From assembly GCA_026390585.1 (NCBI GenBank), contig JAPLFP010000358.1:17659-81658 (forward strand): a stretch of DNA of 64,000 bases, in the 5' to 3' direction. The notes beneath the pieces are model-generated. The model searched no databases. It had not been told where the DNA came from and worked only from the letters and a program-made list of their open reading frames with translations. Origin of the DNA: Ignavibacteriales bacterium. GTDB lineage: Bacteria; Bacteroidota; Ignavibacteria; UBA10030. Positions 1-64,000 of this stretch are shown here, one piece after another; within the stretch, counting starts at the first letter, position 1, and every line of letters begins with the position of its first letter. The position numbers and the translations under genes were made by a program.

Positions 1-260
1 ACCTCGCTCTTTAGCGTGCCGTACAAGTTGCCGTAGATCTCTTCCCATTCGACAAGCTCGCCAGCCTGGATCCTACGCTCAAATTCCTTACGCGGGAGAA
101 AGAAATAATCTTTTCCGTCGATTTCCGTTTCTCGCCTGGGCCGGGTTGCGGCCGAAACGGAGAACATCATCGCCGGATATTTTTCCAGAATCGCCTTGAC
201 GATGGTTGTCTTTCCCGCGCCACTTGGCGCAGAAACAATAATAAGCTTTCCGAGAGACAT
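1..260 (-). CDS. gmk: guanylate kinase, N-terminal part (C-terminus lies beyond the window start)
   Basis: Not in the ORF track because it runs off the window. My translation of the minus strand from ATG 260..258: [86 protein letters not shown]. It has a P-loop [10 protein letters not shown] and the guanylate-kinase TRPxRxxExdGkDYxF pattern. Confidence 0.9.
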
Positions 261-275
261 TCCGCAAGATTTGTT

Positions 276-359
276 CATTGAACCATTGGATCATTGAATC
301 ATTGAATCATTGAATCGCTGAAACCTGACCAATGAATTAATGAACCGATGATTCAATGG
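276..359. repeat. 8-bp tandem unit array (cattgaat-type, 5 units, 276..315) followed by inverted-type units (331..359) in the yicC-gmk spacer
   Basis: Read directly: cattgaac cattggat cattgaat cattgaat cattgaat, then cgctgaaacctgacc, then aatgaatt aatgaacc gatgattc aatgg. attcaatg (351..358) is the exact reverse complement of the unit. Confidence 0.85.
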
Positions 360-370
360 AAAAATGTCTT

Positions 371-1252
371 TCACTCAATATTCTGCAGCTGTTCCCGGAC
401 TTTCTCGAGTTCTTCCTTCATCTGAACAACAAGATGGGCGATCTCGGAGTCGTTTGTTTTCGACCCAATGGTGTTCGCTTCCCGGTTAATTTCCTGGATG
501 AGGAAGTTCAGCTTGCGGCCGGCCGATTCGGCGCTGGCCATGGCCTCGAGAAAATACTTCGTGTGACTTCGGAACCGGACACACTCTTCAGTGACATCCA
601 GCTTGTCCGCAAGGAGTGCAATTTCCAGCTCGAGGCGGTTTTGATCGACAACGGATTTTTCCTCCATGAGCTGGGAAATGCGCTCGTGCAAACGCTTGCG
701 CTCTTCCGGAATCCGGGCCCGGGACAGCCCCTCAATCTTATCGACGGTGACTGCCATCCACTGAATGCGCCTCTCAAGATCCTTTGCAAGCTCGCTTCCC
801 TCGTTGCGCCGCATCAGATTAAATTCATCGAGCGCCTTGCGTAGCGTGTCCTCGACGACAGGCCACTGTCGCTCGTCGGACTGCTCTTCGCGTGGAACCT
901 CAAAGACCTCAGAGAATTTCAGCAGGTGTTCCAGCCTGACTTTCTCACGAATCTTCGCTGTCTTGCGAAGATCGTTGAGCAACTTGATGTATGCTTTGGC
1001 CGCAGTCTTGTTTACTTTTACAGGCGCTCCTCCGTCGGACTCCTCTTCCAGCGTCACGGAGATCACGAGATTGCCTCTGCTAACACACGAACGGACGATT
1101 TCCTTGATGTCCTTTTCCCTGTGTGAGAGCAGACGAGGGAGGCGTGTTGTGACGTCGAGATATCTGCTGTTTACGCCGCGGACCTCGACCGTTGCAGTAA
1201 TCTCACGCTTGGCAACTTCCGCGCGGCCAAATCCTGTCATGCTAGCAATCAA
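371..1252 (-). CDS. yicC: YicC family stress-induced protein (endoribonuclease YicC-like)
   Basis: 293 aa. N-terminus MIASMTGFGRAEV and C-terminal EINREANTIGSK...EELEKVREQLQNIE are the YicC_N / DUF1732 hallmarks. Sits directly upstream of gmk, a common arrangement. Confidence 0.85.
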   Translation of the reverse strand: MIASMTGFGRAEVAKREITATVEVRGVNSRYLDVTTRLPRLLSHREKDIKEIVRSCVSRGNLVISVTLEEESDGGAPVKVNKTAAKAYIKLLNDLRKTAKIREKVRLEHLLKFSEVFEVPREEQSDERQWPVVEDTLRKALDEFNLMRRNEGSELAKDLERRIQWMAVTVDKIEGLSRARIPEERKRLHERISQLMEEKSVVDQNRLELEIALLADKLDVTEECVRFRSHTKYFLEAMASAESAGRKLNFLIQEINREANTIGSKTNDSEIAHLVVQMKEELEKVREQLQNIE

Positions 1253-1424
1253 AGCTTCTCCCGTCTGTGCTAGTAACTCAAATTCTACTAAAAATACGCA
1301 ATTTTTGGGGGGCGGACAAGAAAAAGTTTGTCACATGGTATCCACACAGTTATCAACACCGTGTTGTCTGGAAATTGATTTTGGGTCGAATTTTGTCAAC
1401 CTTTTCTTGAAGTGTGGACAACGT

Positions 1425-3119
1425 ATGCTCGGCAACTACTACACATTGCGCTCTCTGGCTGTGAATCTCGACGCCTCCTTGGCTGGAGGCAAGATTGAAG
1501 AGGCCTTTTGCCAGAGCAAAAATGAACTCTTGATCACCTGCCGACGCGAGGATGAGCAACGAACCGTTGCAGTCTCGTGCGATCCATCGATGAACTACGT
1601 TTTCCTGCGGGGGCAGACCAATCGGGCGAAGAAAAACTCTGTTGATGTCTTCAAAACGCTCTGTGGCAGAATCATCCGAGCGGTGAGCATCCAGCCCCTT
1701 GACAGGGAGTTGGTCTTCTCGTGCAGTGGTGATGTTCGGTTGCTGGTCAGGATGTACGGCTCAAAAGCAAATGTCCTTCTCGTCGATGAGCGTAACCTGG
1801 TGCTCGATGCATTTCTGAATCCGAAAGATTTTAGGGAAGCCACACTCTCAGGGTCATCTGCAATCCGCTCACAGCCCAAATGGACCATAGGGGAGTTTCA
1901 CGCCCAGTTGCGGGCCATTGGGACAATCCTCCTCTCTGCTGCGCTCAAAAAACTCTTTCCGCTTCTGAACAATACACTTGTTCGTGAACTCTGTCATCGC
2001 TCGCGTCTTGATGAGCGGCAACTTGCCGCAGAGTTGAACGACCAGGACATCGTGAGGCTTTTCGCAGAATGCGAAGACCTGCTGAAAGAGCTGGAGGAAA
2101 CCCCGCGGCCGCGCATCTATTTTCAGAACAACTCACCAACGACGTTCTCGCTGATCCCACTCTATCACCTTCCTCATCCTGAGGTCGAGGAATTCGATTC
2201 CATTCATGACGCCATCAAGGTTTTTGTCGGTGGGACAAGAAAGCAAAAGACGCTGGTCCAGGAGAAAGAGACACTCCTTCATTTTCTGAGACAAGGTGCC
2301 GAGCGTTCAGAGCGAACACTTCAGAAAATGGAACAGGAAACAGAAGCGCTTCAGCGAGCGATGCAGTACGAGCTCGATGGGAAACTCCTCATGTCGAATC
2401 TTGTGCGGTTACAGAAGGGCATGCGCGAGGTGGAGCTCGAAAACATCTATAGCAGTGACAGGAACAGGGTTCTTATTCGCCTCGACCAAAAACTGACGCC
2501 AGCTCAAAACGCGGAGCATTATTTCGACAAATCGAAAAAGGCAAGAGCTGGTGCCGAGGAGAAACTTGGCTACCAAGAAGAAGTACAAGAACGATGGGAG
2601 GTTCTGCGCGAACTGCTGGATCGCGTCACAGACCTGCAGACACACGATCAGTTCGCTGAGTTCACAACAACGAACCGGGAACAACTCAAAAGACTTGGAT
2701 ACAAAGGCGTCATCGGAGCAGAGCGGGAGGCGAAAGAGGAGGCACCGTTTCGCACATTCGTTGTCAGCGGAGGGTTTCAGGTGTGGGTGGGGAAGAATAG
2801 CGAGAACAACGATTTATTGACGCTCAAATATGCCAGGCCGGGTGATTTGTGGTTTCACGCGCGCGGTTCAAGCGGATCACATGTTGTACTGAGAACGGGA
2901 ACCGGAAAGGGAGAACCAAGCAGAAGGGCGCTTGAGGAAGCGGCAAGCATCGCCGCATTCTATAGCAAGATGAAAACCGCGAAACATGTTCCTGTTGCGA
3001 TGGCAGAAAAGAAATACGTCCGAAAACCACGCGGAGCTCCGGCTGGGACGGTGGTCATCGAGCGGGAGAAGCTTTTCTTTGTGAATCCACAGCTGCCTGG
3101 CGGAGCAGATGAACGGTAG
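1425..3119 (+). CDS. NFACT-family protein (RqcH / fibronectin-binding protein A-like, DUF814)
   Basis: Same frame as ORF 765..3119, but the first 660 nt lie antisense to yicC and look non-coding. Start placed at ATG 1425 (MLGNYYTLRSLAVNLDASLAGGKIEEAF, an NFACT-N-like start); ATG 1335 is an alternative. Coiled-coil middle. C-terminal NFACT-R/DUF814 motif DLWFHARGSSGSHVVLR. TAG stop at 3117..3119. Confidence 0.8.
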   Translation: MLGNYYTLRSLAVNLDASLAGGKIEEAFCQSKNELLITCRREDEQRTVAVSCDPSMNYVFLRGQTNRAKKNSVDVFKTLCGRIIRAVSIQPLDRELVFSCSGDVRLLVRMYGSKANVLLVDERNLVLDAFLNPKDFREATLSGSSAIRSQPKWTIGEFHAQLRAIGTILLSAALKKLFPLLNNTLVRELCHRSRLDERQLAAELNDQDIVRLFAECEDLLKELEETPRPRIYFQNNSPTTFSLIPLYHLPHPEVEEFDSIHDAIKVFVGGTRKQKTLVQEKETLLHFLRQGAERSERTLQKMEQETEALQRAMQYELDGKLLMSNLVRLQKGMREVELENIYSSDRNRVLIRLDQKLTPAQNAEHYFDKSKKARAGAEEKLGYQEEVQERWEVLRELLDRVTDLQTHDQFAEFTTTNREQLKRLGYKGVIGAEREAKEEAPFRTFVVSGGFQVWVGKNSENNDLLTLKYARPGDLWFHARGSSGSHVVLRTGTGKGEPSRRALEEAASIAAFYSKMKTAKHVPVAMAEKKYVRKPRGAPAGTVVIEREKLFFVNPQLPGGADER

Positions 3120-3320
3120 ACTTCGTACCGGAGTATCGGTGCTCTCCTTGTGGATGTAAATTCGTGCAAAGTTCACAATGAAGTTGTACCTTATGATTGC
3201 GATGTGCTTGCCCGGGCTGCCGGAGTGCGTTTCGCTTCCCTCGAAAGCGTGCGACGCGGGCAGTCAAGCACCAAAACTTGTGAACAACAGACACTCGGTT
3301 CTAGAGAAGGAGCTTTCATC

Positions 3321-4031
3321 ATGGAACTCGCATGGGTACTAGGCTTCGTCTTCGCAGGGGCTCTGATTTGGGTCGGACTTACGAAGCGCGTTGGAACCAT
3401 GAGGCCGTCATACAGACAGGTGATAGCGGCGGCTGGGTTCCTCCTGTTGCTTGTGATGATTGCACTCTCGCTCGACAAGACCTTTGGATGGTGGAAAAAT
3501 TTTCCCAAAGTGATTGTCGGGATCCTAGGGGTTCTCATTGTTTTTGACCGGTTTCTCCGGATCGCCGTGCTCCCCGGCCGTGGTGGACATACGGTTCTCG
3601 ATTTGGGCAGAATCGGAGGCGCAGAAGTCATCGTCAATATCGTTGTGGCGCTCGCGCTCGCCTGGTACGTGATGAAGGACATCGCGGATGTTATTCAAGC
3701 GCCGGGCTGGAAGTTCGAGAACATCTCTTACCAGATCTTTGGATTATCGATTGCTCTTGCTGTGTTGATCCAGGGCGTGAGTAAGCGGAGGCTTCTTGAA
3801 GGCGGAGTCTTTCTTGGCACGAGCTTCCTGGCGTGGAGCAAGATCGAGAGTTTCGAATGGGAAAAAGCATCAGGGACCGCGACCACACTGGTGCTCAATA
3901 AGCGAACAAAAATTCCGTTCTTCACCTCGGCAAACATTTCAGTGCGACTTGAACACATGAAACAGATTGAAGACATTCTGGGGCAACATAATATTGCCCG
4001 GCAGAGTGAAGATGCAAAGATTGAACCATGA
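3321..4031 (+). CDS. hypothetical multi-pass membrane protein with soluble C-terminal domain
   Basis: ATG 3321 is preceded by agaaggag (3305..3312). Several hydrophobic helices (MELAWVLGFVFAGALIWVGL, AAAGFLLLLVMIALSL, VIVGILGVLIVF, VIVNIVVALALAWYV, IFGLSIALAVLIQGV), then a polar tail. No family recognised. The ORF-track start 3150 is less likely. Confidence 0.55.
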   Translation: MELAWVLGFVFAGALIWVGLTKRVGTMRPSYRQVIAAAGFLLLLVMIALSLDKTFGWWKNFPKVIVGILGVLIVFDRFLRIAVLPGRGGHTVLDLGRIGGAEVIVNIVVALALAWYVMKDIADVIQAPGWKFENISYQIFGLSIALAVLIQGVSKRRLLEGGVFLGTSFLAWSKIESFEWEKASGTATTLVLNKRTKIPFFTSANISVRLEHMKQIEDILGQHNIARQSEDAKIEP

Positions 4032-4151
4032 TGCTTTTGGGACGACGCATCCTCGGAAAACGAACGTTGCTTTTCCCTGTGCTTCTCCGTAGATTCATCA
4101 GATTTCCAATGTTTCAAGAACTACCATCTATTCATTGTCGACGAGGAGTGT

Positions 4152-4757
4152 GTGCAACAAAACACTTTGGCACAACGACAACAGTGTGACCGCGAGGATG
4201 CAGACCTGCTTCGGCGCATCCAGCGGGCTGACCAGCGTGCACTTGCAACCCTGTACGACCGCTATGCACCGGTGTTCTATCCATTTGGCCTGCGCATTAC
4301 AGGATCTCATGAGGTTGCCGAGGATGTTGTGCACGACGTTTTTCTCCATGTGTGGGAGAAGGGAAATTCCTATTCTCCCCAGAGCGGCTCGGTGTACGCG
4401 TGGCTTATCGCCACGTGTAGAACGAAAGCTCTTGAGAAAACGCGCGCAACAAACCAGAAGAGAAAGGGGAGTAATGCCGACGGGTCGCAGCAACAGGCCG
4501 CCATGGTGAGCGAAGAAAAGCAAAGTGGACAGGAAATCATTCTTGCCTTCAAGGGATACACAGAAGAGGTTCGGAATTCTTTGAAAAATCTCTCGAAGCT
4601 CGAGCTCCGTTTGTTGGAGTTGAGCTACTACGAAGGCCAAAGCCAGTCCGATCTTGCTCGGATGCTGAGAATCCCGCTCGGAACTATCAAAGCGAAAATG
4701 CGTCGGGGGATTCAGAAATTGCGCCAGGCATCAGCGCAGGAGGGGAAACAACCGTGA
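4152..4757 (+). CDS. ECF-type RNA polymerase sigma-70 factor
   Basis: Region 2 (VAEDVVHDVFLHVWEK) and region 4 HTH (GQSQSDLARMLRIPLGTIKAKMRRG). GTG start with gaggag just upstream. Confidence 0.85.
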   Translation: MQQNTLAQRQQCDREDADLLRRIQRADQRALATLYDRYAPVFYPFGLRITGSHEVAEDVVHDVFLHVWEKGNSYSPQSGSVYAWLIATCRTKALEKTRATNQKRKGSNADGSQQQAAMVSEEKQSGQEIILAFKGYTEEVRNSLKNLSKLELRLLELSYYEGQSQSDLARMLRIPLGTIKAKMRRGIQKLRQASAQEGKQP

Positions 4758-5578
4758 AAACTGAAGAACGGCACGCCCAACATGAATTGTGCATCCCTTA
4801 CGTGTTTGGCCGCCTGAATCCAGGTAATCGAAAACAATTTGAGGCTCACCTCGAGACGGGATGCGAACAGTGCAAGCGCGAACTGTCTGATCTGTACGAA
4901 GCCACGGCGCTGCTTCCGTTGTTGCTCAAGCAAGAAGCTCCGCCGAGCGGATTGCGTCAGCGCCTTTTCTCAAGGCTCTCAACGAAACGGACAGAGCAGC
5001 CGCGCGGAGCAAAACCAGCCCCAACGCCTCAACGCGAAGCGGTGGAAGCACCGGTTACAAAAGCACCCCCTCACTCCTGGTATCTTTATGCTTCCATGGT
5101 GATGGGGGCTCTCATGATCGTCGGTTTGCTGCTCTTCCTCAATGATCAGCTGCGAACGACGAGTGAACTGGAGAAAAAACTGAGCGATCTGCAGGTTCAG
5201 GTACAGCAGAAGCAGGATATTTTGGGAATTCTCCAGGCTTACAGCGTCGAGATGCTGCAACTGGTAAGTGTGGAAGCGGGTTCAGAAGCATCCGGGAAGA
5301 TATTCTGGGAACCGGAGAAACGTCGCGCCGTGTTACAGGTCGTCAATCTTCCTGCCCAGCCAGTTGACAAGCAGTATCAGTTATGGTTGATGAAAGACAA
5401 GAAGTATTTCCGTGTCAGTGAGTTCGATGTGAATACGGAAAAATCCAATGTGTTCGCGGTGATGACGCTTCCCGTTGGCGACAAGAAGGAGATTGAAGAG
5501 TTTGCCATTACATTGGAGCCGCGGGGAGGAAGCACGCAACCATCGGGTGTGATACAGCTTCGTGGAGCAACAAAATAG
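4754..5578 (+). CDS. anti-sigma factor (zf-HC2-like N-terminus, single TM helix, RskA-like C-terminal domain)
   Basis: GTGA start/stop overlap with the sigma gene (4754..4757). HLETGCEQCK motif. TM helix WYLYASMVMGALMIVGLLLFL. C-terminal KQYQLWLM...ITLEPRGGSTQPSG resembles anti-sigma-K/RskA domains. Confidence 0.75.
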   Translation: MKTEERHAQHELCIPYVFGRLNPGNRKQFEAHLETGCEQCKRELSDLYEATALLPLLLKQEAPPSGLRQRLFSRLSTKRTEQPRGAKPAPTPQREAVEAPVTKAPPHSWYLYASMVMGALMIVGLLLFLNDQLRTTSELEKKLSDLQVQVQQKQDILGILQAYSVEMLQLVSVEAGSEASGKIFWEPEKRRAVLQVVNLPAQPVDKQYQLWLMKDKKYFRVSEFDVNTEKSNVFAVMTLPVGDKKEIEEFAITLEPRGGSTQPSGVIQLRGATK

Positions 5579-5605
5579 ATCAATCGGAACGCGGTACAAA
5601 GCCAA

Positions 5606-5636
5606 AAGGGAGAGCTTAGCTCTCCCTTGTTTGTTT
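5606..5636. terminator. bidirectional rho-independent terminator between convergent genes
   Basis: aagggagagc (5606..5615), tta, gctctccctt (5619..5628): a 10-bp stem. It is followed by tgtttgttt on the plus strand and preceded by ccaaaa (TTTTGG on the minus strand). Confidence 0.65.
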
Positions 5637-5661
5637 CAACCCTCATCGCACATCGTGCAAC

Positions 5662-6888
5662 CTAAGCCAATGAGAGAGCCTGCTCAAAATCGGCAATGAG
5701 ATCCTCAATTCCCTCAATTCCGACAGAAATTCTGATCATTCCCGGTGTCACACCGTGTTGACGGAGTTCAGCGTCAGACATGAAGATATGTGAGGAATAG
5801 ACCGGAATACTGACAAGCGTTTCCACGCCGCCAAGCGACATCGCGTTCACTGCGATTTTGAGATTGTCGCATACGCGCGCGGCCGCCTCAACGGCAGATC
5901 GGCCTTTCGAAGGCTTCACTTCGATGGTGACCATTCCACCATATCCTGACATCTGCTTCTTCGCAAGCTGATGTTTGGAAAACGACAGTAGCCCCGGGTA
6001 AAGAACCTTCTTGATCTTACTGTGTTTCTCGAGTGCCCGGGCAAGCGTCAGGGCATTCTCGTTCTGTTTGTGAACTCGCAGCTCAAACGTCTTCAGGCTG
6101 CGGGTGAGTAAATACGCCGCAAATGGATCAGCACAGCCCCCGTGATACTTTGCCAACCCCTTCACCCGCTTCACAAAATCTGATGCGCCGACAACAAGTC
6201 CGGCAATGATATCACTATGGCCGCCAAGGTATTTCGTTGCGCTCTCGACGATGACGTCTGCGCCCAGTGCGAACGGGTCCTGATTCACAATTGATGCAAA
6301 GGTGTTGTCAACCATTACAGGGATCTTCTTGCCGGACTTTCGTTCAGCGCTCCGCGTGTACTTGACGATCTCGGCGATGTCGACGAGGTCCAGCGTCGGA
6401 TTTGTCGGTGTCTCAACATAGACGATGGTGGTTTTTGGCGTGACGAGTCTTTCGATCTGGTCGAGATGGTCCGGATGTACAAACTTGACGGTGATGCCGT
6501 TGTGCGGCAGCTCGTCGCGGAACCAGCGGTACGTACCGCCGTACAACGCCGCCGTGCTGATGATCTCATCGCCCGGCTTCGTGAAAGTGAGGATCGCGGT
6601 GGTAATTGCCGCCATGCCGGAGGAAAAAAGTGCAGCGGCTTCGCCTCGTTCCATGAGAGCGATTTTTTCCTCGACGTCGTGCACCGTGGGATTATGGTAG
6701 CGCGTGTAAACGTACACCGAGGGATCGCCCTTGGCATAGCGGACAGCATCCTCGGAACTTTCAAACCGATAGGTGGAGGTTTGATAGATCGGTGTCGCTA
6801 CCGGTCCCTTGTAGGCGTAGAGCTTGTTGCCATGAATCGCCCGGGTGGAAAGAGAAGGAGTACCGCCTGATCGTTTTTCCTTTTTCAT
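5662..6888 (-). CDS. Cys/Met-metabolism PLP-dependent enzyme (methionine gamma-lyase / cystathionine gamma-synthase type)
   Basis: 408 aa. PLP-lysine motif ESATKYLGGHSD. N-terminal STRAIHG...PIYQTSTY, typical of the family. Subfamily cannot be resolved by eye. Confidence 0.85.
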   Translation of the reverse strand: MKKEKRSGGTPSLSTRAIHGNKLYAYKGPVATPIYQTSTYRFESSEDAVRYAKGDPSVYVYTRYHNPTVHDVEEKIALMERGEAAALFSSGMAAITTAILTFTKPGDEIISTAALYGGTYRWFRDELPHNGITVKFVHPDHLDQIERLVTPKTTIVYVETPTNPTLDLVDIAEIVKYTRSAERKSGKKIPVMVDNTFASIVNQDPFALGADVIVESATKYLGGHSDIIAGLVVGASDFVKRVKGLAKYHGGCADPFAAYLLTRSLKTFELRVHKQNENALTLARALEKHSKIKKVLYPGLLSFSKHQLAKKQMSGYGGMVTIEVKPSKGRSAVEAAARVCDNLKIAVNAMSLGGVETLVSIPVYSSHIFMSDAELRQHGVTPGMIRISVGIEGIEDLIADFEQALSLA

Positions 6889-6964
6889 ATGTTTTTGTCC
6901 CTAAGAATTTTCATACAGTATCGCCGCGGAAGAATGGAAGCCTCGGCGCAAAAATCAACCAACG

Positions 6965-9436
6965 CTACTTTCCGACAAGCGTTGTTTCGAAAAGCTTCAA
7001 GATGCGTTTGTACTCGTTCATCCAGCTTGTCGGTTCCTTGAAGCCGTGATCTTCAACCGGAAAGACTGCAAGCTCCCAATTGTCCTTCTTCAATTCAATG
7101 AGCCGTTGGACAAGACGCACGGCATCCTGGAAATGAACGTTTTCATCGACCATTCCGTGACAAATCAAGAGCGCACCCTTGAGACCGTTGGCGAAGTAGA
7201 TCGGCGAGCTCTGACGGTATGCAAGAGTGTCGTCTTGGGGTATGTTGAGAATCTCCGATGTGTATCCCTGGTTGTAATGAGCCCAATCGGTGACGGGTCG
7301 AAGGGCCGCACCGGCAGCGAAAACATCGGGAGCGGTGAACAAAGCCATGAGTGTCATGAACCCGCCATACGATCCACCATAGAGCCCGATTCTCTTCGGG
7401 TCGACACCGTGATTCTGAACCAGCCATTTTGCCCCATCAACCTCATCATTGAGATCCTTTCCGCCCATATGGCGATAGACGGCAGTTCTCCAATCCCTCC
7501 CCAATCCGGCGCTGCCACGATAGTCTAGGTCCAGGACAGTGTAGCCCTTATCGGCGAGCAGGTTGTTGAACATATACTCGTGAAAGTATTCACTCCACCA
7601 TTTGTGTGCGTTCTGGAGATAGCCGGCACCGTGTACAAAGATCACCGCGGCCCCGTTGGGATGATCCGGCTTGTAGAGTCGCACAGGGATGGCGGCGCTG
7701 TCGCGCGCCGTGATAGTAAGAATCTCCGGTGCCCGCCAATCATATGCTCGAAATTCCGGCGATGCAGAAAATGTGATTTGCTGAGCCTTCGCGCCGGGCT
7801 TGTTGTCCATCAGATACAACTCGGGCATCTTGTTGCTGAACGAGTAAAGGAGTGCCGCGCGGTCTTCACGTGGAGACAAGGTGACATCGTTCCGTCCCTC
7901 CGTCGTCGTGATGCGTGTTCGCTGGCCGCCTTCGAGCGGCATCGAGTAGAAATGACGCTCTCCATAGTGTACCTCGTTTGAGCTGAAATACCAGCGCTTC
8001 TTATCCTTCGATATCTGTGGACTGTAGACTTCAAATGTTCCTTTTGTAAGCTGGGTTTTGATTTTTCCATCGAGGGTCACAGTATACAAATGTGACCAGC
8101 CATCTTCTTCAGATTGGAAATAGATCCGCCGCGAGTCGGGCATCCAGCCAACACTGGCACCGAAACCGAAACCGCGAATACCGGGTCCGCCGATCCACGC
8201 ATCGTCATGCTGATGCTCTAGCACTGTCGTGAATTTTGCCTTCTCGGCTTCTAGCAGCACAATCCACCGGTCTTTATGGTCGTTGGAAAAGACCTGGGCA
8301 AACGCGTGTTTGCCGTCTTCCGACCAGTATGGCCCATTGAACGAAACAGGCCGTGGCCGCTGTCTCATCCTCACGGTATCCTTGGCAGATTTTGCCGGGA
8401 AGATTCCGGGGATATCATCAACTCTGATCTGCTGAACAGAGTCGAGAGCGATGTTGTAGACGTAGAATTCGTTCACTGACGGCGTCTCGCCGACCTTGGT
8501 GCGTCCGGCGATATCCTCTGTATAGCCGCTCTCAGTGACGTAGTTCGGTACGATGGTTCGCTTGAGATCGGTTGAAGGCTGTGTCATCGTGAAGGTGACG
8601 AACCGTTCATCGGGTGAAAGAAGAAACCCGAAGGCGGATTTCTGTCCAGTGTTGTACTGCTTGGGTCTTTTGAAATCCAGGAGTTCCGACAACTTCTTTT
8701 GTGCATCGCGTTCGGCCTTTCGTTCTCTCAATACCTCAAAGAGCTCCATTTGCTGCTTATCAAGATACTTAGGAGCATCTGCCCTCAAGGCATCTCGCGA
8801 GGCACCTCGTCCCTGGAAGCCTGAAAACTGACCCTCTGCCGCGCCCCTTGGTGAATCCTGCGGCGCGCCACCCCCCTGAATGTTAGTAATCTGCACTTCC
8901 GCGGCCGTCTTCAAATCACGCACGAAGAGATTTCCTGCGCGCTCGAAAACAATCTTCTGCTCATCAGAAGAAAATCTCGGGTTCGATTCAGGTGTTGATG
9001 TGCTGGTCAGTTGAATTTCTTTTTTGGTGCGGATGTCGAGGAGAAAAATGTCTCCGCTTTTGGTGTACAGTTTCTTTGACCAATCCTTGCTATAGACGCC
9101 GGTGCGCCCGGGGAGGTGCTTGCGTTCCTCGATGGTGAGGAGTCGTGGTGTGCCACCCTTGGCGCTGACGACAAAGAGAGAGTCGGGCTCGGCTCCGCGG
9201 CCCCGTGCAGCAGCGGCACCTCCTTGCCCCAGCTCAACATAGAGCGACTCGCCATCTTCTGACCAGAACACGCGCGAAGGCGAAGCCCCCATCCATTGCG
9301 AATCGCGCATGATGGTGTCCACCGTAAGCCAACCACGTGTGGACTTGTTTGGAGTCACCTGCCGGGAAAATGAATCGAGTGACAGAAAAACAACAGCGGA
9401 AAGAATAATGACCGTGTACCGGAGTCCAGACTTCAT
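6965..9436 (-). CDS. S9 family serine peptidase (prolyl oligopeptidase / DPP-like, beta-propeller plus alpha/beta hydrolase)
   Basis: Nucleophile motif LYGGSYGG, later GMVDENV and VEDHGF (Asp/His candidates). Signal-like start MKSGLRYTVIILSAVVFLSL at ATG 9436. The upstream ATG 9472 from the ORF track is also possible. Confidence 0.85.
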   Translation of the reverse strand: MKSGLRYTVIILSAVVFLSLDSFSRQVTPNKSTRGWLTVDTIMRDSQWMGASPSRVFWSEDGESLYVELGQGGAAAARGRGAEPDSLFVVSAKGGTPRLLTIEERKHLPGRTGVYSKDWSKKLYTKSGDIFLLDIRTKKEIQLTSTSTPESNPRFSSDEQKIVFERAGNLFVRDLKTAAEVQITNIQGGGAPQDSPRGAAEGQFSGFQGRGASRDALRADAPKYLDKQQMELFEVLRERKAERDAQKKLSELLDFKRPKQYNTGQKSAFGFLLSPDERFVTFTMTQPSTDLKRTIVPNYVTESGYTEDIAGRTKVGETPSVNEFYVYNIALDSVQQIRVDDIPGIFPAKSAKDTVRMRQRPRPVSFNGPYWSEDGKHAFAQVFSNDHKDRWIVLLEAEKAKFTTVLEHQHDDAWIGGPGIRGFGFGASVGWMPDSRRIYFQSEEDGWSHLYTVTLDGKIKTQLTKGTFEVYSPQISKDKKRWYFSSNEVHYGERHFYSMPLEGGQRTRITTTEGRNDVTLSPREDRAALLYSFSNKMPELYLMDNKPGAKAQQITFSASPEFRAYDWRAPEILTITARDSAAIPVRLYKPDHPNGAAVIFVHGAGYLQNAHKWWSEYFHEYMFNNLLADKGYTVLDLDYRGSAGLGRDWRTAVYRHMGGKDLNDEVDGAKWLVQNHGVDPKRIGLYGGSYGGFMTLMALFTAPDVFAAGAALRPVTDWAHYNQGYTSEILNIPQDDTLAYRQSSPIYFANGLKGALLICHGMVDENVHFQDAVRLVQRLIELKKDNWELAVFPVEDHGFKEPTSWMNEYKRILKLFETTLVGK

Positions 9437-9508
9437 ACGGGGCCAATTTTGAGTAGTGGTTGATAAGAACAATGCGTGTGGAGAAAGTAAAGAAAAGGCG
9501 GCTGGAAT

Positions 9509-10738
9509 TCAATGCTGGAAGGAAACAGCTCGCTCAGACTCACCGGAGGTGTAATGAGGCACCATTGATTCGAGAAGCATAGCTCGTTTTGGCGTAGGAG
9601 GATGAGTCGCGACGATGTCTGCAAACCATCCTTCTTTTGAGTTGGCGCTTCCATTAAACGGATCAATAATACACAGGTGGGCAACGTTGCCCCGGATCAT
9701 CACAGACGATCCGACACCTTGTTCAATTTTCGCAAGCGCCGTTGCAAGTGCACGAGGGTTGCGCGTTAGCTGGGCAGCTGATGCATCCGCGACATATTCT
9801 CGATGACGGAAGGTAAGGATGACGAGGGCAGCTCTGGCAACCGGAACGAACAGGAGCGATGCGAACCAAAATGCGAGCAAGAGGATTCTCTTCACTCCGC
9901 TGGCTCTTGGAATTGCTAGGTTTTCAACTCCGGAGGAAAGCAAAATGGCAGAGCCAAAGAGCGCTGTGACTGCAGTTCTAGGCCGAATATCGTAGTTCCT
10001 GATGTGACTCATTTCATGAGAAAGAACACCATTGAGTTCTTCGGGACTCAATGTCTCGAGGAGCCCCTCGGACACTACCAGGGAAGCGTGCTTCGGACTT
10101 CTGCCGAGGGAAAAAGCGTTTGGGGCATTGTCGGGCACAATGTAAACGCTTGGAGCCGAAATGCCAGCAGCCTTGCTGATTTCTTCCACGCTCTTCACGA
10201 GAAGTTGATCGCCCTCGGATGTTTGGTCGGGGAGAGCTGTCGTCAGTGAACGAAGAATCGAATATGCACCCCACTGAAGCGAGGAAAAGGCCGTGCCGAT
10301 GCCAAGGAGTGCGCCTGCAATGACACCGTACGGAGAGGTTTCGACAACAATCAGCAAGGTTTTAGGTTTTCCCCAGAAAGTCTGGCCGAGGAAGGACAGC
10401 TCCCACACAAGCACCACGAAGGTTATCCAGGCCATCCAAAGAAAGATCTTGTTTTTTTCGCGTTCAGATTCGCTTTTCGGATCAAGATCTGCGAAAAGCG
10501 AGTTTGCCGACCAACGGTCATTCAGTCCATTGACGAGATTGTACAGAAGGGATCCGACGTAGACGATCGCGACGGGGATTGTGACGAGCTGAACGCTTCT
10601 GAACTTCCCCATCAAAAAATCAAATCCATAACCAAAGAGAGCGAAGGAAAAGGCGAAACCGGCCATGACAAGGACTGTCAAGACTTTGTTTCTTCTCTTC
10701 GCTCCAGTCGCTTCTTGGGCTTCCAATATAAGGTTCAT
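9509..10738 (-). CDS. M48 family zinc metallopeptidase (HtpX/Ste24-like), membrane-embedded
   Basis: HExxH motif in LSHEMSHIRNYD, flanked by hydrophobic helices. ATGA start/stop overlap with the upstream URO-D-family gene at 10735..10738. Confidence 0.8.
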   Translation of the reverse strand: MNLILEAQEATGAKRRNKVLTVLVMAGFAFSFALFGYGFDFLMGKFRSVQLVTIPVAIVYVGSLLYNLVNGLNDRWSANSLFADLDPKSESEREKNKIFLWMAWITFVVLVWELSFLGQTFWGKPKTLLIVVETSPYGVIAGALLGIGTAFSSLQWGAYSILRSLTTALPDQTSEGDQLLVKSVEEISKAAGISAPSVYIVPDNAPNAFSLGRSPKHASLVVSEGLLETLSPEELNGVLSHEMSHIRNYDIRPRTAVTALFGSAILLSSGVENLAIPRASGVKRILLLAFWFASLLFVPVARAALVILTFRHREYVADASAAQLTRNPRALATALAKIEQGVGSSVMIRGNVAHLCIIDPFNGSANSKEGWFADIVATHPPTPKRAMLLESMVPHYTSGESERAVSFQH

Positions 10739-11847
10739 TGCGGCCTTCTGGACTGTGGAGACTCGAGTGCCCTTTTCCTCATCTGCGCCGCGCGGTCAAA
10801 AACCTCCTGCCTGCTTACCCCTGCCTCAGCAAGTAGGGCGAAAATATTCTGATCGGGTGTTTCCGGAGGAATGGTGTGCGATGCAGCGAGGATGTATCCG
10901 CCCCCGTCAGCGGTCATTCCCTGAAGAAGTCGAGCTGTTGATTCTCGTACCTCTTCAACGGTGCCATTGGGCAGCAAGTCGACAGTATCAACGCCGCCCA
11001 TGAAGGTGAGATCTCGGCCAAAATCCTTCTTTAGCTCCAGCGGATCCATACCAGGACAATTGCATTGAATCGGATTCAGAATGTCGACCCCCATCTCTAT
11101 CAGATCCGGGATAATAGGCCTCAAAGCACCGCAACAATGATGAGCATGCCAAAGGCCCGCAGACTTACTTACATCGAACACCCTCTGTAACTGAGGCTTA
11201 ATCTGCTCCCGCCACATCGCGGGACTCATCATCAACGCATACTGTCCGGCGACGTCATCGCCCGTCCAGAGCCAATCAAGCGGGAACCGACTGCACGCTT
11301 GACTGGCGAGCTGAATTGAGAAATCAGCGCATCGCTTGAACATTTCACACGCGAGGTCTGGCTCTAGGGTCATATCGGTCAGCACGTTGCCCATCCCGCG
11401 CAGGCGGAAATACATCTCATAGACGCATGGTGAGACATCGCATCCAATGAACCATTCTTCCGCATGATGGAGAAGGGGGGACATCTGACTGAGCAGTTCT
11501 TCTTGATGCTCAACCGGAAAATGGTACGCAAGAACTTCCTCTCCCGTTGCCTGCTCCAGTGGAAATGCTGCAATCTGATTGAACGCATCCACTTTCTTCC
11601 AGCGAATTCCCCAGAAGTCTGTATGTCCATCCCCTTCGTGCTGGTGGACGATTCCCTCCATAGCGTAGTTGTTGTTGACCCACGTCTGTCGGACATCGTT
11701 TCCCATTGCCTCTCCAACAAAGGCGGGAGAAATCTCAAGCAACCGAGAAAGACGCTCTGTGGTTTCAGGGTGAAACCACATGAATATGGGAACGCGGTCG
11801 ACTGGTTTGCGTTCAAGTGCTGCGTGGACACGTTCTTTTGATGTCAT
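10735..11847 (-). CDS. uroporphyrinogen decarboxylase (URO-D) family protein, function unknown
   Basis: 370 aa. MTSKERVHAALERKPVDRVPI start and C-terminal GGYILAASHTIPPETPDQN are typical of URO-D/MtaA-like TIM-barrel proteins. Confidence 0.75.
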   Translation of the reverse strand: MTSKERVHAALERKPVDRVPIFMWFHPETTERLSRLLEISPAFVGEAMGNDVRQTWVNNNYAMEGIVHQHEGDGHTDFWGIRWKKVDAFNQIAAFPLEQATGEEVLAYHFPVEHQEELLSQMSPLLHHAEEWFIGCDVSPCVYEMYFRLRGMGNVLTDMTLEPDLACEMFKRCADFSIQLASQACSRFPLDWLWTGDDVAGQYALMMSPAMWREQIKPQLQRVFDVSKSAGLWHAHHCCGALRPIIPDLIEMGVDILNPIQCNCPGMDPLELKKDFGRDLTFMGGVDTVDLLPNGTVEEVRESTARLLQGMTADGGGYILAASHTIPPETPDQNIFALLAEAGVSRQEVFDRAAQMRKRALESPQSRRPQ

Positions 11848-11855
11848 AACGTCCC

Positions 11856-12008
11856 TATGAAATTCTAAATCCTAAATCTCAAAGAAACTCAAAACTGCAA
11901 ATTCAAAACCAAAATCTTCTTTGAGGTTTCTTGTTGAGAGTTTTGAGCTTGTTTCGGATTTCGAATTTGCCTGTTTGGGGTTTCGAAATTCGGATTTCGT
12001 GTTTGGCC
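11856..12008. repeat. heptad-periodic A-tract / T-tract intergenic element (copy 1)
   Basis: G-poor half with AAA about every 7 nt (tctaaat cctaaat ctcaaag aaactca aaactgc aaattca aaaccaa). C-poor half with TTT about every 7 nt (gtttcgg atttcga atttgcc tgtttgg ggtttcg aaattcg gatttcg tgtttgg). Shares 13-mers with 22233..22258. Confidence 0.8.
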
Positions 12009-12015
12009 CGTACCC

Positions 12016-13038
12016 TCAGAAGCTTCTCGCGGTATGAATCATCGCCCGCAGATTCTCCGGCGGCGTCATCGGCGGGATGGCGCAACCCGCGTTGAGAACA
12101 AACCGGGGCTGATCCATAAACACAGTGAGGAGTTCGCGCGTTTTCTCTTCAACAAGTGCTGGAGTTCCAAGTGCAAGAACACCGCTTGGGTCAATGTTGC
12201 CAACGAAGACCGCGCGGTCTTTCATCTTGTCGCGGGCGAGCGCCGCATCGGTCCGGTAATCCAGCTCGAGGCCGTCGGAGCCGGTTTCGAGCATCTCGTC
12301 GATGATACGGCTCGTGTTGCCACAGATATGAAGGACGTACGGCAACCGGAGTTCATGAGAACACTGAACGATCTTCTGCTCGTACGGAAGCGCAAACGTA
12401 CTATACATCGCAGGAGATATCAACTCCGGTCCGGCCGTGCTGTCCCCGTTGGATGTCATGTGGGCACCCGTCTCTGACATGAGGCGGACAAACTGAAGTG
12501 TCATCGAGGTGGAGTATTCAAGAAGTCGATGGACGAGTTCGTGCTGGCTTTCGTCTGCGAGGTCGAGCATCCACGGTTCCATCCCGCGAATCAAACTCGC
12601 TAGAGTAAATGGAGACTGATCACAGTTGCCGCGGATCAGAATTTCATTGCCAAAGTGCCTGCAAAGAATAGAGGTTGCCTCCAGCCAAACCTGAACGCCG
12701 CGATACTGGCGAATATCCACAGGCTCGAGGTCGCGCACTTCTTCTAGTGTCTGCAGACGAGGACCGATAGCGACTGAGGGTTGGTCAACGGGGGAGTCGA
12801 TTGGAACACCGGCCGCGCCGGCCAATGTTACGGTATCGACATCAATCATGATCCCGTCATATTCGTAATTCTCTACCGCTTCGATAAATGCGCGGGCGAT
12901 TTCCTGTGGATCGGAACGAAACGCCTCCATGGTGAGGCCGGCTTCACGCGCCGCCATCATGAAGTTGTGAAGCATGATCGGGACAGTATCGGGATGCTTG
13001 CCTTGGAAGGCCGCCATAATCCGCTGGTAACCGTTCAT
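12016..13038 (-). CDS. URO-D family protein (MtaA/CmuA-like methyltransferase fold), function unknown
   Basis: Start placed at ATG 13038 (MNGYQRIMAAFQGKHPDTVPIMLHNF), which forms an ATGA overlap with the permease stop (13035..13038). LHICGNT, GNIDPSG and NAGCAIPPMTPPENL motifs typical of the family. Confidence 0.8.
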   Translation of the reverse strand: MNGYQRIMAAFQGKHPDTVPIMLHNFMMAAREAGLTMEAFRSDPQEIARAFIEAVENYEYDGIMIDVDTVTLAGAAGVPIDSPVDQPSVAIGPRLQTLEEVRDLEPVDIRQYRGVQVWLEATSILCRHFGNEILIRGNCDQSPFTLASLIRGMEPWMLDLADESQHELVHRLLEYSTSMTLQFVRLMSETGAHMTSNGDSTAGPELISPAMYSTFALPYEQKIVQCSHELRLPYVLHICGNTSRIIDEMLETGSDGLELDYRTDAALARDKMKDRAVFVGNIDPSGVLALGTPALVEEKTRELLTVFMDQPRFVLNAGCAIPPMTPPENLRAMIHTARSF

Positions 13039-14015
13039 CGCCGCGTCCTTTCCTTTTGGAGAAGGTTGAGGAGAACAGCGACAAGAATGATCACACCACG
13101 CACAACGTGCTGCCAATATTCGCTGACGTTCAGGAGTGTCATACCATTCATGAGAACGCCAAGGAACACAACACCGACCATCGTTCCCCAGATTCGTCCT
13201 ACGCCCCCCATGAGGCTTGTTCCACCGATGATGACGGCAGCAATAACATCAAGCTCCCAGCCCTTTGCCGTGGTAGCGGTTCCGGACATAATTTCGGAAG
13301 AAACCATGATTCCGCTCAGGGCTGCAAGGAACGCGGTGATGCCGAGGACCATCATTTTCACGCGGCTGACGTTAATGCCGCTGAGTCTCGCGGCCTCGGC
13401 GTTTCCGCCCACGGCATACACCGATCGTCCAAAGGCCGTATAGTTCATCAGGAACTGGAGAATGATGAACGTCAGTAAGAACAAAAGGGCGGGAAAGGGA
13501 ATCCCGAAAATATATCCACCGCCGATGAAATTGTACCAGCCTGGAAACGGCGTGAGGGGGAAACCATTCGTGATCAACTCAGCGGCACCGGAAAGTCCGG
13601 TCATTAGTGCGAGCGTCGAGATAAAACTCGGTACCTGGTAGCGTGTCCGCATAAAACCGGTAAACACGCCAAGAAAAAAACCGATAATCAGTGCAAAAAC
13701 AATCGCGATAGCGATCGCCAGCATGATTGGCAGGGAGGCCCATTCTGCAGAGAGTTTTTGCGTGACAAACGCCGTCAGACACGCGGAGAACGCGACCGCA
13801 GAACCTACACTGAGATCAATCTCTCCCGAAATGATAACCATCGTCATCCCAAAAGCGATAACCCCCTGCATCGACACATTGCGGAGGACGTTGAGAAGGT
13901 TTTCGGCCGTCAGAAATCCCGACGCTGTCACCGCCAACACAACACACAGCAGGACGAGAATAATTTCGAGGATCCCGTTGGTGAATAACGATTGAATTTT
14001 TGGATTGACGTTCAT
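13035..14015 (-). CDS. sugar ABC transporter permease (RbsC/AraH-type)
   Basis: 326 aa, about 9-10 hydrophobic helices. GEIDLSVGS and GGTSLMGGVG motifs of the ribose/monosaccharide permease family. ATGA overlap with the ATPase gene at 14012..14015. Confidence 0.9.
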   Translation of the reverse strand: MNVNPKIQSLFTNGILEIILVLLCVVLAVTASGFLTAENLLNVLRNVSMQGVIAFGMTMVIISGEIDLSVGSAVAFSACLTAFVTQKLSAEWASLPIMLAIAIAIVFALIIGFFLGVFTGFMRTRYQVPSFISTLALMTGLSGAAELITNGFPLTPFPGWYNFIGGGYIFGIPFPALLFLLTFIILQFLMNYTAFGRSVYAVGGNAEAARLSGINVSRVKMMVLGITAFLAALSGIMVSSEIMSGTATTAKGWELDVIAAVIIGGTSLMGGVGRIWGTMVGVVFLGVLMNGMTLLNVSEYWQHVVRGVIILVAVLLNLLQKERTRR

Positions 14016-15520
14016 GCTTCCTCTTCCATACAGGCGGCAAACAAGTTCTCGAGTGAGAGTTCCGATGGCCGAACATCACTCACGATGCGACCCGCGCGCA
14101 TGATTAGAATGCGGTGACAAATGTCCAGCAGTTCTTCCAGTTCGCTTGACACTACGACGCAGCTGATTCCGCGTTTGCTCATATCCCAGATGATCTGAAA
14201 CATCTGCTGCTTCGCCTGCACATCGATGCCTCGGGTTGGTTCATCGAGAAGAACGAGGCGGGGATTTGTGTTGAGCCATTTTCCAATGACAACCTTTTGC
14301 TGGTTTCCGCCGCTGAGAAATGCGACCGGCGCGTCTGTCCTGTTTACCTTGATATCAAGTTCCCGGATATTTTTTTCGACCAGACGCTCTTCGCGTCCAC
14401 GCGTCAAGAACCCGTGAGATGCAATACGATTGAAACTGGACATGCACAGATTGATGCGCGTGCTGAGGATCTGCACTAACCCTTGGTCTTTCCGGTTCTC
14501 CGGCGTCATGGCAACACCGAGTTCCTTCATCTGCTCAGGGCTTGTCGGTCGGACATGTTGTCCGGCGATGATCAGCTCACCGGAATCCGGGGGATCGGCC
14601 CCAAACATCGCCCTCAGGAGTTCTGTCCTGCCCGAGCCAAGCAGGCCGGCGATACCGAGAACCTCCCCTTTACTGATAGTGAAATTCACATCCTGGAAAG
14701 CCCCGGTTCTGCTCAAGGATCGGACTTCAATGAATGCCTCTCTCGGAACAGTCAAATCAGCAGGTTTGGAGCGTTGAACAACTTCTCCGAACATCATTTG
14801 AACAATTGCCGCTGGCGTTGCTTGATCTATGCCGATGGTTCCAACAAGTGCCCCGTTGCGGAGAACTGTCACTGTATCTGCGATTTCGTGAAGTTCTTGA
14901 AGCCGGTGTGTAATATAGAGGAGAACAACGCCACGCGTTTTGAGTCTCTTCAGAACATCAAAGAGGCATTCGGTCTCATGCTGAGCGAGGGCGGAAGTCG
15001 GTTCATCCAGGATGAGGATTGAAGGATCGTACGACATCGCCTTAGCAATCTCGACGACCTGCTGTTGTGCGATGCCCAACGTGCTTGCTTTCTCTCGTAC
15101 ATCGAGGTGAATACCAAGATCGGCAAGGATGTGCTCGGCGCGGGCAAAGACACGGCGCCAATCAATCACCGAGTTCCCGAGTCCGTTCTTTTTCGGCAGT
15201 CGGCCAAGGAGTATGTTCTCGGCAACCGTAAGTTCGGGGACAAGACTAAGTTCCTGATGAACGGCCACGATGCCGCGTTTGAGAGCATCGCGCGGTGAAA
15301 AGAGGGAAACTTCAAGACCATCAACAAGAATGGATCCGCGGGTGGGTTGTGTTGCTCCAGCAATGATCTTGACGAGTGTACTTTTGCCAGCCCCATTCTT
15401 CCCAATCAGGGCGTGAATCTTACCGCCGAGAAAGGAAACACTTACATCATCAAGAGCAACCGTACCGGGATACTCTTTGCGCAGGGAGCGTGTTTGCAGA
15501 CTGTGGGCCGGGATGCTCAT
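14012..15520 (-). CDS. sugar ABC transporter ATP-binding protein, duplicated ATPase (RbsA-type)
   Basis: 502 aa. Walker A GKNGAGKST, signature LSGGNQQK, Walker B LLDEPT / ILDEPT; two nucleotide-binding domains. Confidence 0.9.
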   Translation of the reverse strand: MSIPAHSLQTRSLRKEYPGTVALDDVSVSFLGGKIHALIGKNGAGKSTLVKIIAGATQPTRGSILVDGLEVSLFSPRDALKRGIVAVHQELSLVPELTVAENILLGRLPKKNGLGNSVIDWRRVFARAEHILADLGIHLDVREKASTLGIAQQQVVEIAKAMSYDPSILILDEPTSALAQHETECLFDVLKRLKTRGVVLLYITHRLQELHEIADTVTVLRNGALVGTIGIDQATPAAIVQMMFGEVVQRSKPADLTVPREAFIEVRSLSRTGAFQDVNFTISKGEVLGIAGLLGSGRTELLRAMFGADPPDSGELIIAGQHVRPTSPEQMKELGVAMTPENRKDQGLVQILSTRINLCMSSFNRIASHGFLTRGREERLVEKNIRELDIKVNRTDAPVAFLSGGNQQKVVIGKWLNTNPRLVLLDEPTRGIDVQAKQQMFQIIWDMSKRGISCVVVSSELEELLDICHRILIMRAGRIVSDVRPSELSLENLFAACMEEEA

Positions 15521-15536
15521 GCAGGAGGCAGCAGGG

Positions 15537-16511
15537 CTATTTGCTCAGTTCTTTGAGGCGTTCTTTGAATTGCCTGATCTCATCTGGCTTTTCCCTCGTC
15601 AGAAGAAATCCGGGCAAGGACACCTTCTTCTCAACTTTTTCGCCTTTCAGGACCTTGACCGCCGCTTCCACAGCCATCGATCCGATTTCAAATGGCCGCT
15701 GACCGGTGATTGCATGGAGGATGTTTGAATCATCGAGCAGGAAATCAGCAAGTTGCTCGCTCGTGTCGGTGCCGAAGACGGCAACCTTCCCTGCCTTGCC
15801 GGAGTTCTTGACCGCCATGACGGCTCCCACGGTTCCACCTTCATTGGCTGCGTATACGATATTCACGCCAGGATTGGCGGTCAGGACATCGCCCACTTTC
15901 TTAACGGCTTGTTCGGCGAGCCATGCGTCCTGCTCTGAGACGATCGTAACGCCCGGCAGTTTGGTAACCTCACTCTTAAAACCATTCGTCCGCATTGAAC
16001 TCTGTTCCGGCAGCTGAGATTGAAATGCGATAATAGCTACTTTGGCTTTTCCGCCGAACTTGCTTTCGATGTACGCTCGGGCTGCTCGTCCGGTCGATGC
16101 GCCAATATCGAACTGATCGCTCTCAATCGACGCTGCAGCGAGATCGCTCTCGAGCGTCATGTTGTGAGTGACAATTGTGATTCCCTTTTGCCGCGCGCGT
16201 TCGAGAGCACTGATGGAGGATTTCGCGCTCAACGGCGCGATAGCGATTGCATCAACGTTGTTCGCAATGTAGGTGTTGATCAGCTGGTCTTCTTTATCGG
16301 GTTTGTTGGCACTGTTGGCTTCCAGCAGTTCGACACCATTCTTCTTTGCCGCATCGCGCATTCCGAAGAGAACAAGCCGGAAAAACTGATCTTCCTGAAA
16401 AACAATTCCCGCGATCCGCTTTTTCGCGGGCTCTTTTTGTTTGGTGCTGCAACCGTTTGGGATAAGACCAACCACAAGGAGAAGTGCCAGGAGTAAGGTT
16501 TTTCGAACCAT
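15537..16511 (-). CDS. sugar ABC transporter substrate-binding lipoprotein (RbsB-type), paralog 1
   Basis: Start at ATG 16511 (MVRKTLLLALLLVVGLIPNGCSTKQ, Cys after a signal-like helix). Periplasmic-binding-protein type I pattern (IAGIVFQ...NNVDAIAIAP...VAVFGTD). By eye about 70 percent identical to 16582..17556. Confidence 0.85.
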   Translation of the reverse strand: MVRKTLLLALLLVVGLIPNGCSTKQKEPAKKRIAGIVFQEDQFFRLVLFGMRDAAKKNGVELLEANSANKPDKEDQLINTYIANNVDAIAIAPLSAKSSISALERARQKGITIVTHNMTLESDLAAASIESDQFDIGASTGRAARAYIESKFGGKAKVAIIAFQSQLPEQSSMRTNGFKSEVTKLPGVTIVSEQDAWLAEQAVKKVGDVLTANPGVNIVYAANEGGTVGAVMAVKNSGKAGKVAVFGTDTSEQLADFLLDDSNILHAITGQRPFEIGSMAVEAAVKVLKGEKVEKKVSLPGFLLTREKPDEIRQFKERLKELSK

Positions 16512-16581
16512 GTCAGTGCTCTCTGTAATGACGGTGTGTCGGAATGACAAGTTCTGGTGCGTTGTTCGTGCGTAACCGGGG

Positions 16582-17556
16582 CTACTGCGTCAGTTGTTTC
16601 AGATGCTCTTTGAATTGCTTCACTTCCTCGGGTTTTTCCCGCGAGAGCAGGACCCCCGAAAGCGATACTTTCTTTTCAACCTGCTGTCCCTTCAAGACGT
16701 TGATTGCGGCTTCTACAGCCTTGAAGCCTAAATCAAATGGCCTCTGACCCGTAACAGCTTGAAGAACATGATCATCGTCGAGAAGGAAGTTCGAAAGCTG
16801 CTCGCTGTTGTCCGTGCCAAATACGGCGACTTTACCGGCCTTGCCGGCATTCTTTACGGCCATGACAGCTCCGACCGTTCCGCCCTCATTCGCCGCCCAG
16901 ATGATGTCGACATGGGGGTTGGCCGTCAAGATATCCCCAACCTTCTTCACAGCCTGTTCGGCAAGCCAGGCATCCTGATCAGCCACAATCTTGACCCCGG
17001 GGAGTTTTGTGATCTCATTTTGGAAACCGCCAATCCGCATGTTGGCCTGTTCTGGTATCTGTGACCGCCCCGAGATAATTGCAACCTGGGCTTTGCCTCC
17101 AAGCTTGCTCTCAACGTACTCACGTGCGGCACGCCCGGTTGATGCCCCCAGGTCCGACTGATCGCTCTCGACAAAGGATGCCGGGGCGTCGCCCTCCACG
17201 GTGGTGTTGTACGTTACAATAACGATTCCCTTTTCATGTGCTCGCGTCAAAGCGCTTAACGATGCCTTCGCACTCAGCGGAGATATCACGATCGCGTCGA
17301 CATTGTTCGCGATGTAGGTGTTGATCAGCTGAACTTCTTTGTCCGGCTTGCCGTCGCTGTTCGCTTCAAGCAGTTCCACACCGTTTTTTGTGGCAGCATC
17401 CCGCATACCAAAGAGGATCAACCGAAAGAACTGGTCTTCCTGGAAGACAATTCCTGCAATTCGCTTTTTGGGTTGTTCCTTCTGCTTTGTGCTGCAACCA
17501 ACGAGCAACGCCAGGATGGCAAAGAGGAGAAAAGAGAAAACGATTTTCGCGCGCAT
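16582..17556 (-). CDS. sugar ABC transporter substrate-binding lipoprotein (RbsB-type), paralog 2
   Basis: MRAKIVFSFLLFAILALLVGCSTKQ has lipobox LVGC. Collinear with paralog 1 over its full length. Confidence 0.85.
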   Translation of the reverse strand: MRAKIVFSFLLFAILALLVGCSTKQKEQPKKRIAGIVFQEDQFFRLILFGMRDAATKNGVELLEANSDGKPDKEVQLINTYIANNVDAIVISPLSAKASLSALTRAHEKGIVIVTYNTTVEGDAPASFVESDQSDLGASTGRAAREYVESKLGGKAQVAIISGRSQIPEQANMRIGGFQNEITKLPGVKIVADQDAWLAEQAVKKVGDILTANPHVDIIWAANEGGTVGAVMAVKNAGKAGKVAVFGTDNSEQLSNFLLDDDHVLQAVTGQRPFDLGFKAVEAAINVLKGQQVEKKVSLSGVLLSREKPEEVKQFKEHLKQLTQ

Positions 17557-17609
17557 CGGGAAGCTCTTTCAGAGTTCTTCAGTCAGATGGAATGGGTCGT
17601 TGCTCGGGC

Positions 17610-18113
17610 TTACAAAGAATCGCGTGATTCGATCTCAGTCCATGCTCCGCCTTTTGTTCGCTGCAGACCATTCGGCTTCAAACCGTACGGTTGCGGCAGT
17701 GCGGCATTTGAGAAATTCATGAACTCAAGCCGGTACGGAACGATCTTGATTAAGACATACTCACTGTTCTCCGGCCCGCCGGGATACATGTCGGTCCAGT
17801 ACGCTCTCCAGTATTTCCGTTTCAATGCGGCGGTGTTCTCGAGAGCCGCAGTACCAACGAGCGTGACGTACGCCGTACTGCGGGGGTTGAGAAACGAGAG
17901 CGTCACATTGTTCTGCTTGAGAATTTCTCGGGCCTTCCGTGAATTCGGACTGGCGCCAAGATACACGTTGAATTCTGCGTCAGGCTCGAATGGGTGCATC
18001 AGCCGCGCATTGATCTCTCCGGAATCTCCATGCGTCATAAAGAAACAATAGTCCGCCTCTTTCATGATAGCTCGCACGATCTCCAACATCTTTTCGGAGT
18101 GTTGAACGCTCAT
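17610..18113 (-). CDS. pyridoxamine 5'-phosphate oxidase-like (general stress protein 26 family) protein
   Basis: 167 aa. The pattern ...YCFFMTHGDSGEINARLMHP...VYLGASPNSRKAREI...VTLVGTA matches the split-barrel PNPOx-like family by eye. Confidence 0.65.
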   Translation of the reverse strand: MSVQHSEKMLEIVRAIMKEADYCFFMTHGDSGEINARLMHPFEPDAEFNVYLGASPNSRKAREILKQNNVTLSFLNPRSTAYVTLVGTAALENTAALKRKYWRAYWTDMYPGGPENSEYVLIKIVPYRLEFMNFSNAALPQPYGLKPNGLQRTKGGAWTEIESRDSL

Positions 18114-18171
18114 ATCCTCTGCCTTTCTTTATTGCGTAACGATTGGTAAGCAGTACGTTTTCTTCACAATT

Positions 18172-20448
18172 CTATTGAGTCCTCGCCGGCAAGGTTTGGC
18201 GGAACCTGTCGACGTGCAGACCGATCTTGTCAAAAGGAATTGGTTTGAACCCGAGCGCCACGGCAGGAGACGAATCTTTCAGCCGAAAATCCAGGCGCTG
18301 CAAACTCACAAATCCCGGGTCTGCCGAGAGAAATGTATTTCCTTTGAACTCCTGCTTGATTGCTTTGTCGGCATTTGTAAGGAGTACATAGCCATCTTTT
18401 GTATCAATATCCAGATAGTACGGGTCCCATCCCGTTTTCTCCTTTTCCAGCCGGCGGCAGATAAGGGAATCGGCAATCACATTGTCTTTCATGGTGACGA
18501 TGGAAAAGTCGAAAGAATTGGCATCATAGATATCAAGCCATCGTCCCCCAGAGGAAATGTTACGGATGATCTTGTTCCCCTTGGGGAGAGCGGGATTTCC
18601 TTCATCCAGCGTCAGGAGCTCAGGGTATCGCGCGCTGTATGGCGCCTCACGATACTTGTATTCCTTTAATTGCTCGAACATCATTGGCTGGGTTCCATCA
18701 AAAAAATACCCCGCCCAGCTGAGTCCACGGGCATCCACGTGAACAGAGGGAAGGCAGTCTATGAAAATATTGTTCTCAATCGTGTTGTCGCGCCCGCCAC
18801 CAATCATCGCTGATCGGCCGGACTTATAGAATACGTTTCCGAACACCGTGAACCCGCTTGCCCAATCGTCAAGATACACCGCCATCACTCCGTGGAGGCC
18901 GGGTCCGAGGAGGTGGTGAAAATAGTTATAGCGAATGACGTTGCCTCTCCAGGTCCAGTCGCGGCCCGTATGGAAAGCTCCAGCGTCTCCGGTTTCCTGG
19001 CAAACACGATACACTTCGTTGAATTCAATCAAATGATCGTTCCCCCGCAAGGTAATGGCCTCGTGGGGTGCATCGTGGATGAGATTATGCTGAACCCGCT
19101 GTCCCACCCCCTCGAGCAGAAGAGCATACTGCCCTGTTCTCATCCATGAGCTGTAATGATGAATGTGATTGTTCACCGCAAAATTCCCAGCGGGCACAAG
19201 AACCTTCCGATCCCCACCCTTCAGCCGTATTGCACCAAGGGAGAGTTCATAGAGATCACAACTCTGAATACCGTTGTCGCTTCCACCATCGATGACCACG
19301 GCATCGTTTCCCAGGAAACGAAATATGCACCCGGCGATAAGATTGTGGCTTCCTCCGGTGATCGTGACACCGTTCGACCTGCTGCGCTCGAAGATGAATC
19401 CGGAAAGCGTAAAAAAGGATGTGTTCTCAAGAGAGATCAACGGTTGATCAAGCAGAGAAACCGAAACTGACGCGCTCTCGATCGGTTCTGGCGGCCAAAA
19501 ATAGAGGACCCCGTTCTTTCGGTCAAGATACCACTCGCCCGGCACGTCCAGCTCTTCGAGAATATTCAGGAAGTAGTAACGCTGGTTCTTTGTGTAACCG
19601 TACCAATGATGCGGCTCTTGAAGTGTAATCTCTTTTGCTACCGTATCAATCGACTGCACTTTTTGGTATGAATCACTCCAGTCCCATGTCCAGTATCCAT
19701 GCATATAGATTTCGTTGTTACCAGACCATCGTTTTGGCCGGTCGCCATCGTAGGTGATTCGCCCGTAGTGTCTGCCAACAGGCACGCCGTCGTATCGCTT
19801 CTCCCGATCCAGTCCTTTATTGAAAAGCCGGCTTCCTGTCTGTGGAACATCCGCGATATGAAGCCACTCCGTGTTTGGCCAGCGGGCAAGCGTCATGCGG
19901 TTTCCCTTGAAGAACAGTTCCATCCCGGGATTTCCGCGCTGTAAAATCTCGCCAAAGTCTGAAATTCCTTGATCCCGGAGATTGGTCACGAGGATCTTCC
20001 CGCGGCCCCGCGCGTCTAATCTTTTCAGCACAGCCGGATCGGTGACCGGATGAAACCCTGTCACCTCTTTGCTTCCGACAAGTGTTGCCAATTCCCCCGG
20101 GGAGACTGTCCACTCGACGGGAGCATCGATCGTCCCTGAATCTTCTGCGGAGAATCGCAGCGTTCGGGAGAATGTATACGTTCCCTCCCGGAAAACCGCA
20201 TTTACCCCGTCGCGCGGGAATGCTCCCCTCTTTTTCATTTCACGGACGGCGTCGCGGGCACGCTCGGGAGTAGCGAACGGCCCATCGGTAAGATTTCTGT
20301 TTGCAGAAGCCAGCGTCCCGGACCAGGAGTCATCTCCAACAGGAGAAACGTAGAGAATCGCAGGCTTGGTTTGTGCAGAGAGCATAGAAAGGAATGTGGC
20401 AATCGCCAGGATTGTGGCGAGGAAGCAGGCAAGTGGACGGATGTTCAA
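18172..20448 (-). CDS. secreted right-handed parallel beta-helix repeat protein (pectate-lyase fold; possible polysaccharide-active enzyme)
   Basis: 758 aa. Signal peptide MNIRPLACFLATILAIATFLSMLSAQ. Repeated beta-helix turns (NGVTITGGSHNLIAGCIF, NDAVVIDGGSDNGIQSCDL, HNLIHDAPHEAITLRGNDHLIEFNEV). Confidence 0.7.
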   Translation of the reverse strand: MNIRPLACFLATILAIATFLSMLSAQTKPAILYVSPVGDDSWSGTLASANRNLTDGPFATPERARDAVREMKKRGAFPRDGVNAVFREGTYTFSRTLRFSAEDSGTIDAPVEWTVSPGELATLVGSKEVTGFHPVTDPAVLKRLDARGRGKILVTNLRDQGISDFGEILQRGNPGMELFFKGNRMTLARWPNTEWLHIADVPQTGSRLFNKGLDREKRYDGVPVGRHYGRITYDGDRPKRWSGNNEIYMHGYWTWDWSDSYQKVQSIDTVAKEITLQEPHHWYGYTKNQRYYFLNILEELDVPGEWYLDRKNGVLYFWPPEPIESASVSVSLLDQPLISLENTSFFTLSGFIFERSRSNGVTITGGSHNLIAGCIFRFLGNDAVVIDGGSDNGIQSCDLYELSLGAIRLKGGDRKVLVPAGNFAVNNHIHHYSSWMRTGQYALLLEGVGQRVQHNLIHDAPHEAITLRGNDHLIEFNEVYRVCQETGDAGAFHTGRDWTWRGNVIRYNYFHHLLGPGLHGVMAVYLDDWASGFTVFGNVFYKSGRSAMIGGGRDNTIENNIFIDCLPSVHVDARGLSWAGYFFDGTQPMMFEQLKEYKYREAPYSARYPELLTLDEGNPALPKGNKIIRNISSGGRWLDIYDANSFDFSIVTMKDNVIADSLICRRLEKEKTGWDPYYLDIDTKDGYVLLTNADKAIKQEFKGNTFLSADPGFVSLQRLDFRLKDSSPAVALGFKPIPFDKIGLHVDRFRQTLPARTQ

Positions 20449-20641
20449 AAAAACCTCCCCGGGGAATTGTGCTGTGACGCTGCGTGGTTGTGAAGCGAAT
20501 GTACAAGTTCTTGTGTGAGAGATGCAAGCGGAGGGAAGTCGATATTGAGAATAGGACGTGCTTCAGGCTACTGGTAAAAGAGGCACCATCCGGACTGTTG
20601 GCCGCCGTTCACGAAAAATCCCAGACTGTTGAACGCGACCC

Positions 20642-22159
20642 CTACTGGAGTTTAAACCACTCTCGAATGGTTTGTTGCAGCTTGGCGTCGCCTGACTTGT
20701 GTTGGTACTCGTTTGTATGTGAGTCGTAGTTGTACTCCTGCGCCCACTTGTCAGCATTCCGCCCGGTTTCTCGCAATGCGTCAATGATGTAAACAACCTC
20801 TTCCTCTGTTGTGGTCGGGTGAACGGAAAGTCGCACCCACCCCGGTTTTGTGGAGAGGTCCCCATCGCTGATTTTGTTGGTAATCAGTTTTGAAGTGTAT
20901 TGGTCGACATGGAGCAGATAGTGACCGTACGTTCCAGCACATGAACAGCCGCCTCGAACTTGAATACCATACCTGTCGTTGAGTAGCTTGCCGATCAGAT
21001 TGTAGTGTAATCCCTCGAAATAGAAGGAAAGAATGCCGAGGCGTTTCTCTATAGTATCCGCCAAGATCGTCAGCCCCGGAATTTCCCGCATTCCGTGGAA
21101 AAGCCTCTTTACAAGCTGTTCTTCTCGAAGCAGCATCTTCTCGGAGCCCATCTGCTCCTTGAGCTCAATTGCGAGTGCTGCCCTGATTGCCTGAAGAAAC
21201 CCCGGCGTACCCCCGTCCTCACGTTCTTCAATGTCTGGTTTGTATTTATACTCTCCCCAGGGATTCGTCCAAAGGACCGTCCCACCTCCAGGCTGCTCAG
21301 GAGAGCGGAGATGGTACAAATTTGAGTCGAAGATCAACACCCCCGAGCCCCCGGGTCCACCAAGAAACTTGTGTGGGGAAAAGAAGATGGCATCGAGTTT
21401 TTCAGTTGGATCTGCAGGGTGCATGTTGATTGGCACATACGGAGCGGATGCTGCGAAATCGACGAAGGCCAGTCCTCCGTGCTCGTGCATGATCTTCGCC
21501 AAGGCATAATAAGGAGTCTGAATGCCAGTCACGTTTGAACAGGCGGTGAACGAGCCGATCTTCAACTTGCGGTTTCGATGCTCGTTCAGGAGCGCCCTGA
21601 GATCATCGATGTCCACGAGCCCCTCGCTGGTGGGTTTGATCACGCAAACGTCAGCGAGCGTCTCGTACCACGAAGTGTGATTGGAATGATGCTCCATGTG
21701 AGTGACGAACACAACGGGCTTCACCTCAGGCGGCAAGGAAACATACGGATCGATCTGTTCGGGAACCTTCAATCCGAGCATCCGCTGAAGTTTGCAGACA
21801 GCGGCCGTCATCCCAAAACCGGAGAATAGCAGCACATCGCTCGGTCCCGCGTTCACATGTTTCTTGATAATCTGATGAGCGAGGCGGTACGCCTGGGTCA
21901 TCGACGTGCCGGTCACGTTCGTTTCCGTGTGGGTGTTGCCGAGGAATGGTCCAAACACATCACGCATCTTACCTTCGATCGGGTCGTACAGGCGCCCGCT
22001 GGCGGTCCAATCGGCGTAGATAATCTGCTTCTTACCGTACGGCGTTTGGAAAGGCTGATGATAGCCGACCGTATTACGGCGGAATGGCTCGAAGTATTCC
22101 TCAAGTTCCATCGCTGTGCGTTTAGATGTTGGCTCCATCATTTCAGTAACTCCCCGCAT
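20642..22159 (-). CDS. aminotransferase class V-fold PLP-dependent enzyme (cysteine desulfurase-like)
   Basis: 505 aa. YADWTASGRLY near the N-terminus and the PLP-lysine context FFSPHKFLGGPGGSGVL. Confidence 0.8.
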   Translation of the reverse strand: MRGVTEMMEPTSKRTAMELEEYFEPFRRNTVGYHQPFQTPYGKKQIIYADWTASGRLYDPIEGKMRDVFGPFLGNTHTETNVTGTSMTQAYRLAHQIIKKHVNAGPSDVLLFSGFGMTAAVCKLQRMLGLKVPEQIDPYVSLPPEVKPVVFVTHMEHHSNHTSWYETLADVCVIKPTSEGLVDIDDLRALLNEHRNRKLKIGSFTACSNVTGIQTPYYALAKIMHEHGGLAFVDFAASAPYVPINMHPADPTEKLDAIFFSPHKFLGGPGGSGVLIFDSNLYHLRSPEQPGGGTVLWTNPWGEYKYKPDIEEREDGGTPGFLQAIRAALAIELKEQMGSEKMLLREEQLVKRLFHGMREIPGLTILADTIEKRLGILSFYFEGLHYNLIGKLLNDRYGIQVRGGCSCAGTYGHYLLHVDQYTSKLITNKISDGDLSTKPGWVRLSVHPTTTEEEVVYIIDALRETGRNADKWAQEYNYDSHTNEYQHKSGDAKLQQTIREWFKLQ

Positions 22160-22214
22160 GTCTTCAACTCGTGAATGTCAGGATCCATACCCTGACACCT
22201 CCCCTGCAAAATGA

Positions 22215-22365
22215 AGCGCGAAATCCTAATATCGAAATCCGAAACCCTAAATCTCAAATCCGCTTCTTGGATCCCGCTTAATAGCGGATTCCGGAAGCGG
22301 GACAAATACAAAACTCAGAACTCAAAACGAAGCTTTGCTTTGAGGCTTCTGATGTAGAATTACAG
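22215..22365. repeat. heptad-periodic intergenic element (copy 2) with interleaved hairpin pair
   Basis: cctaaatctcaaa (22246..22258) is identical to 11871..11883. cgaaatccgaaac (22233..22245) is the reverse complement of 11951..11963. ctttgaggcttct (22338..22350) matches 11919..11931 at 12/13. Confidence 0.75.
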
Positions 22366-22378
22366 GTCTTCCCGGTGT

Positions 22379-23167
22379 TTACTTCGTCGTCGGTGCGCGA
22401 TGCACAAGCGTTGTGGATGCTTGATTGGTCGGGAGTATGATTATCTCCGCTATCTGTACGTGCGGCGGCCGCGACGCGCAATAGAGAACAGCATCCGCGA
22501 CGTCGGCTCCGGTCAGTGGAGAGAGATTCTGGTAGACTGTTTTCGCCCGCTGTTCATTGCCTCGGAAGCGCACGGAGCTGAATTCTGTTTCAACGAGGCC
22601 CGGATCAACAGTGCAGACACGGATCGGTGTGTCAACAAGGTCGTGGCGCAAGCCCCGCGTCAAAGCATCGACGGCAAATTTCGTTGCACAGTAGACATTC
22701 CCGCCGGGATAGACCTCGTGGCCGGCTATGGAGCCGATGTTGATGACGGTTCCCTTTCCCCGCGCCACCATGCCGGGAATAACGGCACGGCTCACATACA
22801 GCAACCCCTTGATGTTCGTATCGATCATTTCTTCCCAGTCTTCCAGTTTTCCCTCGTGTAGCTTATCGAGTCCGCGGCTCAGTCCTGCATTGTTCACAAG
22901 CACGTCGATGTCCTTCCAGTTTGCCGGAAGGTCACGGACCGCCTTTTCCACCGCCGGCTGATTCCTCACGTCGAGCTGAATGGTGAACACCTCGGTGTCA
23001 TGGACCCGATTGAGTTCCTGCGCGAGAGCTTCGATGCGCTCTTTGCGACGCGCCGCAATGACGAGCCGAGCATCGTGACGGGCGAATGCGTAAGCACACG
23101 CAAGGCCGATGCCGCTGCTCGCGCCGGTAATGAACACTGTTTTCTGAGAGAGATCGATCAACGGCAT
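22379..23167 (-). CDS. SDR family NAD(P)-dependent oxidoreductase (YdfG / serine 3-dehydrogenase-like)
   Basis: TGASSGIG cofactor motif, NNAG, catalytic YCATKFAV (YxxxK). Confidence 0.9.
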   Translation of the reverse strand: MPLIDLSQKTVFITGASSGIGLACAYAFARHDARLVIAARRKERIEALAQELNRVHDTEVFTIQLDVRNQPAVEKAVRDLPANWKDIDVLVNNAGLSRGLDKLHEGKLEDWEEMIDTNIKGLLYVSRAVIPGMVARGKGTVINIGSIAGHEVYPGGNVYCATKFAVDALTRGLRHDLVDTPIRVCTVDPGLVETEFSSVRFRGNEQRAKTVYQNLSPLTGADVADAVLYCASRPPHVQIAEIIILPTNQASTTLVHRAPTTK

Positions 23168-23230
23168 AGGATCCGAAGAGATTGTGGAATAGTCTGTGAG
23201 CTCAAGCGATGCTGTCGCATCTGATGTTCC

Positions 23231-24487
23231 TTAGCCTCCAATAATTCCGGAGATCAATAACACAGCGCTGAGGATGATAAGCACAATGGACGTCGTCCAT
23301 CCGATCACATTCTGATAGCGCTTGTTTATGTACTCTCCCATGATCTCTGTCTTGTTGATGATCACCATCATGCAGATGAGCACCACGGGGAGGAGAATGG
23401 CGTTCAAGACCTGCGTCCAAATTGTAATGGCGATCAAGGGAGCGTTCGGAAGCAGAATGATGCCGACAGCGATCAACATCGTGAATGTAAACAATGCATA
23501 AAATTGAGGGGCGTCGGAGAACTTCTTGTCAATGCCGGCCTCGAACCCAAATGCCTCGCAGATGAAAAAGGCGGTTGCCAACGGCAAAATGGCAGCAGAG
23601 AACACCGAGGCTACGAACAAACCGAACGCAAAGACCTGGGAAGCAAGGACTCCGGCAAACGGCTTCAGCGACATGGCGGCGTCCTTTGCCTCGATAATCT
23701 GTATGTTGTTGACGTGGAGCGTCGCGGCGCACGAAACAATAATAAAGAACGCAACAACAACAGTGATCACGCAACCGACGACAACATCCCATACCGTGTA
23801 CTTATAATCAGCAATCTTGATTCCCTTTTCGATAACGGAGGATTGCATATAGAACTGCATCCATGGGGCCACCGTCGTTCCCACCAATCCCAGCACTGTG
23901 GTGATGTAAGGGGTATCCCACTGAACGGTGGGTGCCAGCATCGCTTTTCCGATCTCACCCCAATTCGGTTTGGCTAGAACCGCCGATATGATATAGGAAA
24001 GAAGGAACACACTGAACAAGAGAAAGATCTTCTCGGAGATCTTGTAATTTCCCTTGACCACAAGAACCCAGACAGCGATGGCAGCGAGTGGCACGGAGAT
24101 GTTCTTGTCGACATTGAAAACCATCAGGCTTCCCGCAACACCCGCAAACTCCGTCGCGGTATTGCCGATGTCTGCGATCAACAGTAAGACAAAAATGTAG
24201 AAGGTAATGCGAACACCAAAGTTTTCGCGGATAAGATCGGCCAATCCCTTGCCAGTGACGATCCCCATGCGTGCATTCATCTCTTGTACCGTCAGTAGCG
24301 CGATGAACGATGGCAGAAGCGTCCAGAGTAATCGATATCCATAGTTTGCTCCGGCAACCGAGTATGTGGTGATTCCGCCAGCGTCATTGTCGACGCTCCC
24401 CGTGATGATGCCCGGTCCCAGCACGCTGAGAAAAATCAGCAGGTTGCGGAACATCGGCCGCTCTTTCATTCTTTGGAGGAAGGTCAT
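23231..24487 (-). CDS. Nramp-fold transporter with NRMT-type (Mg2+-transporter-like) binding-site residues
   Basis: 418 aa, about 11 TM helices. TM1 LGPGIITGSVDNDAGGITTY, where canonical DPGN reads D35-A-G-G38. TM6 GLVGTTVAPWMQF, where canonical A-x-x-M-P-H reads T204-T-V-A207-P-W. Confidence 0.8.
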   Translation of the reverse strand: MTFLQRMKERPMFRNLLIFLSVLGPGIITGSVDNDAGGITTYSVAGANYGYRLLWTLLPSFIALLTVQEMNARMGIVTGKGLADLIRENFGVRITFYIFVLLLIADIGNTATEFAGVAGSLMVFNVDKNISVPLAAIAVWVLVVKGNYKISEKIFLLFSVFLLSYIISAVLAKPNWGEIGKAMLAPTVQWDTPYITTVLGLVGTTVAPWMQFYMQSSVIEKGIKIADYKYTVWDVVVGCVITVVVAFFIIVSCAATLHVNNIQIIEAKDAAMSLKPFAGVLASQVFAFGLFVASVFSAAILPLATAFFICEAFGFEAGIDKKFSDAPQFYALFTFTMLIAVGIILLPNAPLIAITIWTQVLNAILLPVVLICMMVIINKTEIMGEYINKRYQNVIGWTTSIVLIILSAVLLISGIIGG

Positions 24488-24488
24488 A

Positions 24489-25790
24489 TTATCCCTCGGC
24501 CGCCTGTTTTACCTTGGGGAACACTGCGTCGAGCGTGTCACCGATAGTGATGAAACCCTGAAGCTTGTCATTGTCGTCAACGACAGGAATAGCATCGAAC
24601 TTGTACTTGAAGAAGAGTTGTGCCATTTTCTTGATGCTGGAATCAACCCGCACCGAGACGATATTTCCCCGCATGATCGTGGCGATAGGCGTTGTTCCCT
24701 TTGTCGAAAGCAACTGCCGCAGCGTGACGAGTCCTTTGAGCCGCTCCTCCTCATCGATAACGTAAATGTAGTAGAGAAGCTCCGCTCGTTTCGTCTCCTC
24801 CTTCACGATCTTCATCACTTCCCGGACGGTCTGTGTTTCCCTGACAGTGACGAAGTTGGTATTCATAATACTCCCAACACCGGAAGCGGACATTCTGGAA
24901 AGTTCATGAATCTCGTCAACCCGTTCTTGGGTCAGAAGGGCAAAAACCGCCTCACGTTTTTCCGCGAGAATTTCGTCCAGCAAATCGACGGTCTCATCCA
25001 TCTCCATTTCCGTTATGATGCTCGCGAGGTGGTCGTTGTCCAGCGATTCCGCAAGCTGGACGCGAAGATTCATCGGCATCTCCTGAAGTGTTGCAGCGGC
25101 GATGGCGGGGCTGATCGACTCAAGAAGCGACGTTCGTTCATCGGTGCCGAGGTCTTCGAGGATGTCCGCAAGATCGGCAGGGAGAATGGAAGACAACTTC
25201 GAAGAGTCCGGCCTTAAGACGACAGAGCCGTTGACGTTGGTAGCAGTCGTCGGTTGTACGTTTTTCCATGTCAAGAACTTATCGTTGATCTCGCGCGCAA
25301 AGAACCAGTTGAAAATGGGATTGATCACGTTCAGCCAGCCGAGTCGCCGCAGCAACCCTTTGAAACCGATATCGATGTGCACAAGCCAGAGATTGGGGTT
25401 TTCCTTTGAGGAATTGTCAATGAGCAATTGCAAATCGTTCACGCGAACCAGCTTATAGCCTGACGTAGATATGATCTGCTTGTCGAGAAAGGTCTTTTTC
25501 AGCAGAATCTCATTCTCGATTGACTCTGAGGTGGTCTGATCGACTTCAACTGGATAATCGACCGTGACATGCTTTTTGAAGACCGTCAGCCGCACGTGAT
25601 TCCATGGAATGTACACAGGGTCCAGTGAATCCTTCATGAGAGCGATGATGGCTGTGATTTTTGGATAGACGTGACTTGTGCGCGCGGCAAGGTCAACAAT
25701 CCTACCTATTTTCACTCCGCTTGTGGCGTTGAAGATCGGCAGATGCAAGATCTCGGACAGATAGATGAAATTGAAATTGTCGCCGCTCAT
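24489..25790 (-). CDS. soluble PRC-barrel / MgtE-N-domain / CBS-pair protein (MgtE cytosolic module without membrane domain)
   Basis: 433 aa with no hydrophobic helices. PRC-like segments (LHLPIFNATSGVKIGRIVDLAA; FLDKQIISTSGYKLVRVNDLQLLID). MgtE_N-like LPADLADILEDLGTDERTSLLESISPAIAAATLQEM...MDETVDLLDEI. Two CBS repeats at the C-terminus. The TAA stop (24491..24489) lies 1 nt before the Nramp ATG (24487). Confidence 0.8.
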   Translation of the reverse strand: MSGDNFNFIYLSEILHLPIFNATSGVKIGRIVDLAARTSHVYPKITAIIALMKDSLDPVYIPWNHVRLTVFKKHVTVDYPVEVDQTTSESIENEILLKKTFLDKQIISTSGYKLVRVNDLQLLIDNSSKENPNLWLVHIDIGFKGLLRRLGWLNVINPIFNWFFAREINDKFLTWKNVQPTTATNVNGSVVLRPDSSKLSSILPADLADILEDLGTDERTSLLESISPAIAAATLQEMPMNLRVQLAESLDNDHLASIITEMEMDETVDLLDEILAEKREAVFALLTQERVDEIHELSRMSASGVGSIMNTNFVTVRETQTVREVMKIVKEETKRAELLYYIYVIDEEERLKGLVTLRQLLSTKGTTPIATIMRGNIVSVRVDSSIKKMAQLFFKYKFDAIPVVDDNDKLQGFITIGDTLDAVFPKVKQAAEG

Positions 25791-25987
25791 GGAATGGCCT
25801 TTGAATCCCTGAAGTTGCTGGAAGATACCACGAAAGATCGAAAAAGTCTATGAATTCCCGGGAGAAGGTGCCGGAAAACTCACTGGACTCGGGGAGGACA
25901 TGCAACACTCGGGGTTGCAGAGAGCCGCGCGCTCTTCACTCCGTCAGGATGGTTTGCATCGACCTGTGGCAGCGCGGTCGGATGGTT

Positions 25988-27133
25988 CTAGAGCCTGCCG
26001 CGAAGAATTTTCCAGCGGTCGATAACCTCGTCGCCGCGAACAACGGAGTAGTGGTCGAAGTTTGCAGCCGTCAGGCAGGAATGGTGTTCGAGGACCCGGA
26101 TCTTGTCTCCGATCTTGAAGTTGTCAGCAATGGTTCGGGGGTTTGAGATCAGCACTTTCCCGTGCTCCTGGGAGAGGATTTTCATATGCACGTGGGGATG
26201 AAGGCGCTTGCGTTCATAATCCTCAAACACGATACCAATGTCCATGTCGTTGCTGATATGAGTTGGGCCGAGGTCTTTCGAAAGAGCGAGAGCCCCAGAA
26301 TCGGTAATAAAGTACGAAGCACCGGCTTGATGCGAAACGACCGTCGCCATGATACTGAGCGCACAATCAGAGACACCGCACATTCCGAGCATCACTTGGG
26401 TATAATCATAAAAAGCATAGTTTCCGGGCCGCATTTCGCTGACACCTTCAAGGTTTTCAATGACCGACATGGTAGGTGTTGAGCCAACACTGATCATGGG
26501 AACCTTGTAACCGCGGACTCTCATCCGCTCGGCGAATTCCACCACCACATTCCGCTCCTGCTCGGCCACCGCTAGAACCTCGTCGCGGTTGTGGGCCTCG
26601 TACGAATGCCCGGCGTGAGTGAGAATGCCATCGAAAATAATATTTCTGCAGTCATTCAGCACGCGGATGAGCTGCTCAGCGAACGGAGACTTCGGGTCAA
26701 CGCCTGCACGGTGGTAGCCGCAATCGACTTTCAGCCAAACGTGGAAACGCTCGTTGCCTGACCGTTCGATAGCCTCCAAACGGTCAACCATTTCCATGCT
26801 GTCGATAACGAGACGAACCGTAGCTTTCTCGTTGAGTTCGACAACACGATCGACGTGCGCCGGAACGAGAGGAAATGCCCACGTAATGTCGTTGAACCCT
26901 GCAGCAATAAATTGTTCAAGCTCGTAGACAGTCGAAACCGTAATGCCGCGTGCACCCAACTCCAATTGATGATTCGCAATCTCGATGCATTTGTGTGTCT
27001 TGATATGAGGCCGCAGCGTGACACCAAGCGAGTTGGCGCGATCCTGCATCCTTGTGAGATTTCGTTCGAGAATCCCATGGTCGATAAGGATTGCCGGAGT
27101 CACCAAATCATAGATCGATGTGGGTGTTCGCAT
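25988..27133 (-). CDS. DSD1-family PLP enzyme (D-serine dehydratase / D-threonine aldolase-like, alanine racemase N-terminal fold)
   Basis: Start placed at ATG 27133 (MRTPTSIYDLVTPAILIDHGILERNL). PLP-lysine context LRPHIKTHKCIEIA. The 61 codons upstream in the ORF track (to 27316) look non-coding. Confidence 0.75.
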   Translation of the reverse strand: MRTPTSIYDLVTPAILIDHGILERNLTRMQDRANSLGVTLRPHIKTHKCIEIANHQLELGARGITVSTVYELEQFIAAGFNDITWAFPLVPAHVDRVVELNEKATVRLVIDSMEMVDRLEAIERSGNERFHVWLKVDCGYHRAGVDPKSPFAEQLIRVLNDCRNIIFDGILTHAGHSYEAHNRDEVLAVAEQERNVVVEFAERMRVRGYKVPMISVGSTPTMSVIENLEGVSEMRPGNYAFYDYTQVMLGMCGVSDCALSIMATVVSHQAGASYFITDSGALALSKDLGPTHISNDMDIGIVFEDYERKRLHPHVHMKILSQEHGKVLISNPRTIADNFKIGDKIRVLEHHSCLTAANFDHYSVVRGDEVIDRWKILRGRL

Positions 27134-27400
27134 AGGGTTTGATGCGTGAAGGCCTCGCCCGCGGCGCGGCCTTGATACCAACAACATGTGCAGAAATGCT
27201 CGCCAATCCCTCTGGCGACACAAGTCTGTGATTACGTCCTCATCACCAAGATGGCAGAACCCGGCGACAACGTTGATGGCGAGCGCACACACGCATGGAG
27301 AGTGCTGGCAAACCACACGTTAGCCGGGGAGGGCGCCTCTGGTAGGCAGAATGTAATGTTCCTTCGGTAGAAGGGCAAGGCGGGGGTCGTCGCAATTGAG

Positions 27401-27430
27401 CAAAAACAAGGTCGCCTCCGCGGCGACCTT
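27401..27430 (-). terminator. rho-independent terminator after the pilin-like operon
   Basis: aaggtcgcc (27408..27416), tccgc, ggcgacctt (27422..27430): a 9-bp stem. On the minus strand it is followed by GTTTTTG (27407..27401), 26 nt after the stop at 27456. Confidence 0.6.
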
Positions 27431-27455
27431 TGGGGATGAGCTAAAAAGGAGAATG

Positions 27456-28682
27456 CTATTCAAACCACGAGACAACCTCAAAGTTGCCCGTCGTCGGAAA
27501 GAACGGCGGAGCGTCGTTCATCAGGCGATCGTCGTAGTATGTGCCCCCCGGCTGGAAGCCGTGTATGACTGTCGGATTCTGGCCGCCGGAAAAGACGCCC
27601 GTGTAGCCGCCGATGTTCTGGATCATGCCGCCAACCGTGATCATCTTTCCTTCGACCGGGCGCGTGTTGTAGTTTTCAGCCCAGAGGCCATCGGTTCGTG
27701 AGAATATGGACCCCATGAGGGTAAAATCGTTGTTGGGACCGCGATTTGCGGGAACGTCACTGATATAAAGTTTGTCTTCGGCGCAGAGTCCGAGCATGTC
27801 GGTCGAATAACCGGACCGCGGGTCAGTATTGTACGTGATATCTCCATCGATCCAGACATATTTCCTGGCGCCAACAGTCACTCTGCCGTTCAGCACTCCC
27901 TTGATGTGCAAGTTGTTCTCATTGCACCAGACGGCACCGTTTGGAGCAAATGTTGTGAGGGGCTCGATCGTCCAACCGCCGCCACTCCAGTCGGTATTGC
28001 CATCAATTCTCCATTTCACATTTCCGTTTGCCAAGAACTCTATGAAGACCGGCTGGTTTCCGGACATCTGAAGCCACTTGCCGCCGGAGTTCGCCGCCGT
28101 CTTGAGAGGAGTGAGGTCCGATGGAAGAGTGACATTCACACCGTTGTCATACCCCCCCTTGAACACTGGATGTGCTAGCCCCTGGTAGTTGTTGATACCG
28201 TTCAGGCTGGTAGCGCGTTGCATGAACACGGGATTGCCGGCCACGTTCAGGAAATTATTGCAGTGGAATGGTCCCCAGATGGTGTCGCCGGTGATCCAGT
28301 ACCCGTTTTGGTCTGTGACGCTGTAGTAGTTGAATCTTGAGAAGCTGCTTGGTTGGAGGACGCAGGCCACAACGCTGGTGGTGCCTGCAAATGTGCCTGT
28401 AGACGTCATCTTCACCTGGTTGCCCCCAAGGTCTACCACTTGGACGCTGAAGGTGCCGCCGCCAAAACTCTTGTTGGAGAACCCAGCACGCCAGAGCGGA
28501 TTTTCGAAGATCGCTCGGGAGGCGAGGTTCATGCCAGCTCCAGCCAGGCTGTGGGCCATAGCTGAGTTGTTGTAGTACGTGTAGTTTTCCATCGCTGAGT
28601 TCGAAACATTGGAAATGTTCGAACCGATCATCATCAGCGCTGTTGTAAAACCTAAAACCATAATCAGTGCAGACCGACCCAT
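27456..28682 (-). CDS. PilX_N-like membrane-anchored protein with beta-helix-like ectodomain, paralog 1
   Basis: 408 aa. N-terminus MGRSALIMVLGFTTALMMIGSNI...AMAHSLAGAGMNLASR (PilX N-terminal pattern). SD AGGAGGGTG upstream. Repetitive beta-strand-rich body. Tail PTTGNFEVVSWFE. Confidence 0.6.
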   Translation of the reverse strand: MGRSALIMVLGFTTALMMIGSNISNVSNSAMENYTYYNNSAMAHSLAGAGMNLASRAIFENPLWRAGFSNKSFGGGTFSVQVVDLGGNQVKMTSTGTFAGTTSVVACVLQPSSFSRFNYYSVTDQNGYWITGDTIWGPFHCNNFLNVAGNPVFMQRATSLNGINNYQGLAHPVFKGGYDNGVNVTLPSDLTPLKTAANSGGKWLQMSGNQPVFIEFLANGNVKWRIDGNTDWSGGGWTIEPLTTFAPNGAVWCNENNLHIKGVLNGRVTVGARKYVWIDGDITYNTDPRSGYSTDMLGLCAEDKLYISDVPANRGPNNDFTLMGSIFSRTDGLWAENYNTRPVEGKMITVGGMIQNIGGYTGVFSGGQNPTVIHGFQPGGTYYDDRLMNDAPPFFPTTGNFEVVSWFE

Positions 28683-28820
28683 ACCGCTTCACCCTCCTAC
28701 CGGTGCAATGATTATGTATCGCGATACGCTAGGTTTCTGGACTACCTCCCGTAGTCCGTCAAAGCAAAGAACCTATTTTGCGCGATATCCCCGATTTCGA
28801 CAAACATGGGGTCCGCTATG

Positions 28821-28891
28821 TTAAACCACGAAATTACCTCAAAGTTCCCGGTTATCGCAGTACGTGACACCCGGTACAAAGCCGTGAATGG
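28821..28891 (-). pseudogene. 3'-end remnant of a third PilX-like paralog
   Basis: ttaaaccacgaaattacctcaaagttcccggttatcg...acccggtacaaagccgtgaatgg aligns with the last ~110 nt of both paralogs (27456.. and 29042..), with an internal deletion of about 36 nt. It encodes ...TGNFEVISWFN. Confidence 0.6.
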
Positions 28892-29041
28892 CAAAAACTG
28901 CTGCACAATGGGTACACAAAGAAAGGGCAAGCGCGGCGCTCATCAGTCCTTGGTGGGATTGACATGCACTTGGCTTGCCCTACGGTGTATGTTGCGCTAA
29001 AACCCTTGAATTAGGTCTTTCTCAGGTATAGAGGATGACTT

Positions 29042-30271
29042 CTACTCAAACCACGAAACCACCTCAAAATTCCCTGTCGTTGGGAAATACGGTGGAGCGT
29101 CATTCAGCAGCCGATCGTCATAGTATGTACCCCCCGGCGTGAAGCCGTGAATGATCGAACTACCGGAAAACACACCCGTGTACCCGCCGATTTTCTGTAT
29201 CTGCCCCCCAACCGTTGTCATTTTTCCTTCAACAGGGCGAGTGTTGTAGTGTTCCGCCCAGAGACCGTCTGTCCGTGAGAATATGGAGCCCATGAGGGTA
29301 AACTGATTGTTGGGACCGCGGTTTTCGGGAACGTCGCTGATATAGAGCTTCTCGTCAGCACAGAGTCCGAGCAGGTCGTCCGAGTAACCGAGCCGTGGGT
29401 CTGCAGCGTACGTGAGATCTCCGTCGATCCAGACAGTCTTCTTGCAGCCAACGGTCACCTTTCCGTTCAACACTCCCTTGATGTGAAGGTCTTTCTCCTG
29501 GCACCAGACTGCGCCATTCGGAGCAAACGCTGTAAGAGGCTCGGTCGTCCAGCCGCCTCCGCTCCAGTCAGGATTGCCGTCAATCCTCCATGTTACCGTC
29601 CCATCGGCGTTGAACTGTATAAAGACCGGCTGATTTCCAGCCATCTGGAGCCATTTGCCATTCGTTGCTGCTGCGTTTTTGAGCGTATCAAAATCACCCG
29701 GAAGGGTGACATTCACACCACTGTCATATCCCCCCTTGAAAACCGGGTGGGCGTTATTGTAGTTCCAGATCCCGTTCAAACTCGTCGCACGCTGCATGAA
29801 CACAGGGCTGCCGCCATTGGTGTAGGCCACGTTCAGAGTGTTGTTGCAATGGAATGGTCCCCAGATAGTATCACCGCCGACCCAGAACCCGCTCTGGTCT
29901 GTGACGCTGTAGTAGGTGTACCTCGAAAAGGTGCTTGGTTGGAGCACGCAAGCTACAACACGTTGGATGCCGGCAAACGTTGATGTCGATGTCATCTTCA
30001 CCCTGTTACTACTTCCAAAGTTTGCCACCGTGACGTTGAACATGCCGCCGCCAAAACTCTTGTTGGAAAAGCCGTTGCGCCAGAGTCGATTCTCAAAAAT
30101 TGACCGTGACGCGAGGTTTATGCCAGCACCTGCTATGGCGTGTGCCATGGCGTTGTTGTTGTAGGCTGTGTAGTTTTCCATCCCCGCGTTGGAGACTTTG
30201 GTGATGTTCGAACCGATCATAAGCAGGGCTGTCGTAAAGCCCAAGACCATAATGAGTGCTGATCGTCCCAT
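29042..30271 (-). CDS. PilX_N-like membrane-anchored protein with beta-helix-like ectodomain, paralog 2
   Basis: 409 aa. Collinear with paralog 1; by eye roughly three quarters of positions are identical. SD AAGGAG 7 nt before ATG 30271. Confidence 0.6.
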   Translation of the reverse strand: MGRSALIMVLGFTTALLMIGSNITKVSNAGMENYTAYNNNAMAHAIAGAGINLASRSIFENRLWRNGFSNKSFGGGMFNVTVANFGSSNRVKMTSTSTFAGIQRVVACVLQPSTFSRYTYYSVTDQSGFWVGGDTIWGPFHCNNTLNVAYTNGGSPVFMQRATSLNGIWNYNNAHPVFKGGYDSGVNVTLPGDFDTLKNAAATNGKWLQMAGNQPVFIQFNADGTVTWRIDGNPDWSGGGWTTEPLTAFAPNGAVWCQEKDLHIKGVLNGKVTVGCKKTVWIDGDLTYAADPRLGYSDDLLGLCADEKLYISDVPENRGPNNQFTLMGSIFSRTDGLWAEHYNTRPVEGKMTTVGGQIQKIGGYTGVFSGSSIIHGFTPGGTYYDDRLLNDAPPYFPTTGNFEVVSWFE

Positions 30272-30286
30272 GGTGTACTCCTTTGT

Positions 30287-30934
30287 CTATCTGTTTCGCA
30301 GGTTGCGCGATGCGAGCCGGATTTGTTTCCAGTATACTTTGAAGTCTTCCGAAGCCGACGTGCTGTCACGGTATTCAATCTGTGTCATCGGCGCAGGACT
30401 CTCAAGCGAAACGTTTATTTCCAATGTATAGATGAGCTTTGGATCCGCGATGGGAAATGGGAGAGTATCGCCCAGGGCGTCGTAATAACGAAGAGCAAAC
30501 CGCGTGACGCCAAGATTCCAACCCGTTGCCGTGTTTCCATTGACCACGCGATAAAGGGGTTTTTCGCGTGGGTTGTTCGGGTTGCCACCAATGGAGCCTG
30601 TGTAGTACCAGATGGTATCAACAATTCCATCACCAAATTCGGTTGGAGCCGGACTTGCCGGAATGTCTGTGAGGAATTTGATGCTCACGGAATCCGCGTA
30701 CACGATGGCAATGTTCGGTGGACTGATCTTGGTGAAGTCTTTGCAGTAACCGATCTTTCGGAAATCGGCTTCAACAATGTCGACCAGCGCAACCATTCCT
30801 TGCTGAAGATTGAGATTGTTCTGGTAAATGGCATTTGTCTCGATGGCCTGAGCGTTCAGCCGCAGCGCCATCAGCAAGAGCATGCCTCCGATGACCGTCG
30901 ATGTGATGATGTCGAATATGGTGGTGGTTCCCAT
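30287..30934 (-). CDS. PilW-like (minor-pilin-like) protein lacking a prepilin leader
   Basis: 215 aa. MGTTTIFDIITSTVIGGMLLLMALRLNAQ...LQQGMVALVDIVEADFRKIGY parallels the PilW N-terminal helix and the following conserved segment. An in-frame TGA (30940..30938) lies two codons upstream of the ATG. Confidence 0.5.
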   Translation of the reverse strand: MGTTTIFDIITSTVIGGMLLLMALRLNAQAIETNAIYQNNLNLQQGMVALVDIVEADFRKIGYCKDFTKISPPNIAIVYADSVSIKFLTDIPASPAPTEFGDGIVDTIWYYTGSIGGNPNNPREKPLYRVVNGNTATGWNLGVTRFALRYYDALGDTLPFPIADPKLIYTLEINVSLESPAPMTQIEYRDSTSASEDFKVYWKQIRLASRNLRNR

Positions 30935-30937
30935 AGA

Positions 30938-31468
30938 TCACCTGAATGACCAGTTACTGAAGAGGTATGACATCTGAAGCGTGTCTTGTGAAGCGCGTCC
31001 CCTGACGTAGACGGTAAGCTTCTTCATCCACGTCCTGTAGGCCCTGTACGTATTTGGATTTGAGGTATCGACATAGCAAACTTTGGCCCACCGTAGAAAT
31101 ATATCCACATCCGGGATCACGACCGTGTCAGCCCTCACGATGATGCTATCTCGCGAGGGGCCACCCCTCATCCAGTTGTAATCGTCGAAATCATTGTAAT
31201 CGGGACGAAGCTCACCCACCTCCGGGCCGAGCGAATCGTACGGCGTGAGCTGAGTCAGGTATTGAGGGAAGCCGACCAGGGAATACCTGTCGAACGCCTT
31301 GCCGCGGGCCTCTTCAAGAAGGGATGTCGCAAGCGATACACCGAAAAGTCCGATCTCGGTTTGCTGGAGAACAACTCCGTGCTGCAGGAATGTCCTGTTC
31401 ACGCTGACGACGTTCGTACCCAGGAGTACGATGGCAACGATGGTGAGAACAGTCTGGCCAGTGCCCAT
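30938..31468 (-). CDS. PilV/FimU-like (minor-pilin-like) protein lacking a prepilin leader
   Basis: 176 aa. MGTGQTVLTIVAIVLLGTNVVSV...GVSLATSLLEEARGKAF. RBS-like GAAAGG upstream. An in-frame TAG (31477..31475) lies three codons upstream of the ATG. Confidence 0.45.
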   Translation of the reverse strand: MGTGQTVLTIVAIVLLGTNVVSVNRTFLQHGVVLQQTEIGLFGVSLATSLLEEARGKAFDRYSLVGFPQYLTQLTPYDSLGPEVGELRPDYNDFDDYNWMRGGPSRDSIIVRADTVVIPDVDIFLRWAKVCYVDTSNPNTYRAYRTWMKKLTVYVRGRASQDTLQMSYLFSNWSFR

Positions 31469-31550
31469 GCGAATCTACCTTTCTTCCAATTCTTCACAGC
31501 GGATGTTGGCGAAGTAACTGTCCGACGGACATACGCCTAATGTTGCAATT

Positions 31551-31579
31551 AAATTAGTTGATTGGTGATAGAACATCAA
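31551..31579 (-). promoter_or_regulatory. candidate sigma-70-type promoter of the pilin-like operon
   Basis: Minus strand: TTGATG (31579..31574), 17 nt, TAATTT (31556..31551), about 80 nt upstream of ATG 31468. Pattern match only. Confidence 0.3.
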
Positions 31580-33111
31580 ATGACCCTTGTCACTTTCGAG
31601 AATTTCTGCGACGTTGGGTGAATTCACTACAAGCTTTGGATATACATCTCAATTGACGTACCAACGCGGTTTTGTCGTGTATTCCTGGGGTTTCCGAAAG
31701 TTTCGGAACGACGAAAAGACGATTTTCCTTTTTGGACAGAAAGAAAACGAGACATGTCTCATTATGTAACAAAGAGAATACCATCGAAATTCCCAAGATC
31801 TTTGGCAAGCCGGGAAGCCCGGCGTCGAACTGTAAGCACATTACGTTTCCCCAAGCTCTTTTCCAGGGCACTTCCAGAACAAGCCCCCCTTGATCTGGTT
31901 CTCTATGGTCGACAAACAACGGCATCAAAGCGGAGAAAATCTCTGGTGCGTTTGCGCGTGATGTCGATAAGATCTTCACAACAAATGTTGATCGGTTCTT
32001 CGCGAACCTGGAACGCTGAGCCGATTGTAAGCAACAGCCTTCCCCGACATAGACAACTGTTGGCAAGGACGTCTATGCTACGATGTTTGATCGCTAAGCG
32101 GAGAACGCGGGACCTCCCCATCTTTCATCTGCCGTTTGCCAGCGCTGTAATCTCCGATCATTCCATTGGGTCCGATCTGGACAAGCGAGCAAGACGTATT
32201 TTTCCCGGCGATAGTCCTATTATAGATATGGTTCGCCGCTACGTCCAGCTCACATTTCATGATTGGGTGTCGGTCGATTGTATGCATATCAGAAAAGCCA
32301 CCCTCTGAGTTATGTGGTTTCTTCTTGAAAACGATCTTGCGCCCGCCCTTGATGAACCGCAGACTCTCCAGAACCGCAATGTCATCACAGGTTCCGAATT
32401 GCTGAGATCGGAAACGTGCCCGCTGAACCATTGATGCTCCGCGTAAACCGCGGGCATCGAACAGACCGGGGCTAACATCTTTGTAGAGAGCGCTCGACGA
32501 GGTCGCAACTCATAGCAGCACACTTCGCCTGAACGAAAGGCGCGAACAATGTGTCATCCTACTGCAGCACGCATGCCCGGTTAGACCATCCTGGAGGAAA
32601 TTGGCACTGCAAACACCGTCAACGCGTACAAGCTGCTTTATTTTATTAGAGAACATTCTTCCCCCTGGCCACCCTCTCCCATCATATCAATGCGGACGAT
32701 ATACGGCTGCCGCCTCTGTGATCCGTCGAGAAGCAGATGGAAATGTGGCATTTCGATGCTGTAGAGATAGTAACATTCGTTGGACTGATGAAAGTGAGTA
32801 TAACTCGTCAGTGCGGCGGCGCCCTGCATGAGCTCAAGCAATGAACTATCTGTGAATCGTAAAACGGCGATGCGAGGGAAATGCTTTCTGCGGAAACAGG
32901 TTGTGAAAGCCCTTCTTGTGCAATTGCCTCGAAGGTGACAGGGACAAGCAAGGACATTGGGAGCGATGTTTGTATATGCAGAAGTGAGCTGGTGTCTGTA
33001 AGGAGTGGAGATGGGCGCTGAGCTCATCGAGAGACTGAACGAGTCGACGACTCCTATCCTCCGTTGCGGTGAAGCGCGGGGGCACTAACCGCCTCGGATC
33101 AGAGCGCTAGA

Positions 33112-33825
33112 CTATTGCTGGACGAGGGCGAGCATTTCGCGAACAGCGTTGTCGAGTCCGACAAATAAGGATCGCACAATGACAGCGTAGCCGATACTCA
33201 ATTCGTCGATTGCTGGAATCGCGGCAATGGGTCGGACGTTTAAGTAATCGAGACCGTGACCGGCATTGACGCCAAGGCCGAGGGATTTGGCGTGAGCTGC
33301 GCCTCGCCGTATTTGTGCAAGCAATTCATATTGTTTGTGAGTGTCCCGCGCCTCGGCATATTCACCCGTGTGGATCTCAATCATGTCGCTGCCAATTTCA
33401 TGAGCGAGGTCAATCTGTTCGCGAAGCGGATTGATAAAGAGGCTGACAGGGATCTTGTGCTGATGGAAGGTCTTGATGACCCCTTCAAGTTGGTGCTTGT
33501 TTGCTCGGACATCCAACCCATCTTCGGTTGTCAATTCTCTGCGGTGTTCGGGGACGAGGGTAACGAAATCGGGAGCAATATCGAGTGCTATTCGAACAAT
33601 CTCGTCGGTGGCTCCCATTTCGAGGTCAAGTTTTCCTTTGATCGATTGACGGAGCGAGCGCACATCGGCATCCCGGATATGGCGCCGATCTTCCCTGAGG
33701 TGACAAACGACACCGCTGGCGCCAGCAGCCTCGCAGATCCGAGCCGCCTCCGTGGGGTCAGGTTCGGTTCCACCGCGGGCATTCCTAAGTGTGGCAATAT
33801 GATCTATATTAATGGCCAGACGCAT
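33112..33825 (-). CDS. pdxJ: pyridoxine 5'-phosphate synthase
   Basis: 237 aa. MRLAINIDHIATLRNARGG...HLREDRRHI...EMG...TLVPE...IELHTG-like (IEIHTGEYA)...NAGHGL are classic PdxJ blocks. Confidence 0.92.
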   Translation of the reverse strand: MRLAINIDHIATLRNARGGTEPDPTEAARICEAAGASGVVCHLREDRRHIRDADVRSLRQSIKGKLDLEMGATDEIVRIALDIAPDFVTLVPEHRRELTTEDGLDVRANKHQLEGVIKTFHQHKIPVSLFINPLREQIDLAHEIGSDMIEIHTGEYAEARDTHKQYELLAQIRRGAAHAKSLGLGVNAGHGLDYLNVRPIAAIPAIDELSIGYAVIVRSLFVGLDNAVREMLALVQQ

Positions 33826-34023
33826 TCAATCCTCGCAACGATGATTACAGTAGTCCCAATATATCAAAATTCGCACTCTTTGGAAATCCCTCAGGATTCG
33901 AACAAATATGGGTACTCCCTGAAGCATGGACCGCAGAAGTGTGGTGGCAGCGTCGCAACTTTTCTTCAGAAAACAGCGTAGGTTTGAGTAGGTCTATCCT
34001 CAATATCTCTTCAAGGTGACACC

Positions 34024-35721
34024 ATGAAACTCTTCTCCAGATTCTCGTTGGTAGTTCTCTTCACCATATTCTTCCTGGCCGCTACGGCTGCACAATCGAA
34101 GAAAAACGATACCCCTTCGACAGACAACCGAGAAAGTGTTGGGCAACGCATCGGGTCTATTGTGGAAGATGTGATCAATTCGATTGAGAAAACATTTTCA
34201 GGGCGGCTTGAGGACAATTCTTCCAGGAAGAGCTCAGGCGCTCTCGTCCGTACTAAAACATTGCCGACCGACGAGATAGACTTCACCGCTGATGAAGACA
34301 CGAGCGTTACCTACGAAGGCAACACGATCATAGAGAAAAGGGACACGGTCAACTCGAATGTGGTTGTCAAAGCTGGAACCCTGACAGTGTATGGCCGCAT
34401 CAATGGCGACGTGCTGGTCATTGGCGGCGACCTGAGAATCAAAGACAACGCATACATCAGCGGAAACGTGAAGGTGATCAATGGCGAAGTACTGAAAGAT
34501 GAAGATGCAGTCGTCGTCGGCTATGTCGACAAGAGCAGCTCGCGGAAAGAGAAAGCGTATCGCGAGGAGACGAAAGATTTTCGCAAAGCGTCCACCCGGT
34601 TGAACGCAACCTGGGTTCCCGAAACCACAAATCTTGATAACTTCATTTTCCGGTACAACCGCGTTGAAGGTCTTTTCCTTGGGCTAGGATCCGAGAAGCG
34701 GTACTATTGGGATGGTCAGAAACTCTACAGCGCGTATGGATCCTTCGGCTATGGATTCAAATCGCACAACTGGCGCGGCAACCTGGGATTGAGCAGACAA
34801 TTTGCCTTCGACGATGGACAACTGTTTGAGGTTGAGGTCGAAGGACACAGCCTGACCGATTCGAAAGAAGACTGGCTGATTGGACTGGGCGAGAACACGG
34901 CGGCAGCGTTTTTCATTCATGAAGATTTTCGCGACTACTTCCAGCGGAGTGGATTTGGTGTGAACGCGGGATATGCAGTACAGCAGGACTATCTGACGGG
35001 TCAAGTGAAAGTCGGTTATCTGTCGGATGAATACCGATCGATGACGAATCAAACCGAATGGTCGCTGTTTGGTGGCAACAAGGTTTTCCGGTTGAATCCT
35101 TTGATCGACGAAGGCATGATGAGAAGTGTCGTGGCGTCGGCTGGCGTGAGCACGGTGACCACGACGATCTATGGTCCGGAGGGGTGGAGCATTCTTGCGA
35201 CTGCGGAAGGTGCAAAGAAAAGTCTGAGGAGCGATTTTGAGTTTAACCGGTATGTGGCCGATATCCGACGATATCAACCATTGGGGCGGTACGACAACCT
35301 CAATGTTCGTGCGCGAGTTGGTAGCTCGGATGGTGTGCTTCCCATCCAGAAAGCGTTCGATATAGGCGGATTGGGGACGCTACCGGCATTTCCGTTCAAA
35401 GGGGAGACGGGGAACAGAATGCTGCTGCTGAATGCAGAGCTTGTCATCAACGGGGATTTCCTTGGGGACATCTCCTTCTGGCCAAGTTGGTTGTTGCGGG
35501 AAATCAACTTTGTTGCTTTCTCAGATGCAGGACTTGTTCGTACGATGCCTGCAACCGCGCGATGGACAGAGGGATTTGACAACATACGCTTCTCAGATTT
35601 TCAGCACGATGTTGGTGTGGGAGTTGGAACACGCAGCGGGTCGTTCCGGGTTGCGTTTGTGTGGAGGACGGATCACAGCGAACCCGCGCGTCTGGTTCTG
35701 CGGATCGCGCGTCCATTCTAA
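34024..35721 (+). CDS. outer-membrane beta-barrel protein (Omp85/surface-antigen-like C-terminus) with N-terminal bactofilin-like (polymer-forming) repeat segment
   Basis: Signal peptide MKLFSRFSLVVLFTIFFLAATAAQ. VVKAGTLTVYGRINGDVLVIGGDLRIKDNAYISGNVKVINGEV is a bactofilin-type beta-helix repeat. C-terminal FDIGGLGTLPAFPFKGETGNRMLLLNAEL, ending in ...RIARPF (an aromatic terminal residue, typical of outer membrane proteins). Confidence 0.65.
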   Translation: MKLFSRFSLVVLFTIFFLAATAAQSKKNDTPSTDNRESVGQRIGSIVEDVINSIEKTFSGRLEDNSSRKSSGALVRTKTLPTDEIDFTADEDTSVTYEGNTIIEKRDTVNSNVVVKAGTLTVYGRINGDVLVIGGDLRIKDNAYISGNVKVINGEVLKDEDAVVVGYVDKSSSRKEKAYREETKDFRKASTRLNATWVPETTNLDNFIFRYNRVEGLFLGLGSEKRYYWDGQKLYSAYGSFGYGFKSHNWRGNLGLSRQFAFDDGQLFEVEVEGHSLTDSKEDWLIGLGENTAAAFFIHEDFRDYFQRSGFGVNAGYAVQQDYLTGQVKVGYLSDEYRSMTNQTEWSLFGGNKVFRLNPLIDEGMMRSVVASAGVSTVTTTIYGPEGWSILATAEGAKKSLRSDFEFNRYVADIRRYQPLGRYDNLNVRARVGSSDGVLPIQKAFDIGGLGTLPAFPFKGETGNRMLLLNAELVINGDFLGDISFWPSWLLREINFVAFSDAGLVRTMPATARWTEGFDNIRFSDFQHDVGVGVGTRSGSFRVAFVWRTDHSEPARLVLRIARPF

Positions 35722-35747
35722 GAGAGACAAAAACCTCACCGTATGTC

Positions 35748-35778
35748 AAAAGGTCGGATGATGAATCCGACCTTTTTT
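35748..35778 (+). terminator. rho-independent terminator
   Basis: aaaaggtcgga (35748..35758), tgatgaa, tccgacctttt (35766..35776), then a T-run to 35778. Lies 27 nt after the stop at 35721. Confidence 0.7.
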
Positions 35779-35983
35779 GTCCCCCGGCAGATCAGTGATT
35801 TCACGCAGAAGTTACCGCTTCCATCGACGTAGTCGAAAAAGTATCGTTTCTGGTGCGCTTTAGCGAATTTCGCACTATCTTAAGCTTGTGGCCGCACCCG
35901 GGAGTCAAATGCAGTTGAGAATATCCCTCAGCCACACCCCCATTGAGGTTACCATGTTGAAATCACTTTACTAGATTGCCGGT

Positions 35984-37189
35984 ATGAGCACTGTTCTTTC
36001 AACCGCCTCGGCGCAGACAAATTCGGCGCTTGCTCGGGAACTTTTTGACAAGTACGAGAACTTCAAAATGTCCGCTATCACCTCTCGCCGTTTTTCCCAG
36101 GCGGACATGCTCAAATGGCTCGATCCGCTGCGAGACCAAAAACTCTTTACCATGACACCGGTTGGAAGGTCAGCCGAAGGGCGAACCATTTCCATGCTGA
36201 AAACGGGAGCTGGAAAAACCACCGTCTTTCTCTGGTCGCAGATGCATGGTGATGAATCGACAGCGACGATGGCGTTGATGGATATGCTGAAGTTCTTTTC
36301 GCAGGAACCCGACCACATCGTCACGCAATCGATTCTGGATAAGCTCAACCTTCTGATCATCCCTATGCTGAATCCGGATGGTGCTGAACAATGCCAGCGG
36401 CGCACCGCACAATCGATCGACATGAACCGGGATGCACTGGCGCTTCGAACACCGGAAGCCCGAATTCTGAAGGAAACCCGCGACACCTACCGGCCGCACT
36501 TTGGGTTCAACCTGCATGACCAGGATTCAAGATACTCGGTCGGCGAAACACGAAATGTCAGTGCGATCGCGCTCCTTGCTCCGGCCTTCGATGAATCGCG
36601 CGCGGACAACAATGTCCGCAAACCTGCCAAGAAAGTGGCGGCGACCCTTGCGTCCATACTTCATGAGTTCATCCCAAATAATGTTTCCAAGTACGATGAT
36701 GCATTTGAGCCACGCGCATTTGGTGATAACATCCAAAAATGGGGAACGAGCACGGTGTTGATCGAATCCGGAGGATGGCCTGGGGACCGGGAAAAAATGT
36801 TTATCCGGAAGCTCAACTGCGTGGCGCTCTTGACCACGCTTCACAACATTGCAGTGGACCAGTGCGAACATGCCGATGTGAACGAGTATGAACACCTCCC
36901 GTTCAACACAAAATATCTCTACGATATTATTCTGCGGAACGCACAGTTGAAGGCAAGCGATACGGTTCCCTCGGTTACGGTGGATGTTGGCATCAATATT
37001 GACGAAGAGTTCAATTCGCGGACGAGGAAAATCGAATCCATCGCAAAGGTTGTCGATATCGGTGACCTTCGTACGTATGGCGCCCTTCGCGATGTTGATG
37101 TGCGTGGGGCGCTTGTTGACGGGACTGAAATCAAAATGGACCAGCGAATCGCTATGGAAAAAGTGGATTCGATTTTGAAAAAGAAATGA
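35984..37189 (+). CDS. M14 family zinc carboxypeptidase
   Basis: 401 aa. Zinc-ligand motif SQMHGDEST (HxxE), then PMLNPDGAE. See the finding on the in-frame TAG at 35972..35974 in an apparent signal peptide. Confidence 0.8.
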   Translation: MSTVLSTASAQTNSALARELFDKYENFKMSAITSRRFSQADMLKWLDPLRDQKLFTMTPVGRSAEGRTISMLKTGAGKTTVFLWSQMHGDESTATMALMDMLKFFSQEPDHIVTQSILDKLNLLIIPMLNPDGAEQCQRRTAQSIDMNRDALALRTPEARILKETRDTYRPHFGFNLHDQDSRYSVGETRNVSAIALLAPAFDESRADNNVRKPAKKVAATLASILHEFIPNNVSKYDDAFEPRAFGDNIQKWGTSTVLIESGGWPGDREKMFIRKLNCVALLTTLHNIAVDQCEHADVNEYEHLPFNTKYLYDIILRNAQLKASDTVPSVTVDVGINIDEEFNSRTRKIESIAKVVDIGDLRTYGALRDVDVRGALVDGTEIKMDQRIAMEKVDSILKKK

Positions 37190-37317
37190 CTCTGCGTGTG
37201 CATTCGCGTGAGTCTTGCACGCGGAAAGAGTTTTTGCTAAGTTGATGTAGATTCATCCACAGACCGCATCTCCTTCCGGTGGCAAGGAGGGGATTGCCTG
37301 CCGAAAGCCTTCGAGTC

Positions 37318-37340
37318 GGAACTCCAGGTGAAGCTTTCGT
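37318..37340 (+). promoter_or_regulatory. candidate ECF-type promoter (GGAAC-N15-CGT) upstream of the second ECF sigma gene
   Basis: ggaac (37318..37322), 15 nt, cgtg (37338..37341), about 80 nt upstream of ATG 37421. Pattern match only. Confidence 0.25.
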
Positions 37341-37420
37341 GTTCCAACAGCAGGTCGCCTCTCTCTTCGTGTGTGACAGCCGGGTGATGATTTCAGTATG
37401 GTGAAGAGTAAAGGCGATCG

Positions 37421-38014
37421 ATGGCTTCACTGAAACAGCCAGTCGTTTCTCGCGGAACGAAAAAGAGGCACACGGAATTTGAGGCGGAAGCATTGCCTCA
37501 CATGGATGTGCTATACAACTTCGCACTGCGGACCGCGGGTAACGAAGATGACGCACGAGATCTTTTGCAGGAAACGTATCTCAAGGCATACCGCTTCTGG
37601 GATAAGTATGAGAAGGGAACGAATATTCGTGCGTGGTTGTTCAGGATAATGAAGAATTCGTATATCAACCGATACCGGAAAGAAACAAAAGAACCGGACA
37701 AGGTTGACTACGACGACATCGAGAACTTCTACAATTCAATCCGCGCTCAGTCGACTGATCCCAACGATCTCCAGCAACAGCTGTACGGAAATCTACTTGG
37801 TGATGAGGTAACGAAGGCGCTTCAGAGCCTTCCGGACGATTTTCGAACTGTTGTTATTCTGTGTGATATTGAAGGGCTGACGTACGAGGAGATCGCGGAA
37901 TTCATCGAGTGCCCTATTGGTACCGTTCGATCACGATTGCATCGAGGACGGAAACTGCTGCAGGAGACGCTATATGAGTATGCAAGGCAGCAGGGGATCA
38001 TTAAAGGCGACTAG
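37421..38014 (+). CDS. ECF-type RNA polymerase sigma-70 factor
   Basis: Region 2 (DARDLLQETYLKAYRFW) and region 4 (LTYEEIAEFIECPIGTVRSRLHRGR). Confidence 0.85.
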   Translation: MASLKQPVVSRGTKKRHTEFEAEALPHMDVLYNFALRTAGNEDDARDLLQETYLKAYRFWDKYEKGTNIRAWLFRIMKNSYINRYRKETKEPDKVDYDDIENFYNSIRAQSTDPNDLQQQLYGNLLGDEVTKALQSLPDDFRTVVILCDIEGLTYEEIAEFIECPIGTVRSRLHRGRKLLQETLYEYARQQGIIKGD

Positions 38015-38060
38015 GGAGGATAACAGAGTTCATTGTTATCCAGTTTTTTGAGGTGCTCCT

Positions 38061-38915
38061 GTGGACTGTAACAGCGTCCAGCAGCATGCTGGCAGTGCGA
38101 TTGATGGATTTCTTGCGAAAGATGTAGAAAACGAGTTTCAAGCTCACCTTGAGCGGTGCCGACCTTGCCGCCAAGAGGTTGCGCTGGAGAAACTGTCGAA
38201 ACAGTTGGTCCGGCGCTACGTTTCGTTGATCCCCACACCTCGAAGTATTCAAACTCTCATTCTCTCCGCCCTGCATCAGGAGTATAACGTCGCCGGATCA
38301 CCGGATGATTCCTGGATAACGAGGGTCAGCCGGTTCCGTGTTCTTATTCCAGCATTGGCAGGTGGAGCTGTAGCCGCTGCATTCTTCCTCATGGTCGGTA
38401 CTCCGAGCGATCGGGCATTACGCATGTCCGCGCACACCGCAGAAAACGACATCATCCGCCAGTCCTTCGAAACCTTCGCCCTCTTGAAGTCCGGTCAACT
38501 TGTTCCGTCAATGGTCTCGTCAGTACCCGAAAGTGTGGGCGGTTTTTTTCAGAGAAGCTCTCTGCAATTCGGAGTTCAAATTCCGAACATCCGCGGGTCC
38601 GACTGGTGTGGCGGTACTGCTTCTGACAACAAGGGTGTGCAGCAGGCGCACCTGCTCTACAAACTGGGTGATGAATGGTTGTACGTCTGCGAAATGAGCG
38701 ACGATGACGCCATAAGCGGAACCCAGCTCTCTCTTCCACCGGCTGCGAAGATCGCACTCACCAGATCAGGATGGTACACTGATCCGATGCACCCGAACTG
38801 CAACGTGGTAGCCTGGAAAAAGGACGAGGTGGTGTGTGTTGCGGTTTCGACGATGGAAAAAGAACGACTTCTTGCCCTCTTGAGCCCCCCGACAAATCTT
38901 CCCAGACAATTTTAA
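38061..38915 (+). CDS. anti-sigma factor (zf-HC2) with single TM helix and uncharacterised extracytoplasmic domain
   Basis: GTG start 46 nt after the sigma gene. HLERCRPCRQEV motif. TM helix VLIPALAGGAVAAAFFLMVG. Confidence 0.65.
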   Translation: MDCNSVQQHAGSAIDGFLAKDVENEFQAHLERCRPCRQEVALEKLSKQLVRRYVSLIPTPRSIQTLILSALHQEYNVAGSPDDSWITRVSRFRVLIPALAGGAVAAAFFLMVGTPSDRALRMSAHTAENDIIRQSFETFALLKSGQLVPSMVSSVPESVGGFFQRSSLQFGVQIPNIRGSDWCGGTASDNKGVQQAHLLYKLGDEWLYVCEMSDDDAISGTQLSLPPAAKIALTRSGWYTDPMHPNCNVVAWKKDEVVCVAVSTMEKERLLALLSPPTNLPRQF

Positions 38916-38924
38916 CGCTTCTCT

Positions 38925-39635
38925 CTACATTCCAATCGTAAGCCGGTCAGCGAGGGCCCGGGGTAATCCGGCGTCCCTGATTTTCTTTGCAGCAGTCTTG
39001 AAATCGTACTCCACGCGCAGATTTTGATATTTCCACTGTTCTCTGTCGAATATTCCAAAGCTGAGATCTGGATTTCCATCGCGCGGTTGACCGACACTTC
39101 CTACATTCACAAGAAACCGTCCCTGGCGTGCAATCTCGTCGCTCTCTCCCTGTTCCGAAAAGATAATCGGGATGTGAGAGTGCCCAACGAAACAGATTTT
39201 TTCGGTGAACGCTTCGAATGCTTCGCGCATATCAAATTCGCTGATGACATAATGCCACTCGTGTGGTTCGTACGGTGACCCGTGAGAGAGCAACACCTCG
39301 TCCAAAGGGTGAGTCGGCCTCAAACCGCGGAGAAATGTTTTGCTCTCTTCGTCAAGGGTGCTAAACGTCCAGATCGCAGAGAGTTGTGCATTCAGCGTGA
39401 ATTGATTTGCCACGGCAAGGTCAATCGAGGCGGCGTCATGATTGCCGAGAAGAATGATCGAACATCGGGAACGGACAAGCTTAAGGCATTCGACAGGGTT
39501 TGCTCCGTATCCTACGGTGTCACCGAGGCATACAATGTCATCTACACGTTCCTCGTCGATGACCTCGAATGCCCGGGTGAGAGCTTCGAGGTTTCCATGG
39601 ATGTCGGATATGATGGCGAAACGCTTTGGTTTCAT
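38925..39635 (-). CDS. metallophosphoesterase family protein (YfcE-like)
   Basis: Calcineurin-like motifs ISDIHGN, GDTVGYG, GNHD, VGHSH, GSVGQPRDG. Confidence 0.85.
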   Translation of the reverse strand: MKPKRFAIISDIHGNLEALTRAFEVIDEERVDDIVCLGDTVGYGANPVECLKLVRSRCSIILLGNHDAASIDLAVANQFTLNAQLSAIWTFSTLDEESKTFLRGLRPTHPLDEVLLSHGSPYEPHEWHYVISEFDMREAFEAFTEKICFVGHSHIPIIFSEQGESDEIARQGRFLVNVGSVGQPRDGNPDLSFGIFDREQWKYQNLRVEYDFKTAAKKIRDAGLPRALADRLTIGM

Positions 39636-39797
39636 ACGTGGTTTAACGCAAAATCCTCATGCTCCAGTTCCCGGGCGCACTACAAAAAGGTAGGCAAAAA
39701 GAACTGGAAACCCAAGAGTTGAAGAAAAGCCGTCGTCCAAAGTGCATTTCTGCCGCCGCAAGAAAGCGGAGCGAGGCACAACCGTCGCGCAGAACAG

Positions 39798-41312
39798 TCA
39801 CTTCAAGAGAATGAGCTTCTGAAAGAGAGTGTTGTTCCCAACGCGTAACCGGGCAATGTATACTCCGCTGGATGCGGATGATGCATTGAAGAGCACCGCG
39901 TGCGTTCCTGCTGGCATACGTTCATCGACGAGCGACACAAGTTTCCTCCCGAGCATGTCAAAAACCTCGAGATTGACAAACGAGGAAGATGGAATATCAA
40001 ATGAAAGCGCCGTGATGTAATTGAATGGATTCGGATAATTCGCGAAGAGTTTGACGACACTCGGGGGTGAATAGCTCGATAAGCGTCGTTGAGCAAAGAG
40101 GGAGCTTGTACGGGAAAGCAGGCCACAGAGCGGGTCGCTCGAAGGACAGAAGAACTGATATCCGTCGGGGTTCACCTGGCCCGCGTACGCAAGCTGCCAG
40201 AAAAGAAGTCCCGATGTGTTTTCAGAGAACGCTGTGCTGCTCACGGCGTCAAAGAACGGGGCGCGTTGCTTGCGAATCCCCACTTCACCAATGAGAAGAG
40301 GTTTCTGTTGCCCAAACGCCATTCGTTGATGGTCCTGAATCCAGTCGGACACCGCGCCGGGTACAAAACCCCAATCTTCAGGATAGAAATGGACACTTGC
40401 TACGTCGATGGCATCCAGCTGGATATTCTTGAGATATGAAATGCCTGCACTTCCATTGAACATCCACTGTTGAGCAGCGAAGAGCGCTGTGGTATATGGC
40501 GTTCGCTGCACGTCGTGCCCTTCCTCTCCCGTCCCAACACAATGCGCTCTATCAATCTGTTTTACGAAGGTGGCCATTTCCTGAATCCAGCCGGCGATGA
40601 GATTGCCGGATGGGTCTGAGGATCGCGGCTCATTTGCGAGCTCCCAAAGCATGATTGCAGGTTCGTTCTTGTAGGCGCGGCCAGTATAGACGTTGAAGCG
40701 ATTGAGAAGCATCGAGACGTAGTTCTTGTACCACTGCTTGATTGTCGCATTCCGATAAAAGTCGTCGTGTGTGTAGAATGACGTTGGTTGCACGAGATAC
40801 GAACGCCCCCCGACACTCGTTATTGTTGGGGATGACACCATATTCTCAGTTTGCAGAAATCTTTTCGCCAGCGAGCCGCTGTCAAGCCATCGGACGTATT
40901 GATTCATTCCGCCATAGTAATCCCAGTTGTCTACAAATGTCAGAACAAGGCGTAGCGAATACTCTTTTGCTTTCGCGATAACATAGTCGAGAGCGCGCAG
41001 GGCGCTCTCATTGTAACGCCCCGGAGCGAACTGCATGATTGCGGAATTCGTGGAGTCCGTCCCGTCGTTGAACGCCCATGTGCGGATTGCGGTGAAACCG
41101 AGTTCTCGTGCAGCTCTGAGCACTTCCACAAGATGTACGGTGTCCCCCTGAACGGCAAGGTCGTGAAGGTAGTAGCAATTTGCCCCAACAGCGTAAAACG
41201 GTTTACCTGTCAATGTCAGAAGCGCTCCATCCCTCTGAACAAAGGATGAGTCTTGCGCGATGGTTATGGCGATTGGGAATAAGAGGGAAAAGAAGAGCAG
41301 TGCAAGTTTCAT
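39798..41312 (-). CDS. glycoside hydrolase family 5 enzyme (mannanase/cellulase-like) with T9SS type-A C-terminal sorting domain
   Basis: Start at ATG 41312 (MKLALLFFSLLFPIAITIAQ). Acid/base motif WELANEP; candidate nucleophile LLIGEVG. C-terminal NYPNPFNYITALSFDIP...VFDMLGRKL...GVYIARLRVGNNTLFQKLILLK is a Por secretion tail. Confidence 0.8.
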   Translation of the reverse strand: MKLALLFFSLLFPIAITIAQDSSFVQRDGALLTLTGKPFYAVGANCYYLHDLAVQGDTVHLVEVLRAARELGFTAIRTWAFNDGTDSTNSAIMQFAPGRYNESALRALDYVIAKAKEYSLRLVLTFVDNWDYYGGMNQYVRWLDSGSLAKRFLQTENMVSSPTITSVGGRSYLVQPTSFYTHDDFYRNATIKQWYKNYVSMLLNRFNVYTGRAYKNEPAIMLWELANEPRSSDPSGNLIAGWIQEMATFVKQIDRAHCVGTGEEGHDVQRTPYTTALFAAQQWMFNGSAGISYLKNIQLDAIDVASVHFYPEDWGFVPGAVSDWIQDHQRMAFGQQKPLLIGEVGIRKQRAPFFDAVSSTAFSENTSGLLFWQLAYAGQVNPDGYQFFCPSSDPLCGLLSRTSSLFAQRRLSSYSPPSVVKLFANYPNPFNYITALSFDIPSSSFVNLEVFDMLGRKLVSLVDERMPAGTHAVLFNASSASSGVYIARLRVGNNTLFQKLILLK

Positions 41313-41450
41313 GGCACCACCATTGTACGAAAAACGCGTCCCCGGCAAAAGCAAAAAACCGATGGGGGGGGTAAAGGTTTGGCAATTTTGATTTCCTCCG
41401 GAATCTGCTACATTACTATGCGAAGAATATCTTCGTCAATACAAGAAATC

Positions 41451-42674
41451 ATGGGGATGACAATGTACACTGAAATTGTTGAAGCAGAAGGCCACCTGGT
41501 TGACTCACAGATCCTCTCAAAGATCTTCGATCGCGTGATTGAATGTGGCGCGGAATTCGAGGTCGTTGCATTCGACCTTGGGCGGACAAATCAGGATTTC
41601 TCCCATTTGCAGCTTCGGGTGACAGCTCAAACCTCGCAGGTTCTCGCCAGGACGCTTGAGGAACTCGTCGAACTTGGCTGCTACCAGACCGCGGTTGCCA
41701 ATGCCCTTTTGCGTCCCGCCGAGGCTGACTGTGTGGTGCCCGACGATTTCTATTCTACGACGAATCATCGAACGTTTGTGCGCAATGGAGGCTCGTGGCT
41801 GGAGGTTGCTTGCCAGCGTATGGATGCTGTCATTGTGATTGAAGGTGGACGTGCGGAATGCCGCAAGCTGCGCGATGTTCGGCGGGGTGATCTGATCGTT
41901 TGCGGCGTTCACGGCGTTCGCATTCAGCCGGAGTTCAAAGAACGAGATCGCCTCGGCTTTGCCTTCATGGCAAACGATATCTCGTCCGAACGGCGTACGG
42001 AGACAGCCGTCCAGAAAATTGCGGAGCTGATGCAAAAGACAAAAGCCGACGGGGGTCGCATTGTATTTGTGGCCGGTCCGGTCGTGATACATACCGGTGG
42101 TGGAGCAGCATTTTGTGATTTAGTTCGTCATGGGTACGTCGATGCACTTTTGTCGGGCAATGCGCTTGCTGTTCACGATATCGAGCACGCTCTCTATGGA
42201 ACCTCTCTTGGCGTCGATATGGAACGCGGAGTGCCGATTGAAGAAGGCCACAAGAACCACATGCGCGCCATCAACGCTATCAACCGCAATGGGTCCATCC
42301 GGAAGGCCGTTGAAGCCGGAGTACTGCGTTCCGGGGTGATGTACGAGTGCGTCCGCCGCGGAGTGCCCTATGTGCTCGCCGGTTCAATCCGAGACGATGG
42401 TCCACTGCCAGACACGATGATGGACCTGATCAAAGCACAAGCTGCGTATGCTGAACAGCTCGCCGATGCAACGATGGTCATCTGTCTCTCATCGATGTTG
42501 CATTCGATTGGTGTCGGAAATATGTTACCTTCCTGGGTGAGAGTGGTGTGCGTCGACATCAACCCGGCAGTCGTGACGAAGCTGTCGGACCGCGGGTCAC
42601 AACAAACAATCGGCATCGTGACTGATGTCGGTGGATTTCTCGGGCTGCTGGCAGAGCGTCTGCATCGAGGGTAA
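41451..42674 (+). CDS. TIGR00300 / LOR-SDH conserved-domain family protein
   Basis: Start near ATG 41451-41463 (MGMTMYTEIVEAEGHLVDSQILSKIFDRVIECGAEFEVVAFDLGRT), a characteristic opening for this family. Related to the C-terminal domain of cyanobacterial ArgZ. Confidence 0.65.
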   Translation: MGMTMYTEIVEAEGHLVDSQILSKIFDRVIECGAEFEVVAFDLGRTNQDFSHLQLRVTAQTSQVLARTLEELVELGCYQTAVANALLRPAEADCVVPDDFYSTTNHRTFVRNGGSWLEVACQRMDAVIVIEGGRAECRKLRDVRRGDLIVCGVHGVRIQPEFKERDRLGFAFMANDISSERRTETAVQKIAELMQKTKADGGRIVFVAGPVVIHTGGGAAFCDLVRHGYVDALLSGNALAVHDIEHALYGTSLGVDMERGVPIEEGHKNHMRAINAINRNGSIRKAVEAGVLRSGVMYECVRRGVPYVLAGSIRDDGPLPDTMMDLIKAQAAYAEQLADATMVICLSSMLHSIGVGNMLPSWVRVVCVDINPAVVTKLSDRGSQQTIGIVTDVGGFLGLLAERLHRG

Positions 42675-42761
42675 GAAGGTGGTCGAAACCGCACGGGGCG
42701 CCCACTGCTGAGCGCCCCGGTTCTTTCTGTGCCTCCTGGATCCCCGGCCTGAAGGCCGGGG

Positions 42762-44084
42762 CTACTTGGCACCGAGCTGTCGATACTTCTCCTGGTACTT
42801 CTCGTACAGCTGTTTGTGCTTGTCGCTCAGATCAATTTTCTTGCCTTGAATAAACATCCGCTCCGTGATGGTTGGCGGCTGAAGCGGATCGCCGTTAGTG
42901 ACAATCAGCGTTGCGTCCTTCCCGACCTCCAGTGATCCGACTTTGTCCGCGATGCCCAGGACTTGTGCGGCATACAGCGTCACCGATTTGAGAGCATCAT
43001 CGAGAGGTAATCCATACGCGGCAGCGTTGGCAGCATGGAATGCTGTGTTTCGGGCATTCGAAGCATCGCCATCACCGGCAATGCAGAATCGTATGCCGGC
43101 CTGCTTGAGCCGCATCGGAAGAGAGAATACTTCATTGTACCCCTGCCATTGCCGCATGGGGGCCGACTGAACGTCGGTGACGATCACCGGAATGTCCTTT
43201 GCCTTCAGCTGGTCTTTGACAAAAATTGCATCTCGACCTCCGACGATGACAAGTTTCACACCTTCCTGTTCAGCCCACGTGATCGCCCCCTGAATCTGGC
43301 TGAGCTCGTTTGCCTGAACGAAGACGGGGATGCGTCCTTCCAGAACGGGGATCATGGCGTTCCAGCGGGGATCCGTGTCATGGTATTGCACCCCTTTTTG
43401 CTGCTCGGCCTTTTTTGCCGTCATATACGCCCGGGCGCCGGAGAACGTCTCGTGGAGTGCCTTCAGTTGCTCATCGCGCTGCTTCTGCCATTCCTCCTTT
43501 GTCACGCGAACGAATCGTGATGGGGTGTAAACCATCGATGGCCAATTGATGATGAGTCCGAGACCGTTCTTCAACGTAAGATCTTCCCACGTCCAACCAT
43601 CAAGCATCAAAGCCGCAGCGAGACCGGAAATCAATCCGCCTGAGGGAGCCGTGTTAACAATCACGACTCCTTGAGAGCGGGCAACAGGGATCAATTCGCT
43701 TTCCGGGTTGACGGCGACCTCTGCTTTGACGTTTGGGTTGATCGAACCGGTTTCAGCAAGATCAACTGTTCCACGAACAGATCCGATTTCCGTTAGGCCG
43801 ATGTGATCGTATGAATCAATGATACCGGGATAAACGTGCTTCCCGGTCACATCGATACGCTCGGCGTCCGCGGGAATCGTCACGCTTGCACCCAAAGCGA
43901 TGATCTTTCCTTTGTCGAATACAATGGTAGCGTTCTGAAGCACTTCGCCGCTGACAGTGTGAATTGTACCGCCGACAAGAGCGATTGGCTTCTTCTGTTT
44001 TGCCGCAGGAACTGCATCAGCAGCGAGAGCGCATGCAACCGACAAGAGAAGGCTGGCGACCAGGAGAATGTTAGTTCGTTTCAT
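42762..44084 (-). CDS. secreted amidohydrolase-family protein with altered metal motif
   Basis: Signal peptide MKRTNILLVASLLLSVACALAA. Amidohydrolase N-terminal pattern VYPGIIDSYDHIG (HxH replaced by YxH). 14-nt overlap with the upstream gene. Confidence 0.75.
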   Translation of the reverse strand: MKRTNILLVASLLLSVACALAADAVPAAKQKKPIALVGGTIHTVSGEVLQNATIVFDKGKIIALGASVTIPADAERIDVTGKHVYPGIIDSYDHIGLTEIGSVRGTVDLAETGSINPNVKAEVAVNPESELIPVARSQGVVIVNTAPSGGLISGLAAALMLDGWTWEDLTLKNGLGLIINWPSMVYTPSRFVRVTKEEWQKQRDEQLKALHETFSGARAYMTAKKAEQQKGVQYHDTDPRWNAMIPVLEGRIPVFVQANELSQIQGAITWAEQEGVKLVIVGGRDAIFVKDQLKAKDIPVIVTDVQSAPMRQWQGYNEVFSLPMRLKQAGIRFCIAGDGDASNARNTAFHAANAAAYGLPLDDALKSVTLYAAQVLGIADKVGSLEVGKDATLIVTNGDPLQPPTITERMFIQGKKIDLSDKHKQLYEKYQEKYRQLGAK

Positions 44085-47000
44085 GGCTCAGACCCTCCTC
44101 GTTGGACGATTGTTCTTGCAGTTCATTTGGTCGCCTGAATCGCATCGGCGGACCGCCGGTTGGGGCGGCAGCTGGTTTCTTGGTCGCGAGGATCTTCTGG
44201 ACGAGGGCCGCGCGTTCTTTTGTAATCTGCTCCTGCATGAGTCTGTCTTCCTGAATGTCGAAATATTTCTTTCCATCGACCCAGGTCTGTTCACATCTCG
44301 AATACGTCGACAGCGGGTTGCCATTCCAGACAACGAAGTCCGCGTCCTTTCCCGGCTCCAGCGAGCCAACCCATTTGTCGATCTTGAGATGCTTGGCCGG
44401 ATTCAAAGTCACGAAATTGAACGCCTCTTCTTCAGGTATCCCATACTTGACAGCCTTGGCCGCTTCCCAGTTGAGTCGGGAAGCAAGTTGATCATTGTCG
44501 GAATTGTACGAAACGACAACGCCTTGTTGATGCATCAAAGGCCCATTGCCGGGTATGGCATCCCATGCTTCGATTTTGTATGCCCACCAGTCGCTGAACG
44601 CCGAACCGGCAACACCGTGTTTTGCCATGACGTCAGCGATTTTGTATCCCTCCAGGACATGCTCAAAAGATGCGATGCGGAAGCCGAAGTCCTCAGCGAC
44701 CCGCAGGAGCATGAGGAGCTCGTCCTGGCGATACCCGTGAGCGTGAACGTCACGCTTTCCTTTCACGATTTCCAGGAGACAATCGAGTTCGAGATCCCGT
44801 GGCGGAGGAATACGAAGCTTGTTCTGTTCCCACTCTTTCCATGATCGCTCATAGTCCAGAGCGGCGTTGAAGCGGTCTCGTATCAACTGCTCAACACCCA
44901 TGCGCGTTTGAGGATAGCGGGCAGAGCCCCCTCTCGGGGTCGCAAAGTTGCTCTGTTTGACATTCTCACCCAGAGCGAACTTCACACCGGGCGGCGCACC
45001 TGTGAGCAACAGATCTTCAAGCTGAGCCCCCCAACGCCACTTCACGATAGCGTTTTGTCCGCCAATCGGATTGGCCGAACCATGGAGAACATTCGCCGCC
45101 GTGGTGCCACCGGCGAGCTGTCGATAGATCCATATGTCATCAGAGTCTAATACGTCTTCGATTCGTGTCTCACATGTGATCGCTTGTCCGCTCTCATTGA
45201 CGCCGCCAGCGACGGCAGTATGTGAATGAGAGTCAATAATGCCGGGACTTACATGCTTGTCGGTGCCGTCGATAACGAGAGCGTCTTTGGGCGCCGTGAG
45301 GTTCTGGCTGACGAGTACAATCTTTCCTTTCGTCACAAGCATGTCAGCATTCTGGAGCCTGCCCTGTGGGCCTTGCGTCCAAATCGTTGCGTTCTTCACG
45401 AGAATATTTTCAGGCTGATCTGGTAATTTCGTTCGACCGAATTCTGTCGGCGGAAATGTCACCGGCGATGTTGCCATCTCGGTTTTCTTTGGCTTGGTTG
45501 TGTCGGGCTCGTCCTTTGCCGGTTCTTTCCGAGTCGCTTTCCAATTGAGGAGGGATCCGTCCGGAACTTCAAGAATTCCATACATCTCTTTCTCGTTCGC
45601 GGTAGCAGACAGACGCACTGTTCCGGGGGCCTTGACTGAATCGCCAGGGAACGTCACTGCGAGCCGGCCGGCGTTGAAGGTGACAGATGAAAGACGAAGG
45701 TCGCGTCCCCGGAAGTTTATGGTTCCGGTGGGCTTCTCCACATCTCCTCTCAGCGTTAGTCGTCCGGTGTCGGAATCAACGCGCAAATCCCAAACGCCGC
45801 GCACATCCGCTGGTACAGCAATCTTCACTTCGTAGCGCTTACCGTCGATCCATACTTCCTGCACTTTTGTTTTTTCGGCGAAGAGATCGCCGTCGGTAAT
45901 GAGAATGTTGGCAAGCTTTCCCGGTTCGAGCGTGCCCGCCACCTTGTCTATGCCAATCCATTTTGCCGGCGTGGTTGTCAATGATGCCAGCGCTGCGTCG
46001 GCATTCAGTCCGCGTTCGACAGCTTTTCGGGCTTGAGCGAGAAACGTTCCAGGATCTTTGAGCTGCGCGGATGTGAGTGCAATCGGGATGCCAGCATTTT
46101 GGAGTCGGCCAGCGTTCTCAGGCGCCGCATCATAATGGCGCAGTTCCTCGAGCGTGAGGTTCATGGCTTCTTCCGGCGTGTCGACTGTCGGTGCTTCTGG
46201 AAAACTCAGCGGCACGATGATCGGAATTTTTGTTGCTCTGATTGCGTCGAGGCGACGGTACTCATAACCGCTGCCAAGAATCCACGTATTGAGAGAAAAC
46301 TCCTTCGCGATTTTCGCCACGCGAAAGAAATTAAGGTCGTTGCTCACATCAAAAATGAATGGAGTTTTCCTCTGAACGGCATCAGCAAGAGTCATGAGAG
46401 CCATGTTCGTCTCGGGGCGCTTTTGACCCGCGGAATTTTTCGCATATGCCTCCTGGGCTTTGCGGTACCAATCGGCGTCGTAGTACGACTGCCGGATGAA
46501 CGCAATAATCCCCATGAGCGAGTTGGGGTAACCACCCGAGAATCCGCCTGATTGCTCGAAGCTGACATGCTGTGCAACAGTACGTTTCAGAAACAGATCA
46601 CCCGCTGCCGCGTCGCCGAGGCTAACAAGTGCGCTGGTTCCACGGAATATTCCTCGCTGTGGAGTCACAACGGCCAGTGTGAAGCCCTGTGAGCGAAGCT
46701 TTTCAGCGGCCTTCGTATCGGAAACAAACTCCTGGTCGGCATCGAAATCGGCGTGCATCTTTGTATTCCAATGAGCAGCACCCTTTGGTTTTTCGGCTTG
46801 TTGCTGTGGGGCCGTAGAGAAGTCGAAAGGATTTCCAGAAGGTGCCTGCTGTGGTTTCGGCATGCCGATGTCGGAAGAGATCTCAATGAGGCCGGGGTAC
46901 AATGTGAGACCCTTCATGTCCCAGACCCGTGCGTCCGCCGGTACAGTGAGTTTCTCTCCAACAGCTTCAATGACCCCATTGCGGATCACCACAGTTCCTT

Positions 47001-47160
47001 GTGCGATGACTTTGCCCGGAGCTATGACAATCCGAGCATTCGTAAAGGCATGGATCGTTGGGGTGTTCTCGCGCAGGCCCGTCGTAGGAGCAATCTGGGC
47101 AAGCGTCCAGCTTGTTGCGAGCAACAAGACCATGAGAACGGTACACCATCGTCGAATCAT
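44071..47160 (-). CDS. secreted two-module amidohydrolase-family protein
   Basis: 1029 aa. Signal MIRRWCTVLMVLLLATSWTLAQ. The N-module has LYPGLIEISSDIG (no HxH). The C-module has the canonical VSPGIIDSHSHTAVAGG. Confidence 0.8.
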   Translation of the reverse strand: MIRRWCTVLMVLLLATSWTLAQIAPTTGLRENTPTIHAFTNARIVIAPGKVIAQGTVVIRNGVIEAVGEKLTVPADARVWDMKGLTLYPGLIEISSDIGMPKPQQAPSGNPFDFSTAPQQQAEKPKGAAHWNTKMHADFDADQEFVSDTKAAEKLRSQGFTLAVVTPQRGIFRGTSALVSLGDAAAGDLFLKRTVAQHVSFEQSGGFSGGYPNSLMGIIAFIRQSYYDADWYRKAQEAYAKNSAGQKRPETNMALMTLADAVQRKTPFIFDVSNDLNFFRVAKIAKEFSLNTWILGSGYEYRRLDAIRATKIPIIVPLSFPEAPTVDTPEEAMNLTLEELRHYDAAPENAGRLQNAGIPIALTSAQLKDPGTFLAQARKAVERGLNADAALASLTTTPAKWIGIDKVAGTLEPGKLANILITDGDLFAEKTKVQEVWIDGKRYEVKIAVPADVRGVWDLRVDSDTGRLTLRGDVEKPTGTINFRGRDLRLSSVTFNAGRLAVTFPGDSVKAPGTVRLSATANEKEMYGILEVPDGSLLNWKATRKEPAKDEPDTTKPKKTEMATSPVTFPPTEFGRTKLPDQPENILVKNATIWTQGPQGRLQNADMLVTKGKIVLVSQNLTAPKDALVIDGTDKHVSPGIIDSHSHTAVAGGVNESGQAITCETRIEDVLDSDDIWIYRQLAGGTTAANVLHGSANPIGGQNAIVKWRWGAQLEDLLLTGAPPGVKFALGENVKQSNFATPRGGSARYPQTRMGVEQLIRDRFNAALDYERSWKEWEQNKLRIPPPRDLELDCLLEIVKGKRDVHAHGYRQDELLMLLRVAEDFGFRIASFEHVLEGYKIADVMAKHGVAGSAFSDWWAYKIEAWDAIPGNGPLMHQQGVVVSYNSDNDQLASRLNWEAAKAVKYGIPEEEAFNFVTLNPAKHLKIDKWVGSLEPGKDADFVVWNGNPLSTYSRCEQTWVDGKKYFDIQEDRLMQEQITKERAALVQKILATKKPAAAPTGGPPMRFRRPNELQEQSSNEEGLSHETN

Positions 47161-47305
47161 AGAACCTCCTGATAGGTGGTGCTGATGGATTGATTGTGAA
47201 AGCGAGAATCTGGAAACAAGCTTTGTCGATCAGTATGGGGTGGAGCGCACGGGACAACGGTGCGCACACGTCGAAAAACGACTGATCACTCTGAAAGTTT
47301 CAACC

Positions 47306-47998
47306 TTAAGTCAATGTGCTGTTCTCAGCAAGGGAGTGCAGGCGCTTGACGCGCTTGTAGACCAGCACCTGCCATGAAATTGTGGCGTTTTCATAGATCA
47401 GCTCAAAGCCGTTGGAAAGCACCAGTGATCGGACCTCAACCCAATCGTGCCAGAAGGGGTGAAAACTCCAACGAAAGATGCTGGCAAGGGTCATATGCCC
47501 TCTGAACAGTATTTTCATGAGCAAGTTCTCCCTGGGATGGCTCAAGGCATAGGTTTGTCCGGTCTTTTCGGCCGATGTCCGCACGAGACGCTCTACGTCT
47601 TCGTAGCAACAAACCACCTTGTCGAGAATGGTGACATCGCTTTCAGGGATCGATGGGGAGAGTTGAGTAAAATCGCCGGCAACGTAGTCCGTCTTCCCGG
47701 TGAGTCCAAACTCCTGCGCAAACCGTTTTGCCTCGCGAAGCATTCCTTCGGACATGTCGACTCCGACAGAATGTTTCGCACCTTCTTTCAGAAGTGTCAG
47801 ATGCAGCGACCCGACGCCGCAACCGATGTCGAGCACTGAACTTCCTCCGACAGGTTGTAACCTGATCCCTTCGAGCAAATACTTCTGGACAGGCTCAAGC
47901 CCACCTCTGCGGAAGCGCTTCGCATAGATAGTTGACCATCGGGAGAAGAAGGAACCCGTTCCGCAGCAGGATCCGCCTGGAACACAGCAAGAGTCCAT
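47306..47998 (-). CDS. class I SAM-dependent methyltransferase with Cys-rich N-terminus
   Basis: Start at ATG 47998 (MDSCCVPGGSCCGTGSFF). SAM motif I VLDIGCGVGS. The 55 upstream codons in the ORF track are unlikely to be coding. Confidence 0.75.
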   Translation of the reverse strand: MDSCCVPGGSCCGTGSFFSRWSTIYAKRFRRGGLEPVQKYLLEGIRLQPVGGSSVLDIGCGVGSLHLTLLKEGAKHSVGVDMSEGMLREAKRFAQEFGLTGKTDYVAGDFTQLSPSIPESDVTILDKVVCCYEDVERLVRTSAEKTGQTYALSHPRENLLMKILFRGHMTLASIFRWSFHPFWHDWVEVRSLVLSNGFELIYENATISWQVLVYKRVKRLHSLAENSTLT

Positions 47999-48048
47999 GA
48001 GTACGCGCTTTCTTGCTCTCTGTTGTAGAATGACTCCGAGAGAGAATC

Positions 48049-48507
48049 CTAAAGGACGAAATCCATCTCGTACAACTCGTAGTGAGAGGAATGCATCGCG
48101 AGCCGCTCGTATGTCTGTTTTGCGCGGATGTTCGTTTTCTCGACGTAGAGACGGAGGCCACAAACGTCTGGCGATGATTTCGCGAGCAAATGAATGTGCT
48201 CGAAAAGCATCTTGAACACGCCGATTCCGCGGGCAGCCTCCTCAACATATACACTCTGAATCCACCAGAACACACCGTTACGCCAGTCGCTCCACTCATA
48301 CGTGATCATGAGCTGGCCGACGACAACATTGTCACTTACGGCCACAATGTAGAAGCCCTTTGTCGGATCCCGCAAGACGGCTTCGACACCTTTGAGCAAT
48401 CGGTTCTGGTCAAGAGTGATTTGTTCGGTTTCGGAAGCCAACAGAGCGTTAAAGCGCACAATGGTGGGCGCATCGGAGAGAGTTGCCTGGCGAAGAGAGG
48501 CCTGCAT
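48049..48507 (-). CDS. GNAT family N-acetyltransferase
   Basis: Start at ATG 48507 (MQASLRQATLSDAPTIV). Acetyl-CoA-binding pattern VYVEEAARGIGVFKMLF. Confidence 0.75.
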   Translation of the reverse strand: MQASLRQATLSDAPTIVRFNALLASETEQITLDQNRLLKGVEAVLRDPTKGFYIVAVSDNVVVGQLMITYEWSDWRNGVFWWIQSVYVEEAARGIGVFKMLFEHIHLLAKSSPDVCGLRLYVEKTNIRAKQTYERLAMHSSHYELYEMDFVL

Positions 48508-48674
48508 TGGGTTGTGTGGTTGACTGTGGTAGGAAAAATGATTTTCTTGCCGCAAGAGTAATTTAGCGCATCGCTGATAGAGAAGCAATCCGCGGCTCAG
48601 CCTTACAGCCGTGGGCACCCCTGCCACCGTGAGCTTTCTGCAATCTGACCTTCATATTCTGATGAGGAGAGACC

Positions 48675-51600
48675 ATGAAACACATCAGAATCCTCCCGAT
48701 CTGCCTTTTGGTCTGTTTCGCCGTGACCTTGCCTGCTCAGCAACAGAAGTTGGAAGTAGTCGCGAACTCACCAAAAGGAACGACACAGAGCCTTGATCAA
48801 TCGCAGACAGTTTTCGTCTGCTTTAATCAGCCTATGGTTCCCCTTATGGAGGCGCCGCAAGATGAGGATGTGGGACCGATGCTCCTTGTGCCGAAAGTAC
48901 GAGGCAAATATCGATGGATGGGTACCAAGATGTTGGCGTTCACTCCGGCAGACACCCTGCCCCCTGCGACGGCTTTCAAAGTATCGGTGCCCCGGGGGAC
49001 AAAATCTCTTTCGGGACAATCCTTGGATCAGGACTATTCGTGGACCTTCGAGACCCCGCGACCGACGGTGGTTCAATTCAATCCGGATACGGCAGACCTC
49101 AATGCGCAGTTCTTCCGCTATGGTCTGACCAAGTATGAAAGGGTGATTCTCTTAAAGTTCAACATGCGCATCGATCCGGGGTCTCTGGCCGACTTTATTC
49201 AGTTGTCTGAAATCTCAAAAGGGTCTGCCATAGCGGTGCCGTTTAGCTTACGACATCCAACGGAAAAAGAACTGAGTTCATCTTGGCATTGGACGCCATT
49301 TGATCACTCGATCGTTGTAATTCCAACGCAACCGCTCAAGCCGCTACGCCAGTACATGGTCTGCTGCAAAGCGGGTCTCCGCACAATGCAAGGCCCGCTC
49401 GGGATGGAATCGAATTTTGAATTCTCATTTACCACGCCGAGAAAGCTTGCAATTACGAGCATCGGGAAGGGCAAAGGTGGGTGGGGTGGTGGTGAGGTTG
49501 CCGTAAGGTTTTCCAATCCACTCGGTTCCAATTGGAACATCGGCCAAGATAAAACCTTCCTTTTCAATCCGCCAATCGCCAGTAGCAAGCTCTCCTTTGG
49601 CACGGGGAGTGATTCCACCTTCTTAATCTATGGCCCATTCGAGCCGGATCGGGAATACACACTCACCATAGGGCGGGGCATCAAGGACATTTTTGGAGAC
49701 ACACTCGCGGAGACGTCTCACTTTGCATTTAAGACTTCACCAACGCCAACTTCTGTGTCGCTCGGTGGGCCTCATCTCGTCCGCGCTGATAGCGTATTCA
49801 CGTACCCCTTAACGTTTGTCAATGCTGACCAGGTGAGGATCGATGTGTATCAAATAGATCCGGATATTATCATACCCATCCTTCGTAACCTCGAAATCTT
49901 TTCCACGTCATATTCTCCCTGGCCTGAATTCCTCTTTTTTGATAGGGGGAATGTCTCTCCCCAGCAATGGAATCGTATCTACTCGAAAGAGTGGTCAATA
50001 CGGTCTGAGCGCAACAAACCGGTAATGCAGATGCTTGTTCTCAACGAGCTATCGAATGTGAACAAACGCGGAATCTTTCTTATTCAAGCAGACCTCTTCA
50101 AACAGGTTGGAGGCGACCGACGCTACCGACACAATCTTGTTCAATTCACCAACCTGGGCATTACTGCAAAGTTTTCTACGGACACGAATCTTGTTTGGGT
50201 CACAAGACTCAATGATGGTTCTCCGGTCAGCGATGCAAGTGTCGAAATACGCGGGGACAGTAATGTCGTTGCTTGGAGGGGTCGAACGGATCATCGGGGA
50301 ATTGTTCTCACGCCGGGTTGGCGTCGGCTCGGACTTCGTACAAAGTACTCGTGGGAAGAAATTCCACCGCAGTGGGTCATTGTCAAATACGGAGACGACG
50401 CAGCATTTGCGTCATCTGATTGGACCTTCGACATTCAACCCAAGGATTTCCGGCTGCAAGCGGTGGACACCCGTCGAGAAAGTCATTTCCGCGCGGTCAT
50501 CTTCACGGACCGGAATCTTTACCGACCTGGTGAACAAGTGCAGATCAAAGGGATCGTACGCCAGTTGGTCAACGATCGGCTGATCGTTCCTCAGGATGTA
50601 AAACTGCGCTTTGTGGTTTCGAACAACAGAAGCAAATCACTTCTCCAGGTTGAGCCTACGGTAACGGCCTTCGGGTCTTTTTCTGTAAATCTGCCGCTGG
50701 ACAAGGACGCCTCTCTCGGAAAGCACTGGATGACGTTGACCCGGATGAAACGGGCCGACGAACCTCGAGGGTATTACGATGAACCTTGGGAAACGATCAC
50801 AAGTGAACAATTTGAAGTGGAGATGTTCAAGTCATCGGATATCGAAGTCAAGCCAACGATCGACTCGAAACAATACATCATGGGTGATTCGCTGAGAGCG
50901 TCAATCTCTGCACACTATCTCTTTGGCGCACCTTACAGAAACGAGCCGCTTTCATGGAAGATCTTTCTGAAGCCGGAGAGTTGGCGGCCGCAGGGATTTG
51001 GGGAATATTTCTTCGGCTTGCTCCCATGGAAATCATCCCGACAGCAGAGATGGCGTCAGCCAGATTTTGAGCGAAAGGATACACTTGATGCCTTGGGATG
51101 TCGCCAAGTCGGGTACAAGATACCAACGGGTGTGTTTGACGGAACTCAATCGCTGCGACTTGAAGGCGAAGTCTTTATGAAAGACTATCGTTCCGTGGCA
51201 GGATCCGCGACAACGATTGTGCACAACGGAGAATTCTCTCTGGGCATTGCTCCCGGCACGACGTTCGCTTCAGAGGGAAAAGACATCAGTTGCAGATTCG
51301 TCGCTGTAAGACCCGATCAGCAAGTTCAAAGCGGTGTATCCTTCACCGCAAAGGTGATCCGAGAAACCTGGAGAAGAGAGCAGGAAAAGGATACAACTGG
51401 GAAAACCAACATCCGCTGGAAACTCCACGATAGCGTCGAAACAGTCGTTGGCCTACGGACATCCGACAAACCTCTCCGGTGGCAGTTCAAACCAGCGCAA
51501 GCAGGTTTCTATCTCCTTGAAGCTGAAGGGAAGGACGCACGCGGAAACAACGTACGCTCCCAAGCATATTGCTACGTCAGCGGCGTGGGGACTTCTCCCT

Positions 51601-54368
51601 GGAGCCGGAGCGATAGCAACCGCGTTGATCTCATCGTGGACAAACAAAAGTATGAACCTGGAGAAACAGCGCAGATTCTTATCCCTTCACCGTATCAGGA
51701 ATTTCAGGCGTTGGTGACGATCGAGCGAAACGGCATCCTAAGCCAGTTCACAAAAGCCTTCAAGGGAAATTTTCCGCAACTCAGCCTTCCCATGCTGGCA
51801 GAGTATGCTCCGAATGTTTTCGTATCGGTCGTACTTATTCCTTCTCGCGCAGAAGGAGTCCCTGCAAAAGCGGACAAGTCACTCCAGGGTTTTGTCATGG
51901 GCTATGCCAATCTGATTGTGACCCCGAAAGACAAACAATTGTCCGTCGATGTTCGTCCGAAGAATCAGAACTACCATCCTGGGGATACCGTTGACATTGA
52001 TCTTTCCGTGAAGAATGCCGCGGGGAACGGTACAAGATGCGAGATCACTCTGAGTGTTCCTGATCGTGCCATCTTGAACATGACGGACTATCGATTCCCG
52101 TCATTGCTCGATGCTTTTTATGTTCAACGTCCGCTGGGGGTGGAAACGGCCGATTCGCGGCTGCAGTATGTGGAACGCCCTTATCGTCGGAGACCCGAAT
52201 CTGTAGCGATGTATTGTATGGTGGTCGATGGCGAGGGTGATGGCAGAGCTGAACCGCGGAAGGAGTTCCGACCGCTAGCGTATTGGAACCCCGCGATTCT
52301 TACGGATGCCAGAGGGAAAGCGACGGTCAGGTTCAAGCTCGCCGACGATTTGACCGCATTTCAGATAATGGCCTCGGCGCAGACAACGCAATCGGAATTC
52401 GGATACGGAGAAAGCAGCTTCACGGTGAGCAAACCACTCCTGCTCAAACCGTCGCTTCCTCGGTTTGTCCGGGTGGGCGATGTGTTCGAGGGAGGAGTTG
52501 TGGTGCACAACTCCTCGCCGGACGAAAGAAACACGCGGCTTGCCGTGAGCGTCCATGGACTGATTATCAAGGGTGATTCTATCGCAGTCTGCACAGTCAA
52601 GCCCGGGGAAAGCAGAAAAATCCATTTCACATTTTGCGCAGCCAAACTTGGCGAGGCGACATTTGCTTTTGCGGCAACAGAGGAAACCCGACAACTTGAT
52701 GCGCTTCGATGGACGATTCCAATTGAGCCAAGCACGCAGCGCCAGACAATTGCCACCTACGAATCAACCGCCGATGAGAAGACGACCGAGCGCATTATCG
52801 TCCCGGCGAATGCCGATCCCGACGCGGGAGACATTGAAGCGCTCGTATCGTGCAGTGGTTTGGTGGGGCTCAACGATGCTCTTGCCTATTTGCTTAGGTA
52901 TCCATACGGATGCCTCGAGCAAAGACTCTCGGCTCTTCTTCCGTTGATCACAGCGAGCGACTTGGTACGGACTTTCGAACCGGTTGGCCTTCGCGTGTCA
53001 AATGTTGACTCCATTGTCATCACATCGCTGGGCAAGTTTAGAGACTATCAGCTGCCGACAGGAGGATACAGTTATTGGACGTCGGGCAGCGCGGCCAATC
53101 AGTACCTTTCTGCACTTGCAGTCTATGCTCTCGTTCAGGCAAAGCGCGCTCATTATGAAGTCGACACATCTCAGCTCAATCTCGGACTGCGTTATGTCCG
53201 CCTTCTTCTTGAGGGGAAAGAAAAGTCCCGATACTATACAGAAGGGGCGCTCTGGTGTACTCGAGCGCTCATCCTCTACACGCTTGCGCTGGAAGGTCAA
53301 TCCGATGAAAGGGAGATGGCAAGCATGTTCGCCATGCGGCCTCGCCTGCCGATGTTTGCGAAGACATATCTGCTGAAGTCGTTCCTGACCTCCAAGAATC
53401 ATGCGACGGAAGCAGCGCAGCTTGCCGATGAGCTTTCCAATCTCGCCAAGGTTTCCAGCGTTACGGCCCACTTCGAAGAACCGGATGAAACAGGATTTGA
53501 ATGGATTTTCCACTCCACTGCCCGGACCACGGCGCTTGTTCTCCAGGCCCTCATTGAAGTGCAGCCGAAGAACCCTCTGATCCCAAGGATTGTTCGCTGG
53601 CTCCTTGAACAACGTCAATACGGTCGCTGGCGGACAACGCAGGAGAATCTCTACACCATTGATGCTCTCGCGACATACTTCCGGACATTCGAATCCGGTG
53701 AGCCGGACTTGCGGGCTGTGGTCAGACTTGACTCCGTGATCATGGTCGATAAACAACTTGTCAGACAAAAGCTATCGGTTGCATCCGGGAGTTATCCGCT
53801 CTCGCAGCTCAAGGTGGGGAGAGACTATCCGATTCAGTTTGAAAAGAATGGGCGAGGGACTCTCTACTACGGTTTGAGAATGAACTTCTATCCCAAAGGG
53901 AATACGGTCGGCGCCGACGAAGGTCTTGCGGTCCTCAAGACGATCAGTGTGGTAGATACCTTGCTGGCCAGGTCTAGCTCCTATCCGCTCGGCAGTATCC
54001 TCAAAGTGCAGTTGACGGTCATTGCGAACAAAACGCGGACCTTCATTGTAATTGATGACCCGTTGCCGGCAGGATTCGAAGCAATCAATGAGAGGTTCAA
54101 GACAACGGCCTCGTGGGATCGCGATATTGATGATGAAAAGAGCGAATTCCAGCGGTGGTGGAGGCAGTTCCCGTTCAGCAACGTCGAACTCCGCGACGAC
54201 CGCGTCGTGCTTTTTGCAGATGATTTGCCGGCTGGGAGTCACACGTTCACGTATTTTGTTCGCACGACAAGCCGTGGGACGTTCTCTCTGCCGTCGACAC
54301 GAGCTGAGGGAATGTACGAGCCGGAGATATTTGGTCGGACTTCGTCGCAGTTAATAACCATACAATAA
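48675..54368 (+). CDS. alpha-2-macroglobulin family protein with thioester motif (not a predicted lipoprotein)
   Basis: 1897 aa. Signal MKHIRILPICLLVCFAVTLPAQQ. GAGGAG SD 5 nt upstream. Thioester GCLEQ encoded at 52908..52922 in YPYGCLEQRLSALLP. Bacterial A2M N-terminal MG-domain pattern. Confidence 0.9.
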   Translation: MKHIRILPICLLVCFAVTLPAQQQKLEVVANSPKGTTQSLDQSQTVFVCFNQPMVPLMEAPQDEDVGPMLLVPKVRGKYRWMGTKMLAFTPADTLPPATAFKVSVPRGTKSLSGQSLDQDYSWTFETPRPTVVQFNPDTADLNAQFFRYGLTKYERVILLKFNMRIDPGSLADFIQLSEISKGSAIAVPFSLRHPTEKELSSSWHWTPFDHSIVVIPTQPLKPLRQYMVCCKAGLRTMQGPLGMESNFEFSFTTPRKLAITSIGKGKGGWGGGEVAVRFSNPLGSNWNIGQDKTFLFNPPIASSKLSFGTGSDSTFLIYGPFEPDREYTLTIGRGIKDIFGDTLAETSHFAFKTSPTPTSVSLGGPHLVRADSVFTYPLTFVNADQVRIDVYQIDPDIIIPILRNLEIFSTSYSPWPEFLFFDRGNVSPQQWNRIYSKEWSIRSERNKPVMQMLVLNELSNVNKRGIFLIQADLFKQVGGDRRYRHNLVQFTNLGITAKFSTDTNLVWVTRLNDGSPVSDASVEIRGDSNVVAWRGRTDHRGIVLTPGWRRLGLRTKYSWEEIPPQWVIVKYGDDAAFASSDWTFDIQPKDFRLQAVDTRRESHFRAVIFTDRNLYRPGEQVQIKGIVRQLVNDRLIVPQDVKLRFVVSNNRSKSLLQVEPTVTAFGSFSVNLPLDKDASLGKHWMTLTRMKRADEPRGYYDEPWETITSEQFEVEMFKSSDIEVKPTIDSKQYIMGDSLRASISAHYLFGAPYRNEPLSWKIFLKPESWRPQGFGEYFFGLLPWKSSRQQRWRQPDFERKDTLDALGCRQVGYKIPTGVFDGTQSLRLEGEVFMKDYRSVAGSATTIVHNGEFSLGIAPGTTFASEGKDISCRFVAVRPDQQVQSGVSFTAKVIRETWRREQEKDTTGKTNIRWKLHDSVETVVGLRTSDKPLRWQFKPAQAGFYLLEAEGKDARGNNVRSQAYCYVSGVGTSPWSRSDSNRVDLIVDKQKYEPGETAQILIPSPYQEFQALVTIERNGILSQFTKAFKGNFPQLSLPMLAEYAPNVFVSVVLIPSRAEGVPAKADKSLQGFVMGYANLIVTPKDKQLSVDVRPKNQNYHPGDTVDIDLSVKNAAGNGTRCEITLSVPDRAILNMTDYRFPSLLDAFYVQRPLGVETADSRLQYVERPYRRRPESVAMYCMVVDGEGDGRAEPRKEFRPLAYWNPAILTDARGKATVRFKLADDLTAFQIMASAQTTQSEFGYGESSFTVSKPLLLKPSLPRFVRVGDVFEGGVVVHNSSPDERNTRLAVSVHGLIIKGDSIAVCTVKPGESRKIHFTFCAAKLGEATFAFAATEETRQLDALRWTIPIEPSTQRQTIATYESTADEKTTERIIVPANADPDAGDIEALVSCSGLVGLNDALAYLLRYPYGCLEQRLSALLPLITASDLVRTFEPVGLRVSNVDSIVITSLGKFRDYQLPTGGYSYWTSGSAANQYLSALAVYALVQAKRAHYEVDTSQLNLGLRYVRLLLEGKEKSRYYTEGALWCTRALILYTLALEGQSDEREMASMFAMRPRLPMFAKTYLLKSFLTSKNHATEAAQLADELSNLAKVSSVTAHFEEPDETGFEWIFHSTARTTALVLQALIEVQPKNPLIPRIVRWLLEQRQYGRWRTTQENLYTIDALATYFRTFESGEPDLRAVVRLDSVIMVDKQLVRQKLSVASGSYPLSQLKVGRDYPIQFEKNGRGTLYYGLRMNFYPKGNTVGADEGLAVLKTISVVDTLLARSSSYPLGSILKVQLTVIANKTRTFIVIDDPLPAGFEAINERFKTTASWDRDIDDEKSEFQRWWRQFPFSNVELRDDRVVLFADDLPAGSHTFTYFVRTTSRGTFSLPSTRAEGMYEPEIFGRTSSQLITIQ

Positions 54369-54507
54369 AGGCAAAGCCGAGGAGTTGTTACCGTAGATTG
54401 TTCGGGAAGGAGAAAGACTGTTCCGGGCTCAGGAAGTGATAAGGCCGCGTCGGCTCCCGGATAACCGCTCCGGTCTGAAGATGAGCCTCTTTCGCTCAAT
54501 CGTCGTC

Positions 54508-54557
54508 AAAGAAGAAAATCGCAGACCGCGGCTTCACCTCTCGAAGAAGCCGCGGTC
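54508..54557 (-). terminator. rho-independent terminator after the minus-strand A2M gene
   Basis: gaccgcggcttc (54524..54535) and gaagccgcggtc (54546..54557) form a 12-bp perfect stem. On the minus strand it is followed by TGCGATTTTCTTCTTTG. Confidence 0.65.
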
Positions 54558-54583
54558 AGTCGTTTCACACTGAGGCACTCACC

Positions 54584-57500
54584 CTATTCCACGATACGAA
54601 CCTTTCCCTGACCGCTCGCTGAGTAATAATTGGGATCGTACATCGCCTCCGCCACAACTGGGGCATACTGGAACTCTCCACGAGTCACCGCTCGCACCAG
54701 ATAGAAGAACGCCTGTGAGCCGCGTTCGTCGAAATTGGTGTAGTAATTGATTCGATCATCGCGAATGTCGACATACTTGGGCTGCGCGGCTCCTTTGATG
54801 AAGCTGTACTGCGTCGTCTCCGTGAGCCGCGGATTCTCGATTTCAAATCCACCGGGGAGCAGATCCGAAATCGCCACATTCTCGAGTTCATCGGCATCCA
54901 CCGTCACCGTCAGTTTCACAACGATAAGGGAATTCTGCTTCACGCCATCCAAACCGATCGGTGCCCCATTCCTGTCGAAGAACTCACGGCGTACCCGCAT
55001 GTTCTTGTCCTCAATCCTCACCCTGCCATCTCGCCGGATTCCTTCAGACACGATCGAATAGTACGCCCTCCCCTCCCCACTCATGGAAATGGAGACGGAC
55101 CTTGCGGTTGCATCGAAATCGAACCTCTTGTTGCCGCCGGGATACGTGAACTGCTTTCCCGAGATCGTTACCGCACCCTTGAGGTTCGTGCCGCCTGCCA
55201 TTCTCGCTGCCTTGCCGAATGCCAGCAGTGTAAAGGCATCGTCCTGAGTGCTGTACCAGTAGTCTTTCTGGTATTCCCGGGAGAGGTAATCCATGTACCG
55301 TGGGATGTTCGGATTATTCGGATCTGTTTCCAGCAGAATGTTGAGAATGATCGCGTTCGACCGGATCGGTGAGTCATAGCATCCACCTGAGGTCCGTTGA
55401 GCTCCTTCTTCAATGAATCTCGTGGGAAGCAGCTCGGTGTATGTTTTCCGGTCGTCGCTCAGGGCAAAAGCGCCCGCAAGAAGATACTGCGTATCTGTCG
55501 TGAGCAATGCTCTTGCCGTCCTGTAGAAATTCATAAGACTGAGATCGGGCTGAGATCCGATGGCGAGAACGTAGAGCGCGTACACCGAGCCCTTGTCGGC
55601 AATTTTCTTAACGAGCGTGCGGTTGTTCTCGTAATAGTAATAGTCCATCGTCTGATTCTTCCTCGCAATCACTCCGACTGCATTGAGGGCGGCTTTCAGT
55701 GTCGCCTCGGAAACGACGTATCCGGCTTTCTTCGCTTCAAGGAGGAAGTGCGTGGCGTACACCGTTGTCCAGGAGTCCGAGTATCCGCCGCCAGGCCAAT
55801 AATCGAACGCCCCGTCATTTCGTTGCATCAGTGTGATCTTGGAAATCGCTTCGTTGACGAAATAGGTGGGACTTCCTTTGTCGAGGATCGTTGGATCGAG
55901 AATCACTGCAATGTCGCGCAGGTAAATCTGAGGAAATGCCTTGGATGTTGTTTGTTCGAGACAGCCGTGAGGATATCCAACAAGATATTTGAGCTGCTTT
56001 GCGAAATTCGCGACAGGAAAAGGACTCACCGTCACAAACGATCGTCGTCCGTACGGAAGGAATACGTCCTCGAGCGTATGCGTTGCGGTTTTGCCTGCCT
56101 CGGCTACACCCGTGATGCTCTCTGTGACAAACGGAGAGATTGGACGGATGGGTAGCTCGGTGACCGATTCGAGTTTTTCCCCTAAAGCCTGCGTTCTCAC
56201 TTTAATCACTGCCTTGCCGATCTGATCATTCGACTTGAGCGAGATTGGGACGAACCGTTCCCTGTTAGGATCGATATCCAGCGTCGCCGTTGATGGGGTT
56301 GCCGTGACGCCACCTTCGGTCAGGATTTCGAACTTCAGGGAAACACGTTTGTCGGTCGTATTGAACGCCGTGATGGGCATCGTCATGACGTCATTCGGAC
56401 TCAGAAACCTTGGCAGTGCCGGAGTCACGACCACGGGATCGGACACTTTCATCGTCTTCTGAGCAAAACCGTACCTGACCCCCTTGTACGCAAGCGCCAT
56501 AAGGCGTAGCTCGCCGCTGAATTCCGGGACGTCGAATGTCACCTCCGCTTCCCCCGAGGAGTTCGCCTTCAGGATCCCGGACCAGAGGGCGACAGGCTTA
56601 AATCGCTGGACTCCCAAAGGATTCACTCGTTTTTCTATCTGTTCCCCCTCGCTACCTCCGGGACTGCTCGCCGCTCGTTGGCGTTGAGTCAGTTCTGGAA
56701 TTAGATCGCGGAAGAAATCGTACGTCTCCGTCTGAAGCGCCTTCTTCGCATAAAAGTACCCAAAGGGATCCGGAGTCTTGTAGTTTTTGATCTGACAAAT
56801 CCCTTCGTCGACCGCGGCCAGAGTGGCAAAGACATTCTTTCCATTCGGGATCGTCAGCGTGATCCTTTGTTTCGTTCTTGGCCGTATTTTCTCAGGCGCG
56901 TTGATCGTGATGCCAAGACGGTTTGACTTCTTCTCGACCATCAGCGGACAGAAGCCGTGACCGACCATGAGCGGAATGTTGAGGTCCTTGATTTTTCGGA
57001 ATAGCACCGCGGTGATGTAGACGTTCGGGAGGTACTCTTCTTCAACGTCAATCTCCATCGAAGCCAAATTCTTCTGCACCTCAAGATACCGGTAGCTAAA
57101 CATCTTGCTGCGTTCCACGGTCACGAGCATCGTTCCGTTGAAGGGAGCCTGGAACAGTATTTTTGCCTTATCGCCGGGGGCGTACACGGGTTTATCGAAA
57201 ACCATCTCGACGCGTGCCTCGGGATTCACTTCAAAGGATGTGATATCGGCCGTCTCCCAGCTGTACGAATAGAATGAAAACTCATTGTAGCCTGTCCCAC
57301 CGACCTGAGAGACGCGCACAACATAGTCTCCAGACCGGGAAACGGAAAAAGTATACTCGGTGGGAGAATCCTTGAGTGTCACGTCTTCCGACTGTACGGG
57401 AATTTCCCGCTGCTCCGAAACGTATCGAAGTGTCTTTGTCTCAGGATGCATCCGCAGGGCCGTATGCCACTCCCGGCGAATCAAATCGACCTTCGATTTG

Positions 57501-60022
57501 AAGCCATTGATGGGCGTGTCGTTTATGTCGACCGCTACAAGACGAATCTTCTGGGGGGTATTAGGATTGATGTAATAGTCGCCCGGTCTCTGCACGCCGA
57601 TGAAATAGTCCTTAGGATAAACGATCGTGGACGTCGATTGGTAAACGGGTCTTCCGGATTCATCGAACACCCCGACTCTTCCGCGCACCCGTAAGAGACC
57701 CGGTGCGGTTGCTGTCTTGGGAATTGTCAGGGATGTTTCACCTTTGCCCTCGTTATCGGTTTTGCCGTTATCGGTTATTACGTCGGTAGGAAAGACCTTC
57801 GTCGCATCGTCGTTGAACCGGAAATCGGGGAATTGCTTGGACCGGAACGGAATTCCATCAAAACTCACCTCCATTTCCCAGTTGCGCCCGGAGGCAGGAG
57901 GTCCGAAAAAGTTGTGTGCTTCAAAGTTATAGGCAAGAACCTCCGCCGGCTTCGCCGTTTGTTTTGACGCGTCCAGGCTGATCCTAATACGGTCGGGGAC
58001 AAAATCTTCTACGCTGACCTGGTACGTGGTGAGAAACACGGAGGTGCCAGTGTACAAACTTATTTCGTATTGGCCTGTCGGCGCTGATGCTGAAGTCTGG
58101 TAGCTTGCCTCGAATGATCCCTCTTCATTGAGCGTGTACTGGGTCTCGGAGATGAGCGTTCCTTTTGGGTTGTTGATCCTGACGCGCACCGGCATGTCCG
58201 GAGGGAACGGTTCGTTCAACGTGCGAACGATCCCGGAGAAGTACATTTTCTCCCCCGGACGGTACAGATTTCTGTCGCCGTACAGGAATGCATCATACAG
58301 TCCCTGTGCGTCGCGCTTTCCTTCCACTTCAAATCGTGACGTTTCGACCTGATAATCACCGAGATTGAGGAAATTGAAATCGTCCCCTTTCTCGGCTGTA
58401 ATGAGCTTGATGGAGAAGCCCTTCGTGAGCTGGTCGAGCTTCTCGAAACGAGCAACGCCATCGCCATCTGTTTTCGCGAAAGTGATGGTTTGATTGTTCG
58501 TCGAGATCAGGTTGATCGTTGTACCGGAGAGGGGAGCGTTCGTTTCGAGGCTGATCGCGAACACGTGCAACGTGTTCTGGCTTCGTTTGACCATGAGTCC
58601 GATGTCGGAGATCGAGATGAGTTTTGAAGTCGAACGCCACCCCTCTTCCGGATTCGCGATCTGAACGAGATAGAACCCCTTGTAGTCGGTCCGAAGGTAG
58701 GAGGTCAGATCGAACGCTGTCGTCACTTCCTGATTGGGGGAATTGTTGATAGTGATTGTTTTGCTGTCGAGGAGCCGTCCGAAGTTGCCTACAGAGTATC
58801 GAAACTTCCGTCGATAATATGAACGACCTTCATCTTCATCGTAGGAATAGTCATAGTCATATTGCCTGCCGCCGTCGAGGAAATGAACGAGATTGTTCTG
58901 AAAGACCTGACTTACCCGCACCTCGAGTTTGGAGAGATTGACCGTCTTGAACTCGATCGTCTTTTGTCCGGCCAACAGCATGTAGACGCCGGTGGGCGAC
59001 GTAAAGCCGAATGAGGGTTTCACGTTGCCGATGACGATGTCGGCCTCATAAGCGTTCTTCGTTTTTGCCCCTAGAACGCTCTCTAAACCCTGCTTGATGA
59101 GAAGGTGAAAGGGTGTTCCCGGCTCGAATTTTCCCCGCAGGGTGAACGTGAGCCGGTCGTCGCTTACAAGCTTGTGGGGCCTCACCGGGTTGAGCTCGAT
59201 AAGCGATTCAGCGGTCTTAAGGTCGACTTCCTGTGACGCCTTGATTTGTATCCAGCTTTCGGTTCCGTCGAACCCGAAGGAATGGCCGTAAATTTTGAGC
59301 TCCTCAAGCCCGGGGAGTTTGTACACGAACGGCTCCTTCATCATTATCCGTGTCTGCGTCTCGGGTGAGACCAGACCATTGTCGATCTCGATGGCGATCT
59401 TGCGTTCTTTTTCCAGTTGCGTCAGCGCCCCGATTTCGATCGGTATGACCCGGCTGGGCACAGCCGTCATCATCTTGATGTGTTCGTACGGCTGGTCATC
59501 GATCAGAATTTTGAGGTGTTTCGCCAGCTCATCGGGATTCACGTTGTAGGTGAACGATAGGTTCGCTCTCACCCCGACCGTTTGCCTGTTGTCGATGCGG
59601 TCATAGAAAAACTCCGCGCTCGTCATGAAGAATGGTTCCGTCGAGAAGGAGAACTCGTCATCTCCCTTGAACGCCTTGGCTCGGGCGGCCTTGAGAAACA
59701 GGGACGTGTTGAATTTGCCCTTGAATTTCACATCACCGGGAAGCGCCGCGTCGGGACTGAAGACGAGATGAGCAGAGTCCTGCCAGACGAATTTTCCTTC
59801 GATGTGAGGAGTGAACTCGATGTACGGTGTGGTTGTCCATGCGTGGATTGAATCTTCCGGCACGATGCCCCGGGAGAATTCAAAGGTGAAAACAGTGTTG
59901 TTCGGAACCGTGCCCTTGGGAAGAGGAGACAACACTCTGAGGGAGTCGGACTCTCTGACGGAGCATGATGAGAGTGCGAGGGTGCCGACGAGCGTCAACG
60001 CAAAGAGAGACAGTCTGGTCAT
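54584..60022 (-). CDS. alpha-2-macroglobulin family lipoprotein with thioester motif (YfhM-like)
   Basis: 1812 aa. Lipobox in MTRLSLFALTLVGTLALSSCS. Thioester GCLEQ encoded at 55952..55966 in YPHGCLEQTTSKAFP. Directly downstream of pbpC. Confidence 0.9.
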   Translation of the reverse strand: MTRLSLFALTLVGTLALSSCSVRESDSLRVLSPLPKGTVPNNTVFTFEFSRGIVPEDSIHAWTTTPYIEFTPHIEGKFVWQDSAHLVFSPDAALPGDVKFKGKFNTSLFLKAARAKAFKGDDEFSFSTEPFFMTSAEFFYDRIDNRQTVGVRANLSFTYNVNPDELAKHLKILIDDQPYEHIKMMTAVPSRVIPIEIGALTQLEKERKIAIEIDNGLVSPETQTRIMMKEPFVYKLPGLEELKIYGHSFGFDGTESWIQIKASQEVDLKTAESLIELNPVRPHKLVSDDRLTFTLRGKFEPGTPFHLLIKQGLESVLGAKTKNAYEADIVIGNVKPSFGFTSPTGVYMLLAGQKTIEFKTVNLSKLEVRVSQVFQNNLVHFLDGGRQYDYDYSYDEDEGRSYYRRKFRYSVGNFGRLLDSKTITINNSPNQEVTTAFDLTSYLRTDYKGFYLVQIANPEEGWRSTSKLISISDIGLMVKRSQNTLHVFAISLETNAPLSGTTINLISTNNQTITFAKTDGDGVARFEKLDQLTKGFSIKLITAEKGDDFNFLNLGDYQVETSRFEVEGKRDAQGLYDAFLYGDRNLYRPGEKMYFSGIVRTLNEPFPPDMPVRVRINNPKGTLISETQYTLNEEGSFEASYQTSASAPTGQYEISLYTGTSVFLTTYQVSVEDFVPDRIRISLDASKQTAKPAEVLAYNFEAHNFFGPPASGRNWEMEVSFDGIPFRSKQFPDFRFNDDATKVFPTDVITDNGKTDNEGKGETSLTIPKTATAPGLLRVRGRVGVFDESGRPVYQSTSTIVYPKDYFIGVQRPGDYYINPNTPQKIRLVAVDINDTPINGFKSKVDLIRREWHTALRMHPETKTLRYVSEQREIPVQSEDVTLKDSPTEYTFSVSRSGDYVVRVSQVGGTGYNEFSFYSYSWETADITSFEVNPEARVEMVFDKPVYAPGDKAKILFQAPFNGTMLVTVERSKMFSYRYLEVQKNLASMEIDVEEEYLPNVYITAVLFRKIKDLNIPLMVGHGFCPLMVEKKSNRLGITINAPEKIRPRTKQRITLTIPNGKNVFATLAAVDEGICQIKNYKTPDPFGYFYAKKALQTETYDFFRDLIPELTQRQRAASSPGGSEGEQIEKRVNPLGVQRFKPVALWSGILKANSSGEAEVTFDVPEFSGELRLMALAYKGVRYGFAQKTMKVSDPVVVTPALPRFLSPNDVMTMPITAFNTTDKRVSLKFEILTEGGVTATPSTATLDIDPNRERFVPISLKSNDQIGKAVIKVRTQALGEKLESVTELPIRPISPFVTESITGVAEAGKTATHTLEDVFLPYGRRSFVTVSPFPVANFAKQLKYLVGYPHGCLEQTTSKAFPQIYLRDIAVILDPTILDKGSPTYFVNEAISKITLMQRNDGAFDYWPGGGYSDSWTTVYATHFLLEAKKAGYVVSEATLKAALNAVGVIARKNQTMDYYYYENNRTLVKKIADKGSVYALYVLAIGSQPDLSLMNFYRTARALLTTDTQYLLAGAFALSDDRKTYTELLPTRFIEEGAQRTSGGCYDSPIRSNAIILNILLETDPNNPNIPRYMDYLSREYQKDYWYSTQDDAFTLLAFGKAARMAGGTNLKGAVTISGKQFTYPGGNKRFDFDATARSVSISMSGEGRAYYSIVSEGIRRDGRVRIEDKNMRVRREFFDRNGAPIGLDGVKQNSLIVVKLTVTVDADELENVAISDLLPGGFEIENPRLTETTQYSFIKGAAQPKYVDIRDDRINYYTNFDERGSQAFFYLVRAVTRGEFQYAPVVAEAMYDPNYYSASGQGKVRIVE

Positions 60023-60079
60023 GATAAATCTCCCTGTGATGTGAGTGAACAGATGGATACCTGAACGGTAAACCCGGTG

Positions 60080-62389
60080 CTAAAGCATGATATGAACCGT
60101 CACCTTGACGGAGGTCATCCGGCCCTTGTCGTCGAGACAGGTGATCGTATGAGTTCCTTCTTTGAGTGACATGAAGAGGCGGGCGCCGGCCCTTTTTCGA
60201 CCGATAAATCGCTCGTCGATGTACCAACGATGTTCGCTCACTTCGACGCCTGAGCTCGCCTGGAAAAGGATCTGCTGGCCTTCTTCCGTCAGATAGTACG
60301 TCATGTCCTTCGACGGACTGGCGATTTTGGGACCTTCTCCCGCAAACAGGCGATCGCACGCGGGATTGTGTGGCGGTGCAAGTTTGAACGGTATTCCCGC
60401 TTTCTTCCAGTACGCCAAGAGCTCCGGGGGAAACTCCAGACACACCTGCACCCCGTAGGGGTTGTCGCCGAGGCAATTCGGGCAATAGTGTTTCTTTCCG
60501 TCGCGTGAAACGAGATACTCTTTGTGGATGTCGCAATACAGATTCTGAGTCTGCGTGACGGAATAGATATCCTGGACAAGGTCCTTGCAGTACGCGGTTG
60601 GGAGTTTTCCGCTCGTGGCGCAGACGGAGCGAACATCGATGTCCGGTGGCGTACGGAGAATGGTCTTTCGGTTGGCGGTGGATATCGAATTGAACAAGTC
60701 GATCAGCAGCGGTGCCGCCGACTTGCTTGCGACCAGGTCTGGAATGCCTGTGTTGGTGACGTTTCCCACCCAGACTCCGATTGTAAATTCCGATGAATAA
60801 CCCAGGCACCAGGCATCCCGTCGCCCGTAACTGGTGCCGGTCTTGAATGCGACTCTCGGCAGGTTGAGTGATGACGCGAAGTTGTTCGGCAGGTCGGGCC
60901 GGTCCATGCCCGACAGGATTTCCGTGACGAGAAAAGCTGTCGAAGGGGAGAACGCGCGCCTCCTTTCATTCCTGTCATTCCTCGATGCTTTGATGAAAGT
61001 GGGTTCCCGGTACATGCCTTCGTGGGCAAAGGTGGCGTACGCCGCCGTCAGTTCTTCCAGCGTGACACCGCATCCGCCAAGGATGACGCTCAGACCGAGT
61101 TTCTCTTTCTGCGCTTTCAAGGATGCTACACCAACATCCTCCATGAACTGGAGAAATCGCGGCGCGCCGGTTCGCCGCAAGAGCCGAACAAATGGGACAT
61201 TCAATGATCGGCGCAATGCCTCGTCGGCATAGACGAAGCCAGAGAACTTGCCGTCGTAGTTTTCAGCTGTGAAACCCTCATCGTCGTACGGGACATCAAG
61301 CAGGCGTGTTTTGGGCGTCAGCGTGCCTCGTTCCATCTCGAGTGCGCAGAGAAATGGTTTGAGCGCAGAGCCGGGTGACCGCAAGGCTCGAATGGCATCA
61401 ACCTGTCCCTGTGTGGAGGAGTCCGTGAAATCCGGGGAGCCGATGTACGCTATGACCTCCATGGTACTATTGTCAATCACAATAACGGCGCTATTCTGGA
61501 CGCCCTGCTTCTTCCATGGGCGCACGTGGTTTCGCAGAAGCATTTCGGCTGTTGTTTGCGTCGCGAGATCAAGCGATGTCCGAACTGCCGCAGATGTGTT
61601 GGCCTGTTCCTTTATCCTCCAACAGAAATGCGGCGCGACCATGCTCAGCGGCTTCCGTTTTGCTTCGGACCTCATCTCCCAGATGACGATGGAATCGAGA
61701 CGGGAAAGAAGTCCACGCTTGATCCATTGAGCTGATTGCCTTTTCCGCTCCATAAAAAGATCTGACGCGTTCTTGTCCGGTCGCAGATGATTAGGGTCGT
61801 TGGGGATGAGAATGAGATCAAAGAGTTGCGCGATGTTCAATCGTTCCAGTGGAGTCTGGTAGTAGAACAGAGAAGCTGATTCCAGCCCTTCAATATTGCC
61901 GCCGAGGGGCACGATAGAGAGGTAAAGGTCGAGAATTTGATCCTTGGAGTACCTCCACTCCAACTGGAACGCGCGGAACATCTCGATTACTTTGTTAGAG
62001 TACGTTCTCTCTTTCCGCTCAAGCATCCGCGCCACCTGCATCGTGAGGGTCGACGCGCCGGACACCCTTCGGCCTGCAAGAACGTTTTGGAGAAATGCCC
62101 TACAGACCGAAACCGGATTCACTCCCGGATGGTAGTAGAAAAACCGGTCCTCTTTCTTGATAAGGACATCCTTCAGGCGCTTGGGGATTTCGCCGGATCT
62201 TGTCTGGAGGCGCCACATACCATCCTCAGCAAGGAACGCATGGAGAAAGGCTCCGTGGCGATCCTGCACGACGAGTGAATATGGTTTAAGAGGTGGAAGC
62301 GGAAACAGAGCATTGAGCGTGAGGAACAGGAGGAAGAAGATTGCAGCGGATGAGAGAAGAAAGGCGAAGATCGTGGTAAATCTTCTCAC
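60080..62389 (-). CDS. pbpC: penicillin-binding protein 1C (bifunctional glycosyltransferase/transpeptidase)
   Basis: 769 aa. GT51 motifs EDRFFYYHPGVNP and GASTLTMQVAR. Transpeptidase SxxK (SPGSALKP) and KTG (FKTGTS). PBP1C-type C-terminal beta domain. Adjacent to an A2M gene, as with E. coli yfhM-pbpC. Confidence 0.9.
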   Translation of the reverse strand: MRRFTTIFAFLLSSAAIFFLLFLTLNALFPLPPLKPYSLVVQDRHGAFLHAFLAEDGMWRLQTRSGEIPKRLKDVLIKKEDRFFYYHPGVNPVSVCRAFLQNVLAGRRVSGASTLTMQVARMLERKERTYSNKVIEMFRAFQLEWRYSKDQILDLYLSIVPLGGNIEGLESASLFYYQTPLERLNIAQLFDLILIPNDPNHLRPDKNASDLFMERKRQSAQWIKRGLLSRLDSIVIWEMRSEAKRKPLSMVAPHFCWRIKEQANTSAAVRTSLDLATQTTAEMLLRNHVRPWKKQGVQNSAVIVIDNSTMEVIAYIGSPDFTDSSTQGQVDAIRALRSPGSALKPFLCALEMERGTLTPKTRLLDVPYDDEGFTAENYDGKFSGFVYADEALRRSLNVPFVRLLRRTGAPRFLQFMEDVGVASLKAQKEKLGLSVILGGCGVTLEELTAAYATFAHEGMYREPTFIKASRNDRNERRRAFSPSTAFLVTEILSGMDRPDLPNNFASSLNLPRVAFKTGTSYGRRDAWCLGYSSEFTIGVWVGNVTNTGIPDLVASKSAAPLLIDLFNSISTANRKTILRTPPDIDVRSVCATSGKLPTAYCKDLVQDIYSVTQTQNLYCDIHKEYLVSRDGKKHYCPNCLGDNPYGVQVCLEFPPELLAYWKKAGIPFKLAPPHNPACDRLFAGEGPKIASPSKDMTYYLTEEGQQILFQASSGVEVSEHRWYIDERFIGRKRAGARLFMSLKEGTHTITCLDDKGRMTSVKVTVHIML

Positions 62390-62670
62390 TTGACTCTCGC
62401 AGGACTAGGGGAACGCGGGACGGTGCATGATGGTTGACACGGGCAATCTAAGGGAAGGTACGAAGAATGTCAAATGGCGGCTGTTTACCCGACGTTTCGA
62501 AAGCGGGATTGTCCACCAAACGTCAGCGAATCACTCTCATCAGAGCGGCGCGTTGACACAAATGATCTTGCAGAATCAGAGGGGAATCCCTGCCTCCCCA
62601 TGAGCTCGCGCAGAGATGTGGTGTAAGCAACGCAATGCTTCTGAGGGTCATCAACGTGGAGTCGATCGAT

Positions 62671-63198
62671 CTACTTCCAGTTCATTCGTTCACGTAACGA
62701 GGCAATGTGTGCTACATGGTGTCGTCCGTGCCAGGCATAGAGTTGGAGAATTCTGTCGAGTGCGATGGTTCCCATTTCAGGGTGTTTGACGGTTTTGGCA
62801 AAATCTGAAGTCGCCATTGAGCGCAAGAATATAGTCCACCGCTGATGAAGAGACTCAAGAAGGATAAGTGATGGCTCAATGGGTGATGACTTTGCATCAA
62901 CAAGCTCAGCCCACAGGTTCTCTTTGTAAGGCTTCACCGGCGGTTCTTGTTCGGTCATACCGAGCTTGAAACGTATATACGCATTCATATGGCTGTCGGG
63001 GATGTGATGAACCACCTGCCGTACGGTCCAGCCACCCGGTCGGTACGGAGTATCGAGCTGTTCTTCCGTGAGGCCTTTTATCGCCTCGCGAAGCTTGGCC
63101 GGTGCTTCCGCAATCTGTCGAATGAGGTTCTGTCGGCTGACATCGTTAAGTTCAGGTTCCGGTTGGAATTTTCCGACGGGATAACGAAGATCTGTCAT
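62671..63198 (-). CDS. DinB-family / YfiT-like metal-dependent protein (putative thiol transferase)
   Basis: 175 aa. MTDLRYPVGKF start, HHIPDSHMNAYIRF and YAWHGRHHVAHI, the histidine triad pattern of YfiT/DinB_2. Confidence 0.8.
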   Translation of the reverse strand: MTDLRYPVGKFQPEPELNDVSRQNLIRQIAEAPAKLREAIKGLTEEQLDTPYRPGGWTVRQVVHHIPDSHMNAYIRFKLGMTEQEPPVKPYKENLWAELVDAKSSPIEPSLILLESLHQRWTIFLRSMATSDFAKTVKHPEMGTIALDRILQLYAWHGRHHVAHIASLRERMNWK

Positions 63199-63228
63199 GA
63201 TGTCTTTACTCCTCTAATGAACAACAAT

Positions 63229-64000
63229 TTAGTGTTTTTCCCCGAGAAGCGAGATCTTGCCGTCAAGATCTGAAACGATCACGCGGCGGTTCTCAAGGAG
63301 AACGGGCGTACTTGTGATCGTCACGCCAATCCGGTGTTCCCAGCGAATCGCACCCGAGTGGGCATCTAACGCAAAGATCAGTCCGTTTTTTGTTCCGAAA
63401 TAAACTACACCACCTCGCTCTATCGGCATGGATGGATCAATATCGTAACCGTAGCCGCAGTTTGTGGTCCAGACTTCTGCAGGCGACGAAGCGGAGGAAC
63501 TGAACGCAACAACTGTGTCCGTCATGCATCGCACATAGATCCGTTTGCCGTCTTCTGAAATTCCTACGCACTCCCTCACCTGATGTTGCTTGGAGCGCCA
63601 GATCGTTTTTCCTGTTCGGGCATCGATCGCTGTCATGAAGCGGTCGGGCGCAACGACGAACACCTTTCCGTTTGCTGCCACCGGCCAGCATGCGGCTGGG
63701 GAGTACAGCACTCCAGTGTTTCCATTCGACCACTTCCAAAGCAGTGAACCGTCCTTGACAGACAACGCGTAGAGATATGTGTCCCACGCGCCAAAAATCA
63801 CCATTTCCTTGTAAACAAGCGGCTTCGTCTCGACGAACCCGCCCACGTTCTTGAACTCCCACTTCACTTTCCCCGTCTTCAAATCCAGAGCACGAAACAC
63901 TCCGTCGCTCCCGCCGATATAAACCAAGCCATCGCGGATGGTCGCCGCGGCAACGACAGGAGCGCCCGTCTGTATCCTCCACAAGGGTGTGCCGCGGTTG
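63229..64000 (-). CDS. PQQ-like beta-propeller repeat protein, C-terminal part (N-terminus beyond the window end)
   Basis: The frame stays open to position 64000 (…NRGTPLWRIQTG…). Repeated DG.VY.G..DG...ALD..TGK..W blades (VYIGGSDGVFRALDLKTGKVKWEF, YLYALSVKDGSLLWKW, FMTAIDARTGKTIWRS, LIFALDAHSGAIRWEH). Confidence 0.75.
   Translation of the reverse strand, partial: NRGTPLWRIQTGAPVVAAATIRDGLVYIGGSDGVFRALDLKTGKVKWEFKNVGGFVETKPLVYKEMVIFGAWDTYLYALSVKDGSLLWKWSNGNTGVLYSPAACWPVAANGKVFVVAPDRFMTAIDARTGKTIWRSKQHQVRECVGISEDGKRIYVRCMTDTVVAFSSSASSPAEVWTTNCGYGYDIDPSMPIERGGVVYFGTKNGLIFALDAHSGAIRWEHRIGVTITSTPVLLENRRVIVSDLDGKISLLGEKH

Follow-up and report, generated by a model that had tools for sequence, protein, structure and literature searches.

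Two adjacent genes occupy positions 23231 to 25790 on the minus strand of the window, the whole 64,000-nucleotide stretch of Ignavibacteriales DNA that we analysed. The upstream gene (24489..25790) encodes a soluble 433-aa protein, hereafter the partner, whose ORF, Pfam matches and AF2 model give the order PRC-PRC-MgtE_N-CBS-CBS. The downstream gene (23231..24487) encodes a 418-aa SLC11/Nramp transporter. Their junction (24485..24491), read directly in the DNA, is GGA-TAA-T-ATG, with the stop codon at 24491..24489, a single spacer base at 24488 and the start codon at 24487..24485; a GAGGG run lies 5 nt upstream of the transporter ATG. Related loci have a 1-nt gap (n=30), a 4-nt overlap (n=13) or a 2-nt gap (n=5). 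Both genes would share one transcript, and so tight a junction suggests that the two proteins are made in matched amounts. The strength of the profile matches and the length of the ORFs put both genes far beyond chance.

The intergenic region 5' of the partner gene (25791..25987, minus strand) presumably holds the promoter. An Rfam scan at gathering thresholds found no M-box or other riboswitch in the whole window, a permissive scan of 25600-26400 returned chance-level matches only, and no riboswitch was found upstream in 16 diverse related loci. The locus thus lacks the M-box (ykoK) that defines the riboswitch-controlled, Mg2+-specific NrmT subset of Shin et al. 2014, who use it as a marker of Mg2+ specificity (PMC4072509). 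We also asked whether the cassette includes a third conserved gene and found none: the pair is flanked by lineage-specific housekeeping genes, which include pantothenate synthesis, NUDIX, YbeY, a D-Ser-dehydratase-like gene and an SDR.

Several lines of evidence support placing the transporter in the NRMT clade, apart from the Mn/Fe Nramps. Pfam Nramp (PF01566) matches it at E 1.2e-94 over 356 of 357 profile positions. Against the crystallised EleNRMT of Eggerthella lenta (7qia) it scores 359.6 bits (E 2.4e-106; 43% identity over 412 aa, gap-free), compared with at most 98.9 bits against DraNramp/MntH structures. NRMTs carry DxxG in helix 1 and TxxA/T in helix 6, in place of DxxN and A/CxxM (PMC8806188). 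The corresponding motifs here are D35-A-G-G38 (24374..24385, minus strand), aligned to NDAGGI of EleNRMT, and T204-T-V-A207 (23867..23878, minus strand), aligned to its GTTIAPWM. EleNRMT, characterised alone, transports Mg2+ (and Mn2+) but not Ca2+, and does so without H+ coupling; by analogy, we predict that the 418-aa protein is an importer of Mg2+ (and Mn2+) uncoupled from H+. The original prediction described two minus-strand genes one nucleotide apart, the second encoding an NRMT-type transporter with the Nramp fold and an altered metal site. The ORF coordinates, the junction, the Pfam match, the motifs and the bit scores agree with it on each point.

Architecture of the partner protein

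The partner consists of a PRC-barrel-like segment (barrel 1, aa 7-81; 25548..25772), a second such segment with an inserted helical hairpin (barrel 2, aa 94-182; 25245..25511), an MgtE_N helical domain (aa 204-298; 24897..25181; Pfam E 1e-18) and a CBS pair (aa 305-423; 24522..24878; two Pfam CBS matches, E 7e-23), all on the minus strand, and ends 10 residues beyond CBS2. Barrel 1 matches Pfam PRC (PF05239) marginally, scoring 23.0 bits where the cut-off is 21.2, with homologues reaching 49 bits, and its beta-strands are modelled by AF2 with pLDDT >90. Indirect evidence supports reading barrel 2 as a PRC domain as well: hhalign relates the barrel 1 and barrel 2 halves by profile-profile comparison (E 2e-5, probability 77%), a homologue (P0159) has a Pfam PRC match at aa 97-142 (33 bits), and the AF2 model places beta-strands at aa ~94-182.

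The AF2 model of the full partner reaches pLDDT 90.1 and was built from a more diverse alignment, a shallow one having modelled aa 82-195 poorly. Its C-terminal half superimposes on MgtE cytosolic domains (TM 0.83-0.92). Foldseek with the whole model returned only MgtE and CBS among its best 50 matches, and so added no structural support of its own for the PRC barrels. The best PDB sequence match is likewise the cytosolic domain of Thermus thermophilus MgtE (2yvy, E 6e-31), and the TIGR00400 mgtE profile matches only over positions 25-251 of 450. The five-helix pore domain of the MgtE channel (TC 1.A.26; PF01769), with its D432, is absent: Pfam finds no match to it in the 433-aa protein, and the partner has no hydrophobic segment, the highest Kyte-Doolittle 19-residue mean being 1.09. 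Domain profile searches found no DNA-binding or enzymatic domain. These results bear out the originally described domain order and lack of transmembrane helices. The most conserved part of the family is barrel 2: conservation reaches 90% or more in 10 of its 49 barrel-core columns, compared with 4-8% of columns in the other domains.

We examined the residues that in MgtE form the cytoplasmic regulatory sites Mg2-Mg7 (PMC5882242). D265 (24996-24998) and D418 (24537-24539) correspond to TtMgtE D91 and D247 of site Mg4, and D269 (24984-24986) to D95 of site Mg6, all on the minus strand. These Mg4 and Mg6 ligands are invariant in 38/38 close homologues, and across a 63-member family Asp is kept at D269 in 62/63, at D265 in 45/63 and at D418 in 43/63. 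Sites Mg2/Mg3 (E258/D259) are gone together with the plug helix, and in the Ignavibacteriota/Bacteroidota lineage the Mg7 position is Ala and Mg5 is Lys/Asp. The claim that the partner is the whole cytosolic regulatory part of MgtE is thus right for the N domain and CBS pair, and goes too far for the plug helix and for Mg5 and Mg7. In the CBS domain, MgtE contacts ATP through Y170, R187, D188, N203, V207 and F227 (PMC5529423). The equivalents Y341 (Y170), R358 (R187) and F398 (F227) are conserved, as is V378; the D188 equivalent is a variable Q359, and N203 could be mapped in the long, membrane-domain forms only, where it varies. The partner, which keeps Mg4, Mg6 and key ATP-contact residues, may bind Mg2+ and ATP.

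A conserved two-gene cassette

In 77 of the 80 loci that could be assessed (96%), the partner gene is followed on its own strand by an NRMT-type gene, at partner identities of 30-95%. This census started from the partner as query, and its metagenome scan used a 12-sequence alignment; the count includes reference-genome loci, where the NRMT gene follows in 11/11. Three partner loci have no NRMT within 4 kb. Among the readable neighbouring transporters the metal-site motif is D-G-T-A in 67/68 and D-G-T-C in 1/68, and partner and NRMT co-diverge (Spearman 0.91, 60 pairs). The pairing extends to Eggerthellaceae, where a 447-450-aa PRC-MgtE_N-CBS gene lies directly upstream of transporters 90-92% identical to EleNRMT. 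Together with this adjacency survey, these observations establish the pair as a real, strongly conserved two-gene cassette.

The same data bear on whether the 433-aa ORF could be the decaying remnant of an mgtE gene that lies beside an unrelated transporter by chance. The partner is homologous to only part of MgtE, as such a fragment would be, but family conservation refutes this reading, and we give it virtually no probability. The partner has 1,729 homologues at E<=1e-5, those 53-93% identical being ~433 aa long, and 666 representative clusters match its N-terminal half on its own. The family keeps invariant functional residues and stays next to NRMT down to 30% identity. The 1-nt gap to the transporter leaves no room for a membrane-domain remnant, and a tblastn search of the window, with six MgtE membrane domains as queries, found chance matches only (E>=1), none of them at the locus. 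The partner belongs to a stand-alone family of conserved length, as was originally assumed.

We also looked for natural fusions of partner and NRMT and rejected the candidates: these ~600-aa proteins are PRC-MgtE-like with an MgtE-type membrane domain, not an Nramp domain. An NRMT neighbours 1/5 of the membrane-domain forms examined, compared with 96% of pore-less loci.

The arrangement is not new, although the original prediction knew of no earlier description. Shin et al. 2014 (PLoS Genet 10:e1004429, PMC4072509) reported ('mgtE-nramp operons', their Fig. S5) that the majority of NrmT genes adjoin a gene for an MgtE cytoplasmic domain, in Firmicutes and Acidobacteria, and tested one pair, from A. 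capsulatum. Our locus is therefore another example of a known arrangement. We found no later literature on the partner protein.

Possible roles of the partner

Regulation of NRMT in trans by the partner is plausible. More specifically, we see roughly an even chance that the partner is a post-translational Mg2+/ATP feedback regulator of the co-encoded NRMT. The partner descends from the MgtE family and retains the N domain and the two CBS domains with which MgtE senses cytosolic Mg2+ and ATP. As long as the cytosol holds enough Mg2+ (with ATP), the acidic residues D265, D269 and D418 at the N/CBS interface would bind Mg2+ and the module would close; the closed module would bind the cytoplasmic face of NRMT and slow uptake, and at low Mg2+ it would let go. 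Beyond the observed domains, metal-site signature, pairing and residues, we infer the binding to NRMT, the direction of regulation and the ligand. As the lineage has no M-box, the partner would be its main Mg2+-responsive control.

The idea of feedback is itself older: Shin et al. speculated that the partner gives cytoplasmic feedback regulation (PMC4072509). In the only published test, they co-expressed the A. capsulatum partner and its NrmT in B. subtilis and found rescue unchanged; the C. acetobutylicum NrmT complemented a Mg2+-transport-deficient B. subtilis without its partner (PMC4072509). Such a co-expression assay could reveal activation but is poorly suited to reveal inhibition. Since the A. 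capsulatum NrmT acted chiefly as a transporter of Mn2+ (PMC4072509), the partner may in some cases sense an ion other than Mg2+.

The evidence on feedback points in both directions. In its favour are the identities of the two proteins, their conserved pairing, tight junctions and co-divergence, the retained Mg4, Mg6 and ATP-contact residues, and the complementary pattern of pore-less forms with NRMT and membrane forms mostly without. Moreover, NRMTs transport without the partner (C. acetobutylicum, EleNRMT), which is easier to reconcile with a regulator than with an obligatory subunit. Counting against it are the absence of the plug helix and Mg2/Mg3, the route by which the signal reaches the pore in MgtE; the loss of Mg7 and degeneracy of Mg5 in the lineage; the unchanged rescue of the A. 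capsulatum pair; and the missing M-box, Shin's marker of Mg2+ specificity. We found no NRMT-specific docking surface on the partner, whose most conserved segment, barrel 2, is conserved just as well in relatives lacking an NRMT neighbour.

The partner might instead be a positive factor. It could activate NRMT, help it to assemble, stabilise it, or serve as a metallochaperone that takes Mg2+/Mn2+ at the cytoplasmic exit of NRMT. We consider this unlikely, although conserved adjacency and co-divergence fit it equally well. PRC barrels are generally protein-binding modules (RimM, reaction-centre H subunit), which also counts for it, and 'metal chaperone activity' was the alternative that Shin et al. 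offered (PMC4072509). Against it, NRMTs rescue Mg2+-transport-deficient B. subtilis with no partner present, EleNRMT transports alone, and co-expression did not improve rescue by the A. capsulatum pair. Mg2+ is, moreover, abundant and is not known to have a chaperone.

Alternatively, the partner could sense Mg2+/ATP or a PRC-barrel ligand and act on a target other than NRMT, being co-transcribed for shared divalent-cation homeostasis. The barrel-2 invariants would fit, since relatives with a membrane domain and no NRMT nearby conserve them to the same degree; this equal conservation also weakens the idea of the barrels as an adaptor for NRMT docking. The three partner loci lacking a nearby NRMT and the failure to identify a docking surface point the same way. 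Nevertheless, across phyla the two genes adjoin on one strand in 96% of loci, with junctions of 1 nt or overlapping, no other gene in the neighbourhood is conserved, and the partner lacks a DNA-binding or enzymatic domain, all of which makes such a role improbable.

Returning to feedback on NRMT, we tentatively propose a narrower form, to which we give somewhat less than an even chance: the partner would be a detachable Mg2+/ATP-operated gate that binds directly to NRMT, derived from PRC-bearing MgtE-like membrane proteins that lack the pore aspartate. Such proteins would first have lost the aspartate, and then the entire membrane domain once NRMT supplied the permeation path. If so, NRMT would be the first carrier with the SLC11/LeuT fold to come under trans control by the sensor module of an unrelated channel family. 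The partner would also clearly exemplify the transfer of a regulatory module from one transporter fold to an unrelated one. In structural and functional studies NRMT has been examined by itself; were the partner a trans-acting Mg2+/ATP gate, the published transport properties would describe the unregulated half of the system. The survey provides an experimental target in the partner encoded directly upstream of the close EleNRMT relatives, and D265, D269, D418, F398 and barrel-2 R148/R149 are candidate residues for testing.

Comparison with known systems

The locus itself adds no new principle, and what is new here is incremental: the double PRC barrel, the conservation of Mg4/Mg6 and of ATP contacts, the absent plug helix, the missing M-box and the comparison with membrane forms. 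As feedback had already been proposed in 2014, the novelty of the detachable-gate reading would lie in its evolutionary route and in the PRC barrels.

As in the pairs of Shin et al. (Acp2976/Acp2977; the Ca_c0685 operon), a gene for an MgtE cytoplasmic domain lies immediately upstream of an NRMT-clade gene on the same strand. The locus resembles the A. capsulatum pair in having no M-box riboswitch and differs from C. acetobutylicum, where separate genes encode two pieces of the partner and a riboswitch controls the operon. It also adds an uncultured Ignavibacteriota/Bacteroidota lineage to their examples. The available text of Shin et al. terms the partner a 'small protein', with no word on the two PRC barrels that make up its N-terminal half.

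EleNRMT (7qia; Ramanadane et al. 2022, eLife 11:e74589) has the same metal-site motifs, NDAGGI and GTT[V/I]APWM, as the locus transporter. The former was characterised alone, the latter is known from sequence. In the available text of the EleNRMT paper, MgtE appears only as an unrelated Mg2+ transporter, and neither 'CBS' nor 'operon' occurs.

The N domain and CBS pair of the partner are homologous to those of T. thermophilus MgtE (2yvx/2yvy/5x9g; TM 0.83, rmsd 2.2 A). Only MgtE has the plug helix and transmembrane pore, and only the partner has the ~195 extra N-terminal residues that form two PRC barrels. Unlike MgtE, the partner is encoded apart from the transporter it presumably controls. 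Closer in architecture are the PRC-bearing MgtE-like membrane proteins (~600-656 aa; e.g. P0205, P0206, P0218), which share with the partner the PRC-PRC-MgtE_N-CBS order and the residues that are invariant in barrel 2. These proteins retain both the plug helix (E258/D259) and a membrane domain, which lacks the pore aspartate D432.

A putative soluble sensor next to an NRMT-type transporter

Two minus-strand genes make up the locus: a 433-aa ORF at 24489..25790 (the sensor) and, downstream of it, a 418-aa ORF at 23231..24487 (the transporter). Both had been predicted at these positions with one nucleotide between them, and the DNA confirms this, reading TAA-T-ATG at the junction. We propose that the two would be co-translated from a single mRNA. 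No M-box riboswitch was found in the window or in 16 diverse related loci. Upstream of the sensor gene lies a D-serine-dehydratase-like/alanine-racemase-N gene (25988-27316, minus strand) whose listed GTG start gives 442 aa, with the Pfam domain from aa 78; it probably starts further downstream, and the intergenic region before the sensor gene would then be longer. A 408-aa ORF at 27456-28682 (minus strand) has a hydrophobic N-terminus and no Pfam match.

The transporter contains a full-length Nramp domain (Pfam, E 1e-94). Against all PDB sequences, its top match by a wide margin is EleNRMT, the crystallised Eggerthella lenta NRMT (7qia; E 2.4e-106, 359.6 bits), whereas canonical MntH/Nramp structures reach at most 98.9 bits. 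The two proteins are 43% identical over 412 residues with zero gaps and have both site motifs in common, NDAGGI and GTT[V/I]APWM. The predicted metal-site residues, D35-A-G-G38 and T204-T-V-A207, can be read straight from the DNA. Ramanadane et al. (PMC8806188) define the NRMT clade by DxxG in helix 1 and TxxA/T in helix 6; the transporter carries DxxG and TxxA and, judged by sequence, belongs to this clade, as originally assigned. EleNRMT carries Mg2+ and Mn2+, not Ca2+, and shows no H+ coupling. By analogy, Mg2+/Mn2+ transport without H+ coupling is our best functional guess for the transporter.

The sensor matches Pfam models for PRC (aa 7-81, barely over threshold), MgtE_N (aa 204-298) and two CBS domains, and it covers only cytoplasmic positions 25-251 of the 450 in the NCBIfam mgtE model. 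The 433-aa protein has no hydrophobic segment, so the predicted architecture without transmembrane helices stands. The cytosolic domain of Thermus thermophilus MgtE (TtMgtE; 2yvy) aligns with residues 199-423 (E 6e-31). AF2, given a diverse alignment of 63 sequences, models the sensor with confidence (pLDDT 90.1, pTM 0.76), and the C-terminal half of the model superposes on five MgtE cytosolic-domain structures with TM 0.83-0.92 and rmsd ~2 A. Two beta-rich units make up the first 195 residues: barrel 1 is the Pfam PRC barrel, and barrel 2 is PRC-like by a profile-profile match between the two halves of this region (E 2e-5) and by a Pfam PRC match at aa 97-142 of homologue P0159. Among the matches listed, all of them MgtE or CBS, Foldseek gave no independent structural support for the barrels.

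Conservation of the pair

The sensor represents a genuine protein family. A search with it at E<=1e-5 gives 1,729 homologues, and those 53-93% identical to it have a consistent length of ~433 aa; its N-terminal half alone retrieves 666 representative clusters, mostly 415-447 aa, among 1.84 billion proteins. The closest genomes to the locus are Ignavibacteriota/Bacteroidota MAGs. No remnant of an MgtE membrane domain occurs anywhere in the window. That the sensor is a pseudogene, a truncated mgtE, is refuted by these conservation data and almost certainly wrong.

Pairing with NRMT is equally persistent. An NRMT gene follows the sensor in 11/11 reference-genome loci, and a metagenome scan added 80 loci with sensor identities of 30-93%. 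A neighbourhood survey that started from the sensor upholds same-strand NRMT-type adjacency: counting loci overall with enough downstream DNA, the next same-strand gene has the Nramp fold in 77/80 (96%). Wherever the metal site of the paired transporter could be read, it was of the NRMT type: D-G-T-A in 67 cases and D-G-T-C in one. Junctions are mostly 1-nt gaps (30 loci), 4-nt overlaps (13) or 2-nt gaps (5), with longer spacers in the most distant group. Sensor and transporter identities covary (Spearman 0.91, 60 pairs), the transporter evolving more slowly, and no third gene is conserved alongside the pair. Set beside this adjacency, action of the sensor on a target other than NRMT seems distinctly unlikely.

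Eggerthellaceae also have the cassette, with transporters 90-92% identical to EleNRMT. In these loci (L092-L096, ~5293-5918), a convergent Rrf2-family regulator gene directly follows the NRMT gene, and the "orphan" sensor of L069 likewise has an Rrf2 gene behind it (2221-2655); Rrf2 may provide lineage-specific transcriptional control of the cassette. Three sensor homologues (L038, L054, L069) have no NRMT gene within ~4 kb downstream, and their transporter partner, if any, lies elsewhere. The L069 sensor is followed by Rrf2 and ribonucleotide reductase; behind the L038 sensor come an unknown ORF and a gene for a CARDB-domain protein. L046 has a cobalamin riboswitch (8804-9019) ~2 kb downstream of its NRMT gene, unrelated to the cassette.

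Regulatory residues and membrane-bearing relatives

Mapping the regulatory Mg2+ sites of TtMgtE (PMC5882242) onto the sensor, we found Mg4 (D91/D247, here D265/D418) and Mg6 (D95, here D269) invariant in 38/38 close homologues; across the 63-member family, Asp is kept at D265 in 45, D418 in 43 and D269 in 62. The Mg7 position (E59) is Ala and Mg5 is degenerate. Mg2 and Mg3 are absent because the protein extends 10 residues past CBS2 and does not reach the plug helix. Among MgtE ATP contacts (PMC5529423), the equivalents Y341, R358, V378 and F398 are conserved and that of D188 is variable; N203, which we mapped in the long membrane-bearing relatives only, varies there.

The best-supported reading, to which we give about half our confidence, makes the partner a regulator that acts on NRMT in trans. 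It would respond to Mg2+ and ATP and act on the transporter most likely as a feedback inhibitor. Alongside the observed domain identities, signature residues, conserved adjacency and junctions, and retained Mg4, Mg6 and ATP-contact residues, we infer that the partner binds NRMT, what ligand it senses and in which direction it regulates. A role as positive factor or chaperone is improbable; co-expressing the Acidobacterium capsulatum pair did not improve rescue (Shin et al. 2014, PMC4072509).

Constraint within the sensor peaks in barrel 2, where 20% of columns are at least 90% conserved versus 4-8% elsewhere. The motif D-x-G-x-x-G-L-L-R-R-L-G (D140, G142, G145, R148, R149, G151; aa 140-155, window 25325-25372) runs from the last part of barrel 2 into the helix that follows and is (nearly) invariant throughout the PRC-MgtE-like subfamily. 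Forms lacking an NRMT neighbour carry these same invariant residues; the motif is therefore intrinsic to the subfamily and not an NRMT-specific docking surface.

The PRC-PRC-MgtE_N-CBS module also occurs on proteins of ~600-656 aa (P0205, P0206, P0218, P0223, P0233, P0221, P0250, P0265; loci L097, L099-L105). The Pfam MgtE membrane-domain model matches 5/8 of those examined and misses 3/8. In all eight, another residue (L/T/A/S/T/M/A/M) replaces the pore aspartate D432 and the GGNxGNQ motif is degenerate, yet the plug-helix acidic pair E258/D259 and the Mg4/Mg6 aspartates are retained; these proteins are perhaps not Mg2+ channels. An NRMT-type gene follows one of the five with readable context (P0205, L097) and does not follow the other four, against 96% for the pore-less form. 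This complementary pattern suggests that NRMT provides the permeation path missing from the pore-less protein. In L097 (1752-4802), the 597-aa membrane-bearing P0205 gene is followed 6 nt on by an NRMT-type gene (NDAGG/GTTVAPWM), a pair that may be an evolutionary intermediate between membrane-bearing form and soluble partner.

Relation to published mgtE-nramp operons

The original prediction dissected the cassette correctly and erred in holding the arrangement undescribed: Shin et al. (2014, PMC4072509) had published it as "mgtE-nramp operons" (Fig. S5), reporting that most NrmT genes have a gene for the MgtE cytoplasmic domain beside them, including a C. acetobutylicum case in which the MgtE-like partner gene is split in two. 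They speculated that the partner might exert feedback regulation or, alternatively, have metal chaperone activity. We found no later study of the NRMT partner in the literature, nor a paper naming both PRC-barrel and MgtE; term searches of the 2022 EleNRMT structural paper (PMC8806188) gave no occurrence of "CBS" or "operon" and met MgtE solely as a Mg2+ transporter of unrelated type. The main value here lies in the question of the partner's function and in the side observations on PRC barrels and pore-defective membrane-bearing relatives. The locus is a real, well-conserved cassette, another case of the kind published in 2014, where the mechanistic hypothesis was already stated; one addition here is that the partner combines the MgtE N and CBS module with a conserved double PRC barrel.

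What the first reader, a model, noticed from the sequence alone, without database searches (positions are those of the whole stretch)
27456..31468. Four-gene pilin-like operon (PilV/PilW/PilX-like) whose products all lack a prepilin (class III) signal
Seen in sequence:
- Four co-directional genes have spacers of 3, 15 and 359 nt and good SD sites (AAGGAG before ATG 30271, AGGAGGGTG before ATG 28682).
- The 176-aa product starts MGTGQTVLTIVAIVLLGTNVV, then ...SLATSLLEEARG.
- The 215-aa product starts MGTTTIFDIITSTVIGGMLLLMALRL, then ...LQQGMVALVDIVEADFRKIGY, which is very PilW-like.
- Two 408/409-aa products have a PilX_N-like start (MGRSALIMVLGFTTAL.MIGSNI...AMAH..AGAG.NLASR). They continue with about 330 aa of beta-helix/adhesin-like sequence (LHIKGVLNG.VTVG, VWIDGD.TY, KLYISDVP, FTLMGSIFSRTDGLWAE) and a conserved tail PTTGNFEVVSWFE.
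- None has the charged leader / G-1 / F+1 / E+5 motif. Each begins MG plus 2-3 residues and runs straight into the helix.
- In-frame stops within three codons upstream of the first two ATGs (TGA 30940..30938, TAG 31477..31475) exclude longer leaders.
- The window contains no major pilin, PilD, assembly ATPase or PilY1 gene.

Inference: this is either a minor-pilin-like tip complex that is not processed by prepilin peptidase, or a membrane-anchored surface/adhesin complex derived from type IV filament minor pilins. Either would be unusual.
Basis: partly seen in the sequence, partly recalled or inferred. Interest (0 to 1): 0.65.

Follow-up and report, generated by a model that had tools for sequence, protein, structure and literature searches.

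The report
Leaderless type IV pilus tip-pilin cassette
These four genes encode the tip (minor-pilin) set of a type IV pilus in an Ignavibacteria-type bacterium, and like every pilin of this lineage they are made without the usual cleavable leader peptide, which suggests a pilus system that may work without the otherwise universal prepilin peptidase.

Summary
Four co-directional genes (176, 215, 409 and 408 aa) each start MG and run straight into a hydrophobic helix. In-frame stops 1-5 codons upstream leave no room for a leader.

They are pilin-like. The 215-aa model matches GspJ/XcpW/EpsJ. The 409-aa model (pLDDT 90) matches Thermus ComZ, a GspK-like tip pilin with an inserted beta-solenoid. 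The 176-aa protein is called pilin-like from context only.

The 165/220/409-type cassette is conserved across class Ignavibacteria, often in several copies. In 15 loci it lies between pilB and a pilT-like gene, inside a pilin-pilC-pilB-[cassette]-pilT-pilM-like-pilQ locus. The major pilin there also lacks a leader (always MG[QSNT]QQ; 5640 clusters). Distant relatives of the 409-aa protein in other lineages keep a charged leader plus Gly, so the leader was lost.

No A24 peptidase appeared in about 2 Mb of related loci, and the Melioribacter genome paper reports no pilA or pilD.

Best reading: a stand-alone tip/priming cassette of a leaderless T4aP variant. That no prepilin peptidase acts on these proteins is inferred, not shown. 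This is a new variant of a known kind; interest about 0.7.

The parts
30938..31468 (-). 176-aa first gene of the cassette ('m165' family). It has an N-terminal hydrophobic helix, starts MGTGQ with Q at position 5, and carries an invariant DxDD motif (FDDYN region). Presumed GspI/PilV/PilA2-like small minor pilin.
   Evidence: ORF. It is homologous to the first cassette gene of L003 (36% identity, tblastn E 1e-24). The family N-terminus is M[NG]TG[QEH]. There is no Pfam or PDB sequence hit. The pilin identity is inferred from position and architecture only.
30287..30934 (-). 215-aa GspJ/PilW-like minor pilin ('m220' family). It starts MGTTTIFD, with an invariant Asp at position 8.
   Evidence: AF2 model with pLDDT 72: helix 4-59 followed by a beta-sheet. 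Foldseek against PDB gives EpsJ 3cfi, XcpW 3nje/6utu/5vtm, 9a1f and Thermus TTHA1219, all at probability 0.98-1.0 and E 1e-4 to 5e-3. JGI names homologs 'PulJ'. There is a weak PpdB hit. The family has 912 representative clusters, and in the best 150 every alignment starts at protein residue 1-4.
29042..30271 (-). 409-aa ComZ/GspK-like tip pilin ('m409' family). It has an alpha1 helix, a four-strand pilin sheet, a beta-solenoid and a conserved last strand (TTGNFEVVSWFE). It starts MGR.
   Evidence: AF2 model with pLDDT 90.5 and pTM 0.79: helix 4-60, sheet 68-114, solenoid about 120-383, last strand 398-408. The top Foldseek hit is ComZ 6qvi at E 1.5e-7, probability 1.0. 112 homologs were found, and 'MGR/MxGK' is conserved family-wide.
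28823..28924 (-). Frameshifted relic of the 3' end of another 409-type gene, lying inside the 359-nt spacer.
   Evidence: tblastn of the two paralogs against the spacer aligns IHGFVPGVTYCDNREL and TGNFEVISWF to residues 374-408. blastn shows 87% identity over 30 nt to the gene's 3' end. The close relative L005 has three tandem 409-type genes.
27456..28682 (-). 408-aa paralog of the tip pilin, 80% identical to the 409-aa protein.
   Evidence: It has a sub-threshold DUF4900 hit at residues 109-159.
27408..27430 (-). Terminator-like hairpin plus T-run, about 25 nt after the last stop codon.
   Evidence: AAGGTCGCCGCGGAGGCGACCTT GTTTTTGCTC. This is a consensus match only.
31469..31800 (-). Conserved upstream region, probably promoter plus 5' leader. 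It includes the perfect palindrome GAGACATGTCTC at 31749-31760 and the SD-like GAAAGG.
   Evidence: Long invariant blocks are shared with the orthologous positions in L005 and L007. No Rfam match was found.

Best explanation
This is a stand-alone minor-pilin (tip/priming complex) cassette of an Ignavibacteria-type type IVa pilus.

Composition:
- The 176-aa protein is presumed GspI/PilV-like.
- The 215-aa protein is GspJ/PilW-like.
- Either of the two paralogous 408/409-aa proteins is ComZ/GspK-like, with a beta-solenoid inserted before the last strand of the pilin fold.

Proposed mechanism (inferred): the three proteins bundle their N-terminal helices in the inner membrane. They prime polymerisation of the lineage's major pilin (MGQQQ..., encoded elsewhere) on a PilC/PilB platform. 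They end up at the pilus tip, where the solenoid acts as the binding module. The two paralogs would give alternative tips.

The unusual point is shown by sequence. All pilins of this system are encoded without a class III leader. The hydrophobic helix starts 3-6 residues after Met1. The canonical Gly-1/Phe+1/Glu+5 motif is replaced by Q at position 5 (176-aa family and major pilin), Asp at position 6 or 8 (215-aa family), and Lys/Arg next to a Gly (409-aa family).

The likeliest consequence (inferred) is that no prepilin-peptidase cleavage is needed. At most the initiator Met is trimmed.
For: Pilin folds:
- The 215-aa model matches GspJ/XcpW/EpsJ and a Thermus pilin.
- The 409-aa model matches ComZ at E 1.5e-7. 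Its secondary-structure order is the one described for ComZ in PMC6561018.

Linkage to the machinery:
- The cassette lies between pilB and a pilT-family gene in 15 distinct loci.
- Those loci carry 1-4 pilin genes, pilC, pilB, pilT-like, pilM-like and pilQ genes.

No leader:
- In-frame stops lie a median of 3-5 codons upstream in all four families.
- The N-termini are conserved across 94, 87, 97 and 123 unique sequences.
- In 150 representative clusters of the 215-aa family, every alignment starts at protein residue 1-4.

Leader loss:
- Distant relatives of the 409-aa family (P0108, P0110, P0111, P0112) keep charged leaders ending in Gly, and three of the four also keep the C-terminal PPYFPTTG motif.

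Against obligatory Gly-1 cleavage:
- 7 of 94 176-type sequences and 10 of 87 215-type sequences have no Gly in the first six residues.
- 59 of 146 representatives of the 215-aa family have a non-Gly second residue.

No A24 peptidase:
- No A24 motif or A24-like polytopic ORF was found in 1.4 Mb plus 0.59 Mb of related loci, which include about 25 pilus loci.
- By contrast, the Cytophaga T4aP-like cluster has a Peptidase_A24 gene inside it (PMC5553014).

Precedent:
- Thermus ComZ is itself not recognised by PilFind, and its helix starts at residue 5.
Against: - No whole genome of the lineage could be searched for an A24 peptidase. Its absence rests on flanking DNA, a simple motif and one paper about a relative.
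- A Gly is strongly conserved 1-3 residues after Met: 97 of 97 in the 409-aa family, 123 of 123 major pilins, and G|Q in both the major pilin and the 176-aa family. This could be a Gly-1 cleavage site with an ultra-short leader.
- The 176-aa protein has no detectable similarity to any pilin.
- The window itself has no pilus machinery, so function in a pilus is inferred from relatives.
- TM-scores to ComZ are low (0.22-0.35), although probability is 1.0.
- No experiment exists.
Confidence: 0.7

Rival explanations
1. These are ordinary prepilins with an ultra-short leader (M, MG, MNTG or MxG). A prepilin peptidase encoded elsewhere in the genome cuts after the conserved Gly. The mature proteins would then start with Gln (possibly cyclised), Lys/Arg or Thr.
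For: - A Gly lies 1-3 residues after Met in 97 of 97 409-type sequences and in 123 of 123 major pilins.
- G|Q is found in both the major pilin and most 176-type proteins.
- Prepilin peptidase genes are often unlinked 'loners' (PMC6668835).
- From my own recollection, archaeal EppA substrates have Gln at +1, and PibD tolerates very short leaders.
Against: - Several family members have no Gly at all near the N-terminus.
- The distance from the Gly to the conserved polar residue differs between families.
- The 'leader' carries no positive charge.
- No A24 gene was seen in about 2 Mb of related DNA.
- pilD was reported missing in M. roseus.
Confidence: 0.2
2. The products form a membrane-anchored surface or periplasmic adhesin complex that derives from minor pilins but no longer enters a filament. 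The N-terminal helix would act as a permanent signal-anchor.
For: - The window and most loci lack pilus machinery within 10 kb.
- A Lys/Arg beside the helix in the 409-aa family fits a stable N-in anchor.
Against: - The cassette is embedded between pilB and pilT-like genes in 15 loci.
- The major pilin shares the same kind of N-terminus.
- Minor-pilin clusters unlinked to the machinery are normal in other bacteria.
- An inner-membrane anchor could not display an adhesin outside a diderm cell.
Confidence: 0.06
3. The N-terminal hydrophobic segments are ordinary Sec signal peptides removed by signal peptidase I. The products would be soluble secreted or periplasmic proteins, not pilins.
For: The 409-aa N-terminus (MGR, then a hydrophobic stretch, then small residues VSNA) looks superficially like an n-h-c signal peptide.
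Against: - The first 30-60 residues are the best conserved part of each family. Signal peptides are not conserved in this way.
- AF2 models them as one continuous 55-residue alpha1 helix packed on the sheet, as in pilins.
- The 176-aa, 215-aa and major-pilin families have no positive n-region.
Confidence: 0.03
4. The start codons are mis-assigned, and the true proteins carry canonical leaders.
For: None found.
Against: - In-frame stops lie 1-5 codons upstream in the window, and a median of 3-5 codons upstream across hundreds of homologs.
- SD-like sites precede the ATGs.
Confidence: 0.01

Closest known systems
Thermus thermophilus competence-pilus minor pilins PilA2/PilA3/ComZ (PDB 6qvi, 5g23; PMC6561018)
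   Same: [quoted passage not shown] The 409-aa model has the same order of elements, and ComZ is its only significant PDB match.
- The neighbouring 215-aa protein matches the Thermus pilin TTHA1219 and GspJ.
- ComZ also lacks a recognisable class III motif: PilFind is negative and its helix starts at residue 5.
   Different: - Sequence identity is only 12-13%, and the protein is 409 rather than 554 aa.
- In Thermus the partner pilins and the major pilins have canonical signals, and PilFind recognises them. Here every pilin lacks one.
- ComZ binds DNA. Nothing is known about the ligand here.
- Here there are several paralogs and cassettes per genome.
Type II secretion tip complex GspI-GspJ-GspK (XcpV-W-X, EpsI-J)
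   Same: - The gene order is small, medium, large.
- The middle protein has the GspJ fold.
- The large tip subunit lacks the acidic residue at +5.
   Different: - All Gsp pseudopilins have charged leaders and are cut by GspO.
- The GspK insertion is alpha-helical, not a solenoid.
- The associated machinery here includes a PilT-family ATPase and PilB-type ATPase, so it is T4aP-like rather than T2SS.
T4aP core minor pilins FimU/PilV/PilW/PilX with PilY1 (Pseudomonas, Myxococcus)
   Same: - The presumed role is priming assembly and sitting at the tip.
- There are multiple alternative clusters per genome, as I recall for Myxococcus.
- Some clusters are unlinked to the machinery.
   Different: - There are three protein types rather than four or five, and no PilY1.
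- No Pfam N_methyl, PilW or PilX_N match was found.
- There is no leader, no Gly-1/Phe+1 and no Glu+5.
Bacteroidetes 'T2SS'/T4aP-like cluster of Cytophaga hutchinsonii (CHU_3191-3201; PMC5553014)
   Same: It belongs to the FCB superphylum and is a T4aP-related machine needed for cellulose use. Its minor pseudopilins are recognisable only by their N-terminal helix.
   Different: That cluster contains a Peptidase_A24 gene (CHU_3197) and a PulG-type major pseudopilin. The Ignavibacteria loci show neither.

Membership tests
Type IV pilin / pseudopilin (class III signal peptide proteins) | Long N-terminal hydrophobic alpha1 helix packed on an antiparallel beta-sheet | tested here: met
   AF2 models give helix 4-59 plus a sheet for the 215-aa protein, and helix 4-60 plus a four-strand sheet for the 409-aa protein. 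Foldseek matches pilins and pseudopilins. The 176-aa protein was not modelled.
Type IV pilin / pseudopilin (class III signal peptide proteins) | Positively charged leader peptide ending in Gly(-1), followed by a hydrophobic +1 residue | tested here: not met
   The helix starts 3-6 residues after Met1, and in-frame stops lie 1-5 codons upstream. There is no Pfam N_methyl hit.
Type IV pilin / pseudopilin (class III signal peptide proteins) | Glu at position +5 of the mature protein | tested here: not met
   The 176-aa protein has Q at residue 5. The 215-aa protein has D at residue 8, or residue 6 in a sister subclass. The 408/409-aa proteins have none, as in GspK.
Type IV pilin / pseudopilin (class III signal peptide proteins) | Cleavage and N-methylation by an A24 prepilin peptidase | not testable with these tools
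   No A24 gene was found in the window or in about 2 Mb of related loci, and pilD was reported absent in M. roseus. No whole genome could be searched.
Type IV pilin / pseudopilin (class III signal peptide proteins) | Genes linked to pilus assembly genes (ATPase, platform, secretin) | tested here: met
   This is not so in the window. In 15 related loci, however, the cassette lies between pilB and a pilT-like gene.
GspJ / PilW-type minor pilin | GspJ-like fold | tested here: met
   Foldseek probability is 0.98-1.0 to EpsJ, XcpW and the J subunit in 9a1f. At the sequence level there are only a sub-threshold PpdB hit and JGI 'PulJ' names.
ComZ / GspK-type tip pilin | GspK-like pilin domain with a large domain inserted in the sheet (beta-solenoid before the last strand in ComZ), and no Glu+5 | tested here: met
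   One search gives the order of elements. One search gives ComZ at E 1.5e-7 to 1.4e-4 and probability 1.0, with a low TM-score of 0.22-0.35.
ComZ / GspK-type tip pilin | DNA binding and a role in competence | not testable with these tools
   No evidence either way.
PilX_N (PF14341) / DUF4900 (PF16241) | Pfam match above the gathering score | tested here: not met
   There is no PilX_N hit. DUF4900 scores 14.6 bits against a cut-off of 29.4 for the 408-aa protein and 21.8 bits for P0102. About 25 homologs carry a precomputed DUF4900 label.
GspI / PilV-type small minor pilin (176-aa protein) | Pilin fold and sequence similarity | tested here: inconclusive
   There is no Pfam, NCBIfam or PDB sequence hit, and hhalign to the other families is not significant. 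Only the position in the cassette and the N-terminal helix support the assignment.
Type IVa pilus system (lineage level) | PilB, PilC, PilT, PilM-like protein and PilQ secretin | tested here: met
   In L003, PilB matches TIGR02538 at 3e-121, the PilT family model passes its cut-off, and PilC and PilQ are hit. The PilM-like assignment rests on a weak Amuc_1101 match (E 1e-5, well below the model's cut-off). The same set is found in other loci.

The most novel reading that the evidence does not exclude
A whole bacterial class (Ignavibacteria) may run a retractile type IVa pilus without a prepilin peptidase. Its major and minor pilins are encoded 'pre-matured', with only the initiator Met (with or without 1-3 residues) in place of the class III leader. 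Gln or Asp replaces Glu+5. N-terminal trimming, if any, would be done by methionine aminopeptidase. This would break what is regarded as a universal defining feature of the type IV filament superfamily.
Probability: 0.45. Interest if true: 0.85.

Novelty: new variant of a known kind. Interest (0 to 1): 0.7.

Why it matters
The class III leader and its dedicated A24 peptidase are treated as core, ancestral components of all type IV filaments (PMC6668835).

If a large, environmentally abundant lineage assembles pili from leaderless pilins, three things follow:
- Leader cleavage, N-methylation and Glu+5 would not be mechanistically indispensable for membrane extraction and polymerisation.
- It would explain why pilA and pilD were reported 'missing' in Melioribacter, and why pilin-finding tools and Pfam miss thousands of these proteins.
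- It would offer a natural minimal system for studying pilin membrane insertion and assembly.

The multiple ComZ-like solenoid tip paralogs are also candidate adhesins or receptors of polysaccharide-degrading Ignavibacteria.

Tried and rejected
Searches that found nothing useful:
- Pfam and NCBIfam scans of the four proteins, the 176-aa family and the major pilin gave only sub-threshold hits.
- Profile searches of PDB sequences with all four families gave nothing significant. The best was the major pilin against an entry named only 'pilin' (6w8u) at E 0.17.
- hhalign between the 176-aa family and the 215-aa or major-pilin families was not significant.
- Literature searches for leaderless type IV pilins, DUF4900, and pilD in Ignavibacteria gave nothing beyond the M. 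roseus genome paper.

Searches with limits:
- A regex for the GxGD[..]K motif and a scan for polytopic ORFs found no A24 peptidase. This is a low-sensitivity test.
- An exact-sequence look-up of the 215-aa protein found it is not on record.
- Rfam found nothing in the whole window or, at relaxed threshold, in the 1.6-kb upstream gap. Alignment folding of three sequences there was inconclusive.

Readings rejected:
- Mis-called starts, because of the upstream in-frame stops.
- Sec signal peptides, because the N-terminus is the most conserved part of each family.
- T2SS pseudopilins, because the machinery has PilT- and PilB-type ATPases.

Full report
**Observation**

The four ORFs exist exactly as described on the minus strand: 30938-31468 (176 aa), 30287-30934 (215 aa), 29042-30271 (409 aa) and 27456-28682 (408 aa). 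The spacers are 3, 15 and 359 nt, and SD-like sites are present. All four products begin with MG and enter a hydrophobic segment within 3-6 residues. In-frame stops lie 2, 1, 5 and 2 codons upstream of the ATGs, so no longer leader can be encoded. None of the other 40 non-overlapping ORFs of the window starts with MG. The two large proteins are 80% identical. A terminator-like hairpin follows the last gene at 27408-27430.

Neighbouring genes are housekeeping: Nramp, MgtE_N/CBS, a D-Ser-dehydratase-like gene, PdxJ and an M14 peptidase. The window holds no pilus ATPase, platform protein, secretin or major pilin (tblastn with a related pilus locus). It also holds no A24-like peptidase and no PilY1.

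**What the proteins are**

Curated sequence models do not recognise them, and profile searches of PDB sequences find nothing. Structure prediction does recognise two of them.

- The 215-aa protein (59-sequence alignment, pLDDT 72) has a 56-residue N-terminal helix and a beta-sheet. It matches EpsJ, XcpW, the J subunit of the XcpGHIJK model and the Thermus pilin TTHA1219, with probability 0.98-1.0. JGI had already named many homologs 'PulJ'.
- The 409-aa protein (66 sequences, pLDDT 90.5) has helix 4-60, a four-strand sheet at 68-114, a long beta-rich region at about 120-383, and a final strand at 398-408 formed by the conserved tail FEVVSWFE.
- Its only significant PDB match is Thermus thermophilus ComZ (E 1.5e-7, probability 1.0). 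[quoted passage not shown] It is proposed to cap the competence pilus together with PilA2 (PMC6561018).
- The 176-aa protein has no detectable relative outside its own family. I call it GspI/PilV/PilA2-like only because of its N-terminal helix, its size, and its fixed position ahead of the J-like and K-like genes.

**Related loci**

The 409-aa family has 112 close homologs in metagenomes and 219 relatives among species-representative genomes. With one exception these are labelled as Ignavibacteria-type or unclassified Bacteroidota/Bacteroidetes MAGs; some carry 'Chlorobiaceae' or 'Bacteroidia' labels, and L074 is labelled Acidobacteriota.

In 78 genomic loci the order 165-type, 220-type, 409-type is almost invariant. 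It is often duplicated in tandem, extended by extra 409-type paralogs, or followed by variant cassettes with a different third gene. Several MAGs have two or more loci.

Most cassettes stand alone, as in the window. In 15 distinct loci, however, the cassette sits inside a pilus locus with this order: pilin x1-4, pilC, pilB, [cassette], pilT-family ATPase, a PilM-like 522-aa protein, a 298-aa protein, and a PilQ-type secretin. Five otherwise identical pilus loci lack the cassette. It therefore behaves as a module that can sit inside or outside the locus. This linkage, together with the folds, makes the pilus-tip reading much stronger than a pilus-independent adhesin.

**The N-termini**

The leaderless state is lineage-wide and includes the major pilin.

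- Major pilin: a 137-aa protein in 5640 clusters, with no Pfam hit; some copies are named 'PilE' by JGI. It always starts MG[QSNT]QQ (123 of 123 unique sequences, 108 of them MGQQQLL). An in-frame stop lies a median of 4 codons upstream.
- 176-aa family: starts M[NG]TG[QEH], so residue 5 is Q, E or H.
- 215-aa family: starts MGxxT[IL]xD or, in a sister subclass, M[SAGT]xx[LI]D. The Asp is at residue 8 or 6. After Met removal the second type has Asp at +5, exactly as in canonical pilins.
- 409-aa family: starts MG[RK] or Mx G[KR].

A profile of the 215-aa family finds 912 representative clusters in 1.84 billion proteins. In the best 150, every alignment starts at protein residue 1-4.

Distant relatives of the 409-aa family from other lineages keep ordinary charged leaders ending in Gly ('...HPRG|MALVVV', '...DERG|VALITV'), and three of the four (P0108, P0110, P0111) also share the C-terminal PPYFPTTG motif. 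The leader was therefore lost, not absent from the start.

**Processing**

Two readings remain.

(a) No prepilin-peptidase step.
- 7 of 94 176-type and 10 of 87 215-type sequences have no Gly in the first six residues.
- 59 of 146 representatives of the 215-aa family have S, A, T or another residue at position 2.
- The spacing between the Gly and the conserved polar residue differs between families.
- 90% of the second residues are small, so methionine aminopeptidase could act (the enzyme's specificity is from general knowledge).
- No A24 motif or A24-like polytopic ORF occurs in about 2 Mb of related DNA, including about 25 pilus loci.
- The Melioribacter roseus genome paper found pilT, pilQ, pilB and pilC but neither pilA nor pilD. 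The T4aP-like cluster of Cytophaga, in contrast, carries an A24 gene inside it.

(b) An ultra-short leader cut after the conserved Gly.
- This is suggested by the invariant Gly of the major pilin and the 409-aa family, and by the shared G|Q of the major pilin and the 176-aa family.

I could not search any complete genome for A24, so (a) is favoured but unproven. I put it at roughly 0.55 against 0.2-0.25 for (b), within the pilus-tip framework.

**Mechanism proposed**

Shown: the folds, the gene linkage, the absence of leaders, and the loss of the leader relative to outgroup homologs.

Inferred:
- The three proteins insert N-in and bundle their helices like GspI-J-K.
- They prime polymerisation of the MGQQQ pilin on PilC/PilB, and are carried to the tip, where the solenoid binds a ligand.
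- The ligand is unknown. It could be a surface polymer or DNA, by analogy with ComZ.
- The two paralogs, and the other cassettes in such genomes, provide alternative tips.
- Q5 or Asp may stand in for Glu+5, and Lys/Arg3 of the tip subunit may pair with Asp8 of the J-like subunit. This last point is speculative.

**Comparison and novelty**

The closest known system is Thermus PilA2/PilA3/ComZ, followed by GspIJK. ComZ itself is a precedent for a tip pilin without a recognisable class III motif. In Thermus, though, the other pilins are canonical. Here the defining membership features of class III signal proteins (charged leader, Gly-1/hydrophobic +1, Glu+5, N_methyl model) were tested and are not met, while the fold and the genomic linkage are met.

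I therefore file the cassette as working like a minor-pilin tip complex and as a new variant of a known kind. I found no paper describing leaderless bacterial type IV pilins, but the library is incomplete.

**Side observations**

- The 359-nt spacer contains a frameshifted relic of a third 409-type gene.
- The 1.6 kb between the cassette and pdxJ has no ORF or Rfam hit, yet it is conserved with L005 and L007 at the DNA level in all frames. The last 330 nt are highly conserved and contain the palindrome GAGACATGTCTC.
- The 176-aa family has an invariant DxDD motif.
- A conserved 426-aa ten-TM protein of unknown family, together with TPR proteins, lies next to the pilin genes in one sub-lineage.

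Noticed in passing
window 31469-33111: This 1.6-kb stretch between the cassette and pdxJ has no convincing ORF, tRNA or Rfam match. It is nevertheless conserved at the DNA level with L005 (66-73% over about 1.5 kb) and L007, and equally in all six frames. It may be a long 5' leader, a regulatory region or an ncRNA.
   Followed up: partly
window 31469-31800 (palindrome at 31749-31760): The last ~330 nt before the first ATG contain long blocks that are invariant in three genomes. They include the perfect 12-bp palindrome GAGACATGTCTC, a possible operator. These blocks occur only at the orthologous locus, not at other cassettes.
   Followed up: partly
window 28823-28924: The 359-nt spacer between the two large genes holds a frameshifted relic of the C-terminus of another 409-type gene (IHGFVPGVTYCDNREL / TGNFEVISWF). 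This points to recombination or decay among tandem paralogs. Relative L005 has three intact copies.
   Followed up: yes
window 31181-31192 (residues 93-96 of the 176-aa protein): The 176-aa family has an invariant acidic DxDD motif (consensus FDDFDDYN). It may be a metal-binding site, but its function is unknown.
   Followed up: no
L017 11408-13672 (also L014, L016, L020, L027): Variant cassettes lie directly downstream of a standard one. They encode divergent small and J-like proteins (MGSQSLL..., MNTSLDN...) and a different 378-aa third protein. That protein shares only the N-terminal helix with the 409-aa family, which suggests modular exchange of the tip protein.
   Followed up: partly
L003 1337-2617; L163 7985-9268; also L084, L164: A conserved 426/427-aa protein with about 10 TM segments matches no Pfam, NCBIfam or PDB family. 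With TPR proteins, it is transcribed divergently from the major pilin genes in one sub-lineage. It is a candidate pilin-modifying or pilin-processing factor.
   Followed up: partly
L101, L128, L151, L156, L161 versus L111, L117, L144 and others: Otherwise collinear pilus loci either contain or lack the three-gene cassette between pilB and the pilT-like gene. L144 carries two pilus loci in tandem.
   Followed up: partly
major pilin family (alignment A6; e.g. L003 3337-3750): The best PDB match of the profile is a near full-length but non-significant alignment (E 0.17) to PDB entry 6w8u, named only 'pilin', which I recall to be an archaeal pilus. No cysteine is present in the examples seen, and the first 36 residues are almost invariant.
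   Followed up: no
homologs P0210, P0212, P0215 and others of the 215-aa protein: A few homologs carry a precomputed Pfam label, PF27121.1, that the local Pfam copy did not reproduce. I could not find out what this family is.
   Followed up: no
window 39798-41354 and 48675-62389: The window encodes a GH5 cellulase with a T9SS C-terminal sorting domain. It also encodes two large bacterial alpha-2-macroglobulins next to a PBP1C-type penicillin-binding protein. This fits an FCB-group polysaccharide degrader and is unrelated to the finding.
   Followed up: no
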